Assembly: GCA_008632985.1 (NCBI GenBank)
Contig: QPGO01000027.1
Coordinates: 62,001-126,000 of the forward strand
Direction: 5' to 3'
Source: Psammoneis japonica
Taxonomy: Eukaryota
Length of the DNA stretch: 64,000 nt
Part shown: positions 1 to 64,000 of the stretch, piece after piece
How positions within the stretch are numbered: the first letter of the stretch is position 1
Layout of the letters: every line of letters starts with the position of its first letter
The notes under the pieces: model-generated
The model's input: only the letters and a program-made list of their open reading frames with translations
Told to the model about the DNA's origin: nothing
Databases searched by the model: none
Position numbers and translations under genes: made by a program

Positions 1-2022
1 GTGCAACACAACAGCAGCAAGATTGTTCTTCATGGCATCCAATGCTGACACTCCTGCTGCTGGTGCCAGCACTGCTGTTGACAAATCATTGTGCTTCTCA
101 GGGAAAAAAATCAGATTTTCTTTCAACTCTCCTTGCCAAAAACACTTCTCAAAACCAACCAACAATCATCCTGTGAAAGTGCACAGTGGCCCTCCACTGG
201 CTGCATGAAAAACTTCACAAGAGGATGCCTGTGAGCTGCTGGCAAAAGATTTGCTGGAGGTGTGCAGCCGCTGCTGTTGGAAGGATCCTTTTTTCCTTTT
301 TTGCAGCAGCTTGAGCCAACATGCCCGCTGTGATTAAATTTTGCATTGAACAATCACAGCGCCAGCTGCACCCCCACAGCACCAGCTGTGTTCTTAATCA
401 GAAGTGTGCTGTCCACACACACACTTGTGTGTTGTGAAACAAAAGTGCTCTAGAGAGGTTGCCAAAGTCAGGGATCAAATTTAAGAACAGGGGGTCAGAG
501 GTGGCCTCTCTGGCATGCAGCTCTAAATGACAAATGCAGCATGCCAAGTGACACAGAAAAATGACAAAAATGAGAACACAACCAAGCACAATCAAGCATG
601 CTGACTGTGCACTTGTGTCATGCAACAAGTGCACTCAAAACAGGTGGCCCCTCTTTGCAGCTCCAAATGGCAAACACAACACCAAGCAACACAGCAAACA
701 AAATCAAAAACAATGATGCAGCCAGCAACAATGTCAAGTGTGCTTGTTGCACACTTTTTGCACTGTGTGACAAGTGTGCACACTCTCCAGAAAAATTGCA
801 AAGATGTGGAGTTTTCTGTGACAAAAATGACTGGACAGAGCCAGCATGGCCACATTGCAATGACAACAAGTGGCTTCAAAATCAAACAATGGACTGTTGT
901 TTGCAAAGTGACAGGCACAACAAAGCTTTGCAAAAAGGCAACAATGGTTTGCTGTGTTGTGCCCAGTGGTGTGATGTGCTTGTGTGCATGGACGCCAATG
1001 TTCACAAAAGCTGCACATCACAAAAGTTGCTTTGAATGACATCTGCCACTTTTCTTCTTGTGACAGAATGAGAGCCTTTGAGCATGTGAGTGAGGACATG
1101 CACAATCTTGAAGTTTTTGTCTGTTGATTTGAATGACCAGAAGAAGACAAAAAATGTGAGCTTTGCCAGGTAAAGACAAAGATGGGCTTCATTCTCCCTG
1201 GGGCTGGACTGGCCAGTGAGAGTCACAATGACAACAATGAAAACCAAAATGATGCTGGAAACAATTTTTTTAATGCTTTGCACCAACCACCAAAAACTCT
1301 GACAACTTGATCAGGCAGATCTGTTCAAACATCATCTGCTCTTGATGACCACAAACTTGGAAAAGTGGGGTGTGAAATGGGGCAATCCCAGCTGAAGAAC
1401 TGTTGTGTGGTCCAATGTGCAAGCTGAACAAGCTGGCTGTTTTTGTGCCAGAAAATTGCTTGTTCCACTCCAGGGGTGATGCGCCAAAGTGCACTGAAGT
1501 GCATCATCCCCAGCTCCGCTGACTGTTCATTTGGAGAACATTGCTGCTCCAGCTCAGAGTTGAAACCGGCTTGACAAGAAGCACCTCCCAGTTGGCCTGC
1601 ACCAAGGGGTGGAGAGGCAGCCATTGTTGCAAGCAAAAATGGCAAGATCCCACCAGGAGGTTGACTGCCCTTTTGAAGTGGTGTCAGTGTGTGTGTGCTT
1701 CACTTGTCTGCTGCTTGCACATTGCCACAAACAAACAACTGGCTGCCCAGCAGGACACGTTTTCCACCCCCATCAAGGCAGAAAACTTGTCATCAGGCAT
1801 GTCATCTGCAGGCAAAGAACAGTGCAGCCACAACAAGAGAGGGTGCTCCCTTGCAAGTGAGAGCCCTGCTTCAGCTGGACATGATCATTGTGGTGCAGGA
1901 ACATCATCTTCCTTTTTTTTGTTCAAATGCCAGGGTTTCAAACAGCTGCACAAAACAACAGAGGCCCGTGCAGGGTCATGGATGTCAGTTGGGTCCATGA
2001 CAAATGACAAATGGTGCCATCA

Positions 2023-2043
2023 CCAACAACAGCAACAGCAACG

Positions 2044-2074
<31 letters not shown>
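2023..2074. repeat. (CAA/CAG)n microsatellite
   Basis: caacaacagcaacagcaacgggagcagcagcagcagcagcagcagcagcag. Confidence 0.9.
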
Positions 2075-5000
2075 TGCACAGATTCTTGCTGCTGCATGAG
2101 ACCAAGGGGTGTTTGGTGGCCAGCATTGTGGCTTGGATGTGACAACTCTGCCACCAGCAAGATGAGCCCCAATGACTCTGCCTTGCTTTGGTTCCTGTCA
2201 TCTGGGGAGCAGGGTGTGTTGCTGCTGCCATCACCATGACACCATGAAAGAAACAGGCACATTGGGAGAGGGCTCTCATCTTTGCTGATGACTGAACTTT
2301 TGAGTGGCACACAGTGTTGTGTCTCCTTGCTTGTTGTGGTTTCTTGCTCTCTGTTGTTGTTTTTCCCCAGGCAAAAAACCATGTCAGAGCAAGCAAGGAG
2401 AAGTGCAGACCAGCAAGAACAAGCCAACAAAAGGAAAGGGGCTGCACTTGCCAGAATGACAAAATGAGTGGCTTTCTTCCCATGTTTTTTCTCCAAAAAG
2501 ATTGCTTCAAATCTCACTTTTCCAGATTGGTGCCTCTCCACAGCACCATGGTTTCCACCTTGCACACTTTGTCCAGCCACCAACTGCACACAACACACCC
2601 TCACCCAACCTCCAGCTCATGGCATGCAGCCCCAGCATTGCAGCAGCTGCAACTTCCATGAACCAGAAAGCTGAGAGGCAGTGGCAGTTGTGCTCACCTG
2701 ATCTTTGTAGAAAGTTTGGAGAGCATTTCCAGCATTGGCAAATCTTGACAAATGGGCTGAGATTTCACAAGAGCCAGCACAGCAAAGCATGATCCCCCCT
2801 GAAGATGATGCTGAAGAGGACAAAGAAGAGATGATTTCCATGACACACACCACAGAGAATGTGAGTGTCATGTGCAGCTCACCAAATGGCAAGGCATCAT
2901 TTCTTTGCAAGAAGATGACCACCAGTCTCCTGAAGGAGGTGGCTCCCACAGCAATGGCAACTTGGAGCTCAGCAAAGAGAGCTCAGTTGGCTCAAGAAAG
3001 TGCCAAAGTGCCTTTTGCTCCAATTGCAGCATTGCCTGAATTTGTTCGAATGCAGCACCCTTGACATTGTGATGACCATGACAGTGGCAGTCAAAGAATG
3101 GCATCATGAGATCACTTTCCCCAGGTGTGGCAAGGTTGTGCATCATTTGCCCCTCCACTTGCCAGAAGACAAATCAAAATGGCATCTGATCCAGCACATC
3201 AGTCCATTGAAGGCTCTGCAACATGTCTTGCAAGGTGGGGGAACTTGGTCTCTCCATCACTTTTCTGCTGTGCCCTTCCCACAGCTCTGTGGGGCTCTTG
3301 AACATGCTGGGGTTGAGTGTGGCAGAGTGCAAGGTTTGCAAGCAGCACAACCCTTGCACTCAGAGTGAGTGGGTGCACTGATTGGGGGCACGGCACAACC
3401 CACACCTGCAAGCACTCTTGTTGTGAGGCACTTGTCAGGTCAAGTGATGCGTGAGTGCTGAGCTCCTTCCCAGACTGTGTTCATGCCACATTTCTGGCAG
3501 ATCCCACGGCATTTGCTTGAAGCTGCCATTCTTCCTGCTTTGTGATGAGGTGTCTTCTTCTTAATTTGAAGAGCCCACATTGATGAATCAAGCAGTGTGC
3601 AGCAGCTCTCTTGATGACATTTCAACAGCCAAAACTGCCAGCATTTGCTGCTTCAGAGCTGTTTTGCACTGTGACTCCAACCAGAGCACATCACCATGGT
3701 GCAGAATGGCACAGAGAGTTTCCTCTTTCCAGCACTCAGCTGCTTGACCTGTCTCTTGAAGCCAGCCAGTCAGATCTGACAGGCCAATGAGCAAGCAATG
3801 GTGGTGATTGTTGCAAGTGAGAGACTCAATCTCATGGTTGCGAGACTTTGGCTGCAATGGAGTGCATTTGTTGCATTGCAGCATCGTTGCTGGGTGCCAA
3901 AGCATGCAAAGCAGCAGTCAGCTGATGCCAGGCCCACAACTTTTGCATGTCTTGCTTGTCAACACTGCTGCCATGGGGCTGATTGTTCCCACATGATTGA
4001 GCAGATGGCTTGTGTTGCAGCGACCTTGTGCCCAAGCATCTGTGCAGACACATGGCCAAAGCTTGACCCTTTCTACAATGTTGTGTTTGCTGCCACTCAT
4101 GCAGTTTGGTGCATTGAAAAATTCATGCATTGCAACCACACAGATTTAAACTCAGCCCTGTGATGGCTCTTGAGCTGCCTGCTGTTCACACTCAATCAAG
4201 AGGATGCATTTGGTGTCATGTCAGCACATTCTGCTGTGAGACGGAACAATGTGTGAAAAGATCCACAAACCAAAAGAAATGTTTGAATCAAACAAAGCAA
4301 GAGGTGGGCACAGCACTGGGAACTGCTCTCATGCATGAAGTTCCTGTTTCAGCAGTGCTGTTTTGGACTCACCTGAGAGCACAGTGGTGCAAGTTTGGGT
4401 TGCAAGTGTGAAAAAGATGAGTGCCACCACCAGGACAAGGCAAGTCAGACAATGTGCAAAGATGCTCTTTGTGGCAGGAACAAGACAAGCCTTGAGTGCA
4501 GTGTCTGAGAATGTCCAGCACTTGCCCAAGATTGTTGAGAACAGCTGTCAGAAGATCAAGCTGCTGGCAAAGTCAAAACACACAAGCTTCATTTGTGATG
4601 GACTGACTGCCAAGGAAAGGGAGCCCCTCACTTGAAAAGCACTGCCATCTCCTTGTGGGGCTGCACTTTGCAAACATGGGAGAATGTGGCAGGAGCTTGC
4701 AGATGATCTCAACCTGCAAGGGGCTGCAAGGTGTGATTTGAAGCCATGGCATGAAGTCTTTGGCATGGAAACAGCCAATGAGCATTGGGTCCCATTTCCC
4801 AAATGATGAGCTGATGCCCCAGCCCCATCTCAAGCTCCATGAAATCAACTGCAGGGCATCAAAGCATGACTCAAAATTCCCCTGGCATCAAACAAAATCT
4901 TTGAGAATGCCCTGTGGACAATGGGGAAGAATTCTTTTCAGAGTGCTTGCTGCATCAGCAGCCATGGCACACTCTGATGGCAATCCAAGGGCACATTGCC

Positions 5001-5249
5001 AACAGCCAGCACCAGTGGACCAAATGTGCTTCCAATGCCAAGTCACCACAGCACATCCAATGGCAGCAAAGCTCAGCTGCTGTTGGCAATGAAGGCAGCA
5101 ACGGTGATGAGCATGAGTTGTCTTTTTGAAACTTTGATGAGCCCATTTTTTTGTTTGGGGTTGAGGCCAAAAACACTTGCTGTTCCCAACTTTTCCATTT
5201 CCCCAAGTGGAGATGGAAAATCAAGAGAGTGGCTTTGCAGCATCACAGG

Positions 5250-5277
<28 letters not shown>
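5250..5277. repeat. (CT)n microsatellite
   Basis: Run of ctctctct... Confidence 0.95.
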
Positions 5278-5280
<3 letters not shown>

Positions 5281-6594
5281 GTTTGAAAATGTTGCTGCTG
5301 TTGCTGCATTTTGTGATCTTCAAAACCGGAGCCAGCTTGGCCCAAAAATGCAGTGTGTGTGCACAATGCACACCCAACCTGCCACACCCCGGCACTGACT
5401 TGCAAGGTGTCTTTGCGAAATGCATTTTTCACTTGTTCCTCTGCTTTGTCTTTGTGCACAAGCCTCAAATTTTGGGGTCAAATCAAAGACAAGAAGCCTC
5501 CACACAAACTCTGTCATCACACCCCCAAATCACTGACTGAGTTGTTTGCTGTGGCCCAAATGATGGCGTTGAGCAAATCAACAGCGGCTGCCGCCGACCC
5601 ATCACCAGCAGACGGCCCGATGCTTGAGATGGGGGAATCTCACATGATGTTGATTGTCAAAATGCCACACAGGTTGCCCTCAAATCAATTGTTTGTGATG
5701 CCAATCACCAAGAATGATGTGTGGTGGGAACCATCAATGGCTCTTGGCACCAAAATCCCATGCCAGCAGTGCACATTTGCCGCTCTGCACAGCGGCAGTT
5801 TGGTGTCAGATGTTTGGGAAAGGGAAAGCAACATCTGCGAGACAAACACCGTGGGAAAAGTTTGAACAAAGCAACACCACCCAAGACCTGGATCTTGCCT
5901 TTTTTGGTGGGTGGCATGGAAATCAGCAATTGCATTTTGTTTCCCGTGCAAGCTGCCGACTGGCCACAAAAGATCGCCCTCGGCCCCCAAAATCAAGCTG
6001 CGCTCCCCAACAAAAGTTGCTGTCAAAGCTTCTCCTCTCAATTAAAATGTTGCTTCAACCTTCAAATTAGAGCTCATGTGATCATCATTTTCATCAGCCA
6101 TCCAACCGCACACGTTGGCTGCATCAACAGAGACATTGTCGTCAATCGACCGCTGCTGTTTCGCACGCAGAGACAGTCTGAAAAACAACTCCGATGACCT
6201 TTTTGGTGAGATGTGTGCAAATGGATGACATGCAGCAGCCTTAAAATGACACTCACCGAGTGAACGTCCTCTCATAATCGTTCTGTACACACCGCTTTTA
6301 GTTCATTGTCGACACTGACACATGTCACTTCAGAAAGGGGCTCGCAAAAAGTTGGCGCGATTTTGTGGTACAAATGCTACGAGCAATCTACATACATCAT
6401 TTTTGTGTAGGACATACTGGGGAACTCCAGCGCGCAAAGCGCAAATATCGAAATCGGCACAGAGGATTTTTGACCATGGTCAAATTTATCTCAATCTCTC
6501 TCCATCCCTCTGCTCATCGTCCAGAAGCAGCACATGCACCCGCAACGCAGCACCGTTCCTTTTCTCGTACGACACCCGCTGTGCAGCATTCAAC

Positions 6595-7575
6595 ATGGAG
6601 AACACAGACGTCTTTCTTTTGGTGACGGGTCTTATCCTTGATCAAGGACTCCTCGAGGTTCGCGATCTAGGGGCGATGATGAATGTGAGTAAGGATGTCT
6701 GTTCCTCGATCCGCGAATCTCATAGTTGGGAACTCTATCTCGACAGAAAACGGCTTGGTCTAGCTCCTCCTTACGGGAGGATCTGCACAGAGGGATGGAA
6801 AGGACCATACATTCCGGACGATTACGACGTCCGTGATCTTCACATTCCTCCCCGACCACGTGCAAGAGGTTCACGTCAGCCAGATCGTTGGACGTATTAC
6901 CCCCATCGCAATGACACTCGTGCCCAGGGCCATGTCTTGGTGAAACAGCCAAGTTTTTACCTTCATCGTTTCAATCCAGAGACGGGTGCCTTGTGCGACC
7001 TCTTTTATCCCGCTCATGAAGACCCAGGAGGGATTCGAACAGATGTGTACGTTCAACGTGACTTACCAATCACGTGTCATGCCTGCGGTGTAGTTTGTAC
7101 AACGTACCCAGGTTTGGTGCAGCACTGCATGACTCTCGATCACCAAGTCGCCTCCGTACCGCCTGAGAGGCGCCTTCCGTCCTACTTCAACGACCCAAGG
7201 AACAAGGCGGGTTATGAAAGGAAAACTCCTTTTGAGAAGGTAAAAGCTTGCGTCATCTACAAGCAGAGAGTGCTTGACTTTCTTCGCGCTCCCATGGACT
7301 CTGCGGGTCTCCCAAACATGGAGCGTCATCTGGATTGGATCACTAGAGACTGTCATGGCGACGAGTCCCTCCTGGAGAATTGTACCATTGAACGGGTTAC
7401 CAAGGCGTGCGTTGATTTCGTGGTTAGAGACTTTCTTCACAGTGGCATGGAAATCGAGGGATACACCCGTGATGTCATTGTTGATGGTTGGGGAAGATTT
7501 GGACCTTACGGGAGTTGCAGCTCACGTGGCCTCTTCAAATTGGTGGTATATCCCCGCTTTTCTTACATGGAGTAG
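6595..7575 (+). CDS. Hypothetical protein with an F-box-like N-terminus and a C2H2-type zinc finger
   Basis: Long ORF (6322-7575) of normal composition. Likely start MENTDVFLLVTGLIL..RDLGAMMNVSK. Contains CHACGVVCTTYPGLVQHCMTLDH. Confidence 0.6.
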   Translation: MENTDVFLLVTGLILDQGLLEVRDLGAMMNVSKDVCSSIRESHSWELYLDRKRLGLAPPYGRICTEGWKGPYIPDDYDVRDLHIPPRPRARGSRQPDRWTYYPHRNDTRAQGHVLVKQPSFYLHRFNPETGALCDLFYPAHEDPGGIRTDVYVQRDLPITCHACGVVCTTYPGLVQHCMTLDHQVASVPPERRLPSYFNDPRNKAGYERKTPFEKVKACVIYKQRVLDFLRAPMDSAGLPNMERHLDWITRDCHGDESLLENCTIERVTKACVDFVVRDFLHSGMEIEGYTRDVIVDGWGRFGPYGSCSSRGLFKLVVYPRFSYME

Positions 7576-8451
7576 CATAAGCGGTTCGCTTTTTTGATTT
7601 GTGCCGCGGCGCTTATTTGTGTCATCTTTGTCATGTCAAGCGCACTTCACAAAATGAAAACAACGGCAATTAGTAATCAGTACAAAAATGATATCGTCCA
7701 CATCCTCGACTGAAACCACGTCTCCGACCTAGTAGGTGCCTCTTCGACATTTTTTTTGTAGAGTGGGCATTGCACGAACATCCTGCTCGTCAAAACGGAA
7801 TGTCGCAAATATCAAAGAAGCAAGTAGCACCTCCTCCATCGACCAGACTCATTTTCGAGCATGCAGCGACTCCTCCGATACGGTATATTCTCATACCTGT
7901 TAAGTAAGGCGAGTGTTTTGTTAATGTTACTGTTACCAAAGTCTACAGTCTACGTGCAAAGCCGCTGCTATTTTTTAAATTTGGCATGGGTGACAACGTT
8001 TTTCGTGCGTGAAGGCTGACCGACAGAGACAAGGAAAAGACGATCGACTAGTGAAGTCCAGAACAAACACTTTAGCACTTCAAAACCTTTGCTTGGTGGA
8101 AGTTCGATTTTGGCAACTGGATGTCTTCGTTTCAGTGTACTATCATGACATACTTCGGAATTTTGAGTAGGTCTACGGTACTTTTTGCCAGATTCGAAAG
8201 CCCAATCACTGCAAACTACGTAGTAAGATTTCGCTACTGGCATGCTCCAGAGTGAAAACATTTCCGCTCTAGAGAGCGCCCCCACACGGACTTGCAAATC
8301 CAAAGCAATTGTATTTATCACTAAAGAGAGAATCTTTTCTAATTTAACAAAGAAAGCAAGAAGCTCGTATGTGTGGAAGTACTCGAGTCCATATTACAAA
8401 AAATAAGTTTTATTATCCGTTTGAATGTATGATGATCGACTACATCCGAGT

Positions 8452-9438
8452 TTAAAAGCGACTTGCCGCCCCAGCCGTACTTGCTTCGGTCATCCACTTA
8501 TTGGACTCGATTTTGACACCCTCGTAGAATGATGTGTGCTTTGGCAAACAAGCCACTGCCGATGTTGCCTCAGAGAGATCGAAAGAAGTGTCTTCCTCAA
8601 GCTTGACTGTTTGTCCATCTTCGAGATAAACAAAGACGTCAACAGGCAGGCCATTCTTCTCGCCCGTAGGAGGAAATACTGTAAGGCAGCCATTCAAAGC
8701 TCGACCAGAACGGATGTACTGACACCATCCACTGTAAAAGTTTTTTCTCCCCGCCACACCCGACTGACAATTTCCAATGAGCTCTGCGCGACCGGCGTTT
8801 TGTTTAAATTTAAATGGTTGGATCTTGTTGTCGTCACCGGGAGCCCAAAAGGCAAGTGCGTTTGGGACCCTCGTTGTGCTGTAATGTTGCATGAGCTTTC
8901 CTGCGTCGCTGTCGTAGACAAGGTAGCAGCCCTCTTCTTCGGAACACGGTGTTTCCAGCGTTGGTTTGAATTTTGCTTCGTGGTCTGGAACGGAAGGTTT
9001 CAAGTCTCCGCTGGACATTTGCTTGCTTGCGCTTGTAATGAGGGCTGGAATGGGCGGAACAAACTCAATATCTTCCGGATCTGTTGATGATGTAGTCGCC
9101 TCGCCATTTTTCTCTTCGGCAGCTTCAGGGCGTGTCGGTACGGACGGTGGAAGGTCTCCCCCATCAGTGTCAGACGGGCTTCTCGTCAATGTGGCCATAT
9201 TGATCACGGGAGTTTCTTCACTACCGCGTCGTTCTTCATAGTACGCCTTGGTGTTTGATGCTTTTTGTGTTTGCTGCGAAGCACCGTCGTCACTCTCTGC
9301 TTTAAGTTCCAAGAGTGCAGCCATAAGTGTGCCTGGGAAGTTTATTCGCATGTGCTCAAACAAGACTCGAAGATCCCTCTCTGACATGGCGGAGACATCC
9401 GGAATAGATTCTTGATCCATCGATGGTGGTGTTGACAT
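8452..9438 (-). CDS. Immune-mapped-protein (IMP1/IMP2)-like protein
   Basis: 328-aa ORF. Low-complexity N-terminal half, then GCYLVY..GKL..YS...ALAFW.P....FKFKQN.GR.EL...FYSGWCQYI and AVACLPK, resembling the IMP2 N- and C-domains. Confidence 0.65.
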   Translation of the reverse strand: MSTPPSMDQESIPDVSAMSERDLRVLFEHMRINFPGTLMAALLELKAESDDGASQQTQKASNTKAYYEERRGSEETPVINMATLTRSPSDTDGGDLPPSVPTRPEAAEEKNGEATTSSTDPEDIEFVPPIPALITSASKQMSSGDLKPSVPDHEAKFKPTLETPCSEEEGCYLVYDSDAGKLMQHYSTTRVPNALAFWAPGDDNKIQPFKFKQNAGRAELIGNCQSGVAGRKNFYSGWCQYIRSGRALNGCLTVFPPTGEKNGLPVDVFVYLEDGQTVKLEEDTSFDLSEATSAVACLPKHTSFYEGVKIESNKWMTEASTAGAASRF

Positions 9439-9951
9439 GATGGAATTTATTGTTCTCTTTTGGCGCGGCTATCGACAACCAACGTTCAAGTTAGATAATT
9501 TAGTTGACGAGACGATCGACTTCTTCACCCCACCGTTGACTGCCTCTGAAACAAAATCACGAAACGAGGATTGTTTGCTTTCCATTCACGGAAGCAATTT
9601 GAGTATGGCCGCCATGCACTCTTTGATAACAAGATGAGGCGAAAAGCGCGGGTGTGAAGTCGTGGGAGGTCGCGGAGGGATTTTGGAATTTCGATTCCTT
9701 TTGCGTGTGGAGGTCGGAGGGAAGTTTCGTTTATGCCCTCTTCGTTCATGTAGATATTGTTGAGCATGAACGAATAACGGCTACCAACATTATGAGTCAT
9801 CCGGAAGTGATTATTATATATTTTGAAATTTTGACCGTGGCTCGTGGCCCGTGGGGCGAAAAAATACCGATCAAAATTCGCGAACAACAATCCCACTCTG
9901 AACTCCATTGGTTTGTTTCCCTGCAACGCCTTCAGTCATCGGCCTTATTTT

Positions 9952-11193
9952 ATGTCTTCAGCAATAGCACACACCACAAAACTTATGCATCAAAGAAGCC
10001 CCATGCTCTCTCACTCGGAGAAGACAGTCGTTCAAACAAACCATGAAATATCGAGTCCGCTGACACAGAAACCAGCGGAGCCAGAAAATAAGAGTATGAC
10101 CGACGAAACAAAGCCGGGAACGTTTGACGCACTTCCGCGGCCAGTTCAGTTTGCAGTTCTCGTCGCCGGGGTCTTTGTCTTTTTTGGAACTCATAATGTC
10201 TTGCAAGAAGCCATGATGAAAATTCCTGGATTTGATTACGGAATCATGCTCGGTCATATGGAGGTGTTTGGGTGAGTTTGAGAACCTACCGTGGCAACTC
10301 ACCTCTTGATTTTTTTCTTTTCCTCGCTCACTCGAGTATACTGTTATCTATTTGATAGGGTCACTGTTTGCTCGTTTTTGGAAAGACGTTATATATTCCG
10401 AGAGAAGGGTCGAGTAGCGCCGCTTAGTGCCTATCCGCTCTTGACCTTTTGTCTGTTATCATCATCGTCTCTCTCCAATGTGGCTCTGAACTATATAAAC
10501 TTTCCCACAAAAGTTGTTTTCAGGAGCTGTAAGCTCATTCCAACCATGCTTGTGGCTTCACTTTTAAACGGAAAAGTCTTTGGGAGTATAGAATACCTCT
10601 GTGCAATTGCTGTGTGTGCCGGTCTAGTGTTTTTCGCCGCCGCGGATTGGACCTTGGCGCCCACGTTTCACCCACTTGGCCTGCTTCTGGTAATTTTATC
10701 CGTCTTTGCCGATTCATTCTTGCCTAACGCGCAAGAGCGACTCTTTCGATTAGGCAGTTCCCGGTTAGAAGTGACTGTGTATACCAATGTCTTTACTCTT
10801 ATTGTCATGACGGCGACAACGCTGGCTTCGGGTGATTTGATTGGAATTGCCCAACACGCAATGCGAGATAGGAAATTGGCACTCTACATGGCAGTCTATA
10901 CGTCGGTGGCATATATTGCGATCTCGTGCCATATGAACATTGTCAAGCGCTTTGGTGGTGTCGTGGCTGTGTGTGTGGCAACCGCAAGAAAAGTAATGAC
11001 CTTGGTGCTATCTTTCATCTTGTTTCCCAAGGCCTTCTCATGGCTCTACGTGACGGGAGCCTTGCTGGTCTTGGGCGGACTCTTGTTATCGTCTTTACAC
11101 AAGATGCGATCCAAGAATCAAGACAAGTTTAAACGAAAACAGAGTGATGTTATTCTGCCACTTCGCGGCGTCCAGAATGGGACAAATCATTGA
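9952..11193 (+). CDS. UAA-family nucleotide-sugar/PAPS transporter (SLC35B3-like), 2 exons
   Basis: Motifs HNVLQEA, LSNVALNYINFPTKVVFRSCKLIPTM and ATARKVMTLVLSF.LFPK. GT-AG intron 10272-10358 restores the frame. Start is 9952 or 10096. Confidence 0.85.
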
Positions 11194-11273
11194 CCCAACC
11201 CAATCTTTTGAAATACCCAGAGGCGTCGATAGAAGGAACAAGCTCAATTGTAACGATATAAAAACGATCAGAT

Positions 11274-12617
11274 TCATAAGTTGTTTAAGTTACGAGACAC
11301 TGTTGGAAAAGGTTCAGTATCATTCTTGGTAAAGTTCTCCGCCAAGGCGTCATAGCTCGCCGTAGGATCGTACGGTGGTCTCAACTCGATTCCGGCATTC
11401 ACCTCAATTGTTGCAACGTTTCGTCGTTTCTGATTCACTATTCGTGGCGCCTTGTCTTCTACAAAGTTTTGCGGAAAGCCTTGATGCTCCATGCTGTACC
11501 CATACAAGTGCAGAAAGTTTGTCGCGTGTCGCTCTTGTGCGGCTTGCTCCATGCTTTGAATCAACTCTTGCGAGTAGCGTCGCAGAGATTTGCCAATGGC
11601 TGCCTTGCCAGATCTTGCCGATCTTGGACGATACGAGCCAAGACGACAAGTCGTTTTTGAACTGCCATTGTCACAAGCATGACGGATTCGATCCATCCAA
11701 AAGTCAGACAAACATTCCGTATCGAGAACGAATTGCAGAACCCGAGACAATTCCTCTTGTGGACGAACAATTAAATCTTCAAAGCGCACCACCAAGACTT
11801 GCTTGTCACCTTGCGTCCAATACTGCATAAAGTCGAGCCAAATTTCGATTTCATTCTGAACCAAGCCTTCAAATTTTGTCTTGTGCGTTTCGTACACTGG
11901 ATCCGTCACGGTTTCGGTGTGGGTATTGGTGAGACACAAGTTCCAGTACGAGTCAATCGCATCGAACGGATTCCGCACCAAGATAATGGCTCGTTGTGCA
12001 TTGAATCTTTTGTATCCTGATCGTTCTGGGTAATGAGTTTTGACCACTGGTGTATCTAGTACCCCCTCACCCACCAAGTTGTGTTGCAGTGCTAATGATT
12101 TTGACAAGGTCCGGTTGGGTCTCGTGTCGGAACCCGTAACTTGCCCTGTACACCGTTCCAACAAAGTACGTAGCAGGGTATTCCCGGAACGAGGATATGA
12201 TGTCAAGAGAGTCAAATTGTCGGCACGCTCCAACCGAAGCAATTCGTATCTTGCATCCAAGCAACAGTGGTTGTTTTCCCACTCCAACTTTGCTAATTCA
12301 ATGGTTGTCAAGTTTCTTTGAAATTCATTCTTTCGCTGTGCAAGCCTTCGCGTATTGAGACGTTCCAACAATACCGAGGGATCTTGGACTGGGCAAACCA
12401 CATACATGTGACGACGTTTTGCATTTGTTACAACCAAACCGTTGCGTTTTCGAAACAAGGGCAGAATTCCGTTGCTGTATCGTTTTTGCGTAATCAATAA
12501 TCGGGTGCCCTCGGTTTCGCTCAAAAAGGACAGCACCACTGAAAGAGGATACAGACCTAGTGAATTCATTCCAATGTAACTATACCCAGCTTCCAACAGC
12601 CAAAAAACAGCAACCAC
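11274..12617 (-). CDS. Sulfotransferase-domain protein
   Basis: 5'-PSB motif TSYPRSGNTLLR, VKTHYP, 3'-PB motif VRNPFDAIDSY, and VRFEDL. Start codon uncertain. Confidence 0.85.
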   Translation of the reverse strand: MVAVFWLLEAGYSYIGMNSLGLYPLSVVLSFLSETEGTRLLITQKRYSNGILPLFRKRNGLVVTNAKRRHMYVVCPVQDPSVLLERLNTRRLAQRKNEFQRNLTTIELAKLEWENNHCCLDARYELLRLERADNLTLLTSYPRSGNTLLRTLLERCTGQVTGSDTRPNRTLSKSLALQHNLVGEGVLDTPVVKTHYPERSGYKRFNAQRAIILVRNPFDAIDSYWNLCLTNTHTETVTDPVYETHKTKFEGLVQNEIEIWLDFMQYWTQGDKQVLVVRFEDLIVRPQEELSRVLQFVLDTECLSDFWMDRIRHACDNGSSKTTCRLGSYRPRSARSGKAAIGKSLRRYSQELIQSMEQAAQERHATNFLHLYGYSMEHQGFPQNFVEDKAPRIVNQKRRNVATIEVNAGIELRPPYDPTASYDALAENFTKNDTEPFPTVSRNLNNL

Positions 12618-12840
12618 CGACCATGAAAAAAAAGCGCAAAGCGCAGCACAGAAAAAAGAAAAATGAGGGGCGCCCGCCGCATCGCAACGAGCCGCGCGCG
12701 CGAACTGTCAGTCGCGGGGTGAGTCGTGCATGCATGCGTTGAGTGAGGAGTCGTGCGAGGTGCGAGGTTTCAAGAGACTGAAGACCATCATCACCGAGCA
12801 AGCGTTCGAAAGACGATCGATTCATTATTACTCCTGGAAC

Positions 12841-13788
12841 ATGGATCCAGCGAACCATCCGTAATATCACTATCCGACAAAGCTGCCAAATAGATCGTGC
12901 CCAGGGGCTGCTGCTGGGACTTGGCGCGGGAGACAAAAACGGAGGTCCCATTCGAATGGCAGTACGTTTGTGCGAAGCTTGTCTACTAGATGCTGGTATG
13001 AGCTACAGTAGGCCGGCGATTCTACAAAAGTACATCAACTGGGTTCGAGGTCCGCCACATGATAACGAACAATGCTTTGATACGGGAGCCTCCTTTTATG
13101 ATGTGTTCCGTACTCTTCTCAATAGAAACATTGTTAAAGGCGAACAGGCCGACGCCGTGGTCGAAGAAATCTCAAAGGAGCTCTACTTCAAAACAAATGG
13201 CATTGGAATCAATGGTGCGCACCGGAATGCTGTGCTGGCCGCGCTCAAGTTCATACCAGACGACAAACTCGACGAGTGCGTCGCCAACGAAACCCGGTCG
13301 ACGCATTGGCACCCATTGTCCGTGGAGGCGGCTCGCGTGACAACCAAGTTTGTCGGAGGCTCATTTGCGGAGAAAAGTGGGACGTTATACTAAACAGCAC
13401 CGAATCGAGTGAGGAAGAAATTAATAGTGCCATTCAGCGTGTGCTCAACGACAGAGCTCGATTGGATTCTGGCGGATACGCACCGAATGTCCTGGAAACA
13501 GCGTTCCATTTTGTACATACCACGACCACTTTTGAGGATGCTCTTGCGAGTAGCATCATGTATGCTGGGCCGGAAAACTACTGCCCCGTCCTTGTAGGAT
13601 CAATAGCGGGAGTCAGGTATGGCCGCAGAGCAATTGAAGCGACAGACAACCAGTACGGCTGGCACTCACATATTGGAGAGATACACGTGACGAATGGAGA
13701 ATTGCGCCCAGGCTCTATGGAAGAGCTGAAAGGAAATCGCTCCCACGATGGAAAAGTTCACCTTTTCCTACTTATTTCCTTCGCGTAA
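12841..13788 (+). CDS. ADP-ribosylglycohydrolase family protein (frameshifted in this assembly)
   Basis: DRAQGLLLGLGAGDKNGGP, FDTG, NGAHRN, THWHP and AGPENYCPVLVGSIAGVRYG, spread over 3 frames. At least one shift falls at a homopolymer. Confidence 0.75.
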
Positions 13789-14258
13789 TAGATGATGGCG
13801 TTAGCACAAATACGGAAAAGCGAGAAGGGGCGGACAGTTCTGCGCACGGAAACATGAAATTCTCGCTATTGAAGGAAGAGACTCATTCTCTAGAGTTATC
13901 TACAATACTTTGCCTCTGGAGAATGTATCGCTCGCCCCCAATCAGTGCTAATCAACCCCATTGAACGTTTTTCTTTCTTTTGTTCATCCCATGAATATTA
14001 CGTCTCTCCAACCCCATTTGAAAGATTCCGGTAAGTCCCTTTTTATTCACCCCCTTCATCCGTTCCATCCAACTCCCGATTGAATGAGTCGTCGATCCTT
14101 TCGTTTCTGTTTTTTTTGTTTTCACTGTATTTCTGGTCTGATTTATCCCTCCTTGGATGCTTCATACTCAGCCCCGGTATCTCCATCCATCGCCCATGGA
14201 TGCAATCGTTTTCTCTTGTCCCTTGTTGGACAATCCCTTTGACTGAAATGATTCGGAT

Positions 14259-15525
14259 TCATTCAGTTCTATTCATCACCATGGATGATTCCGTTTCTCT
14301 TTTCTTCTTTTCTTTGAGTTCTCTCCAGAACTCCAAGTTAGACTTGCGAGTAGCTGGGTTCCATATCTCTTCGTAAAAGTACGCACGCGCCATGATAGAA
14401 ATGGCCAAATCAAGATTGCCCCGCGCTTCTTCACACTTTGCGTACATCTTCAAAAGTCCGGCTTGCCAACGCCTTCGTTCAATTGCTTTTCGATAGCACT
14501 TTACGGCTTCTTCATAATCACCCATTTCGACGTTGTACTCGGCATGGCCTTCAAAATGTCAAAATCCAACTGACGACGTTCCGACCTAACTTCTGTCAAG
14601 TATCAGCCACCGTAAGTAGTTTCCACGCATCTTGGTAATCACCATTTCCCAAGTAGGCTGTAGAGAGCTTGACAGACCAATTGATGCCCCAAACAGTGTC
14701 GAGGGCTTTGAGAGCCGGTACACTGATGTCAGTAATGTCAAAGTCGGCCGGGAACTCTGTTTGATAGTGCTTCCTGAGTTTGTCTTCGGAAGGATTCGGG
14801 TCGTTTCTCATCGTCAAAGATGCCCGATACGCATTGAACGCTTTATGAAACGATTCAATAGCGTCTGAAAATAACTTTATTTCAGTTAGTACCTCGCCCC
14901 GACTATGCATAACACCAAAACTTCCCGGCTCGAGCTGAAGAACGGACGTCAGGCTGGACAGGACAACCTCAAGAATATCTTCTTTCTTCCGAAGTAGATG
15001 CTCGTTTTGCTAGCGCCTTTAATGCGTTCGCCCTATCCATGGTGACCCCTCCAATATGCGAATATCATCCCGACAGAGAGGGCATTTTCCGATTCTATAG
15101 TCCTTGGCATCACTTCGATCCGCAGACGGTTTTGCTAAGCCCATAAAAGCATCCTTTGTCTGGACCTCCTTGATGCACTTGAAACAGAATCTGTGACCGC
15201 ATTGCAAGCGAAACACACTTGCAGAATCCTCTTCGAAGCAAATGGCACAGCAAAATGACTCCTCCGAGTCGTCACCGCGACGACTTTGATGATCTCTCAT
15301 GATCCTTTGCGCTTCCAACAAGTGCGCGCTTTCTTCAGTTTTGCGCTTTTCAACAAAGGCTCGCATCGCTTCACAGTATTCTTTGTGAACCCGCCATGAC
15401 TTGCGCTGACAATCGACATTGCAAAAGTAGGTAAATTTGCATGCACAACACTTTGGTGGTCCCTTCTTGCCGCAAGTGTGACAGTTTATGCTCTCTCGTG
15501 ACGGCTTGTCATCGTTCGTGGTCAT
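14259..15525 (-). CDS. MYND zinc finger + RING finger + TPR-like protein (frameshifted)
   Basis: CHTCG..CCACKFTYFCNVDCQRKSWRVHKEYC (MYND), CAICFEE..CGHRFCFKC..CPLCR (RING). Downstream TPR-like helices (GDYEEAVKCYRKAIE) lie in other frames. Confidence 0.7.
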
Positions 15526-16117
15526 GTTTTGTGATGATGCGAGTCTCTCTTGAAACAAGGTGACCTGAGATTTCTCAAAATGTGTTTTCTAAGCAAGGGG
15601 TCAGCCAAGAAGAAGGGTGTCAGAGTTGTTGAAAATAAAGATTGCTTTTCACTCCTTGTTCAACGCAGCAACCTGCCTCATTGCTCATTGTTGTTCACTG
15701 TTCGTTGCTTAACGCTTTACAGTACAAGTATTCCGCTCGCAACAAAGATGTCGGAAGTCGGACGGACGCTTCACCGCCAATCGCCCGCGCGCTCGCGTCG
15801 TCGCGAGGCCGCCGCCAGCGTGGCCCCTTGCGCGATTCAGATTCTTCAAGGGTGCGCGCGTGGCCCTCCAGCCACGCACGACAGAATCAACGCGACGTGA
15901 CGACGACATCATCGGAAAGGCTAACGTCACGAAAGAGAAACACATTAAATGAAATATAATCAGCTCTTTTATATCAATAACGCGTCATCACTGGTGACGT
16001 TGATTGCGATTGATCACGATACGAAAAGTGGTCACAGAAAGTTCGTTCCAGCTGTTTTTTCCTCTCACAATTCACTCTCATTGATCGTTAATAAAATCAA
16101 CCGAAGACACCATCAAC

Positions 16118-16681
16118 ATGAACGCTCTTGCTCGTACTGCCTTCTCTGCCGTCCCACGGTAAGTTCGTTTGAAAGCCAGAACTTGGTGGATGGAAGGAAG
16201 AAAGACTCAAAGAAGATGGAATGCTCGACGCTTGGGTTCACGAGTTGACGCAAAAGAAGGCTTCAACGTCGTCGTGTTGACACGTGCGTTGCATCCCAAA
16301 AGAACAAAACATCAACTTGGTGTCTTTCTTCCATCTGTTCGTCCAGTCTTGCTTCATGCACTTCACCATCCATACCTTTTATCAAACATGAAACACACTG
16401 CTCACTCGTCTCTTTTCTCTCACTTGTTTCTATTAGTGCCGCTACTAGAACGACTGGTCGCCGTGGATTCAACGCTGGAACACTTGTCACGGAAAAGGAA
16501 ATCCCCATGGGAGGTGCCAAGGTTTGGCTTTCGGACGTGGGTGCCTACCCTGTCATTGCAATCTTGGGCGTGGCTGTCACGGGCTGCTCGGCCTACATTG
16601 CCCACCACTTTTTTTACTTGCCCCGACGTTCGTGCCGACCGTACCAAGCGTCAGTCTATTATCCGCACCTGGGATAGATAA
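16118..16681 (+). CDS. NDUFA4: NDUFA4/B12D-family mitochondrial respiratory-chain subunit, copy 1
   Basis: Exon 1 MNALARTAFSAVPR, intron from 16159 (gtaagt) to ~16436, exon 2 ..VWLSDVGAYPVIAILGVAVTGC..CPDVRADRTKRQSIIRTWDR*. One extra T in the 7-T run near 16609-16615. Confidence 0.75.
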
Positions 16682-17253
16682 AACAAATGGGTGTCGTGTA
16701 TTTATTATACACATGGCGACAATTTGTACCCTTTGCTTTGAATAGAGCGGCAGCGTAGACCATTGCGTTGCTGTAAATTAGAAATGAACAGAATTACGTG
16801 CGATATTATTTGTGGGATTTCAAATTTGCCATCCAGTAGTACCGTACATTGCGTTTTCATGGATTGTCTTGTTTTGCCACCAAACCTCGGTCGCAAGATC
16901 CTTCCGGGAACTGGTTAGCATCTCGAGCGCCGGAATGCGTTTAGCAAGCACTGCGCTTGGCTGCCGCGCTCACCACCTAAACACATTATTTCCCCAGGTC
17001 ATTTACGATATGGTGAGGTGTTTCTTTGTTGTTTTCAATCATAAAAAGGAGGAATGAGAGACTGACGCTACAGTATCTCTTTGGTACTGCATGGATTTTC
17101 TCTCCGTAAATCCGGGAATCGCTCCGCCCCCCTGCCACCTCCACAACGGCTTGCCGCGTTCATCACCATCTACAGCAGAATAGGAAATACAAAACCCATA
17201 ACGACTACTACGTTAATTCTCTCTAACAAAATACTACATCATGTACATAGTTC

Positions 17254-18530
17254 TTACTCATCATGAAGCTTGAATCCCTTCTTCTTCAATCTCGCATACC
17301 TCTTTTGATCTCCCACACTCCACGTTTTAACTTCTTGTGCTTCTCTCCATTCCTGCAAATTCTCACTCTTCCACAAATCCAGCGTCACCATTTCCTTCTT
17401 GTCTTCCTCCGACACGGCTGCCCACGTGACTTCTCCCACAGCCCGTCGTGTCAGCACTTCGCGTTCCTCCTCATTGAGTTCCAACTTGCGTAATCTCCTC
17501 AAGAGATATTTGGTATTCCATGCAATGCCCTTGCAAACCACCACGGGCAACTTTACCATTTTCACCACCAACAAGTCACACCACGTGGGTTTATGATAGC
17601 CACCACCAAAATCATCGTGTGCGTCCTTGACGAGTTGTGCCACAATGGGACGAAGTGAATCTTCCAATTGTTTCTTCTTTTCCTTGGATGACGACAGTCG
17701 TTTGGCCTTTTTGGCAGCCTTTTTCGTAGGAGATGATCCATTTGTTTCATTATTCGTAGAAGTAGCTTGTTGTTGTTCTTCCAAAATAGCCATGGCTTCT
17801 TGTCTCAATTGCTTGCTCTCTTCGGTACCACCATCACGTAATCCCCAATCCTCCACGGCTGCTTGGGTCAATCGATCCGCCACGGTTTGCCATTTGTGTT
17901 GTTGGGCAAACCACGTAAAGGCCGATCCCAACATCAACAATACCACTAAAATGAAGGTGACATCGCTTTGCGGTGCATACGACCACAAGACGGACGAACC
18001 GTACTTGTCAAAATACAATTCTTGATTGTAACGCATGGCATCGTATTCTTGACGCGTGTCGGGATCCGTCAGAACTTCGTATGCTCGACTAATTTTCTGA
18101 AAAAGAAAACAAAAAAAGAAAGTGGCAAGTGGCAAGTGAGTATAGAATATATGCAAAAACCATGCAGTATTCCTCAGTTCTTTTCTTTACTCACAACAAA
18201 TCGATTCTTGGCATCCTTTTGTTTGTTTTTATCGGGATGCCACAATCTTGATAAAGCACGGTATCGTTTGGTAATGGAAGTACGGGAGGGTGGATCCTTG
18301 TCGTATTCTTCATAATCAAAACCTAAAATTTTATAGCAGTCATAATTGCCACAAAAGACATTTTGTGGATCGTAATAGGTACCCCATTCCGTATGATGCT
18401 TGGCGTCAAACGATGAATCATTGTCTAGAGAAGAATTGTCATTATTGTCTTGTGGTTGTGCTAGCGTTGTTACGAACGATAACAATAACAGTAATAAATG
18501 ATTGGACAACCACATCCTTCTTTCATTCAC
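17254..18530 (-). CDS. Membrane DnaJ-domain protein (DNAJC25-like), 2 exons
   Basis: Signal peptide, FCGNYDCYKILG..WHPDKN, intron 18097-18194, then KISRAYEVLTD and a transmembrane segment. Confidence 0.85.
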
Positions 18531-18917
18531 AGCAATAACACACGTTTTTGTTGCGTTCGCGGCGTTGGAGGGAGTTTTTTCGTTTTTGAGTGTCGGATGA
18601 TTTGTGGCGGGAAAACCGATTGCGTAGAAACCACGTGGACATTCCTAATAATGTACGTCATCCTATTGAAGTCTGGCTGTCGTACGTATCCAGTCCAACA
18701 CCGTCCGTCCGTCACCAGTTGGAATTTGGTTGGAACGAAAAATTGAAAAAACAATGCGTTGCGCGATAACAAAAAACGCGAACGTGTTGTTGTTGTTGTT
18801 GTTGCCATTCTCTCTCTTGAACAGCAATAGTCAAGATTTCGTCTGTTTTTGTTGTTGCAATTCTTATCATAAACAGAAACAATCAAGATTTCGTCTCCAA
18901 CTAACAACTTTGTTCGA

Positions 18918-21080
18918 ATGGAGTCTCCTACTCATGGCAGTAGTGTTCCTCCGTCGGATCCTCCTCCTGCTGTACCGGAAGTGGCTTCGGATCCGCCTGC
19001 TGCTCCCGAACACACAACAACGGATCCGAGTCAAATGGCATGACCGACATTGCCATGGAAGCAGAACGTCCTGCACCTGCACGAGCTCCCATTTCTCGTC
19101 AATTGTCGGTAGCCTTTGTTCCCAAGGTCAAATCGGGAATCTTTGGAACATGTTGTAATTTGTTGAATTCCATTGTCGGTGCAGGCATTATTGGCATTCC
19201 CTTTGCCTTGTCGCAAGCCGGTCTTGTCGCGGGTTTGCTCTTGTTGGCACTTGTGGGATACCTCACGGACAAGTCGCTGCGCATTATCGTCGAATTGGCA
19301 TCCTTTCATCCCAAATTAAAAGGACATGCCGTGTCATCGTTTGAAGACTTGGCGTCACTTTGTTTTGGACGAACGGGAAGTATCTTTATTCTCACGTACG
19401 TTTTGCATTTCGTCAAGTCTCTAGAGAAGAGCCATGTGTAATTGGTTACTTGCGCGCCCAAAATTGAATATTGTGGATGAAATGCGATTTGATTTTCTTC
19501 TTACGCACGTTTCTCTTTCTCTTTTCTAAGAAACATGTTCGTATTGGCCTATGGAGCCATGGTGGCGTATCTATTAATCATTAAAGATACAGTCCCAACC
19601 TTGTTTGGTATTGATACACAAACATGGGAACGAGAAGTCATTATGCTTTGTACAAGTCTTGCCATTGTTGTGCCACTTTCGGTACAACGCGACATGGCAT
19701 CGCTGGCCTTTACTTCGTTGCTAAGTGTCACGGCCGATGTCGTCTTGGTGGGATTTGTCGCTGGCTATGCACCCATTTACGAAAATGTCAGTGATGCGGG
19801 TGGATTTGGGGAAGTATTGAAGAATAATTGGATCCATTCTACCATCTTCATTGGATTGGGTATTTTGAGTACCGCCATGGCGTGTCAGCATTCGGCCTTT
19901 ATTGTGAGTGGATCGCTTCACAACAAGACACGTGCCCGATGGGCCACAGTGACGGGATGGTCCATTGCCGTGGCGACACTGCTCTGTGCCATCATGGGTG
20001 TTTGTGGCTTTTTGGGATTTTTGAATGAAACGCAGGGCGATGTTTTGAACAATTTCGAATCCGACAGCACCATTGCCAATGCGGCGAGAGCGTTATTGGC
20101 AATTACAATGGTAAAGTTATTATTATTGATGTGGTTGTTGTTGCTTTTTGATGGGTTGACATGTGAACTAACTCGAGCTGACGCTGTTTGTCTCTGTATT
20201 ATTTTGCAGTTCTTTACGTACCCAATGGAATCCTTTGTAGCTCGTCATGTACTGATCAAACTCTTGCACAATGGTGACATGGTAAGGTTTGGTACAATGT
20301 GTGTTTGAGTTTTGGTACCCTGCTTATTTAATTTATTGACCGACAAGCATTTCTTTTTTGTATTTTATACAGGACGGTGAGGCGGACCAAGCCGCGGACG
20401 ACGAAAATGCGGAATCAGTAGTCAATAGCAGCCGCAAGTGCGAATGCTGGAATCGCCGTATCCAATGGACCTTGATTATCTACGTCATGGCACTCATTCC
20501 GGCCTTGATTGTCGATGATTTGGGACCCGTCTTGTCGATTACGGGTGCCTTGGGTGGTAGTTGCATTGCCTACATTGCACCCGGTTTGGTCTATTTGGGA
20601 ATCAATGGAGAAGAATTTTTGGGATATGCGGCTGGACTCTTGGAAAATTATCGACACAAACACAGCAACAAGAGCGATGCGGATGTTGTTGTTAATGGTG
20701 AAGTGGAACTTCCCGTGGCGGGTGATGCGACTCGGGTCATGCCGGAACAGCAGCAAACAACAACCGCGACACTTTCATTGGATGAAATCAAGTCTGCCAA
20801 AAAGCCATGGTGGTGGTATATCGTTGGTTTTCCTATTTGGATGCGTGTCGCGTCCATGGGTGCCACGACACTCAAGGAGAAATTGGCACATTTGGATGAA
20901 GTGGAAATCAATGGCGACGACGACGAAGAAGAAGAACCCGTGTCGGATGTCGTTCCCGCTCGGGTACGAGACTATTATATTTCCATGTTTTTTGTCGTCT
21001 TTGGTGTGATTGCAGCCGTGGCGGGTTTGGCGTCCAACATTTACGTCCAAATCAACAATATCTTCTACACGCCAACGTAG
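18918..21080 (+). CDS. Amino acid transporter (Aa_trans family, SLC38A11-like), 4 exons
   Basis: NLLNSIVGAGIIGIPFAL, AMACQHS and FFTYPMESFVARH. Introns at ~19396-19530, 20111-20209 and 20282-20372. A 5' indel lies before 19040. Confidence 0.85.
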
Positions 21081-21232
21081 AGAGACAAAACAAGAGACAA
21101 AGCGCGACACAACCACAAGAAACTACAATTGCGATTTGATGCGACGGCTTTGAATCTCTTCTAGTTTAGAATACAACTACTTCCTCTGACTCCATCTGTC
21201 TACTACTAGCGAGAATCGCCTGAAGAAAGTGG

Positions 21233-22818
21233 TTATGCCCACTCATCCCTCTCCATTGACGCCGTCCTCTCCGTAAATACTATCTTCTTCTTCATCGGAC
21301 TCCTCCAGTGGCTGCATGGCATCCCGTTGATCAGGTTGCGCAGCATCATTGTCACCATTATTACCCTCGTCGTCGTCGTCTTGTTGTTCAAACACCAGGG
21401 GTCGATTCTCTCCTTCAGGTTTCCACATGGGCAAGATGGACAAGACAAAGCTGCCCAACAAGTACACAATGTCTTGGACAAGACGAACCGCAAAATTCGG
21501 ATTTGGGCGATTATTCTCTTCTCCATCGTTGCCATTGTTTTGGTTAGGATCCGGAATGACGCCAGCGAAAAAGGTATCCCTCCAACCGCCACCATGGACG
21601 TTGCGGTTGCCTCCCTCTTGCTGTTGCTGCTGCTGCGCTGCTCGCGCTTCTTCCTCGCGGGCTACGCGTAAAAGCACCCCCAGATAATCTTCAACATCGT
21701 TAATCTCTTCTCCATTCCAAATACGGCTAGCCATGTTACACTTGATGAAGAATTGACGGCAAAATCGGTGAAACCTGCAGTGGTGAAAATAGAGAACCAC
21801 GACAAGAATACTTCCAATCAAATTCTTGTGTCCGCCCCAAGGCAAATGCGTCCCAATGCTGTTGGCGAATACCATAAACATGAATATAAACTTGAAAGCA
21901 TGGCACCTTCCCATTGAACTCGAAGGTGCGCAACGTGACAAAAGAGCCAAATGAGATGAATGATTCTCCTCAGCGGAGACTTGACTTGCGGACGACGGGC
22001 AGCTTCTGGCATGGGTTGAAGCTCGTCTTCTCGGACGCGCATCACAACGCCGCCACCGCCACCACCATGCTGTTGATCTGGGATGACTGGTCGGAGATCC
22101 TCTTCTCGGACACCCCTAATCACAGCGCCAGCACGAGGTTGTTGATCTTCAATGACTGGCCGGAGATCCTCTGCTCGGACACCCCTAATCACAGTACCAG
22201 CACGAGGCTGCGAATCCACAGGAACGCCTCGATTGATTGCGTTGTTGTTTGTAGCAGCACGTTGTTGCTTTTGCAAGTGAAACACTTGCTCTTGCAGAAA
22301 CTCCATTTGATACTTCAAGTCTTTAGGAGTAACGTTTGTTGTTTGAGCTGATTCAAAATCGTTTTATTGGTAAACAACTCCTTCTCCTCCTCTCCAGCAA
22401 TAGAAGCATCCGAACCCTCTGCAACACCATTATTTGTTCGAGTCAAATCAGACGGTTGATGACGCAACAAGCGGCGATTGTTTGTCGCAATCTCGGGTAA
22501 CGGTGGAGGCGTATTGCTGTTGCTACGAGTGGCGGCTTGCGCCGGCGGCGGAGCGTCGTCCTTGACAACAACAACACTACTACGATTCACGAATGTATCC
22601 TCCTTGACTTCCTCAGGCTGTTTTTCATCCTGATTCGTATTACACAGTTCACGTAGCGCTTGTAGAGACGAGGCATCAATCGTGGACGAAGCGATTCCCG
22701 ACTGTTGGAGAACTTCTTCCAACGACTGCTCTTTTTTCTTTTCTTCTTCTTCTCCACTGTTTTCAAAACGACGGAGAAAACCCTCACGATCTGGTTTCAT
22801 ACTTGCAGCAGATGACAT
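21233..22818 (-). CDS. Hypothetical membrane protein with a HERP-like C-terminal region (frameshifted)
   Basis: Coding-like ORF pieces in successive frames, starting MSSAASMKPD. Coiled coil, a duplicated PRAG.VIRGVR.EDLRPVI.DQQ, transmembrane segments, and DIVYLLGSFVLSILPMWKP. Confidence 0.55.
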
Positions 22819-23116
22819 GGTTCGTTGTTGTTGTTGTAATGATTGATAAGGACTATATGTGTCAACAACAAGTTCAAAGTGGTAATGACTTCGAGGTTCG
22901 TTTGTTGTGATGATGATTTGCAGTCTGTTTTGTCTGCGTTGAGTGTGAAAAGCGCAGACGCACGCCTGATCGTTTCGTTCGGGCTCAGAAAACAACGGAA
23001 AACGACACGTGTACACACATATCGATCAAGAGATAGACAGACAGACAGACAGACCAAGCACACCGGTAGTACCGCGTGCCCGGTAGCAGGTAGGCGCAGG
23101 GTACCGTACCCGTAGG

Positions 23117-23496
23117 TCTCTAGTTGGTTATCCGTACAAATGCCATAATGCCATATATGGCATTTCTTTCTACGGCGAAACTGGTACTGATTCTACGTAA
23201 TGCCATATAAAATGCCATATTTTGCGCGCGAAAAAAGCGTGCCGGCGATTGATTCGTGGCCCCCGACTGCGACAAACTCATTTCTTATGTATACAGAAGC
23301 CTTCGAATGCCACTTCCATCGATTTTCCCTTATGTATTTCATACGCCCCTATGCCCAGCGGTGTTTAAAGCTTTGCTATCAACGGAAAAACAATTAGGGA
23401 CCATAGGAAAAATAGTGGTGGCGTTTGGGATCAAAATGCCATATTCATGCCATATTTAGGGCAAATATGGCATTTGTACGGATAACCAACTAGAGA
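23117..23496. mobile_element. MITE-like non-autonomous DNA element (~380 bp)
   Basis: Perfect 31-bp inverted repeat tctctagttggttatccgtacaaatgccata (23117-23147 and 23466-23496). Several internal TGCCATA motifs near both ends. No coding capacity. Confidence 0.85.
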
Positions 23497-23943
23497 GGGC
23501 AGGGCGCAGGAGCGAGCGAGCAACAACGCAAGGAACCAAAGCTGATGAATAAACTAAAACAAAAATCAACCTCTCATGGATACGGTACAGTAGCATCCAG
23601 CCCTATCGTATACCTAGTATCAAAGGTGTGCCAGCAAGGGACAGCGTCGCGGTGAAAACTCTCTGGGTTTTGCTGGGGAGGCTACTTTCGTTAAAAGTAC
23701 AACAACACATGAAAGACATGGGGGGAACAAAGGCCAACGCAAGCATGGCAAGAAAGGTGATGCATGAGATGCTACATATTTCCAATATGCATCGTTGAAA
23801 TGAGTCTGTTTTTTAAATTGTTGTCTCTTGTTTCTAATTTACACGATAGTCACGGTCAAAGCTACTGCGCGCTCTATCCAAAATCGCTCTCTTGTTCAAG
23901 AGAGCGGTCCAAAGCATATGTATATACACAATGCCTCAATTGT

Positions 23944-24519
23944 TTATCTATTCCATGTGCGGATAATAGACTGACGCTTGGTACGGTCAGCCCGAACATC
24001 GGGGCAAGTGAAAAAGTGGTGGGTAATGTAGGCAGAGCAACCCGTAACAGCCACACCCAAGATTGCAATAACGGGGTAGGCACCCACGTCGGAAAGCCAC
24101 ACCTTGGTGCCGCCCATGGGGATTTCCTTTTCCGTAACAAGGGTTCCAGCGTTGAATCCACGGCGACCAGTCGTTCTAGTAGCGGCACTATTATAAACAA
24201 GAGAGAGGTGACAGAGCAGAGTGAGCGGCATGATTCATGATTGATGGAAGGTTTTCATGGTTGATGGAGCGAGATCTGATTTACAGTTGGAAAAAAGATA
24301 CCATATCACAATTAGGATTTGTTCTTTTTTCCGGCTTCAATACATGTATCAACGTCGCACGACAGCGTTTGTTTGTTTCACTTTTAGCGCAAACCCGTCC
24401 ACAGTACGCAGCCGAGCAGTTCACCCTCAAGTCTTTCTTCATTCAATCCACCAAGTTCTGGCTTTCAAATGAACTTACCGTGGGACGGCAGAGAAGGCAG
24501 TACGGGCAAGAGCGTTCAT
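23944..24519 (-). CDS. NDUFA4: NDUFA4/B12D-family subunit, copy 2 (inverted duplicate)
   Basis: Same two-exon structure as copy 1 and a near-identical peptide (..KVWLSDVGAYPVIAILGVAVTGCSAYITHHFFTCPDVRADRTKRQSIIRTWNR*). Confidence 0.8.
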
Positions 24520-24963
24520 GTTGATGGTGTCTTTTGATTTTTGTGATGTTACAACAGTCGAAGTGAATTGTGAGACAACCTGCACAAGGAAACAACTGGC
24601 AAAGAATTTTGTGAGAGTTTTGCAATCAACGTCACTAGCGATGACGCGTTATTCAACTATACAGATCCTTTTAAATTTCCATGAAAGCGTTGATTAGGGT
24701 GATGACGTTGTCATTTCCGTTGAAGTCTTCATCCAATTAACGCGGCACATTTCTACGACGATCCGTACGTGGAGCTTACGTATGTGCAGCCGCGTGATTC
24801 TTTTTTGCTGACGTGGTTCGGTTCATCGCGCCTACTACAGACAGACCAAAATATTTGGATTCGACCGGCCGAACGAGCGACTGCCAGACACCGAGGAGGA
24901 ACAAACATGCATCAAGCAAAAATTCAACGCTGTGATCGCATCTCTTGCAACTGTCAACTTACG

Positions 24964-26526
24964 ATGGCGACGACACTTGTAGACGCGGCCGTGAGCCAGG
25001 ACTCTGTCGCTGATAAGCATCAAGATGCTGTACAGGATTTTTCACTGGAGACTGCCGGTTGCTGTTTTGAAAGAGCCGCAAAACACGTCGTGAAATATCG
25101 AGCCAACCCAGACGCGGGTATTCTGTCGTGCTTTGAAGCCTATTGTGCATCGCCAGAGTTCGTAGAAAGCGTCAAGAACTTTGGATTGCAGACTCCAGAC
25201 TTTACTCCGAGTAACTTGGCTTGTCCAGGAAATGCAGCATTTGATAAGTTTGCAAATGCTTGTCAGGGTCTTGCTCCAAGCAGCCGTCTCGCAGTCGTGT
25301 TTCACGGCACGCGTAAGGGTAATATTCCCGATATTCTTAGAAATGGACTCGATCCTTCCAAACGAAAAGGCCAAGCCTATGGACCGGGCGAATATTTTTC
25401 CAAGGAGCCCGGTGTTTCGGTCAGTTACTGTGGTGGGGGCGAGAAAATGCTCGTCTTTGTCGTGGTGGTGCCTGTTCCTGCGGAGAATTGCCCACCCGAC
25501 TATGTAGTAGTAAACAACAACGACCATCAGGTTCCTCTGGGAGTCCTTTCATTCAAGGGTGTGGACCATAGTGTATTGAAGCGGTCTCATGGGATGAAAC
25601 AAAAACTAAGACGACTGACAATGGAAGTTTTCAAGAAATCTCAGGAAGCGGACGAAGCCATGGCAAAGGCAACAATTATTCAGCTCTTGTTCAAGGAGCG
25701 TGTAGACATTGCATCCGAAAAGTACCAAAAGGAAATGAATGGTCTAACCCACATTTCTAAGCGCGAAATATCCATGTATGTTCATAACCTGCTCGATGAG
25801 GATTTGGTTGACTTTTACTTTCCTGGATTGCCAAAGCCGATGCTAGCAAAGGAACGTGACACTGCAACAATCAAGAGCGTAGATCAGACACAAAAGGAAG
25901 TATCAAAAGCAAAGGAAGAACTTGCAAAAGAGAGCTCAAATTTTGCGAATGGTGTGACAGACTCTGCTGTTGCAGCCAACACGAAGGCCAACATCAAGTT
26001 GGCAATGAAGCAGACTCGCGAGGCGGCTCGATCGGCCACCGCGGCGGCGGGGCAGTCACATCCTCCACCGCCTATTGCTGCATCATCTATGCTGGCAAAT
26101 TCAAACGCCTCACTGGCCAATGCTATTGCTGAAACGAATGCGCAAATGATGGTAGCAGCATCCTTGCTGCAACACCCATACCCGAACCTCCTCCCACCAG
26201 TCGATTCACCTCCCTTTTCCGCCGAAGACGTGAGTGCTCTTTCTTATTGTTTATTCCTTGTGTTGTTTCAGCAAAGCTTACATCGCGTTGGTACCGCTTA
26301 TGTAGGACCTGACTCTATGGAACGGGCATGAATCGTTGGGGACCGGTGGGACAAGATTAGCACCATTTCCTTTCGCGACTCGCGGTCCGCGGATTCCCTC
26401 AAGGATCGTTGGCACTGCCCTGCGTTCAAGAATTTCATTACGAAACGTTTCGGATCAAACGCATTCGACAAAGGGTCCCCTGGAGATGCTAAAAAATTGA
26501 GACCTGCCGGTTCTCACGAGCTCTAA
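24964..26526 (+). CDS. PARP-like ADP-ribosyltransferase catalytic domain + C-terminal Myb/SANT-like domain
   Basis: VVFHGT..NI..ILRNGLD..GQAYGPGEYFS..SVSYC..DYVVVNN..Q.P. After intron ~26230-26306 the sequence reads FSAEDDLTLW..RWDKIS..RSADSLKDRW (one G-run indel). Confidence 0.7.
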
Positions 26527-27641
26527 AGTAGAGTTATGAAGACCACTAGTAACCAGTCTAATTCATGAGTAAGATTGATGGGACTTCATTCCATCAAATA
26601 GGAAAAACATCTATGTATCCTTAATGTCGACTTTCTTCTTCATCCTTCCTGCACAAATCTAAAGCACACATTGCTGAGTTAGCCATCAGCAACGAGCAAA
26701 CACCCAAAAACGTGACAAACGCACACGACACACAACACTGTGCTGGTGTTGTGTGCGGTGTGCGTTGTCTCGGGTCCATTATTTGCGTTCAGCAGCCAGC
26801 GCAGACACTGCCGAGAATAACGGTTCAAGTTCATGGTCTTTGATTAGATTTTATTGATTGTCAACTAAACCTATAAGCAAAGATAGGCAATGTTGCAGAA
26901 GACGAACGGCATGATGTCCGCATTATCGTCGATCGATCGATCGATCGACATCGACTTCAAGACAGTCTGTCATTCTACCGTTTTCAGAAGATCGGTGAAA
27001 GATCCGAAACGCGACCACTTTTCACTTTTCATGCACCGGGACTCACGTGTCATTTCATATTTTTGACTTCCCTTTCGCGTTTTGGCGCGGAGTCGTCGTT
27101 TCCTGACATGAGCTGCTTCCTATTCCAATCTTGAGCCTTTCCGAGAAGAAGATTCTCAGTGGTCGCATCTTCTTTGCGCGATCTCTTCTATTTCCGCGGA
27201 ATGATACCCACCATAAATCATCGCATGCTCCGTCCGACTCACAAAAAGTGTTTGCGCGACAAATCAGGCATGTATGCGGATCCGGGTTTGGATAACTTCG
27301 TTTCATCATCGCGATTGGCACATCCATAATGTCGGATCGGATTTCTTTCGCGTGAGCTCTCCAAGTCTCTCGCAACATGAGTCGTCCCATGATAGTACTT
27401 AGAGAGACGCGATTGAAAATGCGACGTTGATCTCTTTGCGAGGGTTCATTGTTCCATTTTGCAGACTCACAAAAAGTAAGAAAGTACCATCAACTACTGA
27501 GCCTCCCAAAAAGTTTTCTTCCAATATTCTCCTTTCCTGAGCTCCGTGAGTACACTAGAGTACACATTGTAAAGCGAACCGTGTGGCTGTAGCAGATACC
27601 TAACAAACACCTTCCTCTTTTGCAAACCCGCGACAGACAAA

Positions 27642-30550
27642 ATGAAGTTGCTCTTTGCAACATCTCTGTTTCTCACGCGTTCTCTTGCCAGCAGCGATGA
27701 ATGGCACCGTCATTTACGTGTCCGGCACCTCAACGGCGATGACGGCTTTATCATTTATGGCCATGAAAACGGCTGCATTGTGCCCACCTGCCTTGGCAGT
27801 GAGTGTGGGGCCTTCTTTGCTTCGTGCAACTACCCCACTGACTCAAACACCAATACCCATTGGTATCAGGACGATTCCGGGTTGCTCCACTCCGGTTCGG
27901 ATCATAGTAAATGTCTGCAAGCTGCGTGGGGCAATGTAGTCAACGACGGATCGAAAGTGCGCTACGCCTCCTGCGACGCAAACAAGGCAACCCAACAGTT
28001 TGAGCCTGTTACGGCCTCGGGCAACATCAAGCTAAAGATGCGAAGCGACCTTTGCTTAATTGCTCATGGTAATCCACCATCAAGGACGTTTCCCAGATTA
28101 TCCTCAAAGCTTGTGGCGTGGTTGGCAATAGAGCCATCTGGAGGGCTCTGGATTTGCCTACGACACCATCTCCATCGACACAATCGCCGACCACGCCATC
28201 TCCAACGACACCATCACCAACGACACCATCGCCGACCACACCATCTCCAACGACACCGTCACCAACGACGCTATCGCCAACAACGCTATTGCCGACAACG
28301 CTGGCACCAACAACGCCGCCGCAGACAGGTCTCAACGTCGCTGTCTATTACTATCCTTGGTATGGTAATAATTTTCACGGTGGTAAATATCTCCGGTATG
28401 TCACCCTTTCCTCTCCATAGTATGTAACGTGGTTCGACGAAATGCTGTCCTCATTCAACTCTGTTCTCTTGTTTAATAATTGAAATAGACATGATCTTGA
28501 AATGCAACAGAGGCCAGTGCTGGACGAATATGACGACAGCGATCCATCGGTCATCGCCAAGCATCTCGAATGGTCAAAGGACGCAAACATTCGCACGTGG
28601 GTTACTAGTTGGTGGGGTCCAGATTCATACGAAGACAAGACGATTCGCAATGTCATTCTGCCCCACCGCGATATCGGCGACCTTCAGATTGCCGTTCATT
28701 ACGAGTCAACAGGAAGAGGCAGAAACTCCACTGGACAACTGGACGAAGCACTCATCTTGGAGCGTGCTGACTCTGACATTGCGCACCTTTGTCAGCACTA
28801 CTTCTCCCACCCTAATTACATGCGAATTGGCGGTAAGCCCGTTGTTGTCTTCTACTTGAGTCGCTATTATGAGAGTGCACCAGAGCTCCAGCCGGGTCTA
28901 ATGAGAGAAACGTCGAGAGTCATGAAGGAAGCGGCTCGCAATTGTGGAGAAAGTGGGGTGTATCTTATTGGCGATCACGCTTTCAACGACATCCTCTTGC
29001 CTCTTGACTACCTCGATGCAATAACAAACTATGATGTTTATGGAAGTATTCAGGCGTATTCCAACGGGGAGTACTATGCGAAACAAAGTGGCATAGACCA
29101 GTACGTTGCCATGCAAGAAAAATGGCGTACCCACGCACAGCAACAGGGGAAAGGGTTCATTCCTGCTGCCAGTCCAGGCTTTAATGACCGATCCGTACGC
29201 TTGGAGGCTGACCATGTGCCGTTGTCACGCAAGCTGACACCGGATGCAGCGTTCGGTTCGCTCTTTGAAGAGTCTCTGAACAAAGCCGTCGATATGGTGG
29301 ATGCTTCGACCGGAAATATGCTGCTCATCAATTCTTGGAATGAATGGCATGAGGACACTCAGGTAAGTTCTACGTTGCGTCATGTATATCAAAATGCTTG
29401 TGTAATTAAAAATACCAATCGAAACTTTGTTTCTTAATTGCCACCAGATGAACCAGTCATTGGGTTCTCATCCAGCAAGTCTTCTCATCTGACAATGGAT
29501 GTGGAATATGAAGGATATGCCTTTCGTTATCTCGACATGCTACGAAAATTACCATCGGAGTCTCTTCCTCCACCTCCTCCTCCTGAAATTCCTCCTCCTC
29601 CCCCTGAAACCACCCCTCCTTCAGACTGCCCATCAACAATGGCGAACCCCGATGATCTATATCTGCAAGTGAATGACGTGGTTTTGAATAGCTACTGTCG
29701 AGATTTGTATGGGGGGAGCGTGTCTGCAGTGCGAGCTGGTGGATACGACTGGAAATGTCAGAACGCCGACCAATCGATTAGCGACGAGATTTCAATTGCT
29801 GACGTTTGCGCTCGGGAGGTTAGCCCCAACCACGTGGAGGTGCTTCTTGGTGGAACTGAAGATGACTGGGCATGCGTGAATTGGGAAGAGGCTCGTTACA
29901 GTGTCGTGCCTGTTATTGTCGTGGCGAGCGACTTTGTGTCGGATCGGAATGCAATATCTGGGGCCGTTGAATCAGTGACCGCGACGGTGGAGCGAGTTCG
30001 CGAGTGGTACGAAGAAAAGATGACCTCCGGTAAAACGTTCCGTTTAGGTCGTCCCATTCTTCGCCTTTCAAGCCGAACAGGGGAATACTGGAACGAACTT
30101 TCCTGCAAGACTGCCATTCCTCAAGACCGCCCGCAAGAATGCTTGAGCAATGATCCTGAAGCTAAGCGCTACGAATATCTTTACCAAGCATCGGGAGAAG
30201 CACAAGAAACCTCGCTTGGAGTATCACCTCAAGATATTACTGTGCCCATTTTCGTGTTTACGGGACCCGACGCTTCCCCATTCTGGCTTGGCGCGGCTGC
30301 CGCTGGTCAATTCAGTGTGAATCCTCCCAACGTTGCAGTATGCCCAGTGAACAGTGACACTTGTGGATTATACTCGATTGCACACGAAATAGGTCATTCG
30401 TTCAATCTGGCGCACAGCTGTGAGAATCTAGCGGTCCCAGAGCCACAATGCTATAATGGAATCATGGAGAACCCTCCCGATGTCCTCAATGCTGTCCTCT
30501 TTGAGTTTGAGCAGGACATTCTCGACGGTTCTTGTTTCTTCCGTGCCTAG
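27642..30550 (+). CDS. Secreted multidomain protein: ricin-B lectin, Pro/Thr linker, GH99-like glycoside hydrolase, metzincin-like peptidase
   Basis: Signal peptide. Ricin-type C..QxF motifs. (TTPSP)n linker. YYYPWY, WVTSWWG, YFSHPNY.RIGGKPV, PGFND, INSWNEWHEDTQ. HEIGHSFNLAH. Introns ~28396-28489 and 29363-29447, plus indels. Confidence 0.75.
28158..28322 (+). repeat. 15-bp coding tandem repeat encoding TTPSP/TTLSP
   Basis: Units such as acgacaccatctcca and acgacaccatcacca, about 11 copies. Confidence 0.85.
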
Positions 30551-33359
30551 TAGAGGAACAACAATTGCTGTGACCTCTCTACTCGACGGCACCAAGCCAG
30601 GAATGAATGTGTCTACGTATATATTTGCTTATTATATTTAATCTTTATAGTTTACTCGCTTGAGCCAACATGGTGTGGCAGGATTATAGTTGCGTTAATT
30701 ACTCCCGGTAGAGAGACTGAAGCGGTCGACGACTTTGGTGCTGAGAACTTGGAGGAACTTGAACCTGCTCAAGGTGACACATTGCGGGACGGGCGACTTT
30801 ACAGATGCTGGGCCGTCAAACAGTCCTTTTTGAAACAGCGGCAACTTTTTATGTGCACAGTCACACTCACAATTTGTTGGTTGGGGTTTCACCAACAAGA
30901 TGATCATAAACAATCAACCAACACAGTGATTGCTGGTCAATGCTGGTGCCCTTGGGGCAGTCTTTTTTGGCTGGCTGAGGAACAAAACTGTGTGGACAGA
31001 TGTCTCAGACTGGCATCAAGATGCTGTACATGCAATCAAAAACAAGTGCAAGGCTGCTGTTGCCGCCATCACCCCACACCCCCAGGTGCAAGAACACGCT
31101 CTACAGCTGAGCCAAGAACCAACAATGTGTGACACATGTCACCATGACCCACCTCAAGACCCGTTGTTGGGTGTGCAAGTCTCAGAGCCAGCACTTGCAT
31201 CACTCTGGCTGTTGTTGATTTCTTCAACATTGTGGCCACATCTTCCCTTCCATGTGACCACCAGGACAACCTCTGTCACATCCACCCCCACCAAACTGTT
31301 GACCATGTTCTTGTGTGCTCAGATCACAACCACCTCTCTGTTGAACCCCCCCCCCCCCATCTGCCACAATGATGAACCACATGGTCAGGTCCATTGCAGC
31401 CCATCTCTGAATGAAGTCTTTTTTGTGAAAAACTGAGCAAGAGCTTCAACAAGTTGGCTGGGCTCCACCACCATGCAAATGAGACACTTGAAAGAAGTGC
31501 AATGCTTTGGCAAAAAGCAGCAGCAAAATGACTTGTTGCAAGAACAAAAGAGCACACCCTTTCAAAAATCTGGTGGAGAAACTTGCAAATGTGTTTGTTG
31601 CCTTGCCAAGGACCCCAAGTCAACTTGAGATTTTCTGGTCATCAAAAAGTTGATGCACCATGCTGAGGCAGCTGTGCTCAAACTTCTGATGCTGAGCTTT
31701 GGCTTGCAAAGCTGTTGTCAGCAAAAAAGGGCAAAGAGACTTCTGAGGAGCTCTTCTTTGCCATTGCTGTAGTTGGCCCAAGATTAGAAAGCACTGTGGC
31801 TGTCTTCTGCTGTGCCAAAATTGTGAAATCCAAAAATCCCATCCAGGGGCATTGACCAAACATTCTTGGAGCACACAACAAACCTGGCGACATTGCTCTC
31901 ATGGAATTTTGATCCCCCTCAAGTGGCAGCTGGCACACACAGTGCACCTCATCATCACAAATTCACCAGCCATGGCATGGGCATGAAAACAACACAGAAA
32001 GGTGCTCTCTGTCATCAACTTTTTGACAACAAGTTCAAAAATGCACTCTTGCACAAATCACGGTCTTTGGGCTCAAAGTTTGCTGAGTCACCAGCCGTTG
32101 CAGCTGAGCTTTCTCAACAAGCTTTAAAGCTGACCTGCAAAAGCCAAAGCCTCTTCAGCAACCTCAGTGGCTCTCAAATCATGGCCATGATGCTGCCTGT
32201 CATGAACCCACTGCCCACTCCAATTCTTGGACCATTCTTTTAGTCTGAGAGCCACTCCAAGATGATTGACATGACCTTCAATGTCAGTGCAAGCTGCCAT
32301 GCACCACACTTGGCCATCTTGGTGACACCAGCACAGATGATGTTCAAGTGACTGAAGCCCTTCATTCACAACACAGTGCACATGGGATGAACAGCCAAAT
32401 TCATGTTGCATGCCTGCAAAGTTGCTGAGCCCACACAAGGCAGCACAGCTGCCTGCTGTTGTGCAGTTGATGAGTTTGCATCCAACAGAGCAGACCCAAC
32501 AGGCAGAGTGGAAGAAGTTTGTCAAAGATGTGAGAAAAAATCCACAGAAGTCATCATGCATGCATGCAAACCAACCACCAGCACCATGGGCTGATCAACC
32601 CCCCGCACCATTTTGTCTGAAGAACTGCAGCTGTCAGAGACACAGCCCAATGCACTGCCAGCTCTGCTTCCACTTTTGTGTGGCAGAGAACAAATGTTTG
32701 TGCATGCAAGTGTGAGTGCCAGCAGGGCCATGCAAGTGCACATCACATGTGAGCTCCAGTGCCTGCATTTCTGCCACCCGCTGTCTGTGACCCAGCACTC
32801 ATCATGATGTTCTTGGGCATGCTGCTTTTGGCTGTTTTCTGTCTTGTGCCATCACAGTGTGTGTTGCAGCTCTGATGAAGCAAATGCAATCTCTGTTGAT
32901 CTTGCCTTTTGGTGGGTGGAGAGGACAAAGTGTGTGCATCTGGGACACCAATGATCTGGGTCTGACCGTCTGCCACAATCTGGGCATTTCTTGACTTTAA
33001 CACCAGATTTTTGTCAACTTATGAGCCAATTCTCTCCTTGAACACAACATGAGAACTGTGTGAGTTTGTGAGCTTCTAAAACCCAAATTGCTTCTCACTT
33101 TTAAGTGCGATCATTCCTTTCACACAATGCAGACCTGCACCCCAATTGACATTTGGGGTTTCTTGTTCTTTTAACACAAATGTTGCTGCTCATAATCCAC
33201 CCTCCTTTTCTGCCAACTTGTCCCACATTTTGTCTCATTGCTGTGCCATTTTCAAATCCAACTTCCCAATTGCCACACGTTGTTGCATCTGGGCCGCATC
33301 GCAGAATGTTTTTTTTAATTTTCACTTGCCCAGATGTCATTGTTTGTTTCAAATTAAGT

Positions 33360-34493
33360 TCACACACCAGTTTGGTTGGTGGCCATTGCGGCATTTGCTG
33401 CCGCTCCGTTGCCTGCAGCCACCGCCTGCAATGGCAGGTCCTCTCCCATTGGCGCCGCCCATCCTTCCTCTCTCTCCTTTCTTTTTTCCTCTCTTTTGCA
33501 TTTCTTGTTTTCCTCCTGAGACAAGTTTGTCTTCTCTTGCCTTCTCTCCTTGAACCATGCACCGAATCCCTGGTTGTTCTCTCTGTCTTTCACCACCCAC
33601 TGATGCAGATCATTGCACTTCTCGATCCCCTCCTTGCTCCATCCTTGGTTCCTCTTTGCTGATTCCCCCGCCGCCAGCGCTGTGCACTTTGCAGGAGCAG
33701 CATCTTTCACAGTTGGCTTTCTTCTCCTTGCAATGTTTTCTTCCTTTTCCAATTTCTCTGCCGTGTCCTTCACCTTGTTGCAGCAGTTCAAGCACACTGG
33801 CAGAGCAAACGCCTCCGACGAAACCGAAAGCCATTCCTGAAGCATGTCGGTTGTGCTTCCACCAAACTGCACTTGTCCCACCACCGTCGGCACCACAGTT
33901 TCCAAGAACCGTGCACATGTGTCCTTGTCATTTCTTCCCTTTGTCAAGTCTTCGTAAGCCACCAGCGATCCCTCTAAAGCAGCAACTGCACAGACAATGG
34001 CAAAGGAAGAGACACTCATCCTGTTGGACAATCGCCTCCAACACAATCACCGGCACGCACACATCCACTCACCTGTCATTCTCCTCCCAATGTTGTCCTG
34101 CACACTGTTCCTCTTTCGGTTGAGTTTGGTCCTGAACACCTCTTTGCATTCTTCCCAGAACTTCCCCGGTGAAGACGCCATGCTCCTTGGCTCCTGCAGA
34201 ACCAATTTCATGCAATCTCCTCCCACGGCAAGTTCATGATCGAAGATTGTGAACTTGCGACATGGCCAAACACTCTCATTGACAACCTTGGTCAACATCG
34301 ATGCTGTCAATTTCTCGCTCACTGCCGGTGCACGATCCAACACAAGACATCCCTCTGTGGGAGTCACCACCGAACTTGAATCGCCACCTGCATGCTGGAA
34401 TCTGTTCAACTCCCCATGTTCGTTTCTTTGTGCATGCAACAAGGCCGCCACCGCAGGACTCATGGCAACTTCATGTGACACCACACAGATCAA
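33360..34493 (-). pseudogene. Decayed TE-associated hypothetical protein
   Basis: VVPTVVG..SSEAFAL.V(C>Y)LN(CC>YY)..K(C>Y)T..NQGWSKEGIEK(C>Y)NDL(H>Y)..V.KDR resembles an ORF family I associate with diatom DNA transposons. Contains an internal stop. Confidence 0.5.
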
Positions 34494-36044
34494 TCCAACA
34501 ATTGTGTCAGTTTGTCAGCAATTCTTTGTCATGTCCTTTCTCAATCTCACTTGCCGCTGGAAGTTGCACTTCCTCCCTCCGTCGCTCCTGTGAGAACTGC
34601 ATCCTCCATTTTTTTTACCTTCCCAATGGCTTCCTCTTTTTTGGAACTTCCGTCCTTTCCTGTCGCTTTGTGAAAGGCAAGTTGCGAAAAGAATGCACTT
34701 TTGCATGTGATTTTCTCGGTTTTGTTGTTGCTCGCGTGTCCTCTCTCGATTCAAACAGGTCTTTGCATCATTTTTGAGTTCTCATTCCCAACCCCATGTT
34801 TGCACTTCTATCAACATTTCACTGTTTTGAATTGTGTGCCTTTTTCAGCCAATCCAATGCACCAATGAAGATTGCCATGTCATTCAAATCAATGCCAAAC
34901 AACATGTTGTATCTCCTTGTGTCAGTGCATGCATTGCGCTTCCTTGTTGATGCAACATCTGCTTCCTTTGGCACATTGAGTCGTGTCAAACCTCCTGTTT
35001 GTCATCCCTGTCTCAATGGGTCATTCCCTCTGCTTCCCTGACACCACATTTGTCCAGCTGCTCTCTCTGTTGCCCAAATTTTCCAATCCACTTTAATGTC
35101 CACTGAAGTGTGTCATTGTCGCTAAGATGTGGTTGTTGTGAGTCATTCCCGTTGCAGGAACGCGTGTTCCCTCTGTTGCAATCACGTGCCGCCAATTGAT
35201 GATCAAATTGGTCGTTTTGCTGGTGGTGGTGTGGAATCACACGGTGGTGCGGCAAGCTTTGCCTTCTCCGCCAAGGTCATTTGTAACCCCGCTCTCTTTG
35301 CGGCACAAATTCGAAGCCGTTTTAATTTCCTCGACGTTGGTGGTGGTGTTGGCGGTTTTGCGATTGCCTGTCGTCTGCTTGTTCCTGCCTGCAATGCCTG
35401 CAGCATCGAGTTCCACCATCCCCGTCATGATCTTGGCTCTCAGTGGTGTGGTGCCACATGGCACAACAATGCCAGTCGCTTCCCGACCCTGATCAATCAG
35501 GGCTTCCTCTCCGAAGATGATGCTGTTCGTCGGTTGCACCGTCTGAACAACTTAAAGATTTTCTTCAATGGCTGCAATGGGCGAATGCTTTTTTTGACAA
35601 CAACGCGACACAGAACCAACTTGAGGAGATGCTGTCCAACGAGTGTCCTGAAGGTGCTGTTGTCATTTCACTGGACATGATGTTTTGTGTTTGTGCGCAC
35701 AAATGGAGGCATGGAGCATTCTTTGTTCCTGCCCATCCAGACAATCTGTCGTGGGGAGGTGGTGTTGACAGGCACCTGCTTCACAAGTGCACCAAGAAAA
35801 GAGACGATGCCGTGGAGACTGGGCATTCCACCAGGAACGACCTGGGGTCTGACATCAAATGTAAATTCAAGCCTGCCAAAAGTGGGTGACTTTGCAATTT
35901 CACTTTGTTTGTGACGTGACTGTCGTCCATGTGAGCAATGCATTGTCAATTGGCCCTTTACACAAACCCACTTTGCACCTGTGTCAACTTGCTGCTTTGC
36001 CAGTTTTGCATTCCAACACATGCTTGTTCACACGCTTGCTGTGT

Positions 36045-36941
36045 TCACACACTTGCTGTGTCGAAATTGTGGACTGGACATGCCATGTTCCTTCCATCCG
36101 AACTCGTTTTGTTGGGCAAAGCTTGGTGCAACATTCTTGCATCAAAAACAAATGCAGTGCCTGCTTCTCCAACCAGCAATTGTTTTTCCAAACCCAACCC
36201 AACCAATTGTCTTTCGCGCTCCTTCTCATTCAATGTCACCTCACAACTGTCCGGCCACATCTCCACTGCACCATTGTGCTCCGTCATGTCATCAAGGAAC
36301 AGAAACATGGTGAAAATTTTGTTGCCAGGTGACAATTTTGTTTCCACACAATCGCGATGAATTTCCCCCTTTGACCAGAAGTTGGATCTTGAACTTGAAG
36401 CAGGAGCATTTGCTGCTGTGTGCCGGGATGTCTTTCTGCTCAAATCACCCGCCAGGGGAAAGCCAGGAATTAACTCCAACATTTTTTCTGCCAACCCAAT
36501 GCCTTCCGCCTTTTCCTTTTTGTCAATGGTGAACTCACCGACAAAACGGTGTCCTTCCTTTTCTCCCTTCCTGCTTGGTGCCTTGTTTGCAAGCGTTGTC
36601 ATCTTGTTGAGCAGGGGTGGTGGTGTTTTGAATTTTTGCAAGCAGCCTTTTTTTCTTTCCTGGTGCTCTCTTTCTTTGGACCCCACCTTCTTGCTCTTGA
36701 CGACATGAGATTTCATTTTGCCCGGGCATGTCAGTGACTTGCCATGTTTCTGGCATGAAGTTGTCGGCCAACGGGCAAATTTCCGGCATCTGTTCACAGA
36801 ACACTTCCGCGCCATTCTCTGAAGTTGCCTGTTCCACCAAATCAAATGGCACCTGGTCTTTTTCTTTAAGTGGAACAGACCCAATGTAGCGAAAGTCCGC
36901 ACCCATTGCTTTGCAACAAAAACGGCTTTCTTGCCAAACAT
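36045..36941 (-). pseudogene. PhyH-type 2-oxoglutarate/Fe(II) dioxygenase with an N-terminal Cys/His cluster
   Basis: IHRD..FLFLDDMTEHNGAVEMWPDS..GEAGTAFVFDARMLH.A.PN.T..R gives the HxD...H facial triad and distal Arg. Upstream KCSVNRCRKFARWPTTSCQKHG. Confidence 0.7.
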
Positions 36942-37295
36942 GTGTTGCCAACAGCGGTCTGTCTGTTGTGGGCACCACGGGTGTTTTTTTCACAAACAGT
37001 CCCATGTGATGTTTTGACAACGGCAGTCCATCTGTCGGGTGCATCACAGACGTTTTTTTGCCAACAGTTGCATGTGATGTGATCTTCGTTGATCCTGTTT
37101 GCTGAATGATCTCATCAAATTGGTCATCCCAGCTGTCTCAAAAGCACAGAAAACAATTTTGTTGCTCACAATTCTGTTGGTGATGATGTGAGATGTTTTC
37201 ACATCACCACAGCGGCAGACACAAAGCAAAAGCTTCCATCCACCGCACATTCCGCACCACAAACAAACCATTGCTTTTTCAGCACTGCACCCATC

Positions 37296-37410
37296 TGTTG
37301 ACAGAGCAATTTGGTGTCACTTTTCATTGTTAGAACTGTTTGTTAACAAAGTAATTTGGTGTCACTTTTCTGTTGTCAAACATGTTTGTCAACAGAAGAA
37401 TTTGGCATCA
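37296..37410. repeat. ~45-bp tandem repeat, 2.5 copies
   Basis: tgttgacagagcaatttggtgtcacttttc / tgttaacaaagtaatttggtgtcacttttc / tgtcaacagaagaatttggcatca. Confidence 0.8.
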
Positions 37411-38231
37411 GTCATTTGTCAATGCATGTGTGTGGCAATGGACACCTTTGGCACCACTTTTTTGCTTGTGCACTCAACACTGGCCTGTGCAGTGTCATGA
37501 CACAAAGTGCATCTCCCACAGCAAAACACATTCTCCCGAATCTTGTCCAAGTCGCTGATCAACTCATGTTGAGCAACAAACAGATGTTGTTTGGGTGGCT
37601 CCATTTCTTGTCTTCCGCAGCCTTGTCATTCCCTTTGCAGAACAACAACCTCAAAATGATCCCACCCCAAAGAATCACACCAAATCCCTTGCCTGTTAGG
37701 CCACGTTGCCGAAATGGAACCAACAAATCTCTTTTCCGTCCGATGCATCGCACTTCTCTCCCGATGACATTCCACCCGACTCAACCTGCAGTGTTGACCA
37801 ACAATCCATCTGGGCGTTGTCTCCCGCCGGTGCATCTGGCCCCGTTTGGCACAGAAAACAGCCTTGACACCAAATTGAGGCTCTGTCATTCTCCCACACG
37901 TTGGGCAAACAAACGCGGTCATGTTTGTTTGTCACTCAAAAAAAGTGGTTTGACAGATCACTTGATCCGCGGCATTGTGCTGATGATGTTTGATGTGAAA
38001 ATCTTTGTTCGAGAGCAGTGGGAAGAGCAATGCATGCAACCCAAACCACCTTGGTGAATTTGCAAAATGGCCGGTGCACCCAAGCTGCATTAGATTGGCT
38101 TTGAAGGAGGCCGCCCTTCTAGAGCTGGCTCAACGAAAGAAAAAAAAGGCATGCAAAAAAATCATTGATGCTCGCCACTTCCAAAACAAAAAATGCAAAA
38201 GATCTGCAGCGGCACAGGTGGGGATTGCATC

Positions 38232-38657
38232 TTGCGTGCTGCTTCCACTTCCCATCTGTTTCTTGCCTGAAAAATTGTTGTTGATGTTTCCTAGAATGAC
38301 ACCATTGCCAAAGCTCCAACGATTGCAACTGGTGTCGATTCCTGTGTGGAAGGTGCCAAAGACGACGACAATGACACCATGGGCGGAGACGGATGTCATG
38401 GATGACGAACAACAAATTTGGACTGTTGCAGACAGTGAAGAATGTTCATTGGTAAGGGATTTCATCTGTCGTGCTGCTTCCCTTTCCCATCGGTTCCCTG
38501 CCTGACAAAGTGCATGTTGATGTGTCCCAGAATGACAGCAATGATCAAAGTCAAACGATTGCCACCGGTGTCGACTCCATTGAGGTGGCCACCCATGACA
38601 ACAACAACGACTCTACATGGGCGGAGACAGATGACATGGTTGATGAACATCCAATTG
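38232..38657 (+). repeat. Diverged direct repeat, period ~235 bp
   Basis: cgtgctgcttcc..ttcccatc..tgcctga..gttgatgt..agaatgaca..ggtgtcga..catgggcggagac.gatg occurs at ~38232-38420 and ~38467-38657. Confidence 0.8.
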
Positions 38658-39300
38658 ACACTGGCAGATTGTTGGTGATTGGCATGGAAGTTGGTGGTGA
38701 TTTAAATGGAAGTGACAAAGATGCACGCGACAGCATTCGAACTCAACGTCTGGTGGATCTTGGATGTGACGTTTGCACAATTGACAAGAGGATGCGCCAT
38801 GCTTCCTCGCCAAAGCACATGGAGTGTGATGTTCTAAGTTTGCACAGATCAGCAGAATGGAAGAGATTGTCCAAAGAGACAAAGTTCGATCACATTTGCT
38901 TTGACTGCGTGTGTTCAAACCCGGCCTGTCTCTTGGCTTCAGTTCCAAAGGGACCTTTTTTCCAAGATGCACTCAGGGAGCTGCTGCGGTCGCTGATGAC
39001 AATGGGACATTCTTCCTGCCTGCATGCAATCTTGTGTTTTCCGAGTTTTGGATCGAATGGCAGAAACAACATGTGTCGGAAGAGTCCCCAATGCGCTTCT
39101 TGCATGAAGAGCAAGTGTGCGACGAGGTCCCCATCCTTCGAGACGAGGCACAAGCAGACATCTCTGCCTGCGGAAAGTTTTGTACAAGGGAAGAATGCAT
39201 TGAGGATTGTGAGTCAAACACTTTTCTCAAAATTTTGGAGCACACAGTCATTCGGCGAATGAGGGATAAAGCTGGCTCAGTCTCAGCCTTTTTTTTTTGA
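38640..39300 (+). pseudogene. Decayed ORF with a Rossmann/SAM-methyltransferase-like strand pattern
   Basis: RLLVIGM..RD..R..L..LG(C>Y)DV(C>Y)TIDK..H..CD..KFD(H>Y)I(C>Y)FD(C>Y)..FF..L..GTFFLP, with a frameshift near 38980. Confidence 0.4.
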
Positions 39301-41496
39301 TGTCGTTGCACGATGTTTCCGGGAAACGCTTTCAACACACTGGTGCCAACGGCTGTTGTCATCCTCTGGATCCAGACCCAATGCAGCTGCAGTGAGCAAC
39401 TCCACGAAAGCTTGGTCAAAAAATTGGCAGACATGAAGGGGGTCATCAGAACAGTGGGAGGGCACATGGCAGTTGTGAGACAACCTCTCGGTCTTGCTTC
39501 GGCCCATGACTCTTCCACAAATACGTTCTTGATTGAGGATGTCCCCCAACAGGGAGTTGCAATGCATCACAGCTCTGACATGGTGGTGTTGAGTGCCTGT
39601 CATTGCACGAACAATGGGTGGATTCACCTGGCAATGAAGCAGACCATGGAGGACCTCCTTGAGAATGCGGTGACAGTTGGCAACAACAAGGCACCCAAGC
39701 TTGTCTTTCTTGTCTTTCCTGTCCAAATTGGGCATGAATCCGAGTGGATGCCAACAACAGCAGTCGCGGTGTGCGTCCTCTTGAATCATGGCAAGTGAGT
39801 GCATTGCAGGCTCCATCCCGTGAGGATTGACTGCATTGACTCCGGTCTTGTCCAAGCAATTGACAAGGTGAACGTGAAAATCAGATGCCATTTCCTTTGC
39901 ATTGGTGCAACGTTGTTGCCACTCGCCGTCACCCATGTCTTGACTTTGAGTGGACAATCGCCAGTCCCCAGGATGATCCGGGAACGACATCTCAAAACCG
40001 TCAGCCGGGCTAGCGCTGGTTTCCAAATCGCCATCTGTGGGGGGTGGCACACAAGGTGACCAGACATCATTTGGATTAACCTGCAACTTGGAAAGATCAC
40101 GGAACACTGGCTCGGTGAAGAGATCCTGCAAGGTCTCGGTGAAACTGTAAACCGGGAAAGGTGGGGAGCAATGACATTTGGGTCCATCCTTCTGTTGCTG
40201 TGTTGGGTTGTCACATTCTAGCATCACAGTGGCAGTGCGGGGGAGAGGAACATTGGGAAATAACCCCAGGAGTTGCTTCATTGCCACGGCGGCAGTGATG
40301 GGTGGCTTGGACAAATCCAGTCTTTTTTCTGCATGCTCTTAATGCAAAATTCTCATCACTTTGTCGACAAAGTCAATTGCAACACCTGACCGACAACACA
40401 AATGCAGCAAACGCACCATGGGTGCAATGCTGGGTGAGCAGACTGGAGGCACATCGAAATCCTCATCGGGTGCGACATCACGCGGCGGGCCAAGAGGGTT
40501 GTGTTGATCGAGGGAGGAAACAGGATCTTCTGTCGGACCGGAAATTGAGGGGGGGCCACAACTGCCATCGCGACGGTCGGCTCCAATGAACTCGGGAACA
40601 TCCACAGGACTGTCCTCTCCAAGGGCGGACACACCATCATCTGCAAACAAAACAAATTGGCGGACATTTTGGGAGGCTGCACTGGTGGCAGCAAAGTTGG
40701 CAGCTGAGCGCAATCGACCAGAGCGTCTGACGGAGGGTGGGCGCAGTCCACTTCCGGCAGAGGGAGGACAAGCTGGAGAAGAATTGTCCATTGGTGTGGG
40801 AGGAGATGGAGCTGGATTCCAAAGGACTTTGGGGAGGGGAGGAGGGGGTTTGTCGTCGGAGAAACCAAACCCAGCAGGATCATCATGGTTGTCCAGTGAT
40901 TCATCATGGTCGTCATCTGGAGGGGGAAGTGCACGGGCGGCAGTGGAAGATGTGGCATGTGGGCGAAGGGACATTTCCTCTTTTTCACGGCAGGGCAAGC
41001 ACTTCTGTAGATGAAGGGCGATGTTGGAAAAGGGAACATGGCAATGGGGACATTTGGGTTTGTTGGTGTTGGATCCAAGGGAGCCGACGGAGGCAGAATC
41101 CAGAGGATGAGAGGAAAGAGATGTTCTGCCGGATGAAGAAGACAATTGGGTTGCACGGCGCAACTGTGTCAATGGGGGATGGAGACCAGATGCTGCAGTG
41201 CAGTGCCAAGATGGGTGATGCTGCACGTTGTTTTCAGAGTCAAATCCACGTTGTCCGCAATGAGGACAACTAAAAGACTTGGTGGAAATGGCGGAATGGA
41301 GGCAGTTAGTTGCGATGTGCCTGCTGAGGCCACATTCGGAAAAGAAACCGGTTCGTTTGCACCATGGACAAACAAGACCATCAGACGCATGGCCGATGTG
41401 CACAGACGAAGGAGTTGAGAAGAGAATCGAAAGCAAACAGTGGGTGCAGCAACAATCACTTGGGGACATGGTGAGGGTGGAAACACAGAGGTGCAA
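39283..41496 (-). pseudogene. Plavaka-like DNA transposase, decayed and apparently C-terminally truncated
   Basis: N-terminal C2H2 fingers (CPWC..H, CPHC..H). Core reads (C>Y)LDKTG..GMEP..SL..W(H>R)PLGFMPNL..N(C>Y)HRIL..L..LLGD....RICG..R..C, matching the Plavaka transposase pattern. Confidence 0.7.
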
Positions 41497-44372
41497 CGTG
41501 CGGATGGACGGGGAGGAAGGATGGAATGGGCAGGGAGAGAAAATTGAGAAAACAATTGGAGTCTAGATTGACGGACATGGGCAGCGATTTTGATCCAGAA
41601 AGTTGATTGACACACAATCCAGAAATTAAAGTGGAACCAAATGTGCACATGAGGCTTGTCGGATGGGGGGGCAAATGGTCAAATTGAGGAACACAGATGT
41701 TTGTTGTTGAACATTTCAGAAAATCTGGCTTGTCAAATCAGCACGATCTTGGATCAAAGGGAGAAAATGTTGGGTTTCATTTCAAGAAATCTTGACGGCC
41801 AGTGCGACACCTGGATCATTGGTGTCCCAGATGTGGAGGTCACTCCTGTGTGATGCGCTGGAGTTGTTTGTGTGAAAACAAGCCTGGCGGGACAACCCCA
41901 GCTCATGTTGTCACCATCATTGCAACATCTGAGTTGCAGCTGAAGACAAGTGTCACAAAGAACAATCCCACGACACTCCATGACATTGCCTCACACAACT
42001 GCAGACCATCTCTGCAGATTGACAGCAGACAGACAGACCATCAGAAAACAATGGCTGGTGGCTGATCATTCTCGATCAAAAACAGCAAATCTGCTGGAGT
42101 GTCAACAAAACTGGAAACACTGCAAATGGACCACAACAGATGCCACAAGAATTGACCACAAAATTTTCATCCGACAGAAAAATGTCTCTGTGATCTCTTG
42201 GAGGGAGTTTGCACATCACAAACACCTTTCAACCACACGAGCTGCTTTCCATCCCAGCTCGGTGATGCCACGTGTAAAAAACAACCCCCCGTTTTTAACC
42301 AAATGCCCACTTTGATCGACTGACAGCATGCAGATACGAAGCTCAGCACACTTTTGGGGGCTGGAATGGGGGTGAACGTTGGTCACCAACCAATCACTGA
42401 ACATTGACCCTCGCACTTGCCCCCATGCAACAAAGGTGCTCCACGAAAAGTTGGTTCCATTTTCAAACACCCGACACCATGAACAACACATGCTTGCTAC
42501 ATTCTTGCAAGACATCGGTTTGAAGAGTGTGACACTGACAATGCTCATGTCTTGTGCATTTTGTGGCTCTAGCGGGGGTCAAATCTAGCCAATTCTTCCA
42601 AAAACTTTGAGTTGAGTGGGTCACATGGGATTCAAGACACGTGACTTGCTGCACAGTTGTTGAGCCTTTCTCCTTTCTTGACTCCAAGATTGGATGACAA
42701 CATCAACACAAGACCTGTTTCATGGCTGTGTTCTGTTCTCTGATCCATGGCCAGCCTCCTGACAACTGCATTTGACCTCTTTCATGCTGCAAACTGGCAA
42801 AGCAATCCTCGAATGCTCATTTCAAGTCACACTTTTCTGTTTTGAGATTTGACATTTGCAACTTTGCAACAAATCTAGAGTGGGCACGAGCCAGGAAGAA
42901 GCTCTGTTCACTGCTGTTTGTCATTCTGTAGAATGGCAGCACATCAGAACAATGTTGTCAATGTTGTTTGACTGCTTTTTTCTTGAACCATGCACCAACT
43001 TCATTCTGCGCTCTCGCTGCCATCCGCCCGACTCTCCTCCATCCAAGAATGCTTGGCTGAATGTGTTGCAGTTGCTTTGCCAAAGTCTTGCATGTGTTCG
43101 TCTGTTCAATGCCATTGCTCAAATGGGACAATTGACACGACAATGACATTGGATTCGTTCATGTGCTGCTCATGCCAGGAAAGACAAAACAAGAATTGGC
43201 TGTGGCGGCAAGAAAGTTGAGTGAGACAACAAGTGGTGAGCCTTGGACATGTTGACAACACAATTTTGATTTTAAATTTACTTGCCTTTTTATGAACTCG
43301 GACTTCAACACATGGGATTCCGAAAATCCGGCAAATGGCGAGTTGATGCATTGTCTGCATGCAACATGGTGCAACGACAAAGTGAAACAGCATGTTTCAA
43401 TGTTTCTCGCCAAAATGAACATCTCTGAATGAACGGTTGCAGCTGCACATTGACGAGGGTCTGACAGAGCTTCTGTTGCAATGGTCCAAAAAACGACGAA
43501 TGTTCAGACACCTCATCCACCGCGTCAATGTCATCATCGGCTCTGGCGGGTTTTTGACAATTTCTCCGTGTTGTCACCACAAGATGGTCTGCACACTCAT
43601 CTGGAGCATGCTGGCCATGCCAGTTTGAAGCCATTTAAGGCTTGGGTCTCGCAGCTGCAAATTTGCAAAAAATGATTGTTTGTCAGCCCCGATGGCTGCA
43701 CCCAGAAGGCAACAACACAAGTTGAAACAGAGACAAAAGGACAAACAAAGTCTTTCATCTGTTCATCAGATTTCCTTGAGAGAATGAGGGGATCTTCACC
43801 TCTCACTCTCTCCCCAAGATCTTCTGTGTCTGGTTGGAGCATGCTGGAGAGAAAGAAGAGCGGCCGAGAGAGAGGGTGCAGGAGATGTGCTCTCATTTTC
43901 AGGCAGCCTCGAGCAAGCCCAACAAGCAGTGGAAAGAGTTGCAGTTCCTTCTCTGGACTGTCATCTTGCAGATGCAGCTCTCGGATCGCATTCATCACAG
44001 ACATCCAACGGGGCCTGCTGTTGGCTTCAAGCCGCCGGGCTGGCTGCTGGAGTGGCCAGCTGAACGCTTGTCTGCGCCTTGCGCCGGATGGTTCCCTCTC
44101 AGAACGAGAACAACCGCGGCACGAATCATATCAAGAATGCGGCATCAACTCGCGCAACAACGTGGGTGATGCCGGATGCCGATCAAAACGAACAACAGAG
44201 AACAGAATGAGACTACATCATGCATCAGTGCATGGATAGTCTCTAGAGGTGTATTGTGCATCACACGCGACGGTTCCGTGCTGTGTAATATTATTGTGCC
44301 GTGCAAGAAGACAAGAAGCAACCACTGGGTAGGGTTTGCACATTAATCGATACGAAAAGCAAGAACAACGCA

Positions 44373-44837
44373 ATGAGCAGCAGCAGCAGTGACTCTCCAC
44401 AGGAACAGGCTCAAGACGAGAGCAGGCGAGATTCGGCCGCGTCAAAAGCCGATAGTGAGGTGAGCTTTGGAAATGTTCGAGTCATTGAACACAGCATTCA
44501 ACTGGGAGACAATCCAGCCGTCACAGACGGCCTTCCTGTAATGATGGGAGGAAAACGGGGCTCTACAACGGTCTCGGTCGACGAATTTGAGGAAGAAGTA
44601 AATGAGCGCGGTGGGCATCATGCCGCCACCAAAATGAGCGCTGGGGAACGTTTGACGATTATTAGCCACAGTCACAAGCACTCGGGCGGCAGCATCAATG
44701 CGGCTTTCAAAGAAGTGCAGGAAATCAAACATTCCCGGAACGAAAGCAATCATGCAGAGGAAGAAGAAAAGAAGAAGCACAAGAAGCACTTCTCTCTTCC
44801 GTGGCACAAAAAGAAAGGAGCAAAGCATCACAAGTGA
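44373..44837 (+). CDS. Small diatom-type hypothetical protein
   Basis: VSFGNVRVIEHSIQLGDNPAVTDGLPV motif (VxF...LGDNP family) and a basic tail. Confidence 0.7.
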   Translation: MSSSSSDSPQEQAQDESRRDSAASKADSEVSFGNVRVIEHSIQLGDNPAVTDGLPVMMGGKRGSTTVSVDEFEEEVNERGGHHAATKMSAGERLTIISHSHKHSGGSINAAFKEVQEIKHSRNESNHAEEEEKKKHKKHFSLPWHKKKGAKHHK

Positions 44838-45388
44838 TTCTGCATAAATGGTTTTGTAGTTTGGTACTTAATTCTTGTTTCTTTCAGAATTTCAGACGTG
44901 TGCTTGCTTTGTTGTGACGGAAAGGCAGGAATTTCAAGCAAGCCCGAAGCAAGGTGTGTGACGGTAAGGATAAATAGTGTACTGTGTACTGTAGCCTATC
45001 CTTTGTGCTAGGCGCAAGAACTGTTGGCAGCGTATTGTCTTGCTGACAATATATGTATCCAAGATTGCGGCAAAGCATGCTTCCTTTTCTGAAGAAAGGA
45101 CTTTTCGATGGGAGCGTACGCCGAACCTGTTTCCTGCTGGCAATGCAACCTCATGCAAAGTTGAAATGAGTTCATTCCTCCACGAAGGGTCTCTATATTG
45201 GCTGAAGTCACACTATGAACCGAGATTTACCTTTCTAGTAGTACTGTACAATCGAATTTTCACCATCCAAGCTCGTCATTGACGAAAGACTTCCAGCTTG
45301 TTCCTAGCAGAAGAACCTGAAACAATTATCGTTGGATTCATTTTTTATCAAGAAAGCACGGCTGCACTAACTTATAAAGAAGAAACTA

Positions 45389-46177
45389 CTATTGCTTACT
45401 CTTCCATGGCAACACCTTCCCTGTTATCACTAACATCGACGTCTTCATGGAAACCATCACGAAGCCAACGCCTAGCCAGGTTTCTCTTCTCAGGTGCACC
45501 GCACTTTTCTCCATCTTTGAACCAAAGCTTAAAGTAGTAGATGATCCAATCCCACCATTTATCAGGGCATTGCTCAAGGTTACGTCCGGTACCAACCGGA
45601 CGATGAGGGTATGTCGTCGCGAAGGGACCTGCAAGCTGGACAACTCCGCTATTTACAATCGTATGGTGATTGATTTTCCCTCCCGGAAAGTAACAAGACT
45701 TCCAGCCTTGACAGGAACTTTCTCCTGTTTCACACCATCAAAGAAAAAGGATGCTTTAGGATTCGTGTTCAAGAAGATGAAGGCAACATCTTCACTACCC
45801 TCAAGACCACCATCTTCCGTTAGCTCCACATCAACGTGCGGCATGGTGGACGATGAGATGGTTTTCGTCAAAATGTACCGGGCATTGTGTTCATCGCCTA
45901 GTGCGGCCATGAAAAGCTTGATTCAGCTTGTTGACGTGCTGCTTCGATAGGAAAGATGCGCCGTAGTGAGAGCCGTAAAGCTCGTGCTCCCATGAAGCCG
46001 TTTTCGGCGATGATTTCTGATTCTCGTAGATGGTCTCAATGTCATGTTGAGAGAAGAAGTTCTCGTAAACCTTGACCCCGCCAGACGTGTCATCAGAAGA
46101 GCACGTAGGCTCGACGGCAGCTACGCTCCAAGGGCAAGAGCGGCCAGCAGTACAATACCGGTGAGAATAAACCTCAT
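45389..46177 (-). CDS. Secreted protein with a 2OG-Fe(II)-oxygenase-like HxD...H pattern (frameshifted; 3' end uncertain)
   Basis: Signal peptide MRFILTGIVLLAALA. PHVD..VAFIFLNTNP.A.F..VPVKAGSLVTF, then HTIVNSGVVQLAGPF in the next frame. Confidence 0.5.
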
Positions 46178-47113
46178 CGTCGCCTTTCGCCTTTATTCTT
46201 CCTTCTTAACAAGAACAAAGTAACTTGTATCAAAAGAAATGCCGTATTTCGGACGCATGAAACGAAAACGCCTCATTGAATATGCGAGATAATAGCTATA
46301 CGGATCTAAAGAGGTTATCATTTTTTAAAATAATATATGTACATAAATTTCATTAGCCAACCCAACGAATTCCAACCTGAACATCATTATGTAGGGCCCT
46401 ACTGCAACGTTGAGTGGTCATTATTTCAGTATCAGTAAATTACCTATGAATTGTACAAAAAAGCACATATCGCTAAAGTTATAACCATTTATTATATTTC
46501 TACATGGATAACATAATTATCGTCTTCTTGGATCACATTTCCCCGCGCAAATTTTTTGACATGAATGAGTCTCGCTCGGGAGACGCAAAATCTGAGCGGA
46601 AATCCCTGTTTTCCAGGAGACGTGCGAAGAATCGTCCTGGCTCCGCCCGGCACAGTGTCACCAGTCTAGTAGGCCTACCGGTATGCAACTCTGGCCCGGC
46701 CCGGGTTGCATGATGGAGAATGATATGATTATGCCAAGAAAGAAGATACTGCAGCATGATGTTCTTGGACATGCTCAGTCGTGACTCAACCAAGACTCGC
46801 CATCGCAAACGACACTTCGAAGAAATTTCTTTGCCACCACGAGTCGTGACTTTCTCACAACAATCCCCGACAACTCCTCTTCTTTCGCGTTTCAAAATGC
46901 CACCATCTTTTGACGCGTCATGTGTTCGCTTACCGCAAACCGCAAGGCTCATCACAAAAAACGAAAAGCTCATTATTAAAAAAACCGTGTACTACCATCA
47001 ACCAAAAATCATAGAAGTGAGAAGTGAGTGTCGTATACCAATGATAATCAGTCTCAACCGCACATATCCGCCTTCTCACAGAGCTCCATATCTTTCCTTG
47101 CATTCATAGGCAA

Positions 47114-49044
47114 ATGAAGAAATTCTTGCTTGTATTTCTCCTGCTTACATCATGCTCTTGCTCTCTAGCCCGCAAGAATGAGCATGCAAATTTACGTGTG
47201 AGGAATCTAGGCAGCGAGAACCACCACAGCTTTACTATTTATGGCATTGACAATGGTTGTATCGTTCCCACCTGCCTATACAACGCGGTATCCTTCGCCT
47301 CGTGTGATTACCTCGTTGACTCGAATCTCATTTCACATTGGTGGCAGGACAGTGCGGGGTTGATCCATTCCAGCTTGTTTCCGGAAATGTGCCTGCAGGC
47401 CGCCCACGGAAACGTCCTTGTGGACGGATCAAACATGCGTTTCTACCCCTGCAACGGAACCAAGGTCAATCAACAGTTCGAGCCTGTTTCTGCCTCTGGT
47501 ACGATCAAGCTGAAATCACGGGATGACCTTTGCGTCGTCGCCCACGGTTCTCCGCCTGTAAAGGATGTGTCTGAGATTATATTCAAGAAATGCGACATTG
47601 TGGCAACAGAGCTATCTGGCGCACACCGGCGTTGTCCTCCTCACCGCCTCCACCCTCTCCTCCTCCTCCAGACTTAGAAGATGGAAGCTTTTCATTTATG
47701 GCATTGACAACGGTTGCGTTGTTCCTACTTGCTTTTACAACGCTGTTTCCTTCGCCTCGTGTGACTACCCGGTCGACTCGAATCTTATTTCACATTGGCG
47801 GCAAGACAGCACCGGGTTGATCCATTCAGCTTGTTTCCAGAAATGTGCCTGCAGGCCGCCCATGGAAACGTACTTGTGGACGGATCAAACATGCGTTTCT
47901 ACCCATGCGACGAGCACAAGGTCAGTCAACAGTTTGAGCCAGTTTCGTCCTCTGGTACAATCAAGCTGAAATCGCGGAGTGATCTTTGTGTCGTCGCCCA
48001 CGGTTCTCCGCCTGTGAAGGATGTGTCCGAGATTATTTTCAAGAAGTGTAATGTCGTTGGCAATAGAGCTGTATGGAGCGCACCTTCTGTATCTCTGCCG
48101 CCGCCACCACCACCTCCTCCCGACTGCCCGTCAACAATGGCGAATCCAAATGATCTGTACCAGCCTTTGAATGACGTCGTTTTGAATCGCTACTGTCGAG
48201 AATTGTATGGGGAAAGCGTCTCTGCAGTGCGGGCTGGTGGCTATAACTGGAGATGTCAGAATAATGACCAGTCGATTAGCGACGAGGTTTCCATCGCTGA
48301 CGTTTGCGCTCGGCAGTTTAACCACAATTATGTGGAGGTACTTCTTGGTGGAACTGAAGATGACTGGGCATGCGTGAATTGGGAAGAGCTCGTTACAGTG
48401 TCGTGCCTGTTATTGTCGTGGCAAGCGACTTTGTGTCGGATCGGAATGCAATGCTGGGGCCGTTGAATCAGTGACCGCGACGATCGAGCGAGTTCGCGAG
48501 TGGTACGAAACAAGATGTCGTCTGGGAATACGTTCCGTCTAGCTCGTCCTATCCTTCGCCTTTCAAGCCGAACAGGGGAATACTGGAACGAACTTTCCTG
48601 CAAGACTGCCAGTCCTCAAGACCGTCCTGAAGAATGCTTGAGCAGTGACCCAAAAGCTAAGCGCTATGAATATCTCTACCATGCGACGGGGGAGGCGCAA
48701 CTAACGTCACTTGGTGTATCACCTCAAGATATAACCGTGCCCATCTTTGTCTTCACGGGACCCGACGCTTCCCCATTCTGGCTTGGCGCAGCTGCAGCTG
48801 GCCAGTTCAGTGTGAATCCTCCCAACGTTGCAGTATGCCCAGTGAACAGTGACACTTGTGGATTATACTCGATTGCTCATGAAATAGGTCATTCGTTCAA
48901 TCTGAGCACAGTTGTGAGAATCCAGCGGTCCCAGAGCCACAATGCTATAATGGAATCATGGAGAACCCTCCCGATGTCCTCAACGCTGTCCTCTTTGAGT
49001 TTGAGCAAGACATTCTCAACGGTTCTTGTTTCTTCCGTGCCTAG
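47114..49044 (+). CDS. Secreted 2x ricin-B lectin + metzincin-like peptidase (paralog of 27642-30550, lacking GH99; frameshifted)
   Basis: Signal peptide. Two near-identical ricin units (~47230-47625 and ~47688-48085). Peptidase region closely matches 29620-30550, including HEIGHSFNL. Confidence 0.7.
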
Positions 49045-49619
49045 AGGAACAGCAATTGCTGTGACCTCTCTACCCGACGGCACCAAGCCAGGAATGATTG
49101 TGTTTACGTTACTACACAAATTCCTTCTTTATATTGCTTACTTAGATATAACTTGAACTTTTTAGTTTACACGCTTGAACCGACATGGTGTGGCAGGATA
49201 TAGTCGCTATAACTTCTACCGGTAGGGGAGACTGAAGCGGACGACGGCTTTGGTACTGAGAACTTTGGAGGAACTTGAACTTTTTCAAGGCGACACATGG
49301 CGGGTTGACGGGCGACGTTACAGATGCAGGGGCAATGGTGCTTTTTTATCGGTTACCTGATTGACGAAAACGACAAGATAAATCAGAGAGTTGAATTGGT
49401 TTCCTGGATCGGAAGAGATCGTTTTAAGTCTTGATATATGATAATTCCGTGACTTCTTGAAAAGCAGTGTGCATCGTGGTCAGGGATAGCTTAAGATGTG
49501 TGGCATCCTCATCGTCTGAAGCGTAAGATCTCGGTGCATTTTTTGCATATTACTCTAGTAGGTACATACATTGAAATCAAAATTTAAGCATCTATAAAGA
49601 AACCCCTCACGATCGGGTT

Positions 49620-50491
49620 TCACAAACGAGATGCTGGTCTTTGTTGGAAATCAACAATGGGTTCCGCCGCCCATCGACCAATGACCTTATTGTTGTTTGC
49701 TTTGATGACGCCATTGGTTTCCATAAAGACACGAGAATCTACCCAGGGAACGGACCAGAACGAGCACTCATTTTCTGCGGTTTGGAGGCTTGTATTTGTC
49801 GTCGTTCCTGTCCCTTGGCAAGGACCGTCCATTGTTTGGCAAGCATCAAGCTGAGTGGTGTTGAGGACTTGGGGTATTCCCATTTCTGGGTTTGCTCGTT
49901 CCATTGCTTGGGACGACCACGAACTTGGACCGCGTCCAATTCTTCCTGTGCTTTCCATTCCTCCGTACGAGCCTTGGTAGTGCTTCCTCCATTTGTTTGA
50001 GAGAATCCTGGGAGTACACAAACCTTCTAATGTCAGTTTGGTTTCCGCCGGAATGATCACATCCGATTTGCTTATTTGTTCCGGCAAGTAGAGCGAGCAC
50101 TCCAGTCGCCTACCGTCGTCCCCAGTTTCCATTCTCCGCCTTGAATAGGCTTGGTAACCCCACCCGCAATCGCGGTATATGAGACTGTATCGGACTGGGG
50201 CACAACCAAACCATGAGGAGTAAAGTCACAAGGTACCACGAGAGGAAACCGTGCTCCAGACCTTCCGTATGAGTCCCACGGAGGTGTGGCAAATTCTCGA
50301 CCGAAGTTAAGAGCCAGTCGCCAGGAAGCGGGATGAGCCTTCACAGTTGCGACTGTATCTTCTTCTGCCGGTGCTGTAGTGGCTCTCGTCAGTGGCGGGC
50401 CTCCCACTCCGGGGACCGCTACATAAGCAACGGCAGCGACAGATAATGTGGTGAGCACGAGCAACAAGGACGAGAGTGGTAGTAGTTTCAT
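49620..50491 (-). CDS. Hypothetical signal-peptide protein, possibly plastid-targeted (frameshifted)
   Basis: MKLLPLSSLLLVL.., WRLALNFGRE..YGRSGARFPLVVPCDF, continuing in ORF 49620-50132. Confidence 0.55.
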
Positions 50492-51215
50492 GGGTGGATA
50501 GAGGCTGGGTGATGTGTTGTTTCGCGCGTTCGTGGGTGTTGGCTGCTTGTACTCAGATCAATTTTTTAAAATGACAAGAGTTGTAAAGTTTCTCAATCAT
50601 GCCACCATTGTACGACTTCATGATTCATCATCTGCAAGGTGACACGACAGCTGAAATGAATCATCATCTCCGTCTCACGCATCTTCGATAGGGGCTTTCG
50701 CGAAGAAACCCGAAGTGAGCAAAAGGAAAAACGTGAGCGAGGCGGGACTGACTCTGCATTCATGACTGACGACTCACATCATTGATTTCAACCAGAAGTG
50801 ATTTATTTATGAGTAACATTGAAGGGGCTGTAGAATCAGGTGGCAGATGATTTATTATTTTACATCGGTAAATTAAAAAATTTACATATAACACTTTCCA
50901 TCTCATCTATTTAACATCCAGTCAAATGTAGTTGTCCAATCTACGTCGAAAGGATTAATGATCTAAAGGTTTGTTGATGGGTATGAAGGTGACGTGGTTT
51001 TGTGAAAGTTTTGGAGCCACATCATTTGCGATCAAAACTTGACAGATTGAGCAGATGGCTGATGGCTGATGGCTGGTCCTGTGTTCTTCCAAAAGCGAGT
51101 GACACGTATTTCAACATTGAACATGATAACAACGCATCAACGAGACTAATCAAACTTCACGTCAGTCCCAAACAACACAACAAAAAGACTGTTTCGAATT
51201 GATTCGAGCGACGAC

Positions 51216-51938
51216 ATGAGTAGCATACTGTACCAGTTCATCCCCAGCGGCAGCAGTCGGAACGGAACGGCTGACATTGACACTGCCAGTCACTCGAGCG
51301 CGGGCTCATCAGGCTTGAAACGAGAGAAAGAAGAGATCTCCAACGACTCTCTTCCTCCGGCAAAAAAGATTCGACTCGATTTGAGTGCTGTTCCTGTCGA
51401 AATCAGCCCCCAAGACTTTGTTTCGAATGCCTTTCGCGTGAATGGATTTCCCACTGAAATTACTCCGACCACGTCATGCAATCATTTCGTAGAGCCGACT
51501 CAAGCAGAGATTGAGGCCTACGACACGGACGTGCTTCAAGCGGCTCGAGACAGAGACATTCAATGCCTACGCAAAATGCACAAGGAAGGACGCACCATGC
51601 AATGCTGCAATCGCTTTGGAGAAAGTCTCGTGCATTTAGCGTGTCGAAGAGGTTTTACCGATCTCTTTGAGTTTCTCGTCAAGGAAGCAAACGTGTCGCT
51701 CTGCATCAAGGACGACTTTGGAAGAACGCCCATGCATGATTGTTGCTGGGCTCCGCAACCAAACTTTGAAATCATGGAAATATTGCTGCAGGAGGTGCCA
51801 GAACATTTGTTTCTCAGCGATGTTCGTGGTCATACGCCATTTTCGTACGTCCGAAAGCATCACTGGGGAGAATGGGTATCCTTTCTTGCTAACGAAGCAC
51901 TATGCTACGACCAAAGCAGGTCGCAAGATGACGGCTAG
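51216..51938 (+). CDS. Ankyrin-repeat protein
   Basis: CNRFGESLVHLACRRG, DDFGRTPMHDCCW and DVRGHTPFSYVR. Confidence 0.85.
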   Translation: MSSILYQFIPSGSSRNGTADIDTASHSSAGSSGLKREKEEISNDSLPPAKKIRLDLSAVPVEISPQDFVSNAFRVNGFPTEITPTTSCNHFVEPTQAEIEAYDTDVLQAARDRDIQCLRKMHKEGRTMQCCNRFGESLVHLACRRGFTDLFEFLVKEANVSLCIKDDFGRTPMHDCCWAPQPNFEIMEILLQEVPEHLFLSDVRGHTPFSYVRKHHWGEWVSFLANEALCYDQSRSQDDG

Positions 51939-52139
51939 CCGGGCTTTAGCTTTTAACGATAGAAAACTCCAAGCTTTTAACCATATCTTTATATGCTCTA
52001 GGCTACATTGCTGGCTCTAGCTAAGGCACGAGGTGCCTCGCCAAGTCTATCTACTCTAGAGTGAGCACGATTCACCATCACTTTGTGGTAGGCTATGTTG
52101 TTTGTTGGTCCAGTGCAAATAAAGTGTCATGTGTTTATG

Positions 52140-53785
52140 ACCAATGTTCAGACGGCATCATTCCTCTAAAGTGGTGGTTGCGTCACGCATCCGCAGTCTT
52201 TCTCCACAAGAGAGAGAAGGACAACTTTTAAACACAGTGTGCAGGACGTTTGGCAGAAGGAATGGGAGATGAGTCAGTGTGGAGAGAGGAGGCAAAGCAA
52301 AGGGCATGCATGGAAAGATGGCAGATGAAGTTGTGGTGGCCAAGCGTTTGAACAGTCAGCCCATTGGGAGGAAGGGAAGGCAGAATGGTGCATGCTGCCA
52401 GAGCGATCATTGAAAAGGCAGCTCCACGCAAAATGAGCAGAGGGAAGAAGAGCAGATGGGGGTGTGAGGGTGCAGAGAAAAACAGAGCAGGAAGCACTGG
52501 AGGTCAGAGGAGGAAGACCAGGGAGGCTTTGGTTGAGAGCAGGCAGAGGAGAGCAAAGAACCAAAGAGAGGAGCCGACAGCATCAATGGAAGCCAAGACA
52601 CCACCAAGGTGATCAACTGCAAAGAGAAGAAGGAAGATTCTGTCATTGTTGAGCAAAGCAACAACAAGAAATCCATCGGCAAAGGCAGAACAGAGCAGCC
52701 AAGAAGCTTCAGTCTCATGCTTGAGTGGTGTGCCTCAGTTGAAACAGGGAAGAGCAAGAAGGATCCTGGTGGGGAATGGCGACATTGACAGAGGGACATG
52801 GCGGTGGCAGAAGGGAGCTGGAAGAGAAGCAGGAGCTGGCATGGAAATGCCAACATCAGCAGAGCAGAGGAGCAGATGGGTGTGGAAAGCAGATTCATGA
52901 GCTCAAGGCAAACATCACTGGAGGAGTGACAGATTTTGGCAAGGGGCTCCAAAGTCTGAGACACAATGAAGAAAGTGTCTGGGAGACCATCAGCAGAGAG
53001 TTTAGATTTGTGACCATGATCACTGCAGGCATTGAGCACAGCATCACTGCAGAGACAGGGTGTGCCAATGAGGGAAGGAGGGAGGACTGGGAGATGGAGT
53101 TTGTTCTGGGCAGCAACAATGATGCAGCCATCAAAAGCAAGGCAGGAGCTCTCTGGAAGCAACGGAAGAGGAGCAAAGAGGAGGCTGGACAGCAGAGACA
53201 AGAGAGAAGGTGGAGAAACTTGCACATTGTGAGGAGCATCAGCTGGGGTGGCAGTGACCCCTTGCTGCTGGTGATCATGGCAGAGAGGACAGCGTGAGAG
53301 GTCAGGGAGAGAGCAGCAGACTTGAGAAGAGGAGCAGCCAAAAAGGAAGAAGCAGCAGACTCAACAAGAGCAGCCAAAGAGGAAGTGGAAGAGGAGGAGG
53401 TGGAAGCAAGAGCAGAGGCAAAGCGGTGGAATGCCATGCAGAGATGCAGGGTCAAACGGGGGTTGCTCCAGGAGGACAAAGACATCTTGAAGAAGCAGCG
53501 GGAAAGAGCGATGGCAGCCATTGTGTCGTCTCCAGATGGCAGCTGAATGCCATGAGCAGCAGACCACAAGGATCAGAGGAGAGCAACAAGGAAGGGGGGA
53601 TGGAAGCAGTGGACAGGTCCCAAAGGCCAAAGCCACCGAGTGAAGCAGGGAGAAAGGTGATGGCAAGGGAGTGGGGAGGAAGAGACTCATGGCCAGCATG
53701 AGAGGTGGCAACAACGAGTCGAAGGAATCGATGGTCAGCAGTGTGACAAGGGTGTCCTGAAAGGAGGATGTCCAAAGAAAAGGAT
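52140..53785. mobile_element. TpA/CpG-depleted island 3 (decayed purine-rich ORF, unassigned repeat)
   Basis: No TA seen from ~52231 to ~53788. Broken Glu/Arg/Ala-rich reading frames on the + strand. Confidence 0.55.
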
Positions 53786-54070
53786 CGGGAGGGTTATCGG
53801 GATCGAAGTTATGATAAGAGTCAGCACCAAGAAGGTGAGTGGAGGATGCCCCGCTGGATGAGGGTGGGCGTGAAGAACACATCATGCGCGTGCTTCACGC
53901 GTGTTCTTCTGTCATGGTGTATGTTCGTCTGCGACACGTCGTTGAAGTGCGTGCTGTCTGCGCCGCAACTGCATTCCGTGAGATCATCACGCACGCAAGA
54001 GCGAGCATGCCGTTGTCGCTGTTGAAGCCGATATCATTTTCTTGACAGCGCGAACTTTGTTATTGCCACC

Positions 54071-55376
54071 ATGGGAAATTTGCTGGGAGCACCAATTACA
54101 GAAAAGGAGACTCATGTGGGAGTTACTGCGGATAGTAAATTGTCCTATGGCGTCTCGACGATGCAGGGTTGGAGAGTTCATATGGAGGACGGCGAAATCT
54201 GTGCGCCACGGCTGTACGCCATGAATGATGAAAAACAGAAAATTGAAATGCCTGGCCATTCCCTTTTTGCCGTCTTTGATGGACACGGTGGTAGTTATTC
54301 CGCAGTGTATGCCTCCAAGAATTTGTGTCGAGTGTTAAGTCGACAAGCCAAGTTTGTGCAGTATGCCGAGTTTGTTCAGGAGCGCAGCAGCAAAGAAGCG
54401 AGTCTGACTTCGCCCTCGGAACGTGCCAAGTATATTCGAACCGGGATGGAATTGTTGGAAGAATCATTAAAGGACGCTTTTGTTGAATTAGATAAGGAGA
54501 TTTTTCAGAGTTTGCAGGGGTACAGCATCCAGATGCAAACATGCCCTATGACGATGATGTCGATATGGATGCAAACACGAGTCAGAAGAAATTACAAGAA
54601 GAAGAGGAGGAGGAGGTATCCAAAGAAGATTCTGGAACAACGGCTGTTGTGGTGGTAGTCACGCCTCAGTGGGTCATTTGTGCCAATGCTGGTGATTCAC
54701 GTGCCGTCTTTAGCAAGGATGGACAAAAGGCTGCGCCCCTTTCGTATGATCACAAACCGGATGATGAGGAAGAAGAACGAAGGATACGTGCGGCGGGCGG
54801 TTATGTCGCCGGTGGGCGTGTCGAGATGGACTTGGCAGTCAGTCGGGGGTTGGGAGATTACCGCTTTAAAGTGCCTCAGGTCGTTCTGGGTGGCATTGCT
54901 GGTAACAACAATAGCAAGGACGCAAGTGTCAAGAGACCCCACGACCAGAAGGTATCGCCCGTCCCTGATGTCATTGTACAGAATCGAAACCCGGAACTGG
55001 ATGAATTTATCGTTGTAGCCTGTGACGGCATTTGGGATGTCCAGACCAATTATGAAGCGGTCAAAAATGTCGCAAACATTTTTGCAGAGGGAGAATCAGA
55101 CTTGGGACTTGTGTGCGAGGAGGTAAGAACAGACGCAGAAAATGTTTCCTAGGCTTGGCGTACACTCGTCTCACTCTTGCTATTTTCTATGCTTAGATTC
55201 TTGATCTCTGTCTGATAATGGGTAGCAAGGACAACATGACGGCGCTTATTATAAAGTTTGACGCTCAAAAGATTGGTGAAGGAGGCGGTGTGGCGGCAAG
55301 GAGACAAGCTCGAGAAAAAGTTGAGAATGGTGACGAGGATTCCAAAGCCGAAGCCGCCGACACAACTAAAAACTAA
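54071..55376 (+). CDS. Protein phosphatase 2C (PPM family)
   Basis: MGNLLG, MQGWRVHMED, VFDGHGG, NAGDSRAV, DHKP, LAVSRGLGD, ACDGIWD, GSKDNMT. Intron 55123-55196 and an indel near 54520. Confidence 0.92.
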
Positions 55377-55678
55377 TTTTACAAAAGCCATTGTTAATTC
55401 GATCGTGCTGTTGGTCGTGTTGGTCATGCATATGGATGGTTCCATATCTTAGAGGAATAGTATTCTCATGCGAAGTAGCTTGAGCTTCATCCATCAGTTT
55501 TTCTTCCAAATGAAGTAGAGCGTCCGACGATATTGCGAAGATGTGATTGGAAGTGTATGCAATCACACTGTAATAAGAGATATGGGGCTCCACGGCTTTC
55601 AGAATCAAAATGTGTATACTGAACCATCAACGTACAGTAGTCCCCCCCCCCCGCACCATACGTCCCCAGAACCTTTCG

Positions 55679-56333
55679 TCAAAACATGAATATTCGACTG
55701 GCAATGTCCTCCACCATCCAATCCATGCCCTCCACCAGTCCTTCTCCCGTAACAGCACTGCATGATTGGATCGACCAGTGGCGATTTTGAAACTTTTCAT
55801 GAGTATCCAACTCGAGTATGGAAGCCACCTGAGCACAAGTCAAGGCTCCCTCAATATCTTGCTTGTTGGCAAAGATCAAAAGTGAAGCTCCGGCTAGTTT
55901 TTCTTGTTGAAGCATGTCCAACAATTCCTGTTTGCAAATATCCAGTCGGGCGCGATCCGCACAGTCCACTACCCACACAATGCCATCGGTTTGTTCAAAA
56001 TAGTTTCTCCAATAGGCGCGAATCGATTTCTGGCCACCCACATCCCACATGTTGAGTGAGTATCCGCCGTGATTGAGCGTTTTGATGTTGAAACCAAGAG
56101 TAGGTTCAATCTTATCGATGGGCTCGCCACTGAATTTTCGTAATATCGTCGTTTTCCCTGCATTGTCTAAACCCAGAATCAAGAGACGGACTTCTTTTTC
56201 CTTAGCTTTGACCTGATGATGGGGTGATGGTATTATGAGACCGATCAGCGGTTTGAGGCGTGCATGGAACTATTCACATTTCTTGAATGCTTTCAAGGAT
56301 AGTTACCTTTTTAAGTATGGTAAGCAAGCCCAT
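55679..56333 (-). CDS. ARL2: ADP-ribosylation factor-like GTPase 2
   Basis: [69 protein letters not shown]. One intron at ~56213-56306. Confidence 0.92.
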
Positions 56334-56860
56334 AACGTCAATCAGAAGAGGCGGAAGTAAGAAGGTATTTCGGCTTTACATAGATCTCCGTTGCAACAAC
56401 AGCAACAACCCACATACAACATACAACCCACAGGAAAAAATGAATGGGTTAGTTCGAAATTCTGGAGTGAAAACCTCAATCGCCTATTCCCCATACGATC
56501 GTAATACAAGATGCAGTATTCGCGCCTAAACGGGAATGATTGTCCCATGCTTACGTCATGATTAGTGTGACGTGTTTGTATTTGCGTGATTTAGCCAATC
56601 AAAATGCAGGATTTTGATTCGCTTAAAGCTCCCTCCGCTGTCAGAACGTGAAAATTGGCGCCAAGTTCAACGATCAGCGATCGACGGGGACCAGCTGCTT
56701 CCATTCGACACCAAGATCGCTGTTGAGTGACTCAAGCAATACAAGGGACAGTATCAACGAACCTCCATCGGTTTACTGAGTTCTTGTTTGGAACAGAGTA
56801 AACTACTGAAAATTTGGTCGTAACAGGATCAGCGTGAATTTCTTCACTAAAGAGAAGACT

Positions 56861-57652
56861 ATGGTGTCAGAATCCAGGTTTTCGCGCAATTATCTTATTG
56901 GAATCTGCCTGTTCGCCAGCTTGTTTCTTCAAGTAGCAACCGGCTTCACCTCTCCCCATGGCGGTACGCGGCATGTTTATTCCAAATCAGCTCTTGGTGT
57001 CAATACCTACGCTCCATGGGCTGACACAGCCGAATCGATTGAATACGAAAAGCGGCAAGAACGAGTGCAAGAACAGATACGAAGAATACAAGAGCGACAA
57101 CGCGAACAAATGCTGAATCTCCAGCAACAAAAGCAGCAAAAGACAGTCGCAAAACACCAAGTACAGCAAACGATGAGGACGCTCTATGATGTGTTGGGTG
57201 CTCCCAAAAATGCCACGCGAGCTGAATTGAAAGAGTCGTACGTGATGTTGGCAAAGCAAACTCATCCGGATGCCATGATTGGGAGAGATGGTAATTCGAG
57301 ACTAGAAGATGACTTTGGCGACGTTGCAGCAGCATGGAGGACTCTGTCCAATACCAGGAGTAGACAAAAGTACGACCGTCAGCTTCGAGCCAAGGAGTTT
57401 GCTGTGGAAGTGGAAAACGTGGTGACCGAAATGAGCAAGCGAACCATACCGGTGGCCATGCACGCGGTAGAGACCTATGTCGTACCGACCTTTTTGAAGA
57501 CTGCCACAACGGTAATGGCATCTACATCTGCGGCAGCCGATGAATGGAAAAATACGGGCGATGTGGGTAGCGCTTTTGTGTCTGCTGTCAAGGCTGGACG
57601 GCGAGCAGTTCGGGAGGTTGACATGCATTTGCTTCAAGCAGCCGCCGAGTGA
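56861..57652 (+). CDS. DnaJ-domain protein with a bipartite plastid-targeting-like presequence
   Basis: Signal peptide ending VATG-FTSP. J-domain TLYDVLG..HPD..AAWRTLS..R.KYD. Confidence 0.8.
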   Translation: MVSESRFSRNYLIGICLFASLFLQVATGFTSPHGGTRHVYSKSALGVNTYAPWADTAESIEYEKRQERVQEQIRRIQERQREQMLNLQQQKQQKTVAKHQVQQTMRTLYDVLGAPKNATRAELKESYVMLAKQTHPDAMIGRDGNSRLEDDFGDVAAAWRTLSNTRSRQKYDRQLRAKEFAVEVENVVTEMSKRTIPVAMHAVETYVVPTFLKTATTVMASTSAAADEWKNTGDVGSAFVSAVKAGRRAVREVDMHLLQAAAE

Positions 57653-57993
57653 TTTGGGGGTTCATCCACGAGCCGAGCTTGAACATTTTTCAAAAAATGT
57701 TTGTATCGACAAGCTGGCTCAACATTGAGATGGAGATGTTTTTTCACAATAGATGGATACTATAAATTACTTTAACAGACAACTCAAAATGTTCTCACTT
57801 GCGCAATTTGTTGGTAAGTATTGTACCGAATAGATATTACCTATCAAGGACTAGCTCTACCTTCAATCTCACGCTCGACGCAGATGCGTGGGGGATCCAA
57901 TCCTCTCACGCGGACCAGGTCATTGCAGATAAACAGCTACCAAGTACCATATCGGAAGATCTGCACCGACCGTGTAGTAGTACTCAAAAAGAA

Positions 57994-60900
57994 TCATTTC
58001 TTGAAATAGGACGACTTAGCAGAGGATGATGTGGGGTCAGGCAGCTCAATTGCTCCAAAGTCAATGTCTTCATCGAACTCAAACTCCTCGTCGACATCAA
58101 TCACGTCCGTCGAACCCGCCGCCGTACTCTTGTCGCCCGTTGATTTGGAGTCACCATGAGAAGTAGAGTCTTCCGTCTTCTTCTTTTTCGCTGGACGACG
58201 ATCAATATACTTTTGCAAGTTCCCCATTTCTATAAACGCATTGATGTTCTTCACGAGCCTCTCTCCGTATTCCTTCACGACATTCTCACCAAGAACACCC
58301 AGCGCTGAAAGCTCCTCGATCGAGGTTGGAACTTGAGCGGCCAGGGTAGACATTGCATCATTGCTCATAATGTTCCAATCTGTTAACAAAATAAAAAGAC
58401 GACGAAGCGAAACAAGATTAAGATCACAGAAATGCAGACATCATGCCCAGACGCTTATTGCTGCTTACAGTACACCCGATTGCCGTTCATTTGTTCCTCG
58501 TCCGCCCACATGGACGTAAGCTTCTTAATCCGAGTGATAAGCTCGGACGTTTGCTTCTTGGGCAGAACGGATTTGTCTGATGGAGAGCTCGACTTGCTGC
58601 CGACTCGCCGTGCCGCGCCAACATCCTCCAAGTCTGTGTCAGTGTCATCGTCTTCAATCTCCTCAATGACTGGCGAATTCTTCTTGCCATTCTTTGACTT
58701 GACTCCAGCCTGTTTGGCCGGCTTTCCTTTTGTTTTTGCGGAGGAATTCTTCGTCTTGGGAGACTTCTTCGTTTTGGCGACCGAGCCAGTCGCCTGAGAA
58801 GTCGTCCTGCTCGGAAAATCTACAAAGAACTTCTGCTGTCCCCGCTCTACTTGGAATGACTTTATTCCAGGGCGAACATAGTCACAACTGAATCCACTTT
58901 GGTTCTGCTCTGACGACTCTTCGAGAATGCTCTCATACACCAAAGCATGCAGAATCCTGTCCACATCGTTCTTGAGATACATTGATCCAGTTCCGTAATA
59001 CTTGAGCTTCGAAACGTTGAAGAACTTGGTCGCTTGCTTCGACTTGCTACCACGAAAAAGCTCTCCGAGTTGAACCATTGTCACTCCTATACTCCTCTGT
59101 GAATACATGTCTTTCAACAGGCTCAACATCTTTCTCGCCACTTCTGTGAGGTCTCGACGTTCCGCCACACGTCCGTGACGACAGTTGTCACAGGTTCCGC
59201 CACATTTGGACCGGTCGAAACGCTCACCAAAGAATTCAAGTTGCATGGTTCGGCGACAAAGGAATTCGTTCTCGCAATACCGCAAACATGTGTATAGCTG
59301 GTCAATCTTTCGACGAGTGCTTTGAGAGGCAGGATTGGACGAGGCCTTTTTGATCATCATTTCCAATACTTGCTTGTCCTTGTAGGCATAAAACAGGATA
59401 CAGTCTGCTTTCTGCCCATCTCGTCCTGCTCTACCGCTCTCCTGATAGTAGTGTGTAATCGACTTGGGCATGCTGTAATGAATGACGTAGCTATGATCAC
59501 GACATAGTCAAATCGGAGAGTGAGCCAATCATCAGAGTTTATGCCCAGTCTCTTTCTTCGCGTTCCTCAATGACTTACCGAACATCAGGCTTGTCTATAC
59601 CCATACCGAACGCAATCGTGGCACACAATACACTAATCTTTCCGTTGCTCCAGGCTCGATGTCTCTCTGCTCGTGTGTGTGCGTCCAACTCGGCATGGTA
59701 GAAGGAAACTCCAACGCTACCGTGTCCCTTTTCTCGCAGCTTCTGCTGCAGTTTCTCACTTACATTTTGACAATCTTTTCGGCTCAAGCAATAGATCACA
59801 CCTGAATCATGCTTTCGACTAGCGACGTAATCTGCCATTGTATCAATAGTCTTTTTGTTTTTCTTTTGCACTTCATAGTGCAGGTTGGGCCGATTGAATG
59901 ACGACTTGTATCGGTATTCATTCTTCATTCCCAAAGCACGAATGGCGTCGCTGACAACCTTTTCGTTTGCGGTCGCCGTCAAGGCCATAAGAGGAACGTT
60001 TGGATAGAGCCTGCGTAGCACACCCAAATTATTATCTGTGAGCAGAAGAAGAAGAAGAAGAAGAAACGAATGTATGAGAAGCATTGAGAAGTAGTAGTAT
60101 CCCCGGTGGATCCAAAGCATCCCAAACACTCCAAGGCAATCTCACGTGGATCCAAAGCCATCAAAGCACTTACAGTCCGGGCGGAAGTCATGGCCCCAGT
60201 CCGATAGACAATGCGCTTCATCCACGACGAAGCGACTGAGCAACTGTCGATCGTACAGTTTGCGCAACACGTTTTGTATCAAACCAGAATGAGACAACTT
60301 CTCGGGAGTAATGTACAAGAGTTTGACTCCACCGTGGCCTGACGTTTCAAAGAGACGGCGGATGATTTCTTTCTGTTCCGTTTCGTAGTCTTGCGCCGAG
60401 TTTAGAAACACTGACTCGACACCCAGCTTGGTCATGCTCTGGACTTGATCTTGAATGAGCGACAAGAGTGGGGAAATGACAACCGCCAATCCGGGACAAC
60501 ACCAAGCTGGTAACTGATAACATAGCGATTTACCACCACCTGTCGGCATGAGACAAAAGACATCTCGACCGTCCATTGCATTTTGAATGACATCGAGCTG
60601 TCCGGGACGAAAGGAAGAGTGACCAAACTTTCGACGGTTCTCTGCATTCAAATCCAAGACGCCACTTGTGCCACCTGTCATAGCTTGATTGAAAGAAGAA
60701 GACGACGAATAGTTGACGGTACTGTTGTAATTTGAATTGCCGCTCGAGTTTCCATCGTTTTCGTCGACCCACTGAAAAAAGTCGCATGCGTCTGGCATGC
60801 TGCATTTGTAAAACTGCCGTCCCTGGTTGGTGGCCGTGTTGGCCGTCAACGTCTTGCAGGGTTGACCGTGTCCCAGACAACGAGGGGCCGTTGAGAGCCC

Positions 60901-62121
60901 GTAGGAAGGATCGGTAGTAATGCCGGTGTCCATGTAGTTATTGGATGGCGCATACTGAGAGGCTCCGCCGGAGTTGTAGGAATTGTTGCTGTATGCGGAG
61001 GTCGAAGAAAAGTCCTGAGAAGTGGTGTTGTAATTTCCGCCTTGATTCCTTTCAACGCCACCCTCATCGGCCCACTGGAAAAAGTCACATTCGTCCGGCA
61101 TGCTGCACTTGTAGAATTGCCGCCCCTTGTTAGTAGCGGTGTTGGCTGTCAACGTCTTGCATGGTTGGCCGTGTCCAGGGCAGCAGGGAACAGTGTTTTC
61201 ATTGCTTGGCGGGAAGGAAGGACCGCCATTGTAATAATTGCCACCTCCACTTTCAAAGCTTGTCGAAGCATTCCCATAGCCAGCACTCCCGCTCGAATAA
61301 AAGGAAGAGCTCGCTTGCTGCTGATTCTGTTGCTGCTGGCCACGTTTCGCCACTAAATCGTCGACGTCCAGGTTTGCGCACCAGTCATCATCACCAAACT
61401 CGAACGCGGGTTCCTTCTCGACCTGCATCGGAGTGGGATCCGGCGGTGGTGGCCCAGACGCTGCTGCAGTAGTAGTCTGTACAGCGGATGCAGCGTTTGC
61501 ACTGGTCTCTTGCTCTTCCTGTTGCGGCAGGTTCAATTGCTTACGACACGACTCTTGTTCTTCTTGAAAGGCTGCAGCCTCTCCAAACACCCGCTTGGCA
61601 CATCCCGGCGAATTAAAGGAATTTGGCAAGTGCTGTCCAAAGACTGCATTGTGACGATTTCGTTTCCGGCGTTGGGGAGAGAGAAACGGAACTGATGAGG
61701 AAGCGTGTGTCGGACCCTGATTGTCCTCGTCTTCCATGACTACGACGTTCTCTTTGTTTGTAACTGTGGAGGAAGAAGGATGAGGAGGATTTGATTGTGC
61801 TGTACTACTGCTTGCTTCTGCAACAGTTTCTGTTGTCGTTACTGTAAAAATCGTATTCGACGAGATTTTTGACGTGTCAACAAACGAAAATCCTTCCCCT
61901 CGAGCATGACGATCCCGATAGAGTGATTCACCGAGACTACTCCCATCGGGTTGAATAGCATACTCAAAACCAGCATAGAGGCCTTGCTTTCCTGCTTGTT
62001 GCAGGGACTTATGAAACCAGTCCTTGTGATACTCGAGATTGTTCTTGATGCTACTGGATGTGCTGCCGCCGCTGATGTTGTTGTTGTTGTTGCTTCCCAG
62101 CACTTCGGTGTTGCCACTCAT
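57994..62121 (-). CDS. RECQ: RecQ (BLM-like) DNA helicase with two N-terminal GRF zinc fingers, RQC and HRDC domains
   Basis: [68 protein letters not shown]. Two copies of GHGQPC..NxGRQFYKC..CDFFQW. Three introns (~60037-60172, 59490-59576, 58381-58468). Confidence 0.93.
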
Positions 62122-62399
62122 GATTGTGTATAGTGATATGGTGGGAGAAACGCTATGTACCAGCGTCGCTGGAAGGGATGTGTGTCGTTGACGACGACGG
62201 TTGCTGTCAGAGATCCTTCGCCGCCGCCGGCATGGTGTGTTGTGGTGTTGGGTGTTGCTGATTTTTAGGGTTTCTGGCGCGCTTATCATACTTTCAAGTA
62301 CAAATAAAATTTATGTTTGATGTCATCACCAATTAACGATTCAGATAATTCAGTCGTGATCCGAGATCAAGCAAGTCGTGCCAATGACCTGAGCTAAAA

Positions 62400-64000
62400 T
62401 CACCTCTCCACTCACACAAACATCATGGTTGACATCATGACCCCTGACCCAACAATGCCCTCACTGTTTGCAAGTCCAAGTAATGCTGTCAACAACAACG
62501 TGACAATTGTGAACATGCATCAAGCTTGGCAGCAACAGCCCTTTGTAAAGCATCAGGACACTCGCCACACAAACACCATGGTTGACATCATGACCCCTGA
62601 CCCAACAATGCCCTCACTGTTTGCAAGTCCAAGCAATGCTGTCAACAACAACGTGACAATTGTGAACATGCATCAAGCTTGGCAGCAACAGCCCTTTGTG
62701 AAGCATCAGGACACAAGAACAAGGCAGCAACAGCCCTTTGTGAAGAGCATCGGGGACACAAGAACAAACAAGTTGAGCCGCCTTCTCCAGGAGCAAGTTG
62801 GTTTCAGACAAAACAGAGTTTTTTTAAATGTCTCTGAGAGAGCTGAGACTCATGTTTTTTTGTCATCAGCACATTTTGTTGGGTGGTGGATGTGTGCATT
62901 GGGACTGCTTTCACCCCCCACCAAGAGAAAAAAGCAAGAAACTTTTTGGCAACAACCCACAAGGTTTTCTGTGCATTTCCACGTGCCACACACTTTTGCA
63001 CGAAATTTGTGCAAGACAACTGAGCTCCAGAACACTGACATTTTTTTAATGCAAGCTCACACTTTTTGCTGGGCCACTGAGGAAAGCACAATGGTTAAAA
63101 TTTTGTTTCTTGGCACACAAACAAACAAATCTTTTTCACTTGTTTTAAGCCACCTGTGTGGCTCATTCTGTCTGCATTTTAAACACTTGTTGAGAACAGC
63201 TTCATTTGTTTTTTTCCTTGCATTTGTCAGATCTTAAGTTGCCTGTGTGGCTCACACAAGTGTTTTCTCTGTGTGCTGCAGTTTGCCACTTGCAGAGCAA
63301 AAATCAGTGAAATCGATTCCGTGATGTGCTTGACAAGTGCAAGACCCAGACAAACAACCCAGGTGAGTGTGAACAAGTTGATTGTTGCCACAGTTGCTTT
63401 TAAAAATGATGTGAATGTCACTCAATGCATTGTTCATGCAACATGGCACCACACAGGCGCAGTCTTGTTTTGGTTTCTTGGAAGAAGGGTGGGCTCCAGT
63501 TTTGGGTGGTTGAGATCTGCACTTGTGAGCAAAAAAGAAAAAAGCATGAACAATGTGCACCCTCGGTGTGACACACTCATCTCATTGATGATGTGAATGA
63601 TGCTCACAGATTTTGAACAGACAACTGTGTGTCTGGAATGTCTTTTCGGAAGCCAGATTTGGGTGCCACCTTTTGGAAAGCAACGGATGAAGCACGATCA
63701 AGTTTGCAAAAGTCACAAGTGACTTCAGTCATTTTCATGGGTGTCTCAGACTTCTGTTGTGTGCAAGTGACACTCACAGGGCACAGTGCAACAGTGAGGG
63801 GGTTGTTGCAAGTGTTTTCTTCACCATCCTGCTGTTTGACATGATGACTGCACTCATTCTGGCTGGTGCAAGGGACTCTTGGGGCATTGTTTGTCTTTCT
63901 TGGTTGATTTGTCCCATTTCAACAACTGTGTTGTTCAACAACAATGACAGGTGAACCAGACTGGGCATTTCAGTGGAGAAATGAACATTGTGCATGTGTT
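62400..64000. mobile_element. TpA/CpG-depleted domain 4 (runs off the window)
   Basis: Abrupt TA/CG loss just upstream of the RecQ promoter. Surviving TA are mostly TTAA. Confidence 0.55.
62413..62745 (+). repeat. 153-bp tandem duplication plus a short partial third copy
   Basis: atggttgacatcatgacccctgacc... starts at 62425 and 62578. Partial copy ggcagcaacagccctttgtgaag at ~62722. Confidence 0.95.

Follow-up and report, generated by a model that had tools for sequence, protein, structure and literature searches.

Two mutation processes of unequal speed probably act within the same sharply bounded, silent domains of this 64,000-nucleotide stretch of Psammoneis japonica DNA (the window), with CpG loss nested inside TpA (TA) loss. 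TA is almost completely converted to TG or CA in these domains, including a Plavaka-like transposon that is still present in many copies, and CpG is lost to different degrees in the same territory.

TA and CpG depletion along the window

The normal, gene-bearing regions of the window served as background, and all counts are expressed as observed over expected values (O/E) normalised for base composition. In this background CpG stands at 1.02 and TpA at 0.57. The following blocks and zones, which carry no strand, differ from it:

1-5566, old, putatively silent block; CpG and TpA erased, TG/CA O/E about 1.8-2.0, no protein family recognised
5567-6274, edge zone, either unique flank or a younger repeat fragment; CpG O/E 0.59 (inner 440 bp 0.49, outer 240 bp 0.73), three TA left, all in the resistant context YTAR
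30840-32936, old block; CpG O/E 0.07, TpA 0.06, single-copy contig depth
41834-43400, other multi-copy repeat DNA; CpG O/E 0.40, TpA 0.10
43401-44213, right edge zone; CpG O/E 0.43 (43401-43982) and 1.01 (43983-44213), one TA per sub-zone
52137-53440, old block, both lost; at its left edge the TA boundary equals the CpG boundary
53441-53794, edge zone; TA 0 against 8.0 expected, CpG O/E 0.38
62378-62547, counter-example, CpG depleted with TA still there; outer unit of a tandem duplication
62566-64000, old block, both lost; starts with the inner tandem unit

The old blocks pooled (1-5400, 30850-33250, 52230-53440, 62400-64000) retain 56 CG (O/E 0.09) and 35 TA (O/E 0.05), which agrees with an earlier sequence-only reading that saw both dinucleotides lost in 1-5550, 31100-33250 and most of 52230-53440. 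The same reading had described 5560-6240, much of 33300-41600 and ~43900-44120 as nearly free of TA and rich in CpG. For TA this is correct: the zone 5560-6240 contains two TA (6043, 6068) compared with 24.6 expected at background O/E (Poisson P 7e-9), a TpA O/E lower than in any of the 1952 background windows, each 681 bp long (background minimum 0.23), and the Plavaka-like domain 33300-43900 contains 54 (O/E 0.08). CpG, in contrast, is not plentiful there. About half of it is gone from 5560-6240 (23 CG against 42.0 expected at background O/E, Poisson P 0.001), where none of the 1952 windows is as low in CpG O/E (0.56) or as high in TG/CA O/E (1.72), and the Plavaka-like domain has 330 CG (O/E 0.53). 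The third place has 14 CG and no TA in 43900-44128. 0.8% of background windows equal the TA-poverty of 43900-44120, and seven 200-bp windows of gene-bearing regions combine a TpA O/E <0.2 with normal CpG; TA-poor zones of ~200 bp thus arise by chance, and this one on its own is weak evidence. CpG is near normal solely in the outermost ~230 bp (0.73 in 6001-6241, following 0.49 in 5560-6000, and 1.01 in 43983-44213).

The sum of CG, TA, TG and CA per base is constant across these states (background 0.2432, old blocks 0.2400, Plavaka domain 0.2379, zone 5560-6240 0.2496), and both losses are therefore transitions into TG/CA. TA erasure is limited to bounded regions, one with the Plavaka-like transposon and the others without a recognisable family: self-comparison of the 64-kb window found no similarity among the erased blocks, and none of 95 reading frames of at least 100 aa within the blocks had a Pfam match to a transposon domain. 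The intervals between the blocks hold ordinary genes. The window also has a RecQ reading frame, with best relatives 38-39% identical.

Co-variation, nesting and domain edges

Over the whole window, CpG and TpA O/E in 200-bp windows correlate with a Spearman coefficient of 0.63. The sequence-only reading had regarded the two tracks as decoupled and expected them not to co-vary after normalisation for GC content; at window scale they do (partial correlation given GC 0.64), which contradicts it on this point. The reason is that TA-erased domains enclose the CpG loss. TpA O/E is at least 0.2 in 207 of the 200-bp windows, and CpG O/E falls below 0.4 in just three of these, all within blocks. The 113 TA-poor windows are distributed over CpG O/E values <0.2 (45), 0.2-0.5 (32), 0.5-0.8 (22) and at least 0.8 (14), and CpG O/E inside TA-erased domains spans 0 to 1.35.

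Of six edges, one clearly shows TA loss extending further than CpG loss (708 bp), as had been proposed; the effect is marginal at two, absent at one and reversed at two. At one of the reversed edges (62378-62547), CpG loss extends 169 bp beyond TA loss, and the two support intervals do not overlap. The CpG changepoint at 5567 (support 5525-5585) is a sharp step rather than a gradient, and the support intervals of the TA changepoints are 60-454 bp wide.

The Plavaka-like element

Three features, all on the minus strand, describe the element:

32937-41833, minus strand, Plavaka-like DNA transposon copy; CpG O/E 0.54, TpA 0.08, candidate terminal inverted repeats 32937-33015 / 41761-41833
39286-41562, minus strand, transposase frame remnant; 759 codons, one internal stop
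36048-36989, minus strand, PhyH-type 2OG-Fe(II) oxygenase frame in the element; PF05721, E 2.4e-7

The inverted arms 32937-32961 and 41809-41833 are 92% complementary and are continued by 32986-33015 and 41761-41790. The element has the (candidate) terminal inverted repeats and the multiple copies of a Plavaka (KDZ-type) DNA transposon. The C-terminal 351 aa of the transposase remnant are homologous to Plavaka-family transposases, and a language-model look-up of the remnant assigned it to Plavaka clusters with very high confidence. PF18759 has no match in the window's own frames; 22 of 38 scanned homologues match it at E<=0.001, 16 of them reaching the curated cut-off. Word-seeded protein searches with the remnant (“longer” and “near” lengths) gave no match, and none of the 40 pattern matches from a metagenome scan was confirmed. 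The label Plavaka, which was already used in the first description, holds by transitive homology only and is putative.

Compared with 14 homologues, the transposase frame is poor in Tyr (0.3% vs 2.8%) and rich in His (6.3 vs 3.2) and Cys (5.1 vs 2.4). One column with Tyr in 14/14 homologues is Cys (TGT) here, and another with Tyr in 10/14 is Cys (TGC). Tyr codons have thus turned into Cys or His codons as the change of TA into TG/CA predicts, which is a post-functional change.

Context and strand rules

The survival of TA depends strongly on its flanks, as judged by density relative to the gene-bearing regions and not to the elements' ancestral sequence. TTAA retains 0.97 of its background density in the old blocks and 0.86 in the Plavaka domain, CTAG falls from 0.61 to 0.08, and 0-0.05 is left of ATAT, ATAC, ATAG and GTAC. 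YTAR accounts for 56 of 89 residual TA compared with 229 of 1615 in the background (odds ratio 10.3, P 5e-24). In the Plavaka domain TG and CA are gained about equally (1077 vs 1061). This, and the nature of the element as a DNA transposon, mean that DNA is what is changed, on both strands. According to the tetranucleotide balance at least 63% of asymmetric sites yield YTGY/RCAR, where we kept only the bound p>=0.63 because solving both strand shares from two data sets is unstable (p 0.46 or 0.87). Five of the six directly seen asymmetric changes fit the same strand rule. TA loss is therefore no by-product of CpG decay, in agreement with the earlier suggestion: it runs in the opposite chemical direction (A:T>G:C), has its own strong context rule and is near complete where CpG is half lost.

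CpG has a flank preference as well. In the half-decayed domain 0.37 of RCGY and 0.68 of YCGR are left relative to background composition, not ancestral sequence; this preference has the same form as that of TA, is weaker and is gone at saturation. Together with the co-variation of the tracks, the parallel could also come from one machine acting on both, a single system that turns TA and CG into TG/CA with TA preferred and makes a separate decay of 5-methylcytosine (5mC) unnecessary. We regard such a system as improbable; its candidates would be a deaminase of both A and C, or an enzyme whose substrates are the 5-methylpyrimidines T and 5mC. It would account for CpG loss never being seen outside TA-erased domains (the three exceptions among 207 windows lie within blocks) and for RTAY being far faster than YTAR just as RCGY is faster than YCGR, and ADAT2 enzymes are reported to act on DNA as deaminases of A as well as C (cited in 10.64898/2026.01.13.699255). 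However, the TA rule is near absolute with TTAA spared, whereas the CpG effect is mild and based on background composition, and at the edge 62378-62547 CpG is depleted while TA persists. Besides, 5mC decay in methylated repeats is already established and requires no new assumption, and the mutations given for Bigelowiella natans are A>G/T>C in 210/211 and 20/20 cases, without a C>T component (10.64898/2026.01.13.699255). Two separate processes are the reading we prefer.

Copy number, contig differences and relative age

The part 30001-50000 of the window was compared with contigs of one sample, possibly the assembly's own source. Summed contig depth is 700-4800 over the Plavaka-like domain against about 55-80 elsewhere, and 921 of the 3925 contigs placed on 30001-50000 show at least 99% likeness to the assembly copy. 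Some contigs of this domain have internal deletions (37631>40428 and 38111>40503 among the joints listed). In contrast, the depth over 30668-32668, at >=90% likeness, is that of a single copy. From 43549 onward one contig of single-copy depth continues into the neighbouring genes; erasure is thus present in DNA of single-copy depth adjoining the blocks.

A multi-copy Plavaka domain beside single-copy DNA at 30.7-32.7 kb supports the view that the former is younger. The slowly erased TA contexts give the same order, with nine sites in the old blocks and 26 in the Plavaka domain (P=0.006), compared with 17 and 15, respectively, for the TTAA control. The proposal that the CpG level dates insertions, a higher level marking younger DNA and the Plavaka block being younger than 31-33 kb, is in consequence supported by copy depth, likeness and slow contexts, though not proven.

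Site differences between contigs and assembly were read from 40 of 369 rows. Among the differences listed, one same-sample contig over 30577-32124 has six, five of which are TA in the assembly and CA/TG in the contig, and contigs at k-mer depth about 55-60 agree over 30577-32962 save for eight differences in about 2300 bp. Likewise among those listed, 40148 is still TA in the assembly copy and CA in 12 contigs, 36953 and 37996 are CA/TG in the assembly copy and CG in every covering contig, and the right edge region has allelic CG/TG differences at 43650, 43841 and 44227. These private losses and allelic differences indicate that CpG decay is under way in the element and the edge zone. At 34499-34500 and 34513-34514, double differences of CA/TG were considered as independent TA erasure and dropped, since CpG decay occurring independently would look the same.

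Duplicated DNA within the window allows a further comparison. In the tandem pair (98% identical), two of three differences fall on the two TA of the outer unit, which are CA/TG in the inner unit. The gene duplicate 29609-30812 / 48106-49331 (1.2 kb, 87%) has eight TA-type differences among 125, symmetric in direction. Judging by this ordinary spectrum and by the erasure of single-copy-depth DNA beside the blocks, duplication per se may not be the trigger here; an old duplicate that lies below a similarity threshold would say little on this point.

The contig data also bear on whether base composition, coding bias or errors of assembly or of base calling at modified bases, or chance, could create the pattern. 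One sample stands behind all data, and the seven windows in ordinary genes with few TA and normal CpG show that small zones can mislead. Against this, O/E is normalised for composition, controlling for GC leaves the correlation unchanged, none of the 1952 background windows equals the 681-bp zone, 30577-32962 recurs in the contigs at k-mer depth about 55-60, where five of eight listed differences are still more TA erasure, and the amino-acid changes of the transposase frame obey the same TA rule. An artefact is hence hardly credible.

Weak or missing methylation, instead of youth, is a rather unlikely reason for the CpG that remains in the Plavaka-like domain and in the edge zones; if it were the reason, CpG would date nothing. 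The sharp step without gradient at 5567 would suit such a spatial decoupling, as would the plus-strand reading frames that follow the edge zones (6319-, 44289-, 54026-), where methylation might be excluded. It is opposed by the many near-identical contigs of the multi-copy Plavaka domain, which the adjoining CpG-free block lacks, by the identical exposure order from slow TA contexts (26 vs 9 sites) and from CpG, and by the CpG losses under way at the five listed sites named above.

The lack of TA could also be inherited, if the family spread from an already TA-erased source; this copy would then be silent on the speed of erasure after insertion. The 921 contigs with at least 99% likeness to a TA-free copy are compatible with this, and by our own estimate the 285 transition rows over 20 kb are fewer than independent erasure on random strands would leave. 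The latter argument is cancelled by a deterministic strand rule, under which independent erasure gives identical products. Position 40148 is still TA here and CA in others (among the differences listed), and erasure is also found at 43549-44213 on the contig of single-copy depth and in the zone 5567-6274. With conserved tyrosines of the transposase frame gone, an autonomous source would probably be inactive, although non-autonomous spread is conceivable. We judge inheritance of the TA-free state to be a poor candidate, though part of this copy's TA loss may stem from a source that was already erased.

Comparison with known systems

Repeat-induced point mutation (RIP) of Neurospora and other ascomycetes changes C>T mainly at CpA, thereby creating TpA, and can extend into adjoining unique DNA. 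As in RIP, repeated or invading DNA in our window is disabled by point mutation, and the dinucleotide preference is strong. Whereas RIP raises TpA and lowers GC, here TpA is destroyed (O/E 0.05-0.08) and GC is kept, at 0.48-0.49 in the blocks vs 0.47 in the background. The CpG part resembles the 5mC-driven decay of transposons, being a CG>TG/CA change confined to repeat or silent DNA and growing with apparent age; A:T>G:C at TA is beyond the reach of 5mC deamination.

The tRNA adenosine deaminases ADAT2/3 and TadA edit A34, the base after the conserved U33, and the site of bacterial TadA is U-A-C. The putative target 5'-T-A-Y-3' resembles this U33-A34-C35 site. To our knowledge, ADAT2/3 and TadA have no established activity on double-stranded chromatin DNA. 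No deaminase gene lies within the 64-kb window.

The closest counterpart is the alga Bigelowiella natans, where a TpA>TpG/CpA hypermutation with an ADAT2-like candidate was found in mutation-accumulation lines (Mettrop et al., 10.64898/2026.01.13.699255). It hits integrated giant-virus and virophage DNA, and reports of DNA editing by ADAT2 are cited in the same preprint (10.64898/2026.01.13.699255). Both cases have A>G/T>C confined to TpA, with TpG or CpA according to strand, bounded regions of invading DNA, clustered windows with TpA depletion and CpA+TpG enrichment, and an adenine deaminase as the proposed agent. In our window, TpA changes giving TpG/CpA are seen in the YR balance, the tandem units, the contig differences and the Tyr>Cys/His changes. 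Unlike the viral targets of Bigelowiella, the affected DNA in this other alga consists of transposon-bearing silent blocks and some adjoining DNA, and erasure is near saturation (TpA O/E 0.05-0.08) while the Bigelowiella viral region is given as retaining 3.3% TpA. The flank rule, with TTAA spared and TAY preferred, is a feature here in contrast to the description of Bigelowiella, as is a TA process on top of CpG decay, “CpG” occurring 0 times in the main text of the preprint (10.64898/2026.01.13.699255). A raised de novo rate was measured across generations in Bigelowiella; here the evidence is indirect and consists of TA/CA and TA/TG differences between assembly and contigs. Besides, loss of DNMT5a in a diatom is described to remove DNA methylation and to de-repress young transposons (PMC9998398).

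Proposed mechanism and implications

The first process would be an A:T>G:C transition of TA into TG or CA, quick enough to be complete in a young, still multi-copy transposon and a few hundred adjoining bases. R-TA-Y would be altered first and Y-TA-R last with TTAA spared, and at asymmetric sites mostly the A preceding a pyrimidine would be hit (TAY>TGY). As agent we infer an enzyme aimed at silenced chromatin, most simply a putative ADAT/TadA-type deaminase of adenine in DNA. The second process, CG into TG or CA, would be slower and cumulative, most simply spontaneous deamination of 5mC in putatively methylated repeat DNA. These patterns suggest that 5mC underlies the CpG decay and that silenced chromatin is targeted.

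Early saturation of the first process would lead TA to make a step at the domain edge. CpG would record accumulated exposure, old blocks keeping about 0.07-0.1 of the expected number, the young element and edge zones about 0.5, and the outermost ~230 bp normal values. Saturated TA loss and cumulative CpG loss thus amount to a decoupling of rate and degree, not of territory. A more far-reaching version, which we put forward tentatively and think may well be wrong, is a base editor at 5'-TAY-3' (A:T to G:C) that is directed to chromatin domains, independent of cytosine methylation, finished while the transposon family still multiplies, spilling a few hundred bases into unique neighbours and active in the sequenced culture.

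Natural A:T editing of nuclear DNA aimed at invaders has one report so far, the 2026 preprint on an unrelated alga, which leaves its relation to cytosine methylation aside. The window presents a TA process and CpG decay that have common territory and different speed, and the sharp sequence rule of the TA process narrows the search for the enzyme. Since adjoining DNA of single-copy depth is affected, genes beside silent blocks are at risk, and the domain edges are natural spots for catching the process at work. Should the two rates differ in this way throughout the genome, insertions could be put in temporal order from their CpG level and slow TA contexts. If the base editor is real, it would, together with slower CpG decay and the slow contexts CTAG, CTAA and GTAA, provide built-in clocks that date silencing events.

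Composition states and fate of the lost dinucleotides

Observed/expected ratios (O/E) of CpG and TpA, computed in 500-bp and 200-bp windows together with site lists, separate three states.

Composition states
Normal gene-bearing DNA, 41,256 bp pooled: CpG O/E 1.02, TpA 0.57, TG and CA 1.18
Intermediate state, 33300-43900 (the Plavaka domain): CpG O/E 0.53, TpA 0.08, TG and CA 1.6
Old blocks, 1-5400, 30850-33250, 52230-53440 and 62400-64000: CpG O/E 0.09, TpA 0.05, TG and CA 1.8-1.9

The zone 5560-6240 also shows the intermediate state, with 2 TA against 24.6 expected, 23 CG against 42.0 expected and a TG/CA O/E of 1.72. None of 1952 equal-length background windows reaches it on CpG, TpA or TG/CA O/E, and the observation is therefore real. 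The near absence of TA from this zone and from 33300-43900, as described in the sequence-only reading, was confirmed, but “plentiful” CpG was too strong, as CpG is about half lost in both. Near-normal CpG is found solely in the outermost ~230 bp (O/E 0.73 at 6001-6241 and 1.01 at 43983-44213).

Per base, the sum of CG, TA, TG and CA is equal across states (0.2432, 0.2400, 0.2379, 0.2496) and GC content is constant at 0.47-0.49; therefore, both CG and TA became TG/CA. TG and CA are gained in near-equal number (1077 and 1061 in the Plavaka domain, 1177 and 1279 in the old blocks). The TA loss is an A:T>G:C transition, which cytosine deamination could not produce as a side effect; this bears out the suggestion that TA loss is no by-product of CpG decay. 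It is also the faster process, near complete (TpA O/E 0.08) where CpG is half lost (0.53).

CpG loss is nested within TA loss

The proposed decoupling of the two losses does not describe the window as a whole: both tracks co-vary strongly over 320 windows of 200 bp (Spearman 0.63), also when GC is accounted for (partial r 0.64), the outcome that the sequence-only reading had named as its refutation. However, the relation is one of nesting. CpG O/E falls below 0.4 in only 3 of 207 windows with TpA O/E of at least 0.2, all three inside blocks. The 113 TA-poor windows span the whole CpG range (O/E <0.2 in 45, 0.2-0.5 in 32, 0.5-0.8 in 22 and >=0.8 in 14), with a weak correlation of the tracks (0.33). 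Seven TA-poor, CpG-normal 200-bp windows lie isolated within ordinary genes, so caution applies to short zones.

Sequence rule of the TA process

Survival of TA depends strongly on its flanks.

Context survival (density relative to the normal regions of the window)
TTAA: old blocks 0.97, Plavaka domain 0.86
CTAG: old blocks 0.08, Plavaka domain 0.61
CTAA: old blocks 0.18, Plavaka domain 0.28
GTAA: old blocks 0.05, Plavaka domain 0.18
ATAT, ATAC, ATAG, GTAC: old blocks 0-0.03, Plavaka domain 0-0.05

Y-TA-R accounts for 56 of the 89 residual TA in the domains versus 229 of 1615 in the background (odds ratio 10.3, P 5e-24), and for all three TA remaining in the block margin 5567-6274. At the left end of the Plavaka-like element (32998-33355), eight TA form a small cluster; six belong to the spared Y-TA-R class, chiefly as TTAA. 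From the tetranucleotide balance, Y-TG-Y / R-CA-R is the main product at asymmetric sites (R-TA-R / Y-TA-Y). The alternative product class rises by only 0.73 per 100 bp in the Plavaka domain, against 1.96 asymmetric TA sites lost. The share of changes in the main direction is therefore at least 63%, or nearly all should CpG decay be strand-symmetric. Together with five of six directly seen asymmetric changes that fit this product, the bias indicates that mostly the A before a pyrimidine is altered (TAY>TGY). The A34 edited by tRNA adenosine deaminases follows U33; the site of bacterial TadA is U-A-C.

Measured solely against the composition of normal DNA in the window, CpG survival in the half-decayed 33300-43900 is flank-dependent as well, ~0.8 after 5' C (CCGA, CCGC, CCGG) and 0.3-0.57 otherwise. 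This preference has the form of the TA rule, is far weaker and is absent at saturation. A single machine with both TA and CG as substrates would account for the nesting of CpG loss within TA-erased windows and for this parallel, weaker preference (RCGY 0.37 left versus YCGR 0.68 left); we regard it as quite unlikely.

Content of the domains

The normal parts bear ordinary genes (Arf, PP2C, RecQ helicase, UAA transporter, amino-acid transporter and others); a 15-bp tandem repeat of at least nine units (28141-28335) lies in a reading frame adjoining a ricin-type lectin domain and would encode a five-residue repeat. Within the blocks, none of 95 reading frames of at least 100 aa contains a Pfam transposon domain, and the old blocks have no family match. 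The Plavaka domain holds two frames of note.

39286-41562 (-): putative transposase remnant, 759 codons, one stop
36048-36989 (-): PhyH-type 2OG-Fe(II) oxygenase frame (Pfam PF05721, E 2.4e-7; Atlas PhyH clusters 0.96), inside the element and on the strand of the transposase remnant

The last 351 aa of the remnant match 297 proteins at E<=0.001 (best 41% identity, E 9.6e-65). Pfam Plavaka is matched at E<=0.001 by 22 of 38 scanned homologues, 16 of which reach the curated cut-off, and a language-model look-up also leads to Plavaka clusters. Transitive homology thus supports the assignment as a Plavaka-like transposase remnant, and with it the earlier label. Inverted arms at 32937-33015 and 41761-41833 would delimit an 8.9-kb element. 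In fungi, Plavaka/KDZ elements are accompanied by TET/JBP dioxygenases, whereas the frame here belongs to a different 2OG family.

Compared with 14 homologues, the remnant is depleted in Tyr (0.3% versus 2.8%) and Ile (1.7 versus 4.7) and enriched in His (6.3 versus 3.2) and Cys (5.1 versus 2.4). At the alignment column where all 14 homologues carry Tyr, the remnant has Cys (TGT), and at the one with Tyr in 10 of 14 it has Cys (TGC). Of the eight Tyr of the closest homologue, three align to Cys, two to His and one to Tyr. The CpG counterpart is Arg aligned to His/Cys, at four to five positions. These replacements place the change later than the functional stage of the protein.

Copies, relative age and apparently recent change

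Contigs of one sample, possibly the assembly source, were compared over 30001-50000. Summed depth is 55-80 over 30001-32668 and 44008-50000 and 700-4800 over 32669-44007; of 3925 contigs, 921 show >=99%, 1298 95-99% and 1706 90-95% likeness. This marks the Plavaka-like domain as a fairly young family present in multiple copies. Joins 37631>40428 and 38111>40503 skip 2.4-2.8 kb of the element, including part of the transposase region, and such contigs are probably deletion derivatives. The CpG-free block to the left has no relative at >=90% likeness among the sample's contigs; full independent CpG and TA decay adds an estimated ~7% divergence, and “single-copy at 90%” may thus denote an older block as well as a unique one.

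Slow TA contexts (CTAA, CTAG, GTAA) number 26 in the Plavaka domain versus 9 in an equal length of old blocks (P 0.006), with spared TTAA at 15 versus 17. A second, independent measure thus yields the same order of blocks as CpG and agrees with depth. The idea that CpG level may date insertions, with the Plavaka domain younger than 31-33 kb, is supported by both, albeit not proven. CpG retained through weaker methylation of a younger element is an unlikely alternative, since slow contexts and depth return the same order.

Single-copy-depth contigs reproduce 30577-32962 with eight differences; the erased state is therefore no artefact of assembly, an explanation with hardly any probability left. 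One contig holds six of the eight, and in five of these TA of the assembly reads CA/TG (30620, 30622, 30907, 31028, 31770). Two of the five sit outside the block edge, namely 30620 and 30622, ATAT sites ~220 bp away where the contig has CA. Alleles or cells of the culture may therefore not share one boundary of TA erasure.

At 43549-44230, the right edge zone, a contig of single-copy depth has six listed differences in ~680 bp (three CG/TG or CG/CA, one TA/TG) and one in its other ~1640 bp (7 of its 8 differences are listed). The listed differences are ~7x as dense there as in the gene region alongside and affect mainly CG or TA. Among the 40 of 369 differences listed, 36953 and 37996 are CG in every covering contig and CA/TG in the assembled copy; at 40148 this copy retains TA and 12 contigs have CA. 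It follows that both processes were at work once the copies had diverged, and the changes look recent. We consider it rather improbable that the source copy passed on an already TA-free state, given the TA retained at 40148.

Domain edges and duplicates

One changepoint was fitted per edge, separately for CG and for TA in susceptible contexts.

Boundaries at six edges
Block 1, right: TA 6275 (support 6215-6275), CG 5567 (support 5525-5585); TA loss reaches 708 bp beyond CpG loss
Plavaka domain, right: TA 44214, CG 43982; +232 bp for TA, supports barely overlap
Block 3, right: +80 bp for TA by single changepoint; CpG O/E 0.38 over 53441-53794
Block 3, left: TA and CG coincident (-56 bp)
30840 block, left: CpG loss 263 bp beyond TA loss, supports overlap
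Block 4, left: CpG loss 169 bp beyond TA loss, supports do not overlap

That TA loss extends further is clear at one of six edges (block 1, right) and too strong as a general rule. Every TA edge is a step, not a gradient. Tandem units 62413-62561 (outer) and 62566-62714 (inner, deeper in the block) differ at three positions, two of which are TA in the outer and CA or TG in the inner unit.

A direct 1.2-kb gene duplicate with a metallopeptidase-like region (29609-30812 / 48106-49331, 87%) lies in normal DNA without TA erasure, its first copy stopping ~30 bp short of the erased block. Its 55 transversions, 43 other transitions, 19 CpG-type and 8 TA-type changes are symmetric in direction and form an ordinary spectrum; therefore, duplication as such is not visibly the trigger. 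An inverted duplicate (15976-16704 / 23921-24653, 77%) also lies in normal DNA.

A probable account: one silenced domain, two processes

The simplest account, which we consider probable, is one silenced domain subject to two processes. A fast, enzyme-like TA editor would saturate early and leave a step at the domain edge, and slow CpG decay would record accumulated exposure. Young elements and edges would thus lack TA but keep half of their CpG, and old blocks would have lost both. In a diatom, methylation and the control of transposons are shown to depend on DNMT5a (PMC9998398). TpA>TpG/CpA hypermutation has been measured in Bigelowiella natans lines, in integrated viral DNA, along with genome-wide clusters of TpA-poor, CpA+TpG-rich windows, and an ADAT2-like candidate is proposed (Mettrop et al., bioRxiv 10.64898/2026.01.13.699255); the main text of that preprint mentions neither “CpG” nor “diatom”. 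The TA erasure in Psammoneis is a variant of this process, so far known from that one preprint.

Follow-up and report, generated by a model that had tools for sequence, protein, structure and literature searches.

Hypermutation of the form TpA>TpG/CpA has been described in Bigelowiella natans with the help of mutation-accumulation lines (Mettrop et al., 2026 preprint, April; 10.64898/2026.01.13.699255); according to the main text of that preprint, A>G and T>C changes, every one of them at TpA, made up 230 of the 231 mutations in two viral regions. The same text names integrated NCLDV and virophage DNA as the targets, reports that clusters of TpA-poor, CpA+TpG-rich windows are enriched in DDE and RT domains, and proposes an ADAT2-like deaminase as the candidate enzyme (10.64898/2026.01.13.699255). 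A sequence-only reading of the locus analyzed here had held that no described system acts in this way; that claim falls, the B. natans lines showing the same spectrum, and we regard the locus as the second known case, far more saturated and from a different lineage. As in B. natans, the changes are restricted to TpA, affect both strands (giving TpG and CpA), and appear limited to DNA of foreign or mobile origin. The host, however, is a diatom (Stramenopiles) rather than a chlorarachniophyte (Rhizaria); the TA observed/expected ratio (o/e) of its domains is 0.01 to 0.08, versus 0.45 given for the B. natans NCLDV region; the target identified is a DNA transposon; and CpG is co-depleted. Whereas the preprint measured a rate directly, the diatom case is known from sequence. 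The sparing of TTAA, the T-A-Y motif, and the evidence against polymerase eta and ADAR presented below are new here; the main text of the preprint is silent on flanking context, TTAA, and CpG.

Other systems resemble the locus in part. As in fungal RIP, mobile or repeated DNA is hypermutated by transitions, with destroyed genes, fairly sharp limits, and a dinucleotide preference, but RIP converts CpA to TpA, making TA and lowering GC content, whereas here TA is removed and GC content is unchanged. Because single-copy relics are affected as well, unlike in RIP, a dependence on repeat homology is not established. The APOBEC and ADAR enzymes of animals also bring about deaminase-type hypermutation of mobile and viral nucleic acids, but they hit single-stranded cDNA (C>U) or double-stranded RNA in strand-biased tracts, whereas the diatom changes are strand symmetric, unclustered, and located in a DNA transposon and noncoding relics. 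Methylation in diatoms is mainly at CpG, as reported in PMC5124317, and deamination of 5mC at methylated transposon CpGs accounts for the CpG>TpG/CpA half of the pattern, which is slower and less context dependent; it cannot remove TA.

The window (the whole 64,000-nt stretch of Psammoneis japonica DNA that was analyzed) contains four sharp-edged domains (Table 1), which we called from 500-bp windows and a two-state HMM on TA positions. This procedure recovered the bounded, TA-free domains of the sequence-only reading, and its further claims of ordinary TA content in the genes between them and of TG/CA richness within them also held: TA o/e is 0.54 to 0.60 in the three intervening segments, whose genes are diatom host genes and whose CG o/e is 0.95 to 1.05, and GC content is equal inside and outside the domains. 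The longest TA-free run extends over 1896 bp, whereas none exceeds 587 bp when the same 1716 TA sites are placed uniformly 2000 times, and 41 of the 128 500-bp windows hold 4 or fewer TAs, a state reached by at most 3 windows in any uniform placement. Going from the outside into the domains, densities per kb fall from 39.4 to 4.0 for TA and from 57.0 to 19.2 for CG and rise from 146.9 to 215.2 for CA/TG, such that the combined loss of TA and CG (73.2 per kb) approximates the gain in TG/CA (68.3 per kb). The proxy for ancestral composition is host gene DNA rather than intact copies, and the survival figures and the motif fit given below depend on it. The sequence-only reading had understated the loss of CpG, which is low in all four domains, and in three of them its loss nearly matches that of TA.

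Table 1. Positions of the TA-depleted domains and of the features within domain 2 (coordinates in the window)
Feature	Position	Strand	Characteristics
Domain 1	1..6241		TA 13 (o/e 0.03), CG 45 (0.12), TG 711 / CA 750; continues past left window end
Domain 2	30830..44120 (HMM limits 30710-44213)		TA 70 (o/e 0.08), CG 371 (0.47), TG 1390 / CA 1404
Older single-copy relic	30830..32936		CpG o/e 0.04-0.10, TA o/e 0.03-0.07; residual TAs polymorphic
Multi-copy DNA transposon relic, ~8.9 kb	32937..41833		TIR-bounded; transposase with Plavaka-family homologues
Left TIR arm	32937..32961	+	inverted repeat
PhyH-like 2OG-Fe(II) oxygenase ORF	36045..36989	-	PF05721, E 2e-7; within transposon
Transposase relic	39286..41562	-	759 codons, one internal stop, 1 Tyr
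Right TIR arm	41809..41833	-	inverted repeat
Right-hand remainder of domain 2	41834..44120		single-copy piece, then second multi-copy repeat
Domain 3	52230..53794		TA 1 (o/e 0.01), CG 20 (0.21)
Domain 4	62396..64000		TA 9 (o/e 0.07), CG 14 (0.18); continues past right window end

Public sequencing data support the bases: contigs of run X1 (word depth ~55-62) reproduce the TA-free sequence, with 6 differences from the window over 1546 bp (30577-32124), 2 over 760 bp (32205-32962), and 1 over 41808-42361. The three runs stem from one sample and one study, with neither platform nor library type on record, and are possibly the source of the assembly, which makes them a good check on artefacts rather than an independent one. 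In five of the six differences at 30577-32124, the window has TA and the run CA or TG (binomial P = 1.7e-7), with TA taken as ancestral by assumption. Those at 30907, 31028, and 31770 are TA>CA or TA>TG; the other two, at 30620 and 30622, sit ~90-200 bp outside domain 2, so the edge is not absolute. An edge test on a gene paralogue ending at ~30812, compared with its copy at 48106-49331, yielded 8 changes from TA to TG/CA and 4 in reverse, which is no excess. Of the 20 places listed for the repeated portion, three are adjacent double differences of the CA<->TG type, and a 149-bp tandem duplicate in domain 4 (62413-62561 versus 62566-62714, 98% identical) shows 3 differences, all transitions, 2 of them at TA<->CA/TG. 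Residual TAs appear to be mutating still.

Domain 2 is a nest of mobile-DNA relics, in which an older single-copy part is followed by a young transposon present in many copies and then by more repeat fragments. In the older part, 30577-32124 and 32205-32962 are each spanned by one contig (depth 57-58); single-copy contigs break off at 32962 and restart at 41808, bracketing a transposon whose ends form a 25-nt inverted repeat (92% complementary), with a TG dinucleotide flanking both arms and no firm target-site duplication at its two ends. Summed contig depth reaches 1387-5066 within the transposon versus ~55-126 in the flanks. Across the 18-kb stretch compared with the run, 4932 contig pieces align at ≥82% identity (920 at ≥99% identity to the window, 1291 at 95-99%, 1707 at 90-95%, and 1014 at <90%). 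To the right, a contig of depth 61.6 covers the single-copy piece at 41808-42361, a second multi-copy repeat occupies ~42400-43600 (summed depth 2444-3010 over 42401-43600), and a single-copy contig picks up from 43549 onward.

The transposase relic has 291 homologues at E<=1e-3 (best 40% identity, E 3.9e-76), and a scan of 55 of these gave matches to PF18759 (Plavaka) for 29, of which 22 reach the Pfam cut-off; the relic's own ORF has no score against that family. The transposon thus resembles Plavaka elements (CACTA/EnSpm-related) in the PF18759 of its homologues, its TIRs, its multi-copy state, and its 2OG-Fe(II) oxygenase ORF. Iyer et al. 2014 reportedly associated Plavaka transposons in fungi with TET/JBP dioxygenases; the diatom oxygenase, by contrast, is PhyH-like (PhyH clusters are its nearest in the Atlas, at a score of 0.89, which gives no more than a lead), and a target-site duplication is not established. 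This ORF, itself hypermutated, is possibly transposon cargo. The sequence-only reading had spoken of decayed transposon genes with Tyr read as Cys or His and of a process acting on repeats and transposons. The former holds for one gene, the transposase relic, and Pfam searches of the window's own frames were negative for transposon and viral families across all four domains; as to the latter, mobile-element origin is proven for one domain of four, by the TIR-bounded multi-copy DNA transposon of domain 2.

The relic also reveals the direction of change. Its composition (Tyr 0.1%, Cys 5.3%, His 5.8%) departs from the homologue medians (2.8, 2.2, and 3.25), and Tyr is lost from all five columns with a strict Tyr consensus, replaced by Cys in 3, His in 1, and Gln in 1; at a looser threshold (10 columns), the relic has Cys in 4, His in 1, Tyr in 1, and other residues in 4. 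Other consensus columns are mostly kept (Trp 3/3, Gly 10/12, Asp 10/14). Cys or His where homologues have Tyr means that TA was lost and not absent from the start, and His in 3 of 13 Arg-consensus columns is the mark of CpG decay. The same signature exists in a protein from another metagenome, P0252, which has no Tyr in 382 residues: as counted on the alignment with L001 (68% identical), all five Tyr of L001 are changed (His 4, Cys 1), and about a dozen of its Arg are Cys, His, Gln, or Trp.

TG and CA are about equal in domains 1 and 2 (Table 1), with no coding-strand bias, and runs of one product type are absent (runs-test z -1.6 to +0.8). Together with the mass balance, the Tyr>Cys/His replacements, and the TpA polymorphisms, this equality bears out the earlier proposal of a strand-symmetric A:T>G:C process at TpA, opposite in direction to RIP. 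The flanking bases matter: the density of NTAN words in the domains relative to host DNA is 0.88 for TTAA, 0.32 for CTAG, 0.03 for GTAC, 0.02 for ATAC, 0.01 for ATAG, and 0 for ATAT (chi-square 278). TTAA makes up 33 of the 91 residual TAs, and its retention is 0.80 in the old part and 0.95 in the young part. Across 16 product classes, a T-A-Y rule correlates moderately with the data (r 0.67, assuming context-neutral CpG decay), versus r 0.21 for a context-neutral rule and r -0.37 for R-T-A with the A changed; CTAA is lost beyond the prediction of an additive model. The extended motif is a changed A in 5'-T-A-Y-3', equivalent to a changed T in 5'-R-T-A-3', a rule under which TTAA escapes on both strands.

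We consider it very probable that the domains descend from mobile or foreign DNA, now decayed, in the diatom nuclear genome and that transitions at TpA and CpG have brought them close to saturation. Two processes would be at work: a targeted, DNA-level hypermutation TpA>TpG/CpA (A:T>G:C) of the kind measured in B. natans, and CpG>TpG/CpA change, as is to be expected where the CpG of diatom transposons is methylated and decays. The TpA process strikes each strand independently, mostly halts at the edge of the element and spares neighboring genes, outpaces CpG decay, and apparently remains active; we infer that it serves as a targeted defence, and its targets may be silenced, as the earlier reading had it. 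The enzyme may be a DNA adenine deaminase (ADAT2/TadA-like or another) recruited to marked chromatin, an assignment that we prefer but hold tentatively. The tRNA adenosine deaminases TadA and ADAT2-ADAT3, as well as the adenine base editors built on them, act on an A that has U/T as its immediate 5' neighbor and turn it into I, which is read as G; the core consensus of bacterial TadA is given as U-A-C-G, or U-A-M-G in S. pyogenes (PMC11472039). The changed A in the diatom is similarly preceded by T and then preferentially followed by C or T, but, unlike with TadA, T at +1 serves just as well as C, and the natural substrates of TadA/ADAT2 are RNA loops, whereas here chromosomal DNA is changed on both strands. 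Such a flanking-base fingerprint could help to identify the enzyme.

From sequence alone, A>G cannot be separated from T>C on the opposite strand, and the motif reads equally well as a changed T within R-T-A. This T might be modified (e.g., to 5hmU or 5fU) by an enzyme, TET/JBP-like or otherwise, with G mispairing or error-prone repair leading to T>C on either strand. 5-Formyluracil favors A:T>G:C, trypanosomes carry base J at the T of the TpA steps of their telomere repeats, and the transposon does hold an oxygenase ORF. That ORF, however, is neither TET/JBP-like nor spared from mutation, and we know of no modified thymine in diatoms; thymine chemistry is rather unlikely. A single deaminase of dual specificity, acting on A at TpA and on (methyl)C at CpG, would erase both self-complementary YpR steps and fit the joint loss of TA and CG in all four domains, both ending as TG/CA; ADAT2 of amphioxus and Trypanosoma acts on A and C, as cited by the B. 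natans preprint (10.64898/2026.01.13.699255). Yet the kinetics differ, in that CpG in the young transposon persists at 0.30-0.82 of its host density, depending on context, whereas TA other than in TTAA is almost gone there, as do the context rules (survival of 0.20-0.52 for CpG, highest at CCG, versus 0-0.88 for TA). Ordinary 5mC deamination at methylated diatom CpGs (PMC5124317) suffices for the CpG half, on which the main text of the preprint offers nothing (10.64898/2026.01.13.699255), and a dual deaminase is improbable.

A mutational defence acting on each copy also has to be weighed against a master copy that was mutated once and then amplified, its TA-freeness being inherited. The window copy and many contigs are indeed 90-99% alike, but a transposase that has 1 Tyr in 759 codons, carries an internal stop, and reads Cys/His in Tyr columns probably could not power amplification, CA<->TG double differences imply independent hits on one ancestral dinucleotide, single-copy relics and three unrelated domains are in the same state, and residual TAs appear to be changing still; we rate this scenario as quite improbable. 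Very unlikely, too, is native composition, whereby elements avoid TA (e.g., because of a TA-reading nuclease) or come from a TA-poor donor with no mutation by the host. Avoidance of short words is well known in phages, but here conserved Tyr codons of the element itself have been lost, the same state recurs in four domains that are unrelated in sequence, TG/CA has risen about as much as TA+CG has fallen, and TTAA is at normal density, which is unexpected under TA avoidance. Polymerase eta-type error-prone repair synthesis, and likewise reverse transcription of transposon RNA edited by ADAR, would favor A>G where T or U precedes the A. The polymerase eta motif is WA, and AA/TT, at 165.8 per kb in domains versus 161.3 outside, shows no depletion, so this candidate of the earlier reading is disfavored. 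ADAR prefers U upstream of the edited A, according to the discussion of the preprint (10.64898/2026.01.13.699255), but is disfavored because the target is a TIR-bounded DNA transposon, without RNA intermediate, and the changes are strand symmetric; noncoding single-copy relics are equally affected, and both routes are exceedingly improbable. Hardly credible, finally, is the miscalling of modified bases at TA and CG as TG/CA in sequencing or assembly: the confirming runs share their sample and study and lack a recorded platform, but k-mer contigs with a word depth of ~55-62 give the same sequence, contigs of other projects carry the same protein-level signature, and the mutation calls in B. natans came from Illumina reads (10.64898/2026.01.13.699255).

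The four domains are mutually unrelated in sequence, domain 1 having no similarity to the others, and no Pfam family was matched in domains 1 (six read-through frames) and 3. Domain 3 has a purine-rich + strand, with GC skew and AT skew both at +0.3. Domain 4 begins ~100 bp past a RecQ-GRF helicase ORF.

Four domains of the window are almost devoid of the dinucleotide TA, and their limits, as set by a two-state HMM on TA positions (table below), practically coincide with those proposed from the sequence alone. In 500-bp windows, the observed/expected ratio (o/e) of TA is 0.00 to 0.2 at 1 to 6000, 31000 to 44000, 52500 to 53800, and 62500 to 64000 and mostly 0.4 to 0.8 elsewhere. The sequence-only reading had also described the intervening genes as ordinary in TA, which agrees with o/e values of 0.54 to 0.60 for TA in the three segments between the domains (those for CG are 0.95 to 1.05). 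The longest TA-free run measures 1896 bp, whereas the 1716 TA sites, when placed uniformly 2000 times, never left more than 587 bp free of TA, and 41 of 128 windows of 500 bp hold four or fewer TA, versus at most three such windows by chance (2000 placements). From host DNA to the domains, TA falls from 39.4 to 4.0 per kb and CG from 57.0 to 19.2 per kb (a joint loss of 73.2 per kb), and CA/TG rises from 146.9 to 215.2 per kb (a gain of 68.3 per kb). Loss is restricted to TA and CG and gain to CA/TG, with GC content equal in the domains and in host DNA; because the two amounts are so similar, the most economical interpretation is a conversion of both TA and CG into TG/CA. Products lie on both strands, as seen from the TG and CA counts of Domains 1 and 2, and no strand-coordinated runs of TG or CA were found (runs-test z, −1.6 to +0.8), such that sites seem to have been hit singly and on either strand. 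Self-BLAST of the window detected no similarity between domains, the four being mutually unrelated, and no transposon or viral Pfam family was matched by 18 ORFs and six read-through frames from all four domains, where the sole match was PhyH. Domain 3 is strongly purine-rich on its + strand (about +0.3 for GC skew and for AT skew alike), whose frames encode Lys/Glu/Arg-rich low-complexity sequence.

Positions and properties of the TA-poor domains and of other features in the window
Feature	Position (strand)	TA sites (o/e)	CG o/e	TG / CA	Remarks
Domain 1	1-6241	13 (0.03)	0.12	711 / 750	
Domain 2	30710-44213	70 (0.08)	0.47	1390 / 1404	
Domain 3	52230-53794	1 (0.01)	0.21		
Domain 4	62396-64000	9 (0.07)	0.18		
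Inverted repeats (TIRs)	32937-32961 and 41809-41833				25 nt, 92% complementary
PhyH-like oxygenase ORF	36045-36989 (-)				
Tandem repeat	37296-37405				45 bp, 2.4 copies
Tandem duplicate	38221-38656				~200 bp, 78-80% identity
Transposase relic	39286-41562 (-)				759 codons, one internal stop
RecQ helicase, two ORFs	58455-59471 and 60142-62289 (-)				
Duplication	29609-30812 vs 48106-49331				87% identical; one copy ends at Domain 2 edge
Duplication	15976-16704 vs 23921-24653				inverted
Duplication	47228-47663 vs 47686-48120				
Duplication	27742-28146 vs 47226-48081				

The core of Domain 2 is the relic of a DNA transposon with TIRs, multiple copies, and Plavaka-family homologues. Its TIRs lie where single-copy contigs of X1 (a public sequencing run) end, at 32962, and restart, at 41808. 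Summed contig depth, which is not the same as copy number, is 1387 to 5066 between the TIRs versus about 55 to 126 in the flanks, and in all 4932 contig pieces, at identities of 82% or more, match the 18-kb stretch 28001 to 46000. A search of 1.84 billion representatives gave 291 homologues of the long transposase frame at E ≤ 1e-3 (best, 40% identity, E 3.9e-76). The relic itself gave no Pfam match at E ≤ 0.01; PF18759 (Plavaka transposase) is the sole transposase family among the 55 homologues scanned and occurs in 29 of them (3 of 15 plus 26 of 40), with 22 matches at or above the Pfam cut-off. Together, the TIRs, the jump in depth, and the Plavaka homologues identify this core as an 8.9-kb multicopy element. 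TG flanks it on both sides; a longer target-site duplication is not visible, and hypermutation may have blurred one. The element sits in older, now single-copy DNA (30830 to 32936) that is CpG-poorer still (o/e 0.04 to 0.10). Word-indexed protein searches returned three matches for the transposase family alignment A1 and none for the transposase C-terminus at the "longer" lengths, and no relatives of the window's own transposase ORF were found in JGI metagenome contigs.

Also within the element is an ORF for a PhyH-like 2OG-Fe(II) oxygenase, TA-free too, which may be transposon cargo. Fungal Plavaka/KDZ elements travel with TET/JBP dioxygenases; by Pfam, the ORF is not TET/JBP, and a comparison with PDB sequences gave nothing below E 0.1. 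The element further contains a 45-bp tandem repeat and a diverged tandem duplicate, in which 40 differences are mostly transversions, unlike the remaining signature.

Tyrosine is encoded by TAY only, and its fate in the transposase indicates that TA was lost rather than absent originally. The relic has a single Tyr in 759 residues (0.1%), with 5.3% Cys and 5.8% His; medians among the 150 listed of its 291 homologues are 2.8%, 2.2%, and 3.25%, respectively, and host ORFs in the window contain 2.5 to 4.8% Tyr. When aligned with 45 homologues (those shorter than 400 residues or with less than 1.5% Tyr being left out), the relic reads Cys at three, His at one, and Gln at one of the five Tyr-consensus columns, such that the replacement of conserved Tyr by Cys or His noticed in the sequence-only reading is found at four of five. 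Other consensus residues are largely kept: Trp at 3/3 columns, Gly at 10/12, Asp at 10/14, Cys at 4/5, and His at 2/2. With a looser threshold, ten Tyr columns read Cys (four), His (one), Tyr (one), or other residues (four). Arg-consensus columns read His in 3 of 13 cases, a mark of CpG decay.

Tyr is also below 1% (0 to 0.6%) in four of the 150 listed homologues (P0188, P0252, P0244, and P0240), which come from ENA and JGI metagenome contigs. P0252 has no Tyr in 382 residues, and P0188 is an open frame of 1290 residues with 0.1% (about one Tyr). Two relatives of P0252, L001 (68% identical to it) and L002, are mildly TA-poor, retaining TA at o/e 0.38 and 0.34, respectively. By manual count in the alignment, all five Tyr of L001 read His (four) or Cys (one) in P0252, and about a dozen of its Arg read Cys, His, Gln, or Trp; as such, the double TA and CG signature is present in other environmental eukaryotes. 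L001 and L002 differ by 59 transversions and 44 transitions, which is ordinary divergence and uninformative on the motif.

The 91 residual TAs of the domains are strongly biased in context (chi-square 278). Expressed as strand-collapsed density relative to host gene DNA (a proxy for ancestral composition), survival is 0.88 for TTAA, which accounts for 33 of the 91, followed by CTAG (0.32), CTAA (0.23), GTAA (0.11), CTAC (0.07), ATAA (0.05), GTAC (0.03), ATAC (0.02), ATAG (0.01), and ATAT (0); TTAA survives at 0.80 in the old part and 0.95 in the young part. These values fit a rule that is roughly additive per strand, the rate being set by a single flanking base: at +1, the preference is for pyrimidines (C and T), with a weak effect of G and almost none of A. 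On the product side, the excess of NTGY (3.7 to 8.9 per kb) is above that of NTGR (1.0 to 4.1 per kb). Among three models compared with the 16 product classes, with CpG decay modeled as context-neutral, change of the A in T-A-Y gives r 0.67 (RMSE 1.8), the no-context model 0.21, and change of the A in R-T-A −0.37. In agreement with TAT>TGT and TAC>TGC, AT falls from 65.7 to 54.9 per kb and the GC dinucleotide rises from 57.4 to 68.3 per kb. The changed base would be the A of T-A-Y or, equally, the T of R-T-A, which are indistinguishable at the sequence level.

CpG loss obeys a rule unlike that of TA, with relative densities by context of 0.20 to 0.52 and the highest value at CCG. CpG has moreover been lost more slowly: the young transposon retains 0.30 to 0.82 of the host density of CpG, depending on context, whereas its TA outside TTAA is nearly gone. 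Methylation in diatoms is mainly at CpG (PMC5124317), so ordinary 5mC deamination would be sufficient for the CpG half of the signature.

The TpA process largely follows the limits of inserted DNA. Host ORFs start no more than about 100 bp from the borders of Domains 1 and 4, and the paralogy between the gene segment adjoining Domain 2 and its duplicate stops about 20 bp before the TA-free sequence. The adjoining copy displays no excess of changes indicative of spill-over (eight TA>TG/CA versus four in reverse). The RecQ-GRF helicase ORF next to Domain 4 has 129 homologues, and those that are named come nearly all from diatoms (Attheya, Epithemia, Thalassiosira, Cylindrotheca, Nitzschia, and Skeletonema); the genes that separate the domains are those of a diatom, and the host is therefore not Bigelowiella.

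Three public runs, from a single sample of a single study, were compared as k-mer contigs with 28001 to 46000. X2 gave no cover over 31001 to 42400 and X3 none at all, a lack that carries no evidential weight. The contigs of X1 reproduce the TA-free sequence at a word depth of about 55 to 62, with two differences from the window in 760 bp over 32205 to 32962, one over 41808 to 42361, eight over 43549 to 45874, and six in 1546 bp over 30577 to 32124. Five of these last six are TA in the window and CA/TG in the run (binomial P = 1.7e-7, with 3.1% of positions within a TA), and three of the five are among the six residual TAs in 30830 to 32124. The other two, at 30620 and 30622, where the TATAT stretch at 30618 to 30624 reads TACAC in the X1 contig, lie 90 to 200 bp outside Domain 2; in a different haplotype or strain, the process may reach slightly past the edge of the domain. 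In the repeat part, 13 of 20 listed differences are interchanges among TA, CG, TG, and CA (the sample being 40 listed of 1366 variable places); three adjacent CA<->TG double differences among those 20 point to independent hits, on either strand, of a single ancestral dinucleotide. All variable places in X1 comprise 1070 transitions (A>G 222, T>C 277, C>T 278, and G>A 293) and 285 transversions. A tandem duplicate in Domain 4 (98% identical) has three differences, all of them transitions and two of them TA<->CA/TG. The TpA process is apparently still active.

To our knowledge, no cellular system for targeted mutation of the A:T pairs of invading DNA was known before 2026. The sequence-only reading likewise named none, a statement overtaken by a preprint (April 2026) that reports the same spectrum in the rhizarian alga Bigelowiella natans: 231 of 302 de novo mutations fell in two integrated viral regions, 230 of these 231 changed A to G or T to C, always at TpA, and 124 TpA-poor, CpA- and TpG-rich clusters occur genome-wide (Mettrop et al., bioRxiv 10.64898/2026.01.13.699255). 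Both cases share A:T>G:C change at TpA with TpG and CpA as products, and in both, foreign or mobile DNA is affected (here, the core of Domain 2) and host genes are spared; however, B. natans rates come from mutation-accumulation lines, whereas the diatom process is known from sequence. The main text of the preprint makes no mention of CpG, flanking context, or TTAA, although its supplements may hold contexts. As a single report on one alga, it leaves prevalence, extent, and enzyme open, and the diatom window bears on all three. We found no report of TpA hypermutation in diatoms or other stramenopiles in the literature searched, which leaves most subscription journals outside. The diatom case is, as such, a second lineage, with a near-saturated end state, for a very recently described process; new elements are a motif, sharply drawn limits, a DNA transposon as the target, and CpG decay alongside, and the case places the same spectrum in a different and ecologically dominant lineage. 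Fungal RIP, by comparison, changes C>T at CpA, makes TpA, and lowers GC, whereas here TA is removed (o/e 0.01 to 0.08) with GC unchanged; RIP also acts only on duplicated sequence above a threshold of length and identity; the now single-copy DNA at 30830 to 32936 is equally mutated and may consist of old repeats whose copies were lost.

Relics of mobile DNA (a mobile origin being identified for the core of Domain 2) have thus undergone a DNA-level, strand-symmetric, TpA-specific A:T>G:C process together with CpG decay. Such a process at TpA had been proposed from the sequence alone, and it is borne out by the balance of TA and CG loss against CA/TG gain, by Tyr>Cys/His change, by the TA>CA/TG differences between the window and the run contig, and by the similar numbers of TG and CA. 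Several other explanations are disfavored. A sequencing or assembly artefact, for which the sequence-only reading had suggested a search for TA in reads, is argued against by the depth and accuracy of the X1 contigs, which carry the TA-free sequence; their sample may be the assembly's own source, so this agreement is not independent, and the Tyr-poor signature also appears at the protein level in contigs from other projects. Selection for TA avoidance sits poorly with the destruction of the element's own Tyr codons and the retention of TTAA. ADAR editing followed by reverse transcription is at odds with a TIR-bounded DNA transposon and with strand-symmetric products. Error-prone synthesis of the Pol-eta type (WA), one of the mechanisms first put forward for these domains, would be expected to produce A>G at AA as well, yet AA/TT is not depleted (165.8 per kb in the domains versus 161.3 outside). 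GC-biased gene conversion was rejected, given the lack of any shift in GC content and the restriction of the changes to particular dinucleotides, as were UV TA photoproducts, which would not stay within domains.

The role of the TpA process would be host defense, and the enzyme responsible would be drawn to marked chromatin. Our preferred enzyme, a DNA adenine deaminase, is a realistic possibility that falls somewhat short of probable; the preference derives from the resemblance of the T-A-Y context to that of tRNA adenosine deaminases and from the ADAT2-like enzyme proposed for B. natans (bioRxiv 10.64898/2026.01.13.699255). The core consensus of bacterial TadA is U-A-C-G (PMC11472039); the T 5′ of the target A is given by definition here and +1 is preferentially C or T, the likeness being one of context alone. 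Modification of the T in R-T-A, instead of deamination of A, would leave the same motif and is a live, though unlikely, rival. A broader reading that starts from adenine editing, possible but leaning toward doubtful, is a chromatin-targeted defense that reads T-A-Y, is unable to act on TTAA, is common to diatoms and chlorarachniophytes by descent or convergence, and, with 5mC decay, erases all self-complementary YpR steps of mobile DNA. If true, the flanking-base rule would be a fingerprint for biochemical identification of the enzyme, the T-A-Y context would be like the anticodon loop of tRNA adenosine deaminases, and the defense would be the mirror image of fungal RIP. The rule (T-A-Y hit, TTAA spared) is testable in vitro on candidate deaminases and thymine-modifying enzymes, and a natural enzyme that edits A within double-stranded DNA of chromosomes would be of interest for base editing.

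The process can go essentially to completion, erasing the Tyr codons of transposon genes along with TAA and TAG stops. With these stops gone, TA-free relics keep very long ORFs that gene callers take as genes, and two nearly Tyr-free predicted proteins of the transposase family sit in public collections. Because the relics also escape Pfam, TA o/e offers an inexpensive way to mark old mobile DNA across the genomes of such organisms.

Among host genes, the RecQ helicase reads as two ORFs, with DEAD and GRF in one and RecQ_Zn_bind and RQC in the other, and has two N-terminal GRF zinc fingers; the two ORFs probably belong to a single gene, separated by an intron or a gap, and full-length RecQ-GRF relatives in diatoms have about 1150 to 1240 residues. 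Host genes also include segmental duplications of 67 to 87% identity, among them a reprolysin-like metallopeptidase gene.

Follow-up and report, generated by a model that had tools for sequence, protein, structure and literature searches.

What process removed TA dinucleotides from parts of a 64-kb stretch of Psammoneis japonica DNA (64,000 nucleotides, hereafter the window), and how far did the neighboring bases decide which of them were lost? A first-pass annotation had observed that the TA steps remaining at this locus sit mostly between a pyrimidine and a purine (YTAR), the only context that presents TAY on neither strand, and had proposed an enzyme-like preference for TAY targets.

The observed-to-expected ratio (O/E) of TA, computed per kb, ranges from 0.0 to 0.22 in four blocks (Table 1), as opposed to 0.28-0.99 in intervals lying wholly or largely outside them, and the block borders are sharp, being located to within 250-bp bins. 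Pooled TA O/E is 0.06 inside the blocks versus 0.56 outside; TG and CA each stand at 1.73 inside and 1.17 outside. Ten dinucleotides besides TA, CG, TG, CA, AT and GC shift by at most 10% between the two compartments (TC/GA is 10% lower inside, TT and CT 7-9% higher), while AT shifts by 13% and GC by 14%. Among the dinucleotides ending in A only TA is lost, with AA, CA and GA retained, and the per-kb strand bias of TG versus CA has no consistent direction in the blocks. Purine/pyrimidine-coded self-BLAST, blastn and tblastx between blocks detected no further copy of any block within the 64-kb window. The paralogous gene pair at 29615-30808 and 48113-49327 stops at the block border, the most depleted stretch of block 2 beginning where homology to the copy at 48113-49327 ends, and contains no polarised sites. 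Pfam searches on 130 block ORFs returned PhyH as the sole family above its cutoff, four other reported families falling below theirs, and recognised no mobile-element protein among these ORFs in the blocks other than the transposon.

Table 1. TA-depleted blocks and associated features, in window coordinates.
Feature	Position	Strand	Details
Depleted blocks	1-6000; ~30750-44000; 52250-53750; 62500-64000		delimited by TA O/E per kb and in 250-bp bins
Block 1	1..6000		11 TA remain (8 YTAR, 3 mixed, 0 RTAY); CG almost absent too
Diverged direct repeat	516..779	+	8 TG-vs-CA discordant places; flanks 5 R_Y, 3 mixed, 0 Y_R
Single-copy part of block 2, its most depleted stretch	30835..32936		TA O/E ~0.05, CG ~0.07; depth ~60
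Plavaka-like DNA transposon, 8.9 kb, multi-copy	32937..41833		from TIRs, depth and transposase relatives
Left TIR	32937..32961	+	25 nt, 92% complementary to 41809-41833
PhyH-like 2OG-Fe(II) oxygenase frame, inside transposon	36048..36989	-	Pfam PF05721, E=2.4e-7, 31.7 bits (cutoff 22)
45-bp tandem repeat	37296..37405	+	units read TTGA, TTAA, TCAA at the same place
Transposase-homologous frame	39298..40569	-	tblastn of 8 relatives: one frame, E down to 2e-81
Right TIR	41809..41833	-	pairs with left TIR 32937..32961
Remainder of block 2	41834..44000		single-copy part 41808-42361; other repeat ~42400-43600
Block 3	52250..53750		1 TA remains (TTAG); strong purine skew
153-bp direct duplication across block-4 border	62412..62714	+	outer copy two GTAA; inner GCAA, GTGA
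Block 4	62500..64000		8 TA remain, 7 of them TTAA

Block 2 contains a DNA transposon whose read depth (1200-5000, versus about 58 in single-copy DNA) is 20-85 times the single-copy level. The TIR alignment continues inward with gaps, and the two arms differ at a place reading CTGG in one and CCAG in the other. The element has TIRs and is predicted to carry a DDE-type transposase relative; 297 relatives of the transposase were detected at E≤1e-3. Pfam gave no match for the window's transposase ORF even at E≤5, and PF18759 was above its cutoff in one of 12 scanned relatives (26.9 versus 26.3 bits) and below it in another; a protein-language-model match scored 0.95, with 180 shared features. None of the 40 pattern matches obtained in a metagenome scan for close transposase relatives was confirmed, and a word-based search identified no homologues of the PhyH-like ORF. 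The transposase frame is interrupted by one in-frame TAA (40339-40341), which lies within a TTAA; relatives carry E, D or K at this column, and hence this TTAA is derived and not ancestral. The same frame is almost devoid of Tyr. Three columns (96, 161 and 222) that are 54-81% Tyr in the relatives, whose overall Tyr content is normal (1.3-4.7%), read Cys here, encoded by TGY with a pyrimidine before each codon. Across seven block ORFs, Tyr accounts for 2 of 2040 residues, versus 3.2% outside, with Cys at 5.2% and His at 4.2%. The transposon retains 48 TA, of which 29 are YTAR (15 TTAA), 16 mixed and 3 RTAY, and its CG is only about half depleted. Positions 32990-36900, where the survivors had originally been tallied, are its left part, with per-kb O/E of 0.04-0.14 for TA, 0.50-0.60 for CG and 1.62-1.71 for TG and CA together.

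That tally proved exact: 23 TA remain between 32990 and 36900, namely 13 YTAR (10 TTAA, 3 CTAA), 9 mixed and a single RTAY (GTAT at 34910). The YTAR share exceeds both the 13.8% seen among 1530 TA outside the blocks (binomial p=1.9e-6) and the 17.9% among the 581 of these that long ORFs do not cover (p=3.6e-5). Five of the first six TA in block 1 are likewise YTAR, as had been stated (TTAA, TTAA, CTAG, TTAA and CTAA, followed by GTAA). Over all blocks, the YTAR/mixed/RTAY counts are 54/30/5 (n=89) versus 211/837/482 outside (chi2 139, p=8e-31). TTAA makes up 32 of the 89 survivors but 62 of the 1530 outside TA (odds ratio 13, p=1.6e-19), and the remaining YTAR sites are enriched as well (odds ratio 5.6, p=3.7e-8). 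Under a first-order Markov expectation drawn from the composition of the blocks themselves, TTAA has an O/E of 3.45, CTAG of 1.75, ATAG/CTAT of 0.11 and ATAT of 0, so that survival is not uniform across NTAN tetramers once composition is corrected for. The skew thus holds against three baselines: all outside TA, outside non-ORF TA, and the composition or YR-step baseline. AT-richness as such is not protective, with no ATAT found where 6.5 were expected and ATAA/TTAT at a ratio of 0.5; the corresponding ratios are 1.06 for GTAA/TTAC, 0.72 for CTAC/GTAG and 0.10 for ATAG/CTAT. As the first-pass annotation had also remarked, TTAA is not absolutely spared, the 45-bp repeat units reading GTTGAC, GTTAAC and GTCAAC. 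The class split is the same in the younger transposon (29/16/3) and in the other block DNA (25/13/2; p=0.96).

To grade the effect of the flanks, survival was estimated against the purine or pyrimidine class of the bases flanking all YR steps, a property that transitions cannot change. YTAR sites survive at an estimated 0.46, mixed sites at 0.065 and RTAY sites at 0.019, and the contributions of the two strands are near-multiplicative. A model of two independent strands somewhat over-predicts mixed survivors (43 versus 30 observed, p=0.047) and its fit over the ten tetramers is marginal (deviance 12.9, 6 df, p=0.045), with TTAA (32 versus 26.1) and CTAG (9 versus 4.4) above prediction and CTAA/TTAG below it (13 versus 21.7). 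Protection by the base 3' of the A follows the order A>G>C>T, the per-strand log-survival relative to A being -0.71 for G, -1.70 for C and -2.69 for T; a four-base model outperforms the R/Y model (likelihood-ratio p=7e-6), and the confidence intervals of the gradient exclude 0. The second base also has an influence: of 178 strand contexts, 98 carry A at +2 (T at -2 on the opposite strand) versus 55 expected, a protective effect present alike when +1 is A, C or G. The proposed TAY target therefore stands insofar as a TAY on either strand distinguishes the TA that were lost, but the clean purine/pyrimidine split that it implied gives way to a graded rule.

In the few sites open to polarisation, the direction of change tends to agree with that proposal. 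Taking TA as ancestral, the change is consistent with TAY>TGY (the A next to Y, or its paired T) in 9 of 11 polarisable sites. Among the 40 differences listed, of 1036 between the assembly and contigs from a sequencing run that may be the source sample itself, 5 of 6 with mixed flanks fit TAY>TGY or, equivalently, RTA>RCA, and so does 1 of 2 in the duplication at 62.4 kb. The 8 TG/CA discordant pairs between repeat copies, the near absence of Tyr from the block ORFs and the Cys at conserved Tyr columns point to change after insertion. In the single-copy block, 3 of 9 TA (ATAA, GTAC and GTAG) read CA or TG in the run contigs, a comparison in which alleles, strains and new mutations are indistinguishable; at one of the 40 listed differences the window has TCAA where the run contigs have TTAA. 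The products are skewed accordingly, YTGY plus RCAR outnumbering YCAY plus RTGR by 1559:1056 inside the blocks and 1631:1484 outside (p=4e-8), and the pooled share of lost mixed-flank TA and CG going to YTGY/RCAR is 0.74 (CI 0.67-0.81). When TA and CG are separated using two block classes, their intervals overlap (x=0.77, CI 0.44-1.13; y=0.71, CI 0.36-1.03), and the product skew is therefore not assignable to TA rather than CG.

CG is depleted in the same blocks (O/E 0.02-0.6), with a different behavior. In the transposon its loss trails that of TA (O/E of about 0.55 where TA is about 0.08), and its dependence on the flanks is not significant in the heavily depleted blocks (p=0.73) and significant at 33-44 kb (p=0.003), suggesting that CG depletion may be a process separate from TA loss. 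Diatom transposons are methylated, and diatoms encode DNMT4 enzymes related to RID, the enzyme of fungal RIP (PMC9998398). Decay of CpG by cytosine methylation and deamination in silenced transposons would account for the parallel conversion of CG to TG and CA, whereas it is unable to remove TA, and CG loss here shows little flank dependence.

We consider it probable that all four blocks represent mobile or repeat DNA that has been silenced, one of them being the transposon, and that a process acting at the DNA level has turned almost every TpA there into TpG or CpA by transitions, with a flank dependence read on each strand separately. The A:T pair would be changed most readily with T after the A, less so with C, still less with G and least of all with A, an A two bases downstream giving extra protection. 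A TA would survive only where both strands are poor targets, which would explain why TTAA, then CTAG and CTAA/TTAG, dominate the survivors. That the process acts on DNA is suggested by the TIRs and the predicted DDE-type transposase relative of the element, and by the single-copy flank being affected as well. The pattern presumably reflects differential loss rather than gain, the changed pair being the one beside the activating flank, and we infer that an enzyme with a footprint of several bases is responsible. With decay alone, the YTAR share should rise with age, at odds with the constant class split. The foremost candidate is a TadA/ADAT-type adenine deaminase working on DNA, by analogy with the proposal made for Bigelowiella natans; an enzyme that modifies thymine and reads RTA would give an identical footprint.

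A near-complete, context-blind loss of TA followed by an APOBEC-like YC>YT gain, recreating YTAR from CA and TG, would produce the same ranking of YTAR over mixed over RTAY by the same R/Y logic. The deficit of TC/GA and excess of TT and CT in the blocks are about the size that this would need (54 of 1035 YCAR plus YTGR), the TTAA at the transposase stop is demonstrably derived, one TCAA in the window is TTAA in the run contigs, and class proportions are equal in younger and older blocks. Yet this scheme predicts 62 mixed TA where 30 are observed (Poisson p=1e-5), fitting worse than loss, and uniform regeneration from CA/TG is rejected (chi2 150, p=1e-27), leaving TTAA still 5.5-fold over. The 45-bp repeat units are most simply read as two losses from TTAA, YC>YT gain would not yield the ATAA, GTAC and GTAG that differ in the single-copy block, and older blocks hold fewer, not more, TA per kb than the younger transposon (3.0 versus 5.4); we therefore judge regeneration unlikely. 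The excess of both palindromes, and the shortfall of CTAA/TTAG, over the two-strand model is what would be expected if an editor read TpA alone and TTAA and CTAG were shielded by N6-adenine methylation or a bound protein. Such a tetramer-specific shield, however, predicts neither the +2 effect seen with A, C and G at +1 nor the C-versus-T gradient at +1 that persists among non-YTAR sites (1.06 versus 0.5; 0.72 versus 0.10), and there is, in our view, only a small chance that it is the explanation.

ADAR-like A-to-I editing of transcripts from the transposon, with the edits fixed by reverse transcription, would likewise generate A>G and T>C changes after T, and ADAR favors U before the edited A (bioRxiv 10.64898/2026.01.13.699255). 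Fixation of such edits needs an RNA intermediate, whereas the element here is a DNA transposon with TIRs and the adjoining single-copy DNA is the most depleted; moreover, only TA is lost, with AA unaffected. ADAR favors a 3' G, but TAG is relatively spared here, and this origin appears very improbable. Hardly credible at all is a non-mutational origin, whether foreign DNA that natively avoids TA and CG or selection keeping TTAA, for which nothing speaks beyond the composition itself, and against which stand the TG/CA differences that separate repeat copies as well as the TIR arms, the conversion of conserved Tyr to Cys in a transposase whose relatives have normal Tyr, and the TA versus CA/TG differences between assembly and run contigs. 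Polymerase eta, named in the first-pass annotation for its WA preference, was rejected as a source: A after A should be targeted too, and AA shows no depletion (O/E 1.25 in the blocks, 1.17 outside).

If a DNA-editing process of the kind preferred here rewrote nearly every TA of these transposon-derived blocks to TG or CA, the TTAA-like remnants would be its fingerprint. The quantitative flank rule may help discriminate between an adenine deaminase, a thymine-modifying enzyme and site protection, and would allow such blocks to be recognised in other genomes.

Several known systems resemble this footprint in part. In line with the first-pass annotation, TadA in its native form relies on UACG, and TadA-8e prefers UA (PMC12296453). 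The requirement of TadA/ADAT enzymes for T or U 5' of the edited A is matched here at the footprint level, and TAC is well targeted, but TAT is the most mutable context; the +2 effect seen here is a protective A, and a preference for G, as in TACG, is unreadable where CpG itself decays. Action of such an enzyme on double-stranded chromosomal DNA is hypothetical, the likeness being drawn from the footprint.

The closest parallel is a local hypermutation restricted to TpA that affects integrated DNA of giant viruses and virophages, described in the chlorarachniophyte B. natans (Mettrop et al., bioRxiv 10.64898/2026.01.13.699255), the one report so far of TpA-targeted hypermutation of invading DNA that we located; no description of the phenomenon in diatoms emerged from literature searches or from term look-ups in a 2025 diatom transposon preprint. 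In B. natans, A>G and T>C changes occur only at TpA, giving TpG and CpA, and are limited to foreign or mobile blocks; clusters low in TpA and high in CpA+TpG show an enrichment of transposase and reverse-transcriptase domains, G:C>A:T changes hardly occur in the hypermutable regions, and mutation-accumulation lines gave a de novo rate about 1000-fold above that of the genome, with 231 de novo TpA mutations listed (bioRxiv 10.64898/2026.01.13.699255). An ADAT2-like adenine deaminase is proposed there, and the main text of the preprint contains no flanking-base analysis (0 mentions of context, flank, trinucleotide, tetranucleotide or TTAA; bioRxiv 10.64898/2026.01.13.699255). The P. japonica blocks share the type of change, as judged from indirect evidence, and the sharp borders, one of them being a multi-copy transposon with TIRs. 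They differ in lineage, in the additional loss of CpG and in a far deeper depletion (O/E 0.06 versus a Rho of 0.45 given for the B. natans NCLDV region), and represent an accumulated footprint, whereas de novo mutations were measured in B. natans. It is possible, and we suggest it tentatively, that the graded rule (TAT>TAC>TAG>TAA, with a protective A at +2 and survival of T-Y-T-A-R-A-like sites) is the intrinsic footprint of an undescribed eukaryotic enzyme editing A:T pairs in silenced mobile elements, belonging to the same defense as the chlorarachniophyte hypermutation and therefore widespread in SAR algae.

RIP in ascomycete fungi changes C to T mainly at CpA, raising TpA and lowering CpA and TpG. 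It resembles the process considered here as a transition hypermutation with a dinucleotide preference that disables repeats and mobile DNA in sharply bounded blocks. We rejected RIP itself, as the fall of TA and rise of TG and CA in the blocks are the reverse of its effect, and single-copy DNA is affected too. Should the same flank rule hold in two distant algal lineages, it would indicate a shared, old genome-defense activity whose effect runs counter to that of fungal RIP.

The window, with a G+C content of about 47% throughout, contains four sharply bordered blocks depleted in the dinucleotide TA (table). Per kilobase, observed/expected ratios (O/E) for TA lie at 0.0-0.22 in the blocks, where those for TG+CA reach 1.5-2.0, against 0.28-0.99 in kilobase windows wholly or largely outside them. 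With both strands pooled, TA O/E is 0.06 inside the blocks and 0.56 outside, CG O/E is 0.32 and 1.02, and TG and CA each stand at 1.73 and 1.17; among the remaining twelve dinucleotides, ten shift by at most 10%, AT by 13% and GC by 14%. The genes between blocks are ordinary eukaryotic ones, encoding a UAA-type sugar-nucleotide transporter, a sulfotransferase, a PARP domain, a GH99-like protein and M12-type metallopeptidase paralogues. The latter (29438-30620 and 47930-49110) share segments of 86-98% identity, and the end of their paralogy coincides with the start of block 2, at about 30835. DNA of normal composition also holds an inverted repeat pair of about 600 nt (16103-16704 and 23921-24534; 83-96% complementary, 7.2 kb apart). 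TA O/E is unusually high, at 0.99, in the kilobase window 23001-24000, and a gene outside the blocks contains a coding repeat of 15-bp period in nine overlapping copies (28141-28335). In block 3 the plus strand has a strong purine skew (G 353, C 166, A 336 and T 145 per kb), and the minus strand carries an open frame of 317 aa, 8.2% Cys, in which no family was recognised.

Features of the window with their coordinates
Feature	Position	Strand	Remarks
TA-depleted block 1	1-6000		sharp borders
TA-depleted block 2	about 30750-44000		sharp borders
TA-depleted block 3	52250-53750		sharp borders
TA-depleted block 4	62500-64000		sharp borders
Terminal inverted repeat arms	32937-32961 and 41809-41833		25 nt, 92% complementary; similarity extends inward
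Transposase-homologous frame	39298-40569	minus	homologous to an extensive eukaryotic protein family, lowest E 1e-64
PhyH-like 2OG-Fe(II) oxygenase frame	36048-36989	minus	inside transposon; Pfam E=2.4e-7

The first-pass annotation had proposed that TA surviving between 32990 and 36900 sit mostly between a pyrimidine and a purine (YTAR) rather than in mixed or RTAY flanks, and its manual tally proved exact: the 23 TA comprise 13 YTAR (10 TTAA, 3 CTAA), 9 mixed and 1 RTAY. Equally borne out were the YTAR context of five of the first six TA in block 1 and the change at TTAA in the 45-bp repeat at 37.3 kb, where the same place reads TTGA, TTAA or TCAA across units. In all blocks together the 89 TA divide into 54 YTAR, 30 mixed and 5 RTAY, compared with 211, 837 and 482 among the 1530 outside (chi2 139, p=8e-31). 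TTAA makes up 32 of the 89 block TA and 62 of the 1530 outside (odds ratio 13), and the enrichment of YTAR persists without it (odds ratio 5.6, p=4e-8); the region 32990-36900 taken alone shows a YTAR excess of p=1.9e-6 over outside TA. Against a second baseline, outside DNA beyond long open reading frames, which is free of the lowering of YTAR by stop-codon avoidance (YTAR 17.9% and TTAA 5.7% of TA), the blocks differ at p=1.5e-18 and the region alone at p=3.6e-5. The third baseline, a Markov expectation from the dinucleotides of the blocks themselves, gives O/E of 3.45 for TTAA and 1.75 for CTAG, about 1 for CTAA/TTAG, GTAA/TTAC and CTAC/GTAG, and 0.57 for ATAA/TTAT, 0.45 for GTAC, 0.35 for ATAC/GTAT, 0.11 for ATAG/CTAT and 0 for ATAT. 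On these three baselines, survival across NTAN contexts is thus non-uniform after correction for composition, and the YTAR bias among surviving TA in the region is confirmed.

Since all changes are transitions and thus conserve the purine/pyrimidine class of the flanks at every YR step, the original TA numbers in the blocks can be estimated from YR-step flanks, at 118 YTAR, 465 mixed and 267 RTAY, giving survival of 0.46, 0.065 and 0.019, respectively. A model in which the two strands are hit independently puts the per-strand rate ratio near 5, assigns the change to the TAY strand at 84% of mixed sites, and predicts 43 mixed survivors where 30 are seen. In a Poisson model where the contribution of each strand is set by the nucleotide immediately 3' of the A, log-survival, with A as reference, is -0.71 for G (CI -1.05 to -0.34), -1.70 for C (CI -2.14 to -1.32) and -2.69 for T (CI -3.38 to -2.17). 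This four-base model improves on one with R/Y classes only (likelihood-ratio p=7e-6); it is itself a marginal fit (deviance 12.9, 6 df, p=0.045), with the palindromes TTAA and CTAG above and CTAA/TTAG below expectation. Of 178 strand contexts, 98 have A at +2 (T at -2 on the opposite strand) where block composition would give 55, and the excess recurs whether +1 is A, C or G. AT-richness as such is not protective, for depletion is strongest at ATAT and TTAT. The proposed preference for a 5'-TAY target is therefore partly supported: a flank rule holds, TA with TAY on one or both strands being those mostly lost, but the four-base gradient and the +2 effect make it finer than R/Y.

Survivor counts are symmetric and hence silent on whether the changed pair adjoins the activating flank, as expected if TA is lost by A>G where a pyrimidine follows the A (TAY>TGY, or RTA>RCA on the other strand). 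Among mixed-flank YR steps, YTGY+RCAR outnumber YCAY+RTGR by 1559:1056 in the blocks and 1631:1484 outside (p=4e-8), and the share of lost mixed-flank TA+CG ending as YTGY/RCAR is 0.74 (CI 0.67-0.81). Solved separately, this share is 0.77 for TA and 0.71 for CG, with wide, overlapping intervals, so that the product test is confounded by CpG decay; surviving CG show little flank dependence. Among 40 listed differences between the window and contigs of sequencing run X1, TA stands against TG/CA with mixed flanks six times, five of them in keeping with the TAY rule; in a 153-bp duplication that spans the block 4 border, one of two sites agrees with it. Three transposase columns with 54-81% Tyr in relatives are Cys (TGT/TGC) in the window, each preceded by a pyrimidine, which fits TAY>TGY. 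Combined, 9 of 11 polarised sites fit, TA being assumed ancestral. Block open reading frames contain Tyr at 2 of 2040 residues, against 3.2% outside, with 5.2% Cys and 4.2% His. At eight places in the diverged repeat 516-779 one copy reads TG where its partner reads CA, five with R_Y, three with mixed and none with Y_R flanks; as R_Y accounts for about 26% of outside TA+CG, this is the excess that susceptibility of both strands at R_Y sites would produce.

Block 2 contains an 8.9-kb multi-copy DNA transposon (32937-41833), present in 20-85 copies as judged by depth. Word depth of X1 contigs is 1200-5000-fold over 32.8-43.6 kb against about 58 on the flanks, and over covered DNA the contigs differ from the window mostly by transitions (822 places, 204 transversions). 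The transposase frame has 297 relatives of normal Tyr content; its one in-frame TAA lies within TTAA, where relatives have E, D or K. The window frame itself had no Pfam match, and we call the element Plavaka-like because, of 12 relatives scanned with the Pfam Plavaka profile, one scored above and one just below the cutoff, and a language-model look-up of the frame likewise pointed to Plavaka. An oxygenase frame, which might bear on base modification, also lies within the element; oxygenases of the TET/JBP type are frequent in fungal relatives of such transposons. In the transposon part (33000-44000) TA O/E is about 0.08 while CG, at about 0.55, is half lost, suggesting that TA loss is faster or a separate process; in 1-5500 and 30850-33000 both are lost. 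Beside the element lies single-copy DNA (30835-32936) with still deeper depletion; the process thus acts on DNA and requires no present-day repetition. Eight differences from X1 contigs fall in single-copy block DNA at 30577-32962: five are TA in the window and CA/TG in X1 (30620, 30622, 30907, 31028, 31770), and at 32523 the states are swapped. TA erasure may be recent or ongoing, or two alleles may differ.

YTAR could also be gained, C>T after a pyrimidine recreating it from YCAR/YTGR, and this would rank the classes as loss does. Such gain likely makes some contribution: one TTAA (the in-frame TAA) is clearly derived, TC is 10% low in the blocks, and younger blocks match older ones in class proportions. 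The gain model predicts 62 mixed TA, however, where 30 are seen (p=1e-5), and uniform regeneration is rejected; the TTGA/TTAA/TCAA repeat units and the ATAA, GTAC and GTAG differences between window and X1 likewise favour loss. Shielding of palindromic sites, for instance by adenine methylation, would explain part of the pattern, namely why TTAA and CTAG exceed the additive model, but leaves the C/T gradient and the +2 effect unexplained. RNA editing, polymerase eta and native composition each fail specific tests as causes.

A literature search found no report of TpA hypermutation in diatoms. The context earlier cited for TadA is corroborated by PMC12296453, where native TadA depends on UACG and TadA-8e favours UA. 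Flank-dependent TA erasure is a variant of a very recently described kind of genome defence. In a Bigelowiella natans preprint (10.64898/2026.01.13.699255), de novo A>G/T>C changes are described solely at TpA, affecting a giant virus and a virophage that are integrated; transposon domains are over-represented in low-TpA clusters, and the candidate enzyme is ADAT2-like. Flanking bases are not treated in its main text. TpA hypermutation in B. natans is the nearest known case, sharing with the window TpA-targeted transitions and transposon-associated low-TpA DNA.

Follow-up and report, generated by a model that had tools for sequence, protein, structure and literature searches.

A worn-out Plavaka-like transposon copy of Psammoneis japonica with a zinc-knuckle PhyH-clade dioxygenase and a DOT1-like gene, a cargo possibly directed at chromatin

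In a 64-kb window of Psammoneis japonica (the whole stretch of DNA analysed, 64,000 nucleotides of contig QPGO01000027.1), open reading frames for a dioxygenase, methyltransferase-like proteins and a transposase stand close together in strongly TpA-depleted DNA, raising the question whether they belong to one mobile element and on what such a cargo might act. An earlier note had proposed a transposon with nucleic-acid-modifying cargo, possibly linked to the TA signature, but had reported no termini. These are present, and a single DNA transposon encloses all ORFs (Table 1), bordered by a perfect 20-bp TIR and a TG TSD. When the 13-kb TA-poor block was resampled 100 times with matched dinucleotides, no resample gave a TIR longer than 17 bp, and a repeat search of the element gave no second TIR pair of comparable quality inside it. 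The element ends in CA..TG with a TIR starting CATC, and TG stands on both outer sides of this one insertion, both being features by which Plavaka/CMCT transposons are defined (5′-CA..TG-3′ termini and a TSD of 2–3 bp; PMC12730594), with the caveats that the terminal CA/TG and the TG of the TSD could be mutated TA and that a 2-bp match is expected by chance at about 7% in the local composition.

In run X1, the summed contig depth, which does not equal true copy number, lies at 1,388–5,106 throughout the 16 bins between 33238 and 41781 and at 55–119 in the nine flank bins (29500–32703 and 43918–45500); read depth rises at least 24-fold between the TIR ends, and the element is present in tens of copies. 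Single-copy flank contigs of the same run end at 32962 on the left and start at 41808 on the right, each stopping no more than 6 nt from the inner boundary of the perfect TIR on its side, while contigs joining 37631 to 40428 and 38111 to 40503 are as expected of co-linear deletion copies. The gene content amounts to five, namely ORF1, a DOT1-like methyltransferase, the dioxygenase, ORF4/5 and the transposase; the four ORFs described in the earlier note were confirmed where it had placed them, its single methyltransferase-like ORF corresponding to one of two candidates (35126–35889 and 38531–39262, both on the forward strand). Other contigs step back 120 nt at 37405, hence the number of 45-bp units in the repeats upstream of the dioxygenase varies. 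Genes flanking the element indicate no more than a compact, intron-bearing eukaryote.

Table 1. Features of the transposon copy (positions in the 64-kb window).
Feature	Position	Strand	Remarks
Left TSD copy, TG, 2 bp	32935..32936		flank comparison
DNA transposon, 8,897 bp	32937..41833		encloses all ORFs
Left TIR, 20 bp perfect, CATCTGGGACACCAATGATC	32937..32956	+	imperfect pairing extends to about 33029
ORF1, transposon accessory protein	33360..34463	-	homolog adjoins Plavaka-like transposase in L015, E 2e-9
Class I SAM methyltransferase, DOT1-like	35126..35889	+	2-nt frameshift near 35589; no start codon found
Zinc-knuckle PhyH-clade Fe(II)/2-oxoglutarate dioxygenase, 256 aa, uninterrupted	36045..36815	-	Pfam PhyH E 2.4e-7
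Short internal repeats upstream of dioxygenase	36940..37405		56-nt pair 69 nt apart; 45-bp unit x2.4 at 37296-37405
ORF4/5, one probable spliced gene	37347..39262	+	N-terminal region, acidic 235-bp exon-plus-intron duplication, C-terminal Rossmann/methyltransferase-like domain
Plavaka-like (CMCT) transposase	39283..41469	-	E 8e-18 to residues 450-648 of 1,294-aa L015 protein
Right TIR	41814..41833	-	pairs with left 20-bp perfect TIR
Right TSD copy, TG, 2 bp	41834..41835		flank comparison

The transposase possesses C2H2-like zinc fingers at its N-terminus and has kept the first and second Asp regions, but is interrupted by a TAA stop (40341–40339). Past residue 648 of the related protein from locus L015, a marine contig, three later segments score within their own shuffles, and the H(3-4)H motif and the catalytic Glu, both visible in L015 by eye, are missing from the window protein. 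As the transposase is thus cut off before the catalytic Glu, the copy is non-autonomous, and an intact relative would have mobilised it in trans. Against the Plavaka profile PF18759 the window protein gave no match up to E 10, whereas the L015 transposase matches this family only, at E 0.0033 (17.1 bits, below the cut-off of 26.3); at the C(2)C position after the second Asp, both have S-x-x-C. ORF1, for which no Pfam match was found, encodes 338 aa after removal of a predicted 87-nt GT-AG intron (34072–33986) in which its sole internal stop is located. Membership in KDZ (Kyakuja-Dileera-Zisupton) was rejected, as the flanks share 2 bp only and not the 8-bp TSD of Zisupton and the transposase relative matches Plavaka. 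From the fungal "KDZ/Plavaka" frame suggested earlier, only the Plavaka part can consequently be retained, this group being placed with EnSpm/CACTA (CMCT), separate from KDZ (PMC12730594). The element thus belongs to a non-autonomous cut-and-paste family of many copies, Plavaka-like and of the CMCT/EnSpm clade, of which it is a worn-out member.

The dioxygenase gene stands tail-to-tail with the DOT1-like gene. Its product matches PF05721 at 31.7–32.4 bits, above the gathering cut-off of 22, and keeps the HxD...H motif as well as, within one residue, the Arg at the 2OG-binding place. Searches gave 103 family matches forming about 100 clusters at <50% identity; the iron triad H, D, H is invariant in all 50 aligned members, and the distal 2OG-binding Arg is found in at least 90% of 33 aligned rows. 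Of 63 full-length members, 34 possess an N-terminal Cys/His knuckle; net charge has a median of +12. The PhyH model is matched by 49 of the 50 aligned members and the TET/JBP Pfam models by none at E 0.01, in support of the PhyH-type assignment of the earlier note; ParB is not among the nine Pfam families matched by these 50 members, whose N-terminus is a short Cys/His knuckle. For a model of the relative P0024, structural neighbours of the PhyH clade reach Z 14–17 with an rmsd of about 3 Å over 175–190 residues, and these best matches are almost all small-molecule enzymes, whereas NgTET1 (Z 10.5), AlkB (10.8) and FTO (11.5) lie lower; a TET/JBP identity was therefore rejected. Fold and triad are common to the PhyH/PHYHD1 family (PF05721; AviO1, EvdMO1, SnoK, KanJ and PHYHD1, the human form of which is presumably 2OPW), from which the window enzyme differs by its extra basic N-terminal zinc knuckle and its location on a transposon, the known substrates being mostly free nucleosides or small molecules. 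For human PHYHD1 and relatives, activity is on free nucleosides and not on RNA (PMC12709175), PHYHD1 being inactive on nucleotides as well; demethylation of free 2'-O-methyl nucleosides is a property of PF05721 proteins of plant, fungal, bacterial and giant-virus origin.

Of the two methyltransferase candidates, the one tail-to-tail with the dioxygenase is better supported and, judged from its sequence, resembles DOT1, a protein lysine methyltransferase. The glycine-rich SAM motif I, D-x-G-G-G-x-G, can be read directly; generic methyltransferase profiles match at E 0.005–0.03 (Methyltransf_2/23 at 0.02, CbiT at 0.005), and the ESM Atlas scores 0.89–0.92, with DOT1 named, at 0.89–0.90, in five of the ten clusters listed, one of them from an oomycete. 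The PDB match to the H3K79 methyltransferase 9ne1 is weak (E 0.53). With DOT1 enzymes (PF08123) the gene hence shares class I SAM motif I and Atlas neighbours, but it is short, stand-alone, transposon-borne and frameshifted, and neither half matches Pfam DOT1. The two frameshifting nucleotides are absent from five contigs, and two diverged DOT1-like contigs, 80–82% identical, continue into other sequence. ORF4/5, with predicted introns at 38218–38294 and 38452–38530 and at least one frameshift, had no match in profile and homology searches including Pfam, nor did single-sequence prediction give a fold; its Rossmann/methyltransferase-like domain at about 38640–39050 (ESM Atlas 0.83–0.86) is a lead only. 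SET or PF01555 matches were not found among the scanned element ORFs, and ORF5 is heavily mutated and weakly methyltransferase-like. After its fourth predicted strand, Asn-Pro-x-Cys is seen by eye, which could be a mutated NPPY-type motif.

Genomic context was compared at 22 dioxygenase loci, of which five reach 5 kb or more to one side. In L015, the dioxygenase is accompanied by a full-length Plavaka-like transposase and an ORF1 homolog. In L002, it lies tail-to-tail with a SET gene between inverted ends, which enclose a MULE transposase as well. A SET gene is found at the short locus L007, too. Transposase-like ORFs near the dioxygenase in L005 and L017 were recognized by eye only, their proteins matching the L015 transposase at merely E 0.084, and no transposase was found in the 10 kb upstream at L006. 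Homologs of the DOT1-like gene, ORF4 or ORF5 occur at none of the 22 loci, hence the five-gene order is whole only in the window. Accordingly, among these loci co-occurrence holds for dioxygenase, transposase and ORF1 but not for the methyltransferase-like genes. Where neighbours could be identified in the longer loci, they were transposases and SET genes and never metabolic genes; with about 100 relatives, some adjoined by transposases, the dioxygenase homologs are not ordinary single-copy metabolic genes. Going by these arrangements, the family has most likely been shuffled among DNA transposons, beside a protein methyltransferase (SET or DOT1-like).

The closest published system, likened here to the window element by the description of its genes PAG1-3, is the giant Plavaka of the red alga Bostrychia moritziana (bioRxiv 10.1101/2025.02.11.637652). 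There, several accessory genes accompany a transposase of Plavaka lineage, among them PAG3 for a putative 2OG oxygenase (best HHpred match 2OPW) and the methyltransferase gene PAG2; tandem repeats beside the oxygenase, mostly degenerate copies and cargo moving between transposon families, including Mutator, are likewise shared. In the red alga, the domain added to the oxygenase is ParB instead of a Cys/His zinc knuckle, the methyltransferase is an N6-adenine methylase plus SET, the better supported one of the window element being DOT1-like, and the size is 17–19 kb compared to the 8.9 kb of the non-autonomous window element. TET+ PlavakaB elements of Agaricomycetes (Kojima 2025, PMC12730594) have the same CA..TG termini and 2–3-bp TSD, PlavakaB-1_GyCo sharing even the first seven bases, CATCTGG, and carry dioxygenase cargo with a proposed anti-silencing role; in the window, however, the dioxygenase is of the PhyH clade and not TET/JBP, methyltransferase-like genes are added and decay erases TA, opposite in direction to RIP.

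With moderate confidence, the stretch is interpreted as a copy of a non-autonomous Plavaka-like transposon with chromatin-directed anti-silencing cargo, its TpA steps rewritten by the host after insertion. Of the earlier proposal, a transposon with dioxygenase and methyltransferase-like cargo is borne out, as one TIR pair encloses these genes with a Plavaka-like transposase, whereas nucleic-acid modification loses ground, given the small-molecule enzymes among the structural neighbours and the resemblance of the better methyltransferase to a protein lysine methyltransferase. Most likely, the cargo is a chromatin-directed anti-silencing kit, in which the DOT1-like enzyme would methylate a histone or other chromatin protein and the basic zinc-knuckle dioxygenase, brought to chromatin, would oxidise a methylated or other residue there.

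It is unlikely that the cargo places marks on the DNA of its own element or removes them, unrelated to TA loss, with the dioxygenase oxidising a base (5mC, T or 6mA) like the TET/JBP enzymes of fungal transposons and ORF5 being an amino-methyltransferase. The basic zinc-knuckle N-terminus, the variable tandem repeats just upstream of the dioxygenase, recalling those beside PAG3, the description of an accessory DNA methyltransferase on a transposon of brown algae, a PhyH-fold chain of the trypanosome RNA-editing complex matching the P0024 model (8fnc, Z 14.3) and the Asn-Pro-x-Cys of ORF5 would fit; but NgTET1, AlkB and FTO score well below the PhyH clade, none of the 50 aligned members matches TET/JBP models at E 0.01, PHYHD1 is inactive on nucleotides or RNA and the evidence for ORF5 is weak. 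Just as improbable is that the genes are mere passengers, enzymes captured by a giant non-autonomous element (a hydroxylase of small molecules or of nucleoside salvage, for instance) and without a silencing role. While the nucleoside demethylation by PF05721 members, the small-molecule structural neighbours and the many accessory genes of unknown function on giant elements of Ectocarpus are in line with such capture, catalytic residues are conserved over about 100 clusters at <50% identity, metabolic genes are not among the identified neighbours and the zinc knuckle and positive charge are ill-suited to a salvage enzyme.

TpA observed/expected is 0.03–0.09 and CpG 0.52–0.70 in all six ORF intervals measured, in agreement with the similar mutational state noted earlier across the ORFs, and TpA is 0.083 for the whole element, host genes showing 0.56 and 1.04, respectively. 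After insertion, the host would have rewritten most TpA to CpA/TpG, with some CpG steps decaying. The six ORF pieces retain only two Tyr in 1,864 codons; as the rewriting removed nearly all tyrosine codons, the window copy is very probably dead. That the cargo itself causes this signature, be it through oxidation of the T of TpA, methylation of its A or otherwise, is highly improbable. Besides the element, 4 of 22 related loci are low in TpA (0.17–0.31; L004, L005, L014 and L019), yet the single-copy, older left flank (TpA 0.05, precisely 0.047; CpG 0.07) and three other window blocks are as depleted although the whole window holds one dioxygenase only, L002, L015, L017 and L007 carry the same dioxygenase family at 0.62–0.70, TpA transitions account for 7 of the 11 differences listed between window and X1 in single-copy flanks, and the process wrecked the cargo's own codons. 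Because cargo-free flanks are hit too and other dioxygenase-carrying elements are spared, TA loss does not go with the cargo, contrary to the earlier suggestion, and looks like host damage. By analogy, the host may defend itself by this process as Bigelowiella natans does, where the same spectrum is reported for integrated viral DNA and a host deaminase has been proposed (bioRxiv 10.64898/2026.01.13.699255); there as here, TpA changes to TpG/CpA in foreign DNA only, host genes being spared, but in the window the targets are transposons, depletion is far deeper (0.08 versus 0.45) and CpG is lost alongside. Equally remote is a chance assembly of unrelated nested insertions, for although depth varies about 3.7-fold along the element, the two diverged DOT1-like contigs run into other sequence and giant elements of brown algae often contain fixed nested insertions, a single TIR pair surrounds the five genes, depth jumps at least 24-fold between its ends, the CpG state is uniform, ORF1, transposase and dioxygenase recur together in L015 and just one of the six X1 loose ends listed falls inside.

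Plavaka-type elements with oxygenase/methyltransferase cargo are known; the window element varies this theme with a zinc-knuckle PhyH-clade dioxygenase and a DOT1-like gene. To our knowledge, few transposons have epigenetic enzymes of their own, and the accounts compared here contain no biochemical test of those on algal transposons. The present work gives a complete element with its ends and a dioxygenase family some of whose proteins are intact, short and easy to express (P0024 and those of L015 and L002), hence a direct test of PhyH-fold action on chromatin is possible. Separating the cargo from the TA-erasing mutation directs the search for its mechanism to host genes. More tentatively, and with doubt prevailing, the transposon-specific PhyH-fold branch of about 100 clusters with zinc knuckle might be a new chromatin enzyme class outside TET/JBP, AlkB and JmjC, adding or removing a DNA or histone mark, which marine protist transposons would swap among Plavaka, MULE and other backbones. 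Together with its writer, SET or DOT1-like, it would then form an anti-silencing module of writer and eraser, opposed in an arms race to the host's TpA-erasing defence. If the PhyH-fold enzyme acts on chromatin, it would extend the known epigenetic erasers or modifiers by a new class, and its DOT1-like partner would be unusual, a transposon then bearing a writer of the H3K79 type, a mark to which a repressive role is ascribed in brown algae, where DOT1 is expanded.

Within the TpA-poor block, inverted ends bound a many-copy element of five genes, the transposase of which was truncated, followed by TpA and CpG transitions. From the sequence alone, the earlier note had proposed a transposon with dioxygenase and methyltransferase-like cargo, and all four ORFs it named are present. 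The termini it had missed are now found: searching the entire window for repeats turned up an inverted pair with perfectly matching outer 20 bases and weaker pairing that extends inward over about 90 bases, and a TG abuts the element on both outer sides. Among 100 resamples of the TA-poor block with matched dinucleotide composition, none had an exact inverted repeat longer than 17 bp. In the accessible text of Kojima (2025, PMC12730594), Plavaka elements have CA..TG termini and TSDs of 2–3 bp, and the first seven bases of one fungal PlavakaB consensus shown there are identical to the start of the TIR found here.

Coordinates of features in the window and in metagenome loci (L handles) bearing relatives of the dioxygenase
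Feature	Position	Strand	Remarks
Plavaka-like element	32937–41833		8,897 bp
Terminal inverted repeats	32937–32961, 41809–41833
ORF1	33360–34463	-	338 aa, open after removal of an 87-nt GT-AG intron
DOT1-like gene	35126–35889
Dioxygenase	36815–36045		single open frame, 256 aa; one copy in the window
ORF4/5	37347–39262	+	spliced gene with duplicated acidic exon; C-terminal part, ORF5
Transposase	39283–41469	-	no Pfam match
TpA-depleted block	31000–44100
Left-flank relic	31000–32936		single-copy; possibly a retroelement fragment by eye; no Pfam match of note
Other TpA-depleted blocks	~1–6000, 52500–53900, 62500–64000		sharp edges, mostly CpG-poor too; long ORFs without Pfam match
Second many-copy repeat	~42361–43549		apart from the element; summed X1 depth ~1,300–2,900, several loose ends; no Pfam match
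Duplicated host genes	27573–30550, 47048–49153		~18.5 kb apart across the TA-poor block, not TA-depleted; ricin-type lectin domains, GH99-like hydrolase, reprolysin-like peptidase; shared parts 85–98% identical
Inverted duplication	15976–16784, 23831–24653		~800 bp, 7–8 kb apart, 71–96% alike, not TA-depleted
Diverged X1 contigs	35236–35804		two contigs only 80–82% identical to the DOT1-like gene, continuing into other sequence, suggesting DOT1-like paralogs in other elements
Intact dioxygenase relatives	L015:7674–8435, L002:6241–6990
Mutator-like transposase (PF20700, E 2e-24)	L002:1108–3501		just outside the TIR-bounded MULE with dioxygenase and SET gene
Large ORFs beside the dioxygenase, TET/JBP-like 2OG domains by eye	L005:4965–8057, L004:1–1227, L017:2099–4237, L007:3064–3588		no Pfam match; one PHROG match (E 3e-4), for L007
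374-aa ORF with HxD...H, tail-to-tail with the PhyH gene	L005:10976–12097, L004:4485–5606, L019:406–1527		possibly a second 2OG dioxygenase; no family match

For estimating abundance, contigs from the public sequencing run X1, possibly the source sample itself, were placed on the window at 80% identity. Depth, which is summed over contigs and does not represent copy number, reached 1,388–5,106 in all 16 bins between 33238 and 41781 and 55–119 in nine outer bins, the simplest reading of which is a family of tens of related copies. The single-copy flank contigs stop at 32962 on the left and start at 41808 on the right and so overlap the TIRs, which is how contigs of unique sequence should behave at the border of a repeat. 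Some contigs connect 37631 with 40428 or 38111 with 40503, as co-linear copies with internal deletions would, and, among the matches listed, one of six loose ends lies inside the element. Contigs from two further runs, X2 and X3, gave no coverage within the element, and Rfam returned no match in 30000–45000.

The window transposase aligns at E 8e-18 with residues 450–648 of a 1,294-aa ORF in L015, the core of which has Pfam Plavaka as its sole match (E 0.0033, under the curated cut-off). Past residue 648, frameshift-tolerant alignment of the window gene with the L015 ORF was no better than shuffled controls. As similarity ends at this residue, the window transposase is devoid of the H(3-4)H motif and the catalytic Glu, both features of the CMCT clade, in which Plavaka is grouped with EnSpm and not with KDZ in the accessible text of Kojima (2025, PMC12730594). 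An apparent continuation of the gene, read by eye across frameshifts as far as an 'LNAF'-like stretch near 39190, was dropped, since the frameshift-aware alignment did not beat shuffles; a TAA stop is also present in the gene. With one X1 contig spanning 39252 to 39340 and 12 contigs covering 39268, the junction of ORF5 with the cut transposase is probably common to other copies. The element family is read as non-autonomous, and its members would be mobilised in trans. A word-index homolog search found nothing for the transposase, a weak blank as this search type also missed the dioxygenase relatives, and the transposase was unmatched in viral contigs.

Host DNA around the element is that of a gene-dense eukaryote with introns, and the host genes on either side of the strongly TpA-depleted block do not share the depletion. 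The element itself shows observed/expected ratios of 0.083 for TpA and 0.54 for CpG, with values of 0.03–0.09 and 0.52–0.70, respectively, in the six ORF intervals measured. In coding frame, six ORF pieces hold 2 Tyr among 1,864 codons and abundant Cys and His, the pattern that conversion of TAY codons to TGY or CAY would leave. No selection was read into the open frames, since a TpA transition cannot yield a stop codon. The left flank has a TpA ratio of 0.05 and has nearly lost its CpG (0.07), indicating an older, separate relic into which the element inserted. When comparing the window with X1 in the single-copy flanks (30577–32962 and 43549–44050), 7 of the 11 differences listed are TpA transitions, in both directions. 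Hence, the TA-erasing process acts on cargo-free DNA and looks recent and polymorphic. Two window/X1 differences lie at 30620–30622, just outside the depleted block.

A link between TA signature and cargo, raised in the earlier note, did not hold up, as the cargo-free flank and three other blocks of the window are equally depleted, whereas four loci with the dioxygenase family (L002, L015, L017 and L007) show TpA ratios of 0.62–0.70. Depletion to 0.17–0.31 with an excess of CA/TG was found in 4 of 22 loci (L004, L005, L014 and L019), all marine metagenome contigs, so the signature also occurs in mobile DNA of other organisms. Viral DNA integrated in Bigelowiella natans is reported to have the same TpA spectrum, for which a host adenosine deaminase is proposed, though not demonstrated, in the available part of the preprint (bioRxiv 10.64898/2026.01.13.699255).

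A full HMMER search yielded 103 relatives of the dioxygenase at E ≤0.001, a few of which are probably spurious long repeat proteins; blanks of the word-index search, which gave no match for this same protein, are therefore weak. The dioxygenase alignment was unmatched in viral contigs. His, Asp and His are invariant in an alignment of 49 relatives plus the window protein; another alignment, of 33 rows, has the distal Arg in at least 90% of them. The assignment to a PhyH rather than a TET/JBP type is borne out by Pfam, PhyH being matched by 49 of 50 rows and TET/JBP models by none; the score of 5e-65 for the window dioxygenase is circular, as the profile includes this protein. Among the 63 members of 200–350 aa, 34 bear an N-terminal Cys-Cys-Cys-His knuckle; net charge has a median of +12. 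The model of one relative, P0024 (pLDDT 90), has PhyH-clade enzymes as best structural matches, with EvdMO1 at Z 17.1 (rmsd 2.8 Å over 177 residues) and PHYHD1 at 14.6, followed by FTO (11.5), AlkB (10.8) and NgTET1 (10.5). Ten clusters looked up were from metagenome-type sources and unnamed or 'hypothetical', one having a PhyH-type name. In a quick-method tree of 68 rows, on which no conclusion here is based, the window protein was unplaced, and one row label joined L012 with L017 in error.

Of 99 pattern matches from scanning metagenomes, 22 were confirmed, several representing the same element and five extending at least 5 kb on one side. In some of these loci, the dioxygenase co-occurs with transposases and is not the ordinary single-copy gene that the earlier note had considered as an alternative. 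L015 combines the dioxygenase with the Plavaka-like transposase and a homolog of ORF1 (E 2e-9) inside 8 kb, in an order unlike that of the window. In L002, inverted arms of 33 bp enclose a MULE transposase (E 6e-13) and the dioxygenase, the latter tail-to-tail with a SET gene (match scored on the near-identical L001 copy), and in the short locus L007 a SET gene follows 500 bp downstream. Large ORFs of L005 and L017 (47% identity between them) are CMCT transposase-like by eye, having no Pfam match and only E 0.084 against L015; no transposase was seen in L006. Homologs of the DOT1-like gene, ORF4 or ORF5 occur in none of the 22 loci, which counts against our reading.

The putative DOT1-like gene has a clear glycine-rich SAM motif and weak generic profile matches. 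ESM Atlas gave 0.89–0.92, with DOT1 named in 5 of the 10 clusters listed, and comparison with a solved H3K79 methyltransferase gave E 0.53. Motifs further downstream, judged by eye, are similar to DOT1 as well. The DOT1-like assignment is probable but unproven. The 2-nt frameshift of this gene is missing from five X1 contigs, about half of the local depth. Matches of its C-terminal half to short ORFs in L004, L005 and L019 (E 0.002–0.006) were rejected as Cys/His composition, and in plasmids the DOT1-like half had no tblastn match. The C-terminal domain of ORF4/5 scores 0.83–0.86 to methyltransferase clusters, a lead only; every other search for ORF4/5 was blank, including word-index search and tblastn against phages for ORF5, the single-sequence fold of which (pLDDT 46) had no structural match. 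PADLOC gave 0/8, and PHROGs were uninformative for the window ORFs.

Related cargo has been published. In the available parts of the respective sources, red-algal giant Plavaka elements combine an adenine methylase with SET (PAG2) and ParB with a putative 2OG oxygenase (PAG3), genes that shift between transposon families (bioRxiv 10.1101/2025.02.11.637652). The giant elements of Ectocarpus, which are often non-autonomous, carry accessory genes too, among them one for a ParB-DNA methyltransferase (PMC12477816), and brown algae show an expansion of DOT1 and a repressive role of H3K79 methylation (PMC13076208). Fusions of chromatin domains with transposons are reported in a survey of chromatin evolution, the portion available mentioning DOT1 for cells and giant viruses only (10.1101/2021.11.30.470311). 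Among the literature matches listed, which include few subscription papers and not Repbase Reports, there was no diatom Plavaka with such cargo, nothing on this dioxygenase family and no transposon-borne DOT1. The cargo concept has been described before in red algae and fungi; this combination of domains appears to be unpublished.

The element is real and well bounded, and the transposon-associated enzyme family is real too. A chromatin-directed, anti-silencing role for the cargo has about an even chance of being correct, given that the dioxygenase is basic, bears a zinc knuckle and, in transposons, has SET or DOT1-like genes as neighbours. A DNA base as substrate of the dioxygenase seems unlikely; in the accessible part of PMC12709175, PHYHD1 and its PF05721 relatives act as demethylases on free 2'-O-methyl nucleosides, not on nucleotides or RNA, which is the main argument against presuming a nucleic-acid polymer. 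Removal of 3'-terminal 2'-O-methyl groups from small RNAs was not adopted, since according to the same excerpt (PMC12709175) neither PHYHD1 nor the PHYH-like enzymes of plants catalyze it. A passenger or small-molecule role is likewise improbable. On the preferred, chromatin-directed reading, the cargo would act on chromatin against silencing, and the family may, though this is doubtful, represent a new class of PhyH-fold chromatin enzymes.

Follow-up and report, generated by a model that had tools for sequence, protein, structure and literature searches.

Repeat-induced point mutation (RIP), a RID-dependent, premeiotic defence of ascomycete fungi triggered by duplication itself, acts through C>T changes and makes TA. 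Mutation in which TpA is itself the target has been described in the rhizarian Bigelowiella natans, where nearly all of 231 mutations in two viral inserts were TpA to TpG or CpA (Mettrop et al., bioRxiv 10.64898/2026.01.13.699255). According to the text available of that preprint, the mutated DNA is integrated, single-copy and of NCLDV and virophage origin, the rate is orders of magnitude above background, an ADAT2-like deaminase was proposed, and TpA-poor transposon-like genes were also noted. As reported in the accessible parts of the respective papers, engineered TadA editors show a genome-wide A>G preference for TA (PMC9398351), have a 3' neighbour preference for C and against A (PMC8989541), and in one variant rank YAY above YAR (PMC12528748). 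A literature search that covered few subscription papers returned no report of TA-erasing mutation in diatoms, and nothing on TpA is found in the available portion of PMC11884799.

The window analysed here (the whole stretch of 64,000 nucleotides from the diatom Psammoneis japonica) contains a short tandem repeat (table 1) in which three homologous sites read TG, TA and CA. The 91-Mb genome has 24 matches to silicon transporters, as fits a diatom. The original prediction, that all three descend from a TA, is real and correctly polarised, the repeat being one spot of a transposon-wide mutation that erases TA. The 45-bp repeat has no special standing, as TA loss spans whole transposon blocks. 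Three units by themselves are little proof, which is supplied instead by the transposon family. Taken jointly, the direction of the change, its TA specificity, the independence of the copies, the TAY preference and the restriction to repeat blocks are regarded as very nearly certain.

Table 1. Coordinates of the features of the window discussed in the text (a point denotes no strand).
Feature	Position	Strand	Remarks
45-bp tandem repeat, 2.4 units	37296..37405	+	TRF; non-coding transposon interior
Homologous dinucleotide in the 45-bp units	TG 37299, TA 37344, CA 37390	+	
235-bp-spaced direct repeat	38221..38656	+	TA at 38292, CA at 38528
TA-poor block	30710..44213	.	transposon and older relic DNA either side; 70 TA in 13.5 kb
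Second TA-poor block	1..6241	.	13 TA, 45 CG
Third TA-poor block	52230..53794	.	1 TA; another dispersed repeat family, 45 matches
Fourth TA-poor block	62396..64000	.	9 TA; contains 153-bp tandem pair
Plavaka-like DNA transposon, 8897 bp	32937..41833	.	48 TA, 287 CG, 901 TG, 873 CA
Left terminal inverted repeat CATCTGGGACACCAATGATC	32937..32956	+	target duplication TG just before, 32935-32936
Right terminal inverted repeat	41814..41833	-	target duplication TG just after, 41834-41835
Broken transposase frame, two ORFs	39283..41562	-	one frame in the little-mutated copy, with weak Plavaka and C2H2 matches
Cargo ORF, PhyH-like 2OG-Fe(II) oxygenase domain	36045..36989	-	domain match

Re-reading of the letters gave TGTTGAC at 37296, TGTTAAC at 37341 and TGTCAAC at 37387, and the companion differences were likewise found as claimed, namely GCAATTTGG at 37306 versus GTAATTTGG at 37351, GGTG at 37313 and 37358 versus GGCA at 37404 (the ggTGtc/ggCAtc pair) and, in the 235-bp repeat, ccTAgaatgac at 38292 versus ccCAgaatgac at 38528. 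The alignment of units and homologous elements that had been proposed as a check was carried out unit by unit, and 29 of 30 loci could be aligned. Across these 29 loci the site reads TG in 12, CA in 14 and TA in 1, with a gap in 2, for unit 1; TG in 9, CA in 12, TA in 6 and CG in 2 for unit 2; and TG in 11, CA in 16 and TA in 1, with a partial gap in 1, for unit 3, the rows of about six divergent loci (L021, L022, L025, L026, L028 and L029) not being strict orthologues because their unit register looks shifted. One locus, the little-mutated copy L009 on contig C267, has TGTTAAC in units 1, 2 and 3, one of the grounds on which TA is taken as the ancestor of the three sites. The alignment upheld the TA ancestor but not the use of the family consensus as its arbiter. 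A consensus of CG, TG or CA had been named as evidence against a TA ancestor, and the majority is in fact CA at all three sites (14, 12 and 16 of 29), yet the test is invalid: the CA majority arises by saturation, so that the consensus misleads and the test would reject a correct inference. The majority consensus was therefore rejected as ancestor. For the ggTG/ggCA companion the difference stands, while the unit 2 column alone does not polarise it directly, since TA is absent there (TG 8, CA 18, CG 1, TT 2 and TA 0 in 29 loci). In the 235-bp repeat, site 38528 reads CA in 6, TG in 3 and TA in 2 of the 11 covering loci.

The same direction is found throughout the element. The TA observed/expected ratio (O/E) is 0.04-0.17 in 29 of the 30 loci and 0.67 in L009, and the TA sites of the latter read, in 1662 comparisons with the 29 other loci, CA in 43.7%, TG in 43.6%, TA in 5.4% and CG in just 17 cases (1%). 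These values agree with the proposed A>G in one copy and T>C in another and speak against a CG ancestor. Furthermore, the CG sites of L009 remain CG in 52% of 819 comparisons; TA sites that are rarely CG, next to CG sites of which half are kept, are not decayed CpG. Of 222 polymorphic columns in the transposase region, 72 have a CG share of zero and 115 one of 40-90%, a bimodal distribution by which TA-born and CG-born columns can be told apart. The C267 copy and three of four outside homologues have the Tyr of YxDKTG, where the window copy has Cys.

The C267 copy is itself partly mutated, with 59 of 77 TA-type sites retained. Its neutral-column divergence from the 10 least diverged copies is 1.8%, these differing among themselves by 2.2%; being about as distant as the other copies, it looks, from its sequence, spared rather than simply new. 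The 15-kb contig end C267:66000-81437 (L032-L034) holds a transposon copy, a nested LTR retrotransposon and a gag-like ORF that largely keep TA and CG, and adjoins heavily depleted DNA, as a spared or recent island.

With regard to INDEPENDENCE and rate, copies that have both lost TA agree on TG or CA in 60% (383 copy pairs); agreement is 61% in 20 pairs that are 1-2% apart elsewhere and averages 91% in two pairs less than 1% apart. Since agreement is approximately 0.60 even between close copies, the TA mutations postdate insertion. Rates were estimated from the 10 copies, out of 27, with the lowest divergence, leaving out L046 and L048 as near-duplicates. With TA retained at 90 of 475 and CG at 680 of 936 sites, the per-base hazards in these 10 copies were 0.83 for TA, 0.16 for CG and 0.011 for other A>G, corresponding to TA ratios of 5.2 and 74.

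The sequence context was analysed with a competing-risk model of 160 sites and 3710 site-copy observations, single-state sites having been dropped. The relative TA rate was 1.0 with C or T, 0.50 with G and 0.43 with A at the position 3' of A, with TAY mutated at about 2.3-fold the rate of TAR. Survival of TA was 18% at YTAR sites (CI 12-26, 41 sites), 6% at asymmetric sites and 1.5% at RTAY sites (0.4-2.9, 36 sites), and among the 83 asymmetric sites the TAY strand was favoured in 62 and not in 19. The residual TA of the window blocks comprises 54 YTAR, 18 RTAR, 12 YTAY and 5 RTAY, as compared with 226, 423, 445 and 498, respectively, outside the blocks. Some sites exceed the YTAR average, with TA surviving in most copies: window position 38292 (14 of 14 covering loci, from an alignment into which 27 loci were put) and positions 211, 274 and 281 (22, 21 and 17 of 28) and 831 (22 of 29) of the L032 element; they are possibly shielded by a wider context or a bound protein. 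Adenines outside TA sit at background and AA is not targeted: singleton A>G changes were found after A at 62 of 12833 (0.48%), after C at 48 of 12401 (0.39%) and after G at 35 of 9018 (0.39%) positions, with background C>T singletons at 0.51% before C and 0.45% before T.

Newly arisen TA appears, with good probability, to be purged again, which amounts to recurrence. Where CA/TG columns are conserved, a singleton change to TA occurs in 9 of 11855 cases (0.8 per 1000), whereas C>T singletons in CC, TC and CT reach 3.7-5.2 per 1000, a contrast softened by the also low C>T values of AC and GC columns (about 1.2-2.4 per 1000). CA>TG double transitions number 42 versus 0-4 in seven other classes, with the caveat that some may pass via CG or stem from a biased ancestral TA.

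At the scale of the window, TpA drops in the four sharp-edged blocks of table 1, within which O/E values are 0.06 for TA and 0.32 for CG, as opposed to 0.56 and 1.02 outside. The blocks at 30710-44213 and 52230-53794 are dispersed repeats, and the family of the latter, unrelated to the transposon, is also depleted (TA O/E 0.00-0.39 in the cores of 20 loci, and no more than 0.15 in 16 of these). Two of the three mismatches of the tandem pair in the fourth block are TA versus CA/TG. TA is retained in three pairs of host duplicates of the window, a comparison in which age and possible selection are uncontrolled; 1-kb host-gene duplicates have O/E values of 0.54-0.63, and in the 1-kb pair that is approximately 90% alike (96 mismatches in 1011 columns) the two values are 0.58 and 0.57. 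Control duplicates keeping both TA and CG lie at 29438-30618/48113-49109 and 15976-16784/23831-24653, and one such pair encodes a reprolysin-like metallopeptidase. In TA-rich DNA at 23117-23496, perfect inverted repeats of 31 bp, separated by 318 bp, probably represent a young MITE.

The survey of the element flanks started from 42 end loci, 37 of which had a terminus and 34 of which were used. While 20 of the 34 flanks are TA-poor throughout, 14 become TA-rich at 50-1239 bp from the terminus (median approx. 400) and none does so within 50 bp. The flank at L039 is single-copy, yet TA-depleted, and the TA-rich switch at L049 corresponds to a young MITE; for these two flanks, empty insertion sites with which flank loss could be polarised were searched and none was found. 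It is suggested, at somewhat better than even odds, that depletion spreads a few hundred bases beyond the element ends, this being the simpler reading, although insertion beside old islands may also account for the pattern. Four copies of the MITE, more than 99% alike, keep all 16 TA, even within a depleted block. The family (L049:728-1042) is 310 bp long, with dozens of copies, the best being 99-100% alike and with TA intact, and such a young family is a time-zero substrate for the mutator.

The loss of TA is accompanied by that of CG, both rising with copy divergence. Across 27 copies the two are correlated (rho 0.64), with age as a confounder, and no dependence of TA survival on distance to CG was found in the transposon copies (rho 0.18, p 0.12). 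DNMT5, which methylates CG in diatom transposons according to the available text of PMC9998398, accounts for the CpG decay of the TA-poor blocks but does not act on TA; CG methylation would be a plausible mark for targeting TA loss. The genome contains 27 DNA-methylase matches. Among the C5 DNA-methylase genes, those at L122-L124 and L128 (contigs C301 and C297) sit in TA-poor DNA that keeps CG, a setting that suggests that the methylases are carried by repeats and that TA can be lost while CpG does not decay. Outside this genome, two metagenome loci carrying a relative of the transposase (L103 and L104) are not depleted (TA O/E 0.65 and 0.63), whereas the P0002 transposase of a public assembly, known from the protein alone, has His in place of a conserved Tyr, along with elevated Cys and His contents, which hints at a TA-erasing process in another organism.

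The transposon is present in at least about 40 matched copies (searches with three of its parts matched at least 38, 49 and 43 times). Its termini, CATCT..AGATG, are identical 20-bp inverted repeats, with a 2-bp target duplication in all seven copies having both ends, and in the little-mutated C267 copy the transposase is a single 881-residue frame. It is labelled Plavaka-like from a weak match to PF18759 (E 4e-5, 23.4 bits, below the cut-off of 26.3), a domain borne by the transposase homologue P0004. The PhyH-like cargo, also found at L033:5300-6163, shows a pattern resembling HxD...H...R together with a weak match to a WRKY19 zinc finger, and may be a counter-silencing factor. A second cargo ORF (38456-39262, forward strand) is devoid of Pfam matches and lies in a stretch that is missing from the little-mutated copy; SAM methyltransferases are its atlas neighbours (0.79-0.83), and the atlas matches of both cargo ORFs, all below 0.9, serve as leads only. 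Fungal Plavaka elements carry TET/JBP oxygenases, and PlavakaB, as described in the available text of PMC12730594, resembles the diatom element in its Plavaka-like transposase, target duplication (2-3 bp in PlavakaB and 2 bp here), CATC termini and oxygenase cargo. The two differ in host, in the PhyH-like nature of the diatom cargo and in the termini, CATCA..TGATG in PlavakaB, with four of five letters the same.

The best explanation of these data, with a probability of roughly 55%, is considered to be that adenine is repeatedly deaminated at TpA within silenced DNA. A host process limited to silenced, transposon-rich DNA would convert TpA to TpG on either strand, to be read as TG or CA, acting on each copy after its insertion and continuing until nearly all TA is gone. 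Adenine would be deaminated to hypoxanthine in DNA by an enzyme of the TadA/ADAT fold and then fixed as G by replication, and what guides the enzyme would be heterochromatin or CG methylation, not the pairing of sequences. Family searches gave 5 MafB19-deam, 9 dCMP-deaminase-fold and 4 A_deamin matches, and no expanded or outstanding deaminase family emerged from these six-frame, exon-wise searches, which miss divergent families, but only housekeeping-looking ones. Going by their motifs, the genes are presumably ADAT2-like (G000:C26:119851), TadA-like, dCMP-deaminase-like and RibD-like, with two A_deamin genes. An ADAT2-like gene is expected in any eukaryote. At L070:319-1791 (reverse strand; G000:C79:88500), a deaminase-fold domain is followed in one frame by a DIOX_N/2OG-Fe(II) oxygenase. 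Strand-coordinated runs, expected of a deaminase of single-strand DNA, are absent: no coordination of neighbouring changes was found for TA and CG sites at any distance in the saturated copies (all |z|<2). This absence is not decisive, since many rounds, in repeated bursts, would blur the runs.

From sequence, an adenine lesion in TAY and a thymine lesion in RTA are indistinguishable, TAY on one strand being RTA on the other. The spectrum is therefore formally identical if the T of RTA is the equally targeted base, oxidised or otherwise modified (of the 5-hydroxymethyl- or 5-formyluracil type) so as to pair with G and give T>C. The genome and the transposon both contain 2OG-Fe(II) oxygenases, and thymine hydroxylation occurs in algal repeats. 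This reading is nevertheless held to be unlikely: near-complete conversion demands a strongly miscoding lesion while oxidised thymines miscode weakly, and the family at 52.2-53.8 kb is mutated too, without a PhyH-like cargo. Error-prone gap filling of the polymerase-eta type, following T:G repair of deaminated methyl-CpG, would generate A>G near methylated DNA; it could draw on five Y-family polymerase genes and would fit both the CpG decay of the same blocks and the sparing of the little-mutated copy for both dinucleotides. The hallmark of polymerase eta is a WA signature, with A>G at both AA and TA, and A>G after A is indeed the top non-TA class in the 10 young copies (54/3009), but this excess vanishes when only singletons are counted, leaving no signature at AA. 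With TA lost five times faster than CpG, the supposed trigger, decays, and with no link to CG distance, this route is judged improbable. About as improbable are other routes to the same outcome, such as adenine methylation followed by deamination, or TpA base excision with biased resynthesis; no candidate deaminase stands out in searches that miss divergent families, which leaves room for them, but they have no positive evidence in their favour.

Explanations that dispense with a TA mutator acting on DNA are far less credible still. That the sites are decayed CpG, L009 having gained TA through a RIP-like CA>TA change, draws on the real CpG decay, the CA majority and the RID-related DNMT4 of diatoms (PMC9998398, in the text available), and is refuted by the almost complete lack of CG in TA-type columns while true CG columns keep about half, by the host-like TA content of L009, which shows no excess and comes with a longer open frame, by the Tyr kept in outside homologues, and by a TA O/E of 0.06, impossible for a TA-making process. 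RNA editing of the ADAR type, returned to DNA by reverse transcription, could invoke the two A_deamin-family genes, but the transposon is cut-and-paste DNA, its strands are mutated equally and a single-copy flank is depleted too, so that it can hardly be entertained. The same verdict is reached on a sequencing or assembly artefact. Long-read miscalls at modified bases occur, and sequencing run X1 may derive from the assembly's own sample; its contigs, at a depth near 58, nonetheless repeat the TA-poor stretches, matching 30577-32124 with six and 32205-32962 with two other letters, and neither the young MITE copies with their 16 TA nor the tracking of TA and CG loss with copy divergence fits miscalling. 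Between assembly and run X1, three of four substitutions in 30760-32124 are at TA, and three of seven residual TA differ, in an ambiguous direction. As a random transition in this stretch would make a TA in about 23% of cases (a hand estimate; p near 0.04), these differences are compatible with ongoing activity but do not prove it. Two TA>CA differences of run X1 lie at 30620 and 30622, in a TA run just beyond the block edge.

By comparison with known systems, TA-directed deamination in the diatom has in common with TadA-derived base editors the A>G change in DNA at TA with a favoured 3' pyrimidine; according to the available descriptions, those editors are engineered and show some CA, GA and AA editing, as opposed to the background level of non-TA adenines here. 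With RIP it shares transitions at specific dinucleotides, which build up to saturation in one repeat copy after another, ruin the coding capacity and extend into flanking DNA. It is not RIP, as direction and trigger both fail: RIP makes TA by C>T, while here TA is removed (TpA O/E 0.06, CA>TA depleted), and RIP is triggered by duplication, whereas the diatom 1-kb gene duplicates are spared. By analogy, the diatom process works like the TpA hypermutation of B. natans, with which it shares TpA to TpG/CpA on both strands in foreign or mobile DNA only; TpA-restricted A>G/T>C, TpG and CpA at 44% each of the 1662 comparisons and the sparing of host genes are the corresponding diatom features. The B. 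natans process is rhizarian, seen live in a subset of mutation-accumulation lines in two viral inserts, with mild depletion (Rho 0.45), whereas that of the diatom affects transposons near saturation (O/E 0.06), jointly with CpG decay. The available text of the preprint reports no 3' preference, re-purging or flank effect (a figure or supplement could hold context data), and the words 'diatom' and 'CpG' do not occur in it.

Targeted A-to-G mutation of genomic DNA is a recent report from one rhizarian preprint, without an enzyme, and a saturating, transposon-wide diatom form would extend the process to a second major lineage, one with genetic tools, in which the enzyme should be findable. A natural DNA adenine deaminase, if true, would matter for genome-defence biology and base editing; in such genomes repeat consensus, ages and protein annotation are distorted, with CA where the ancestor had TA and Tyr reading as Cys or His. 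A broader and more tentative proposal, for which confidence falls short of even, is that diatoms own such a deaminase for genome defence, recruited to silenced chromatin, acting on TAY more than TAR on both strands, spreading a few hundred bases and repeating until TA is gone. It would be shared with Bigelowiella and would date far back in the SAR lineage, as an equivalent of RIP whose chemistry runs the other way.
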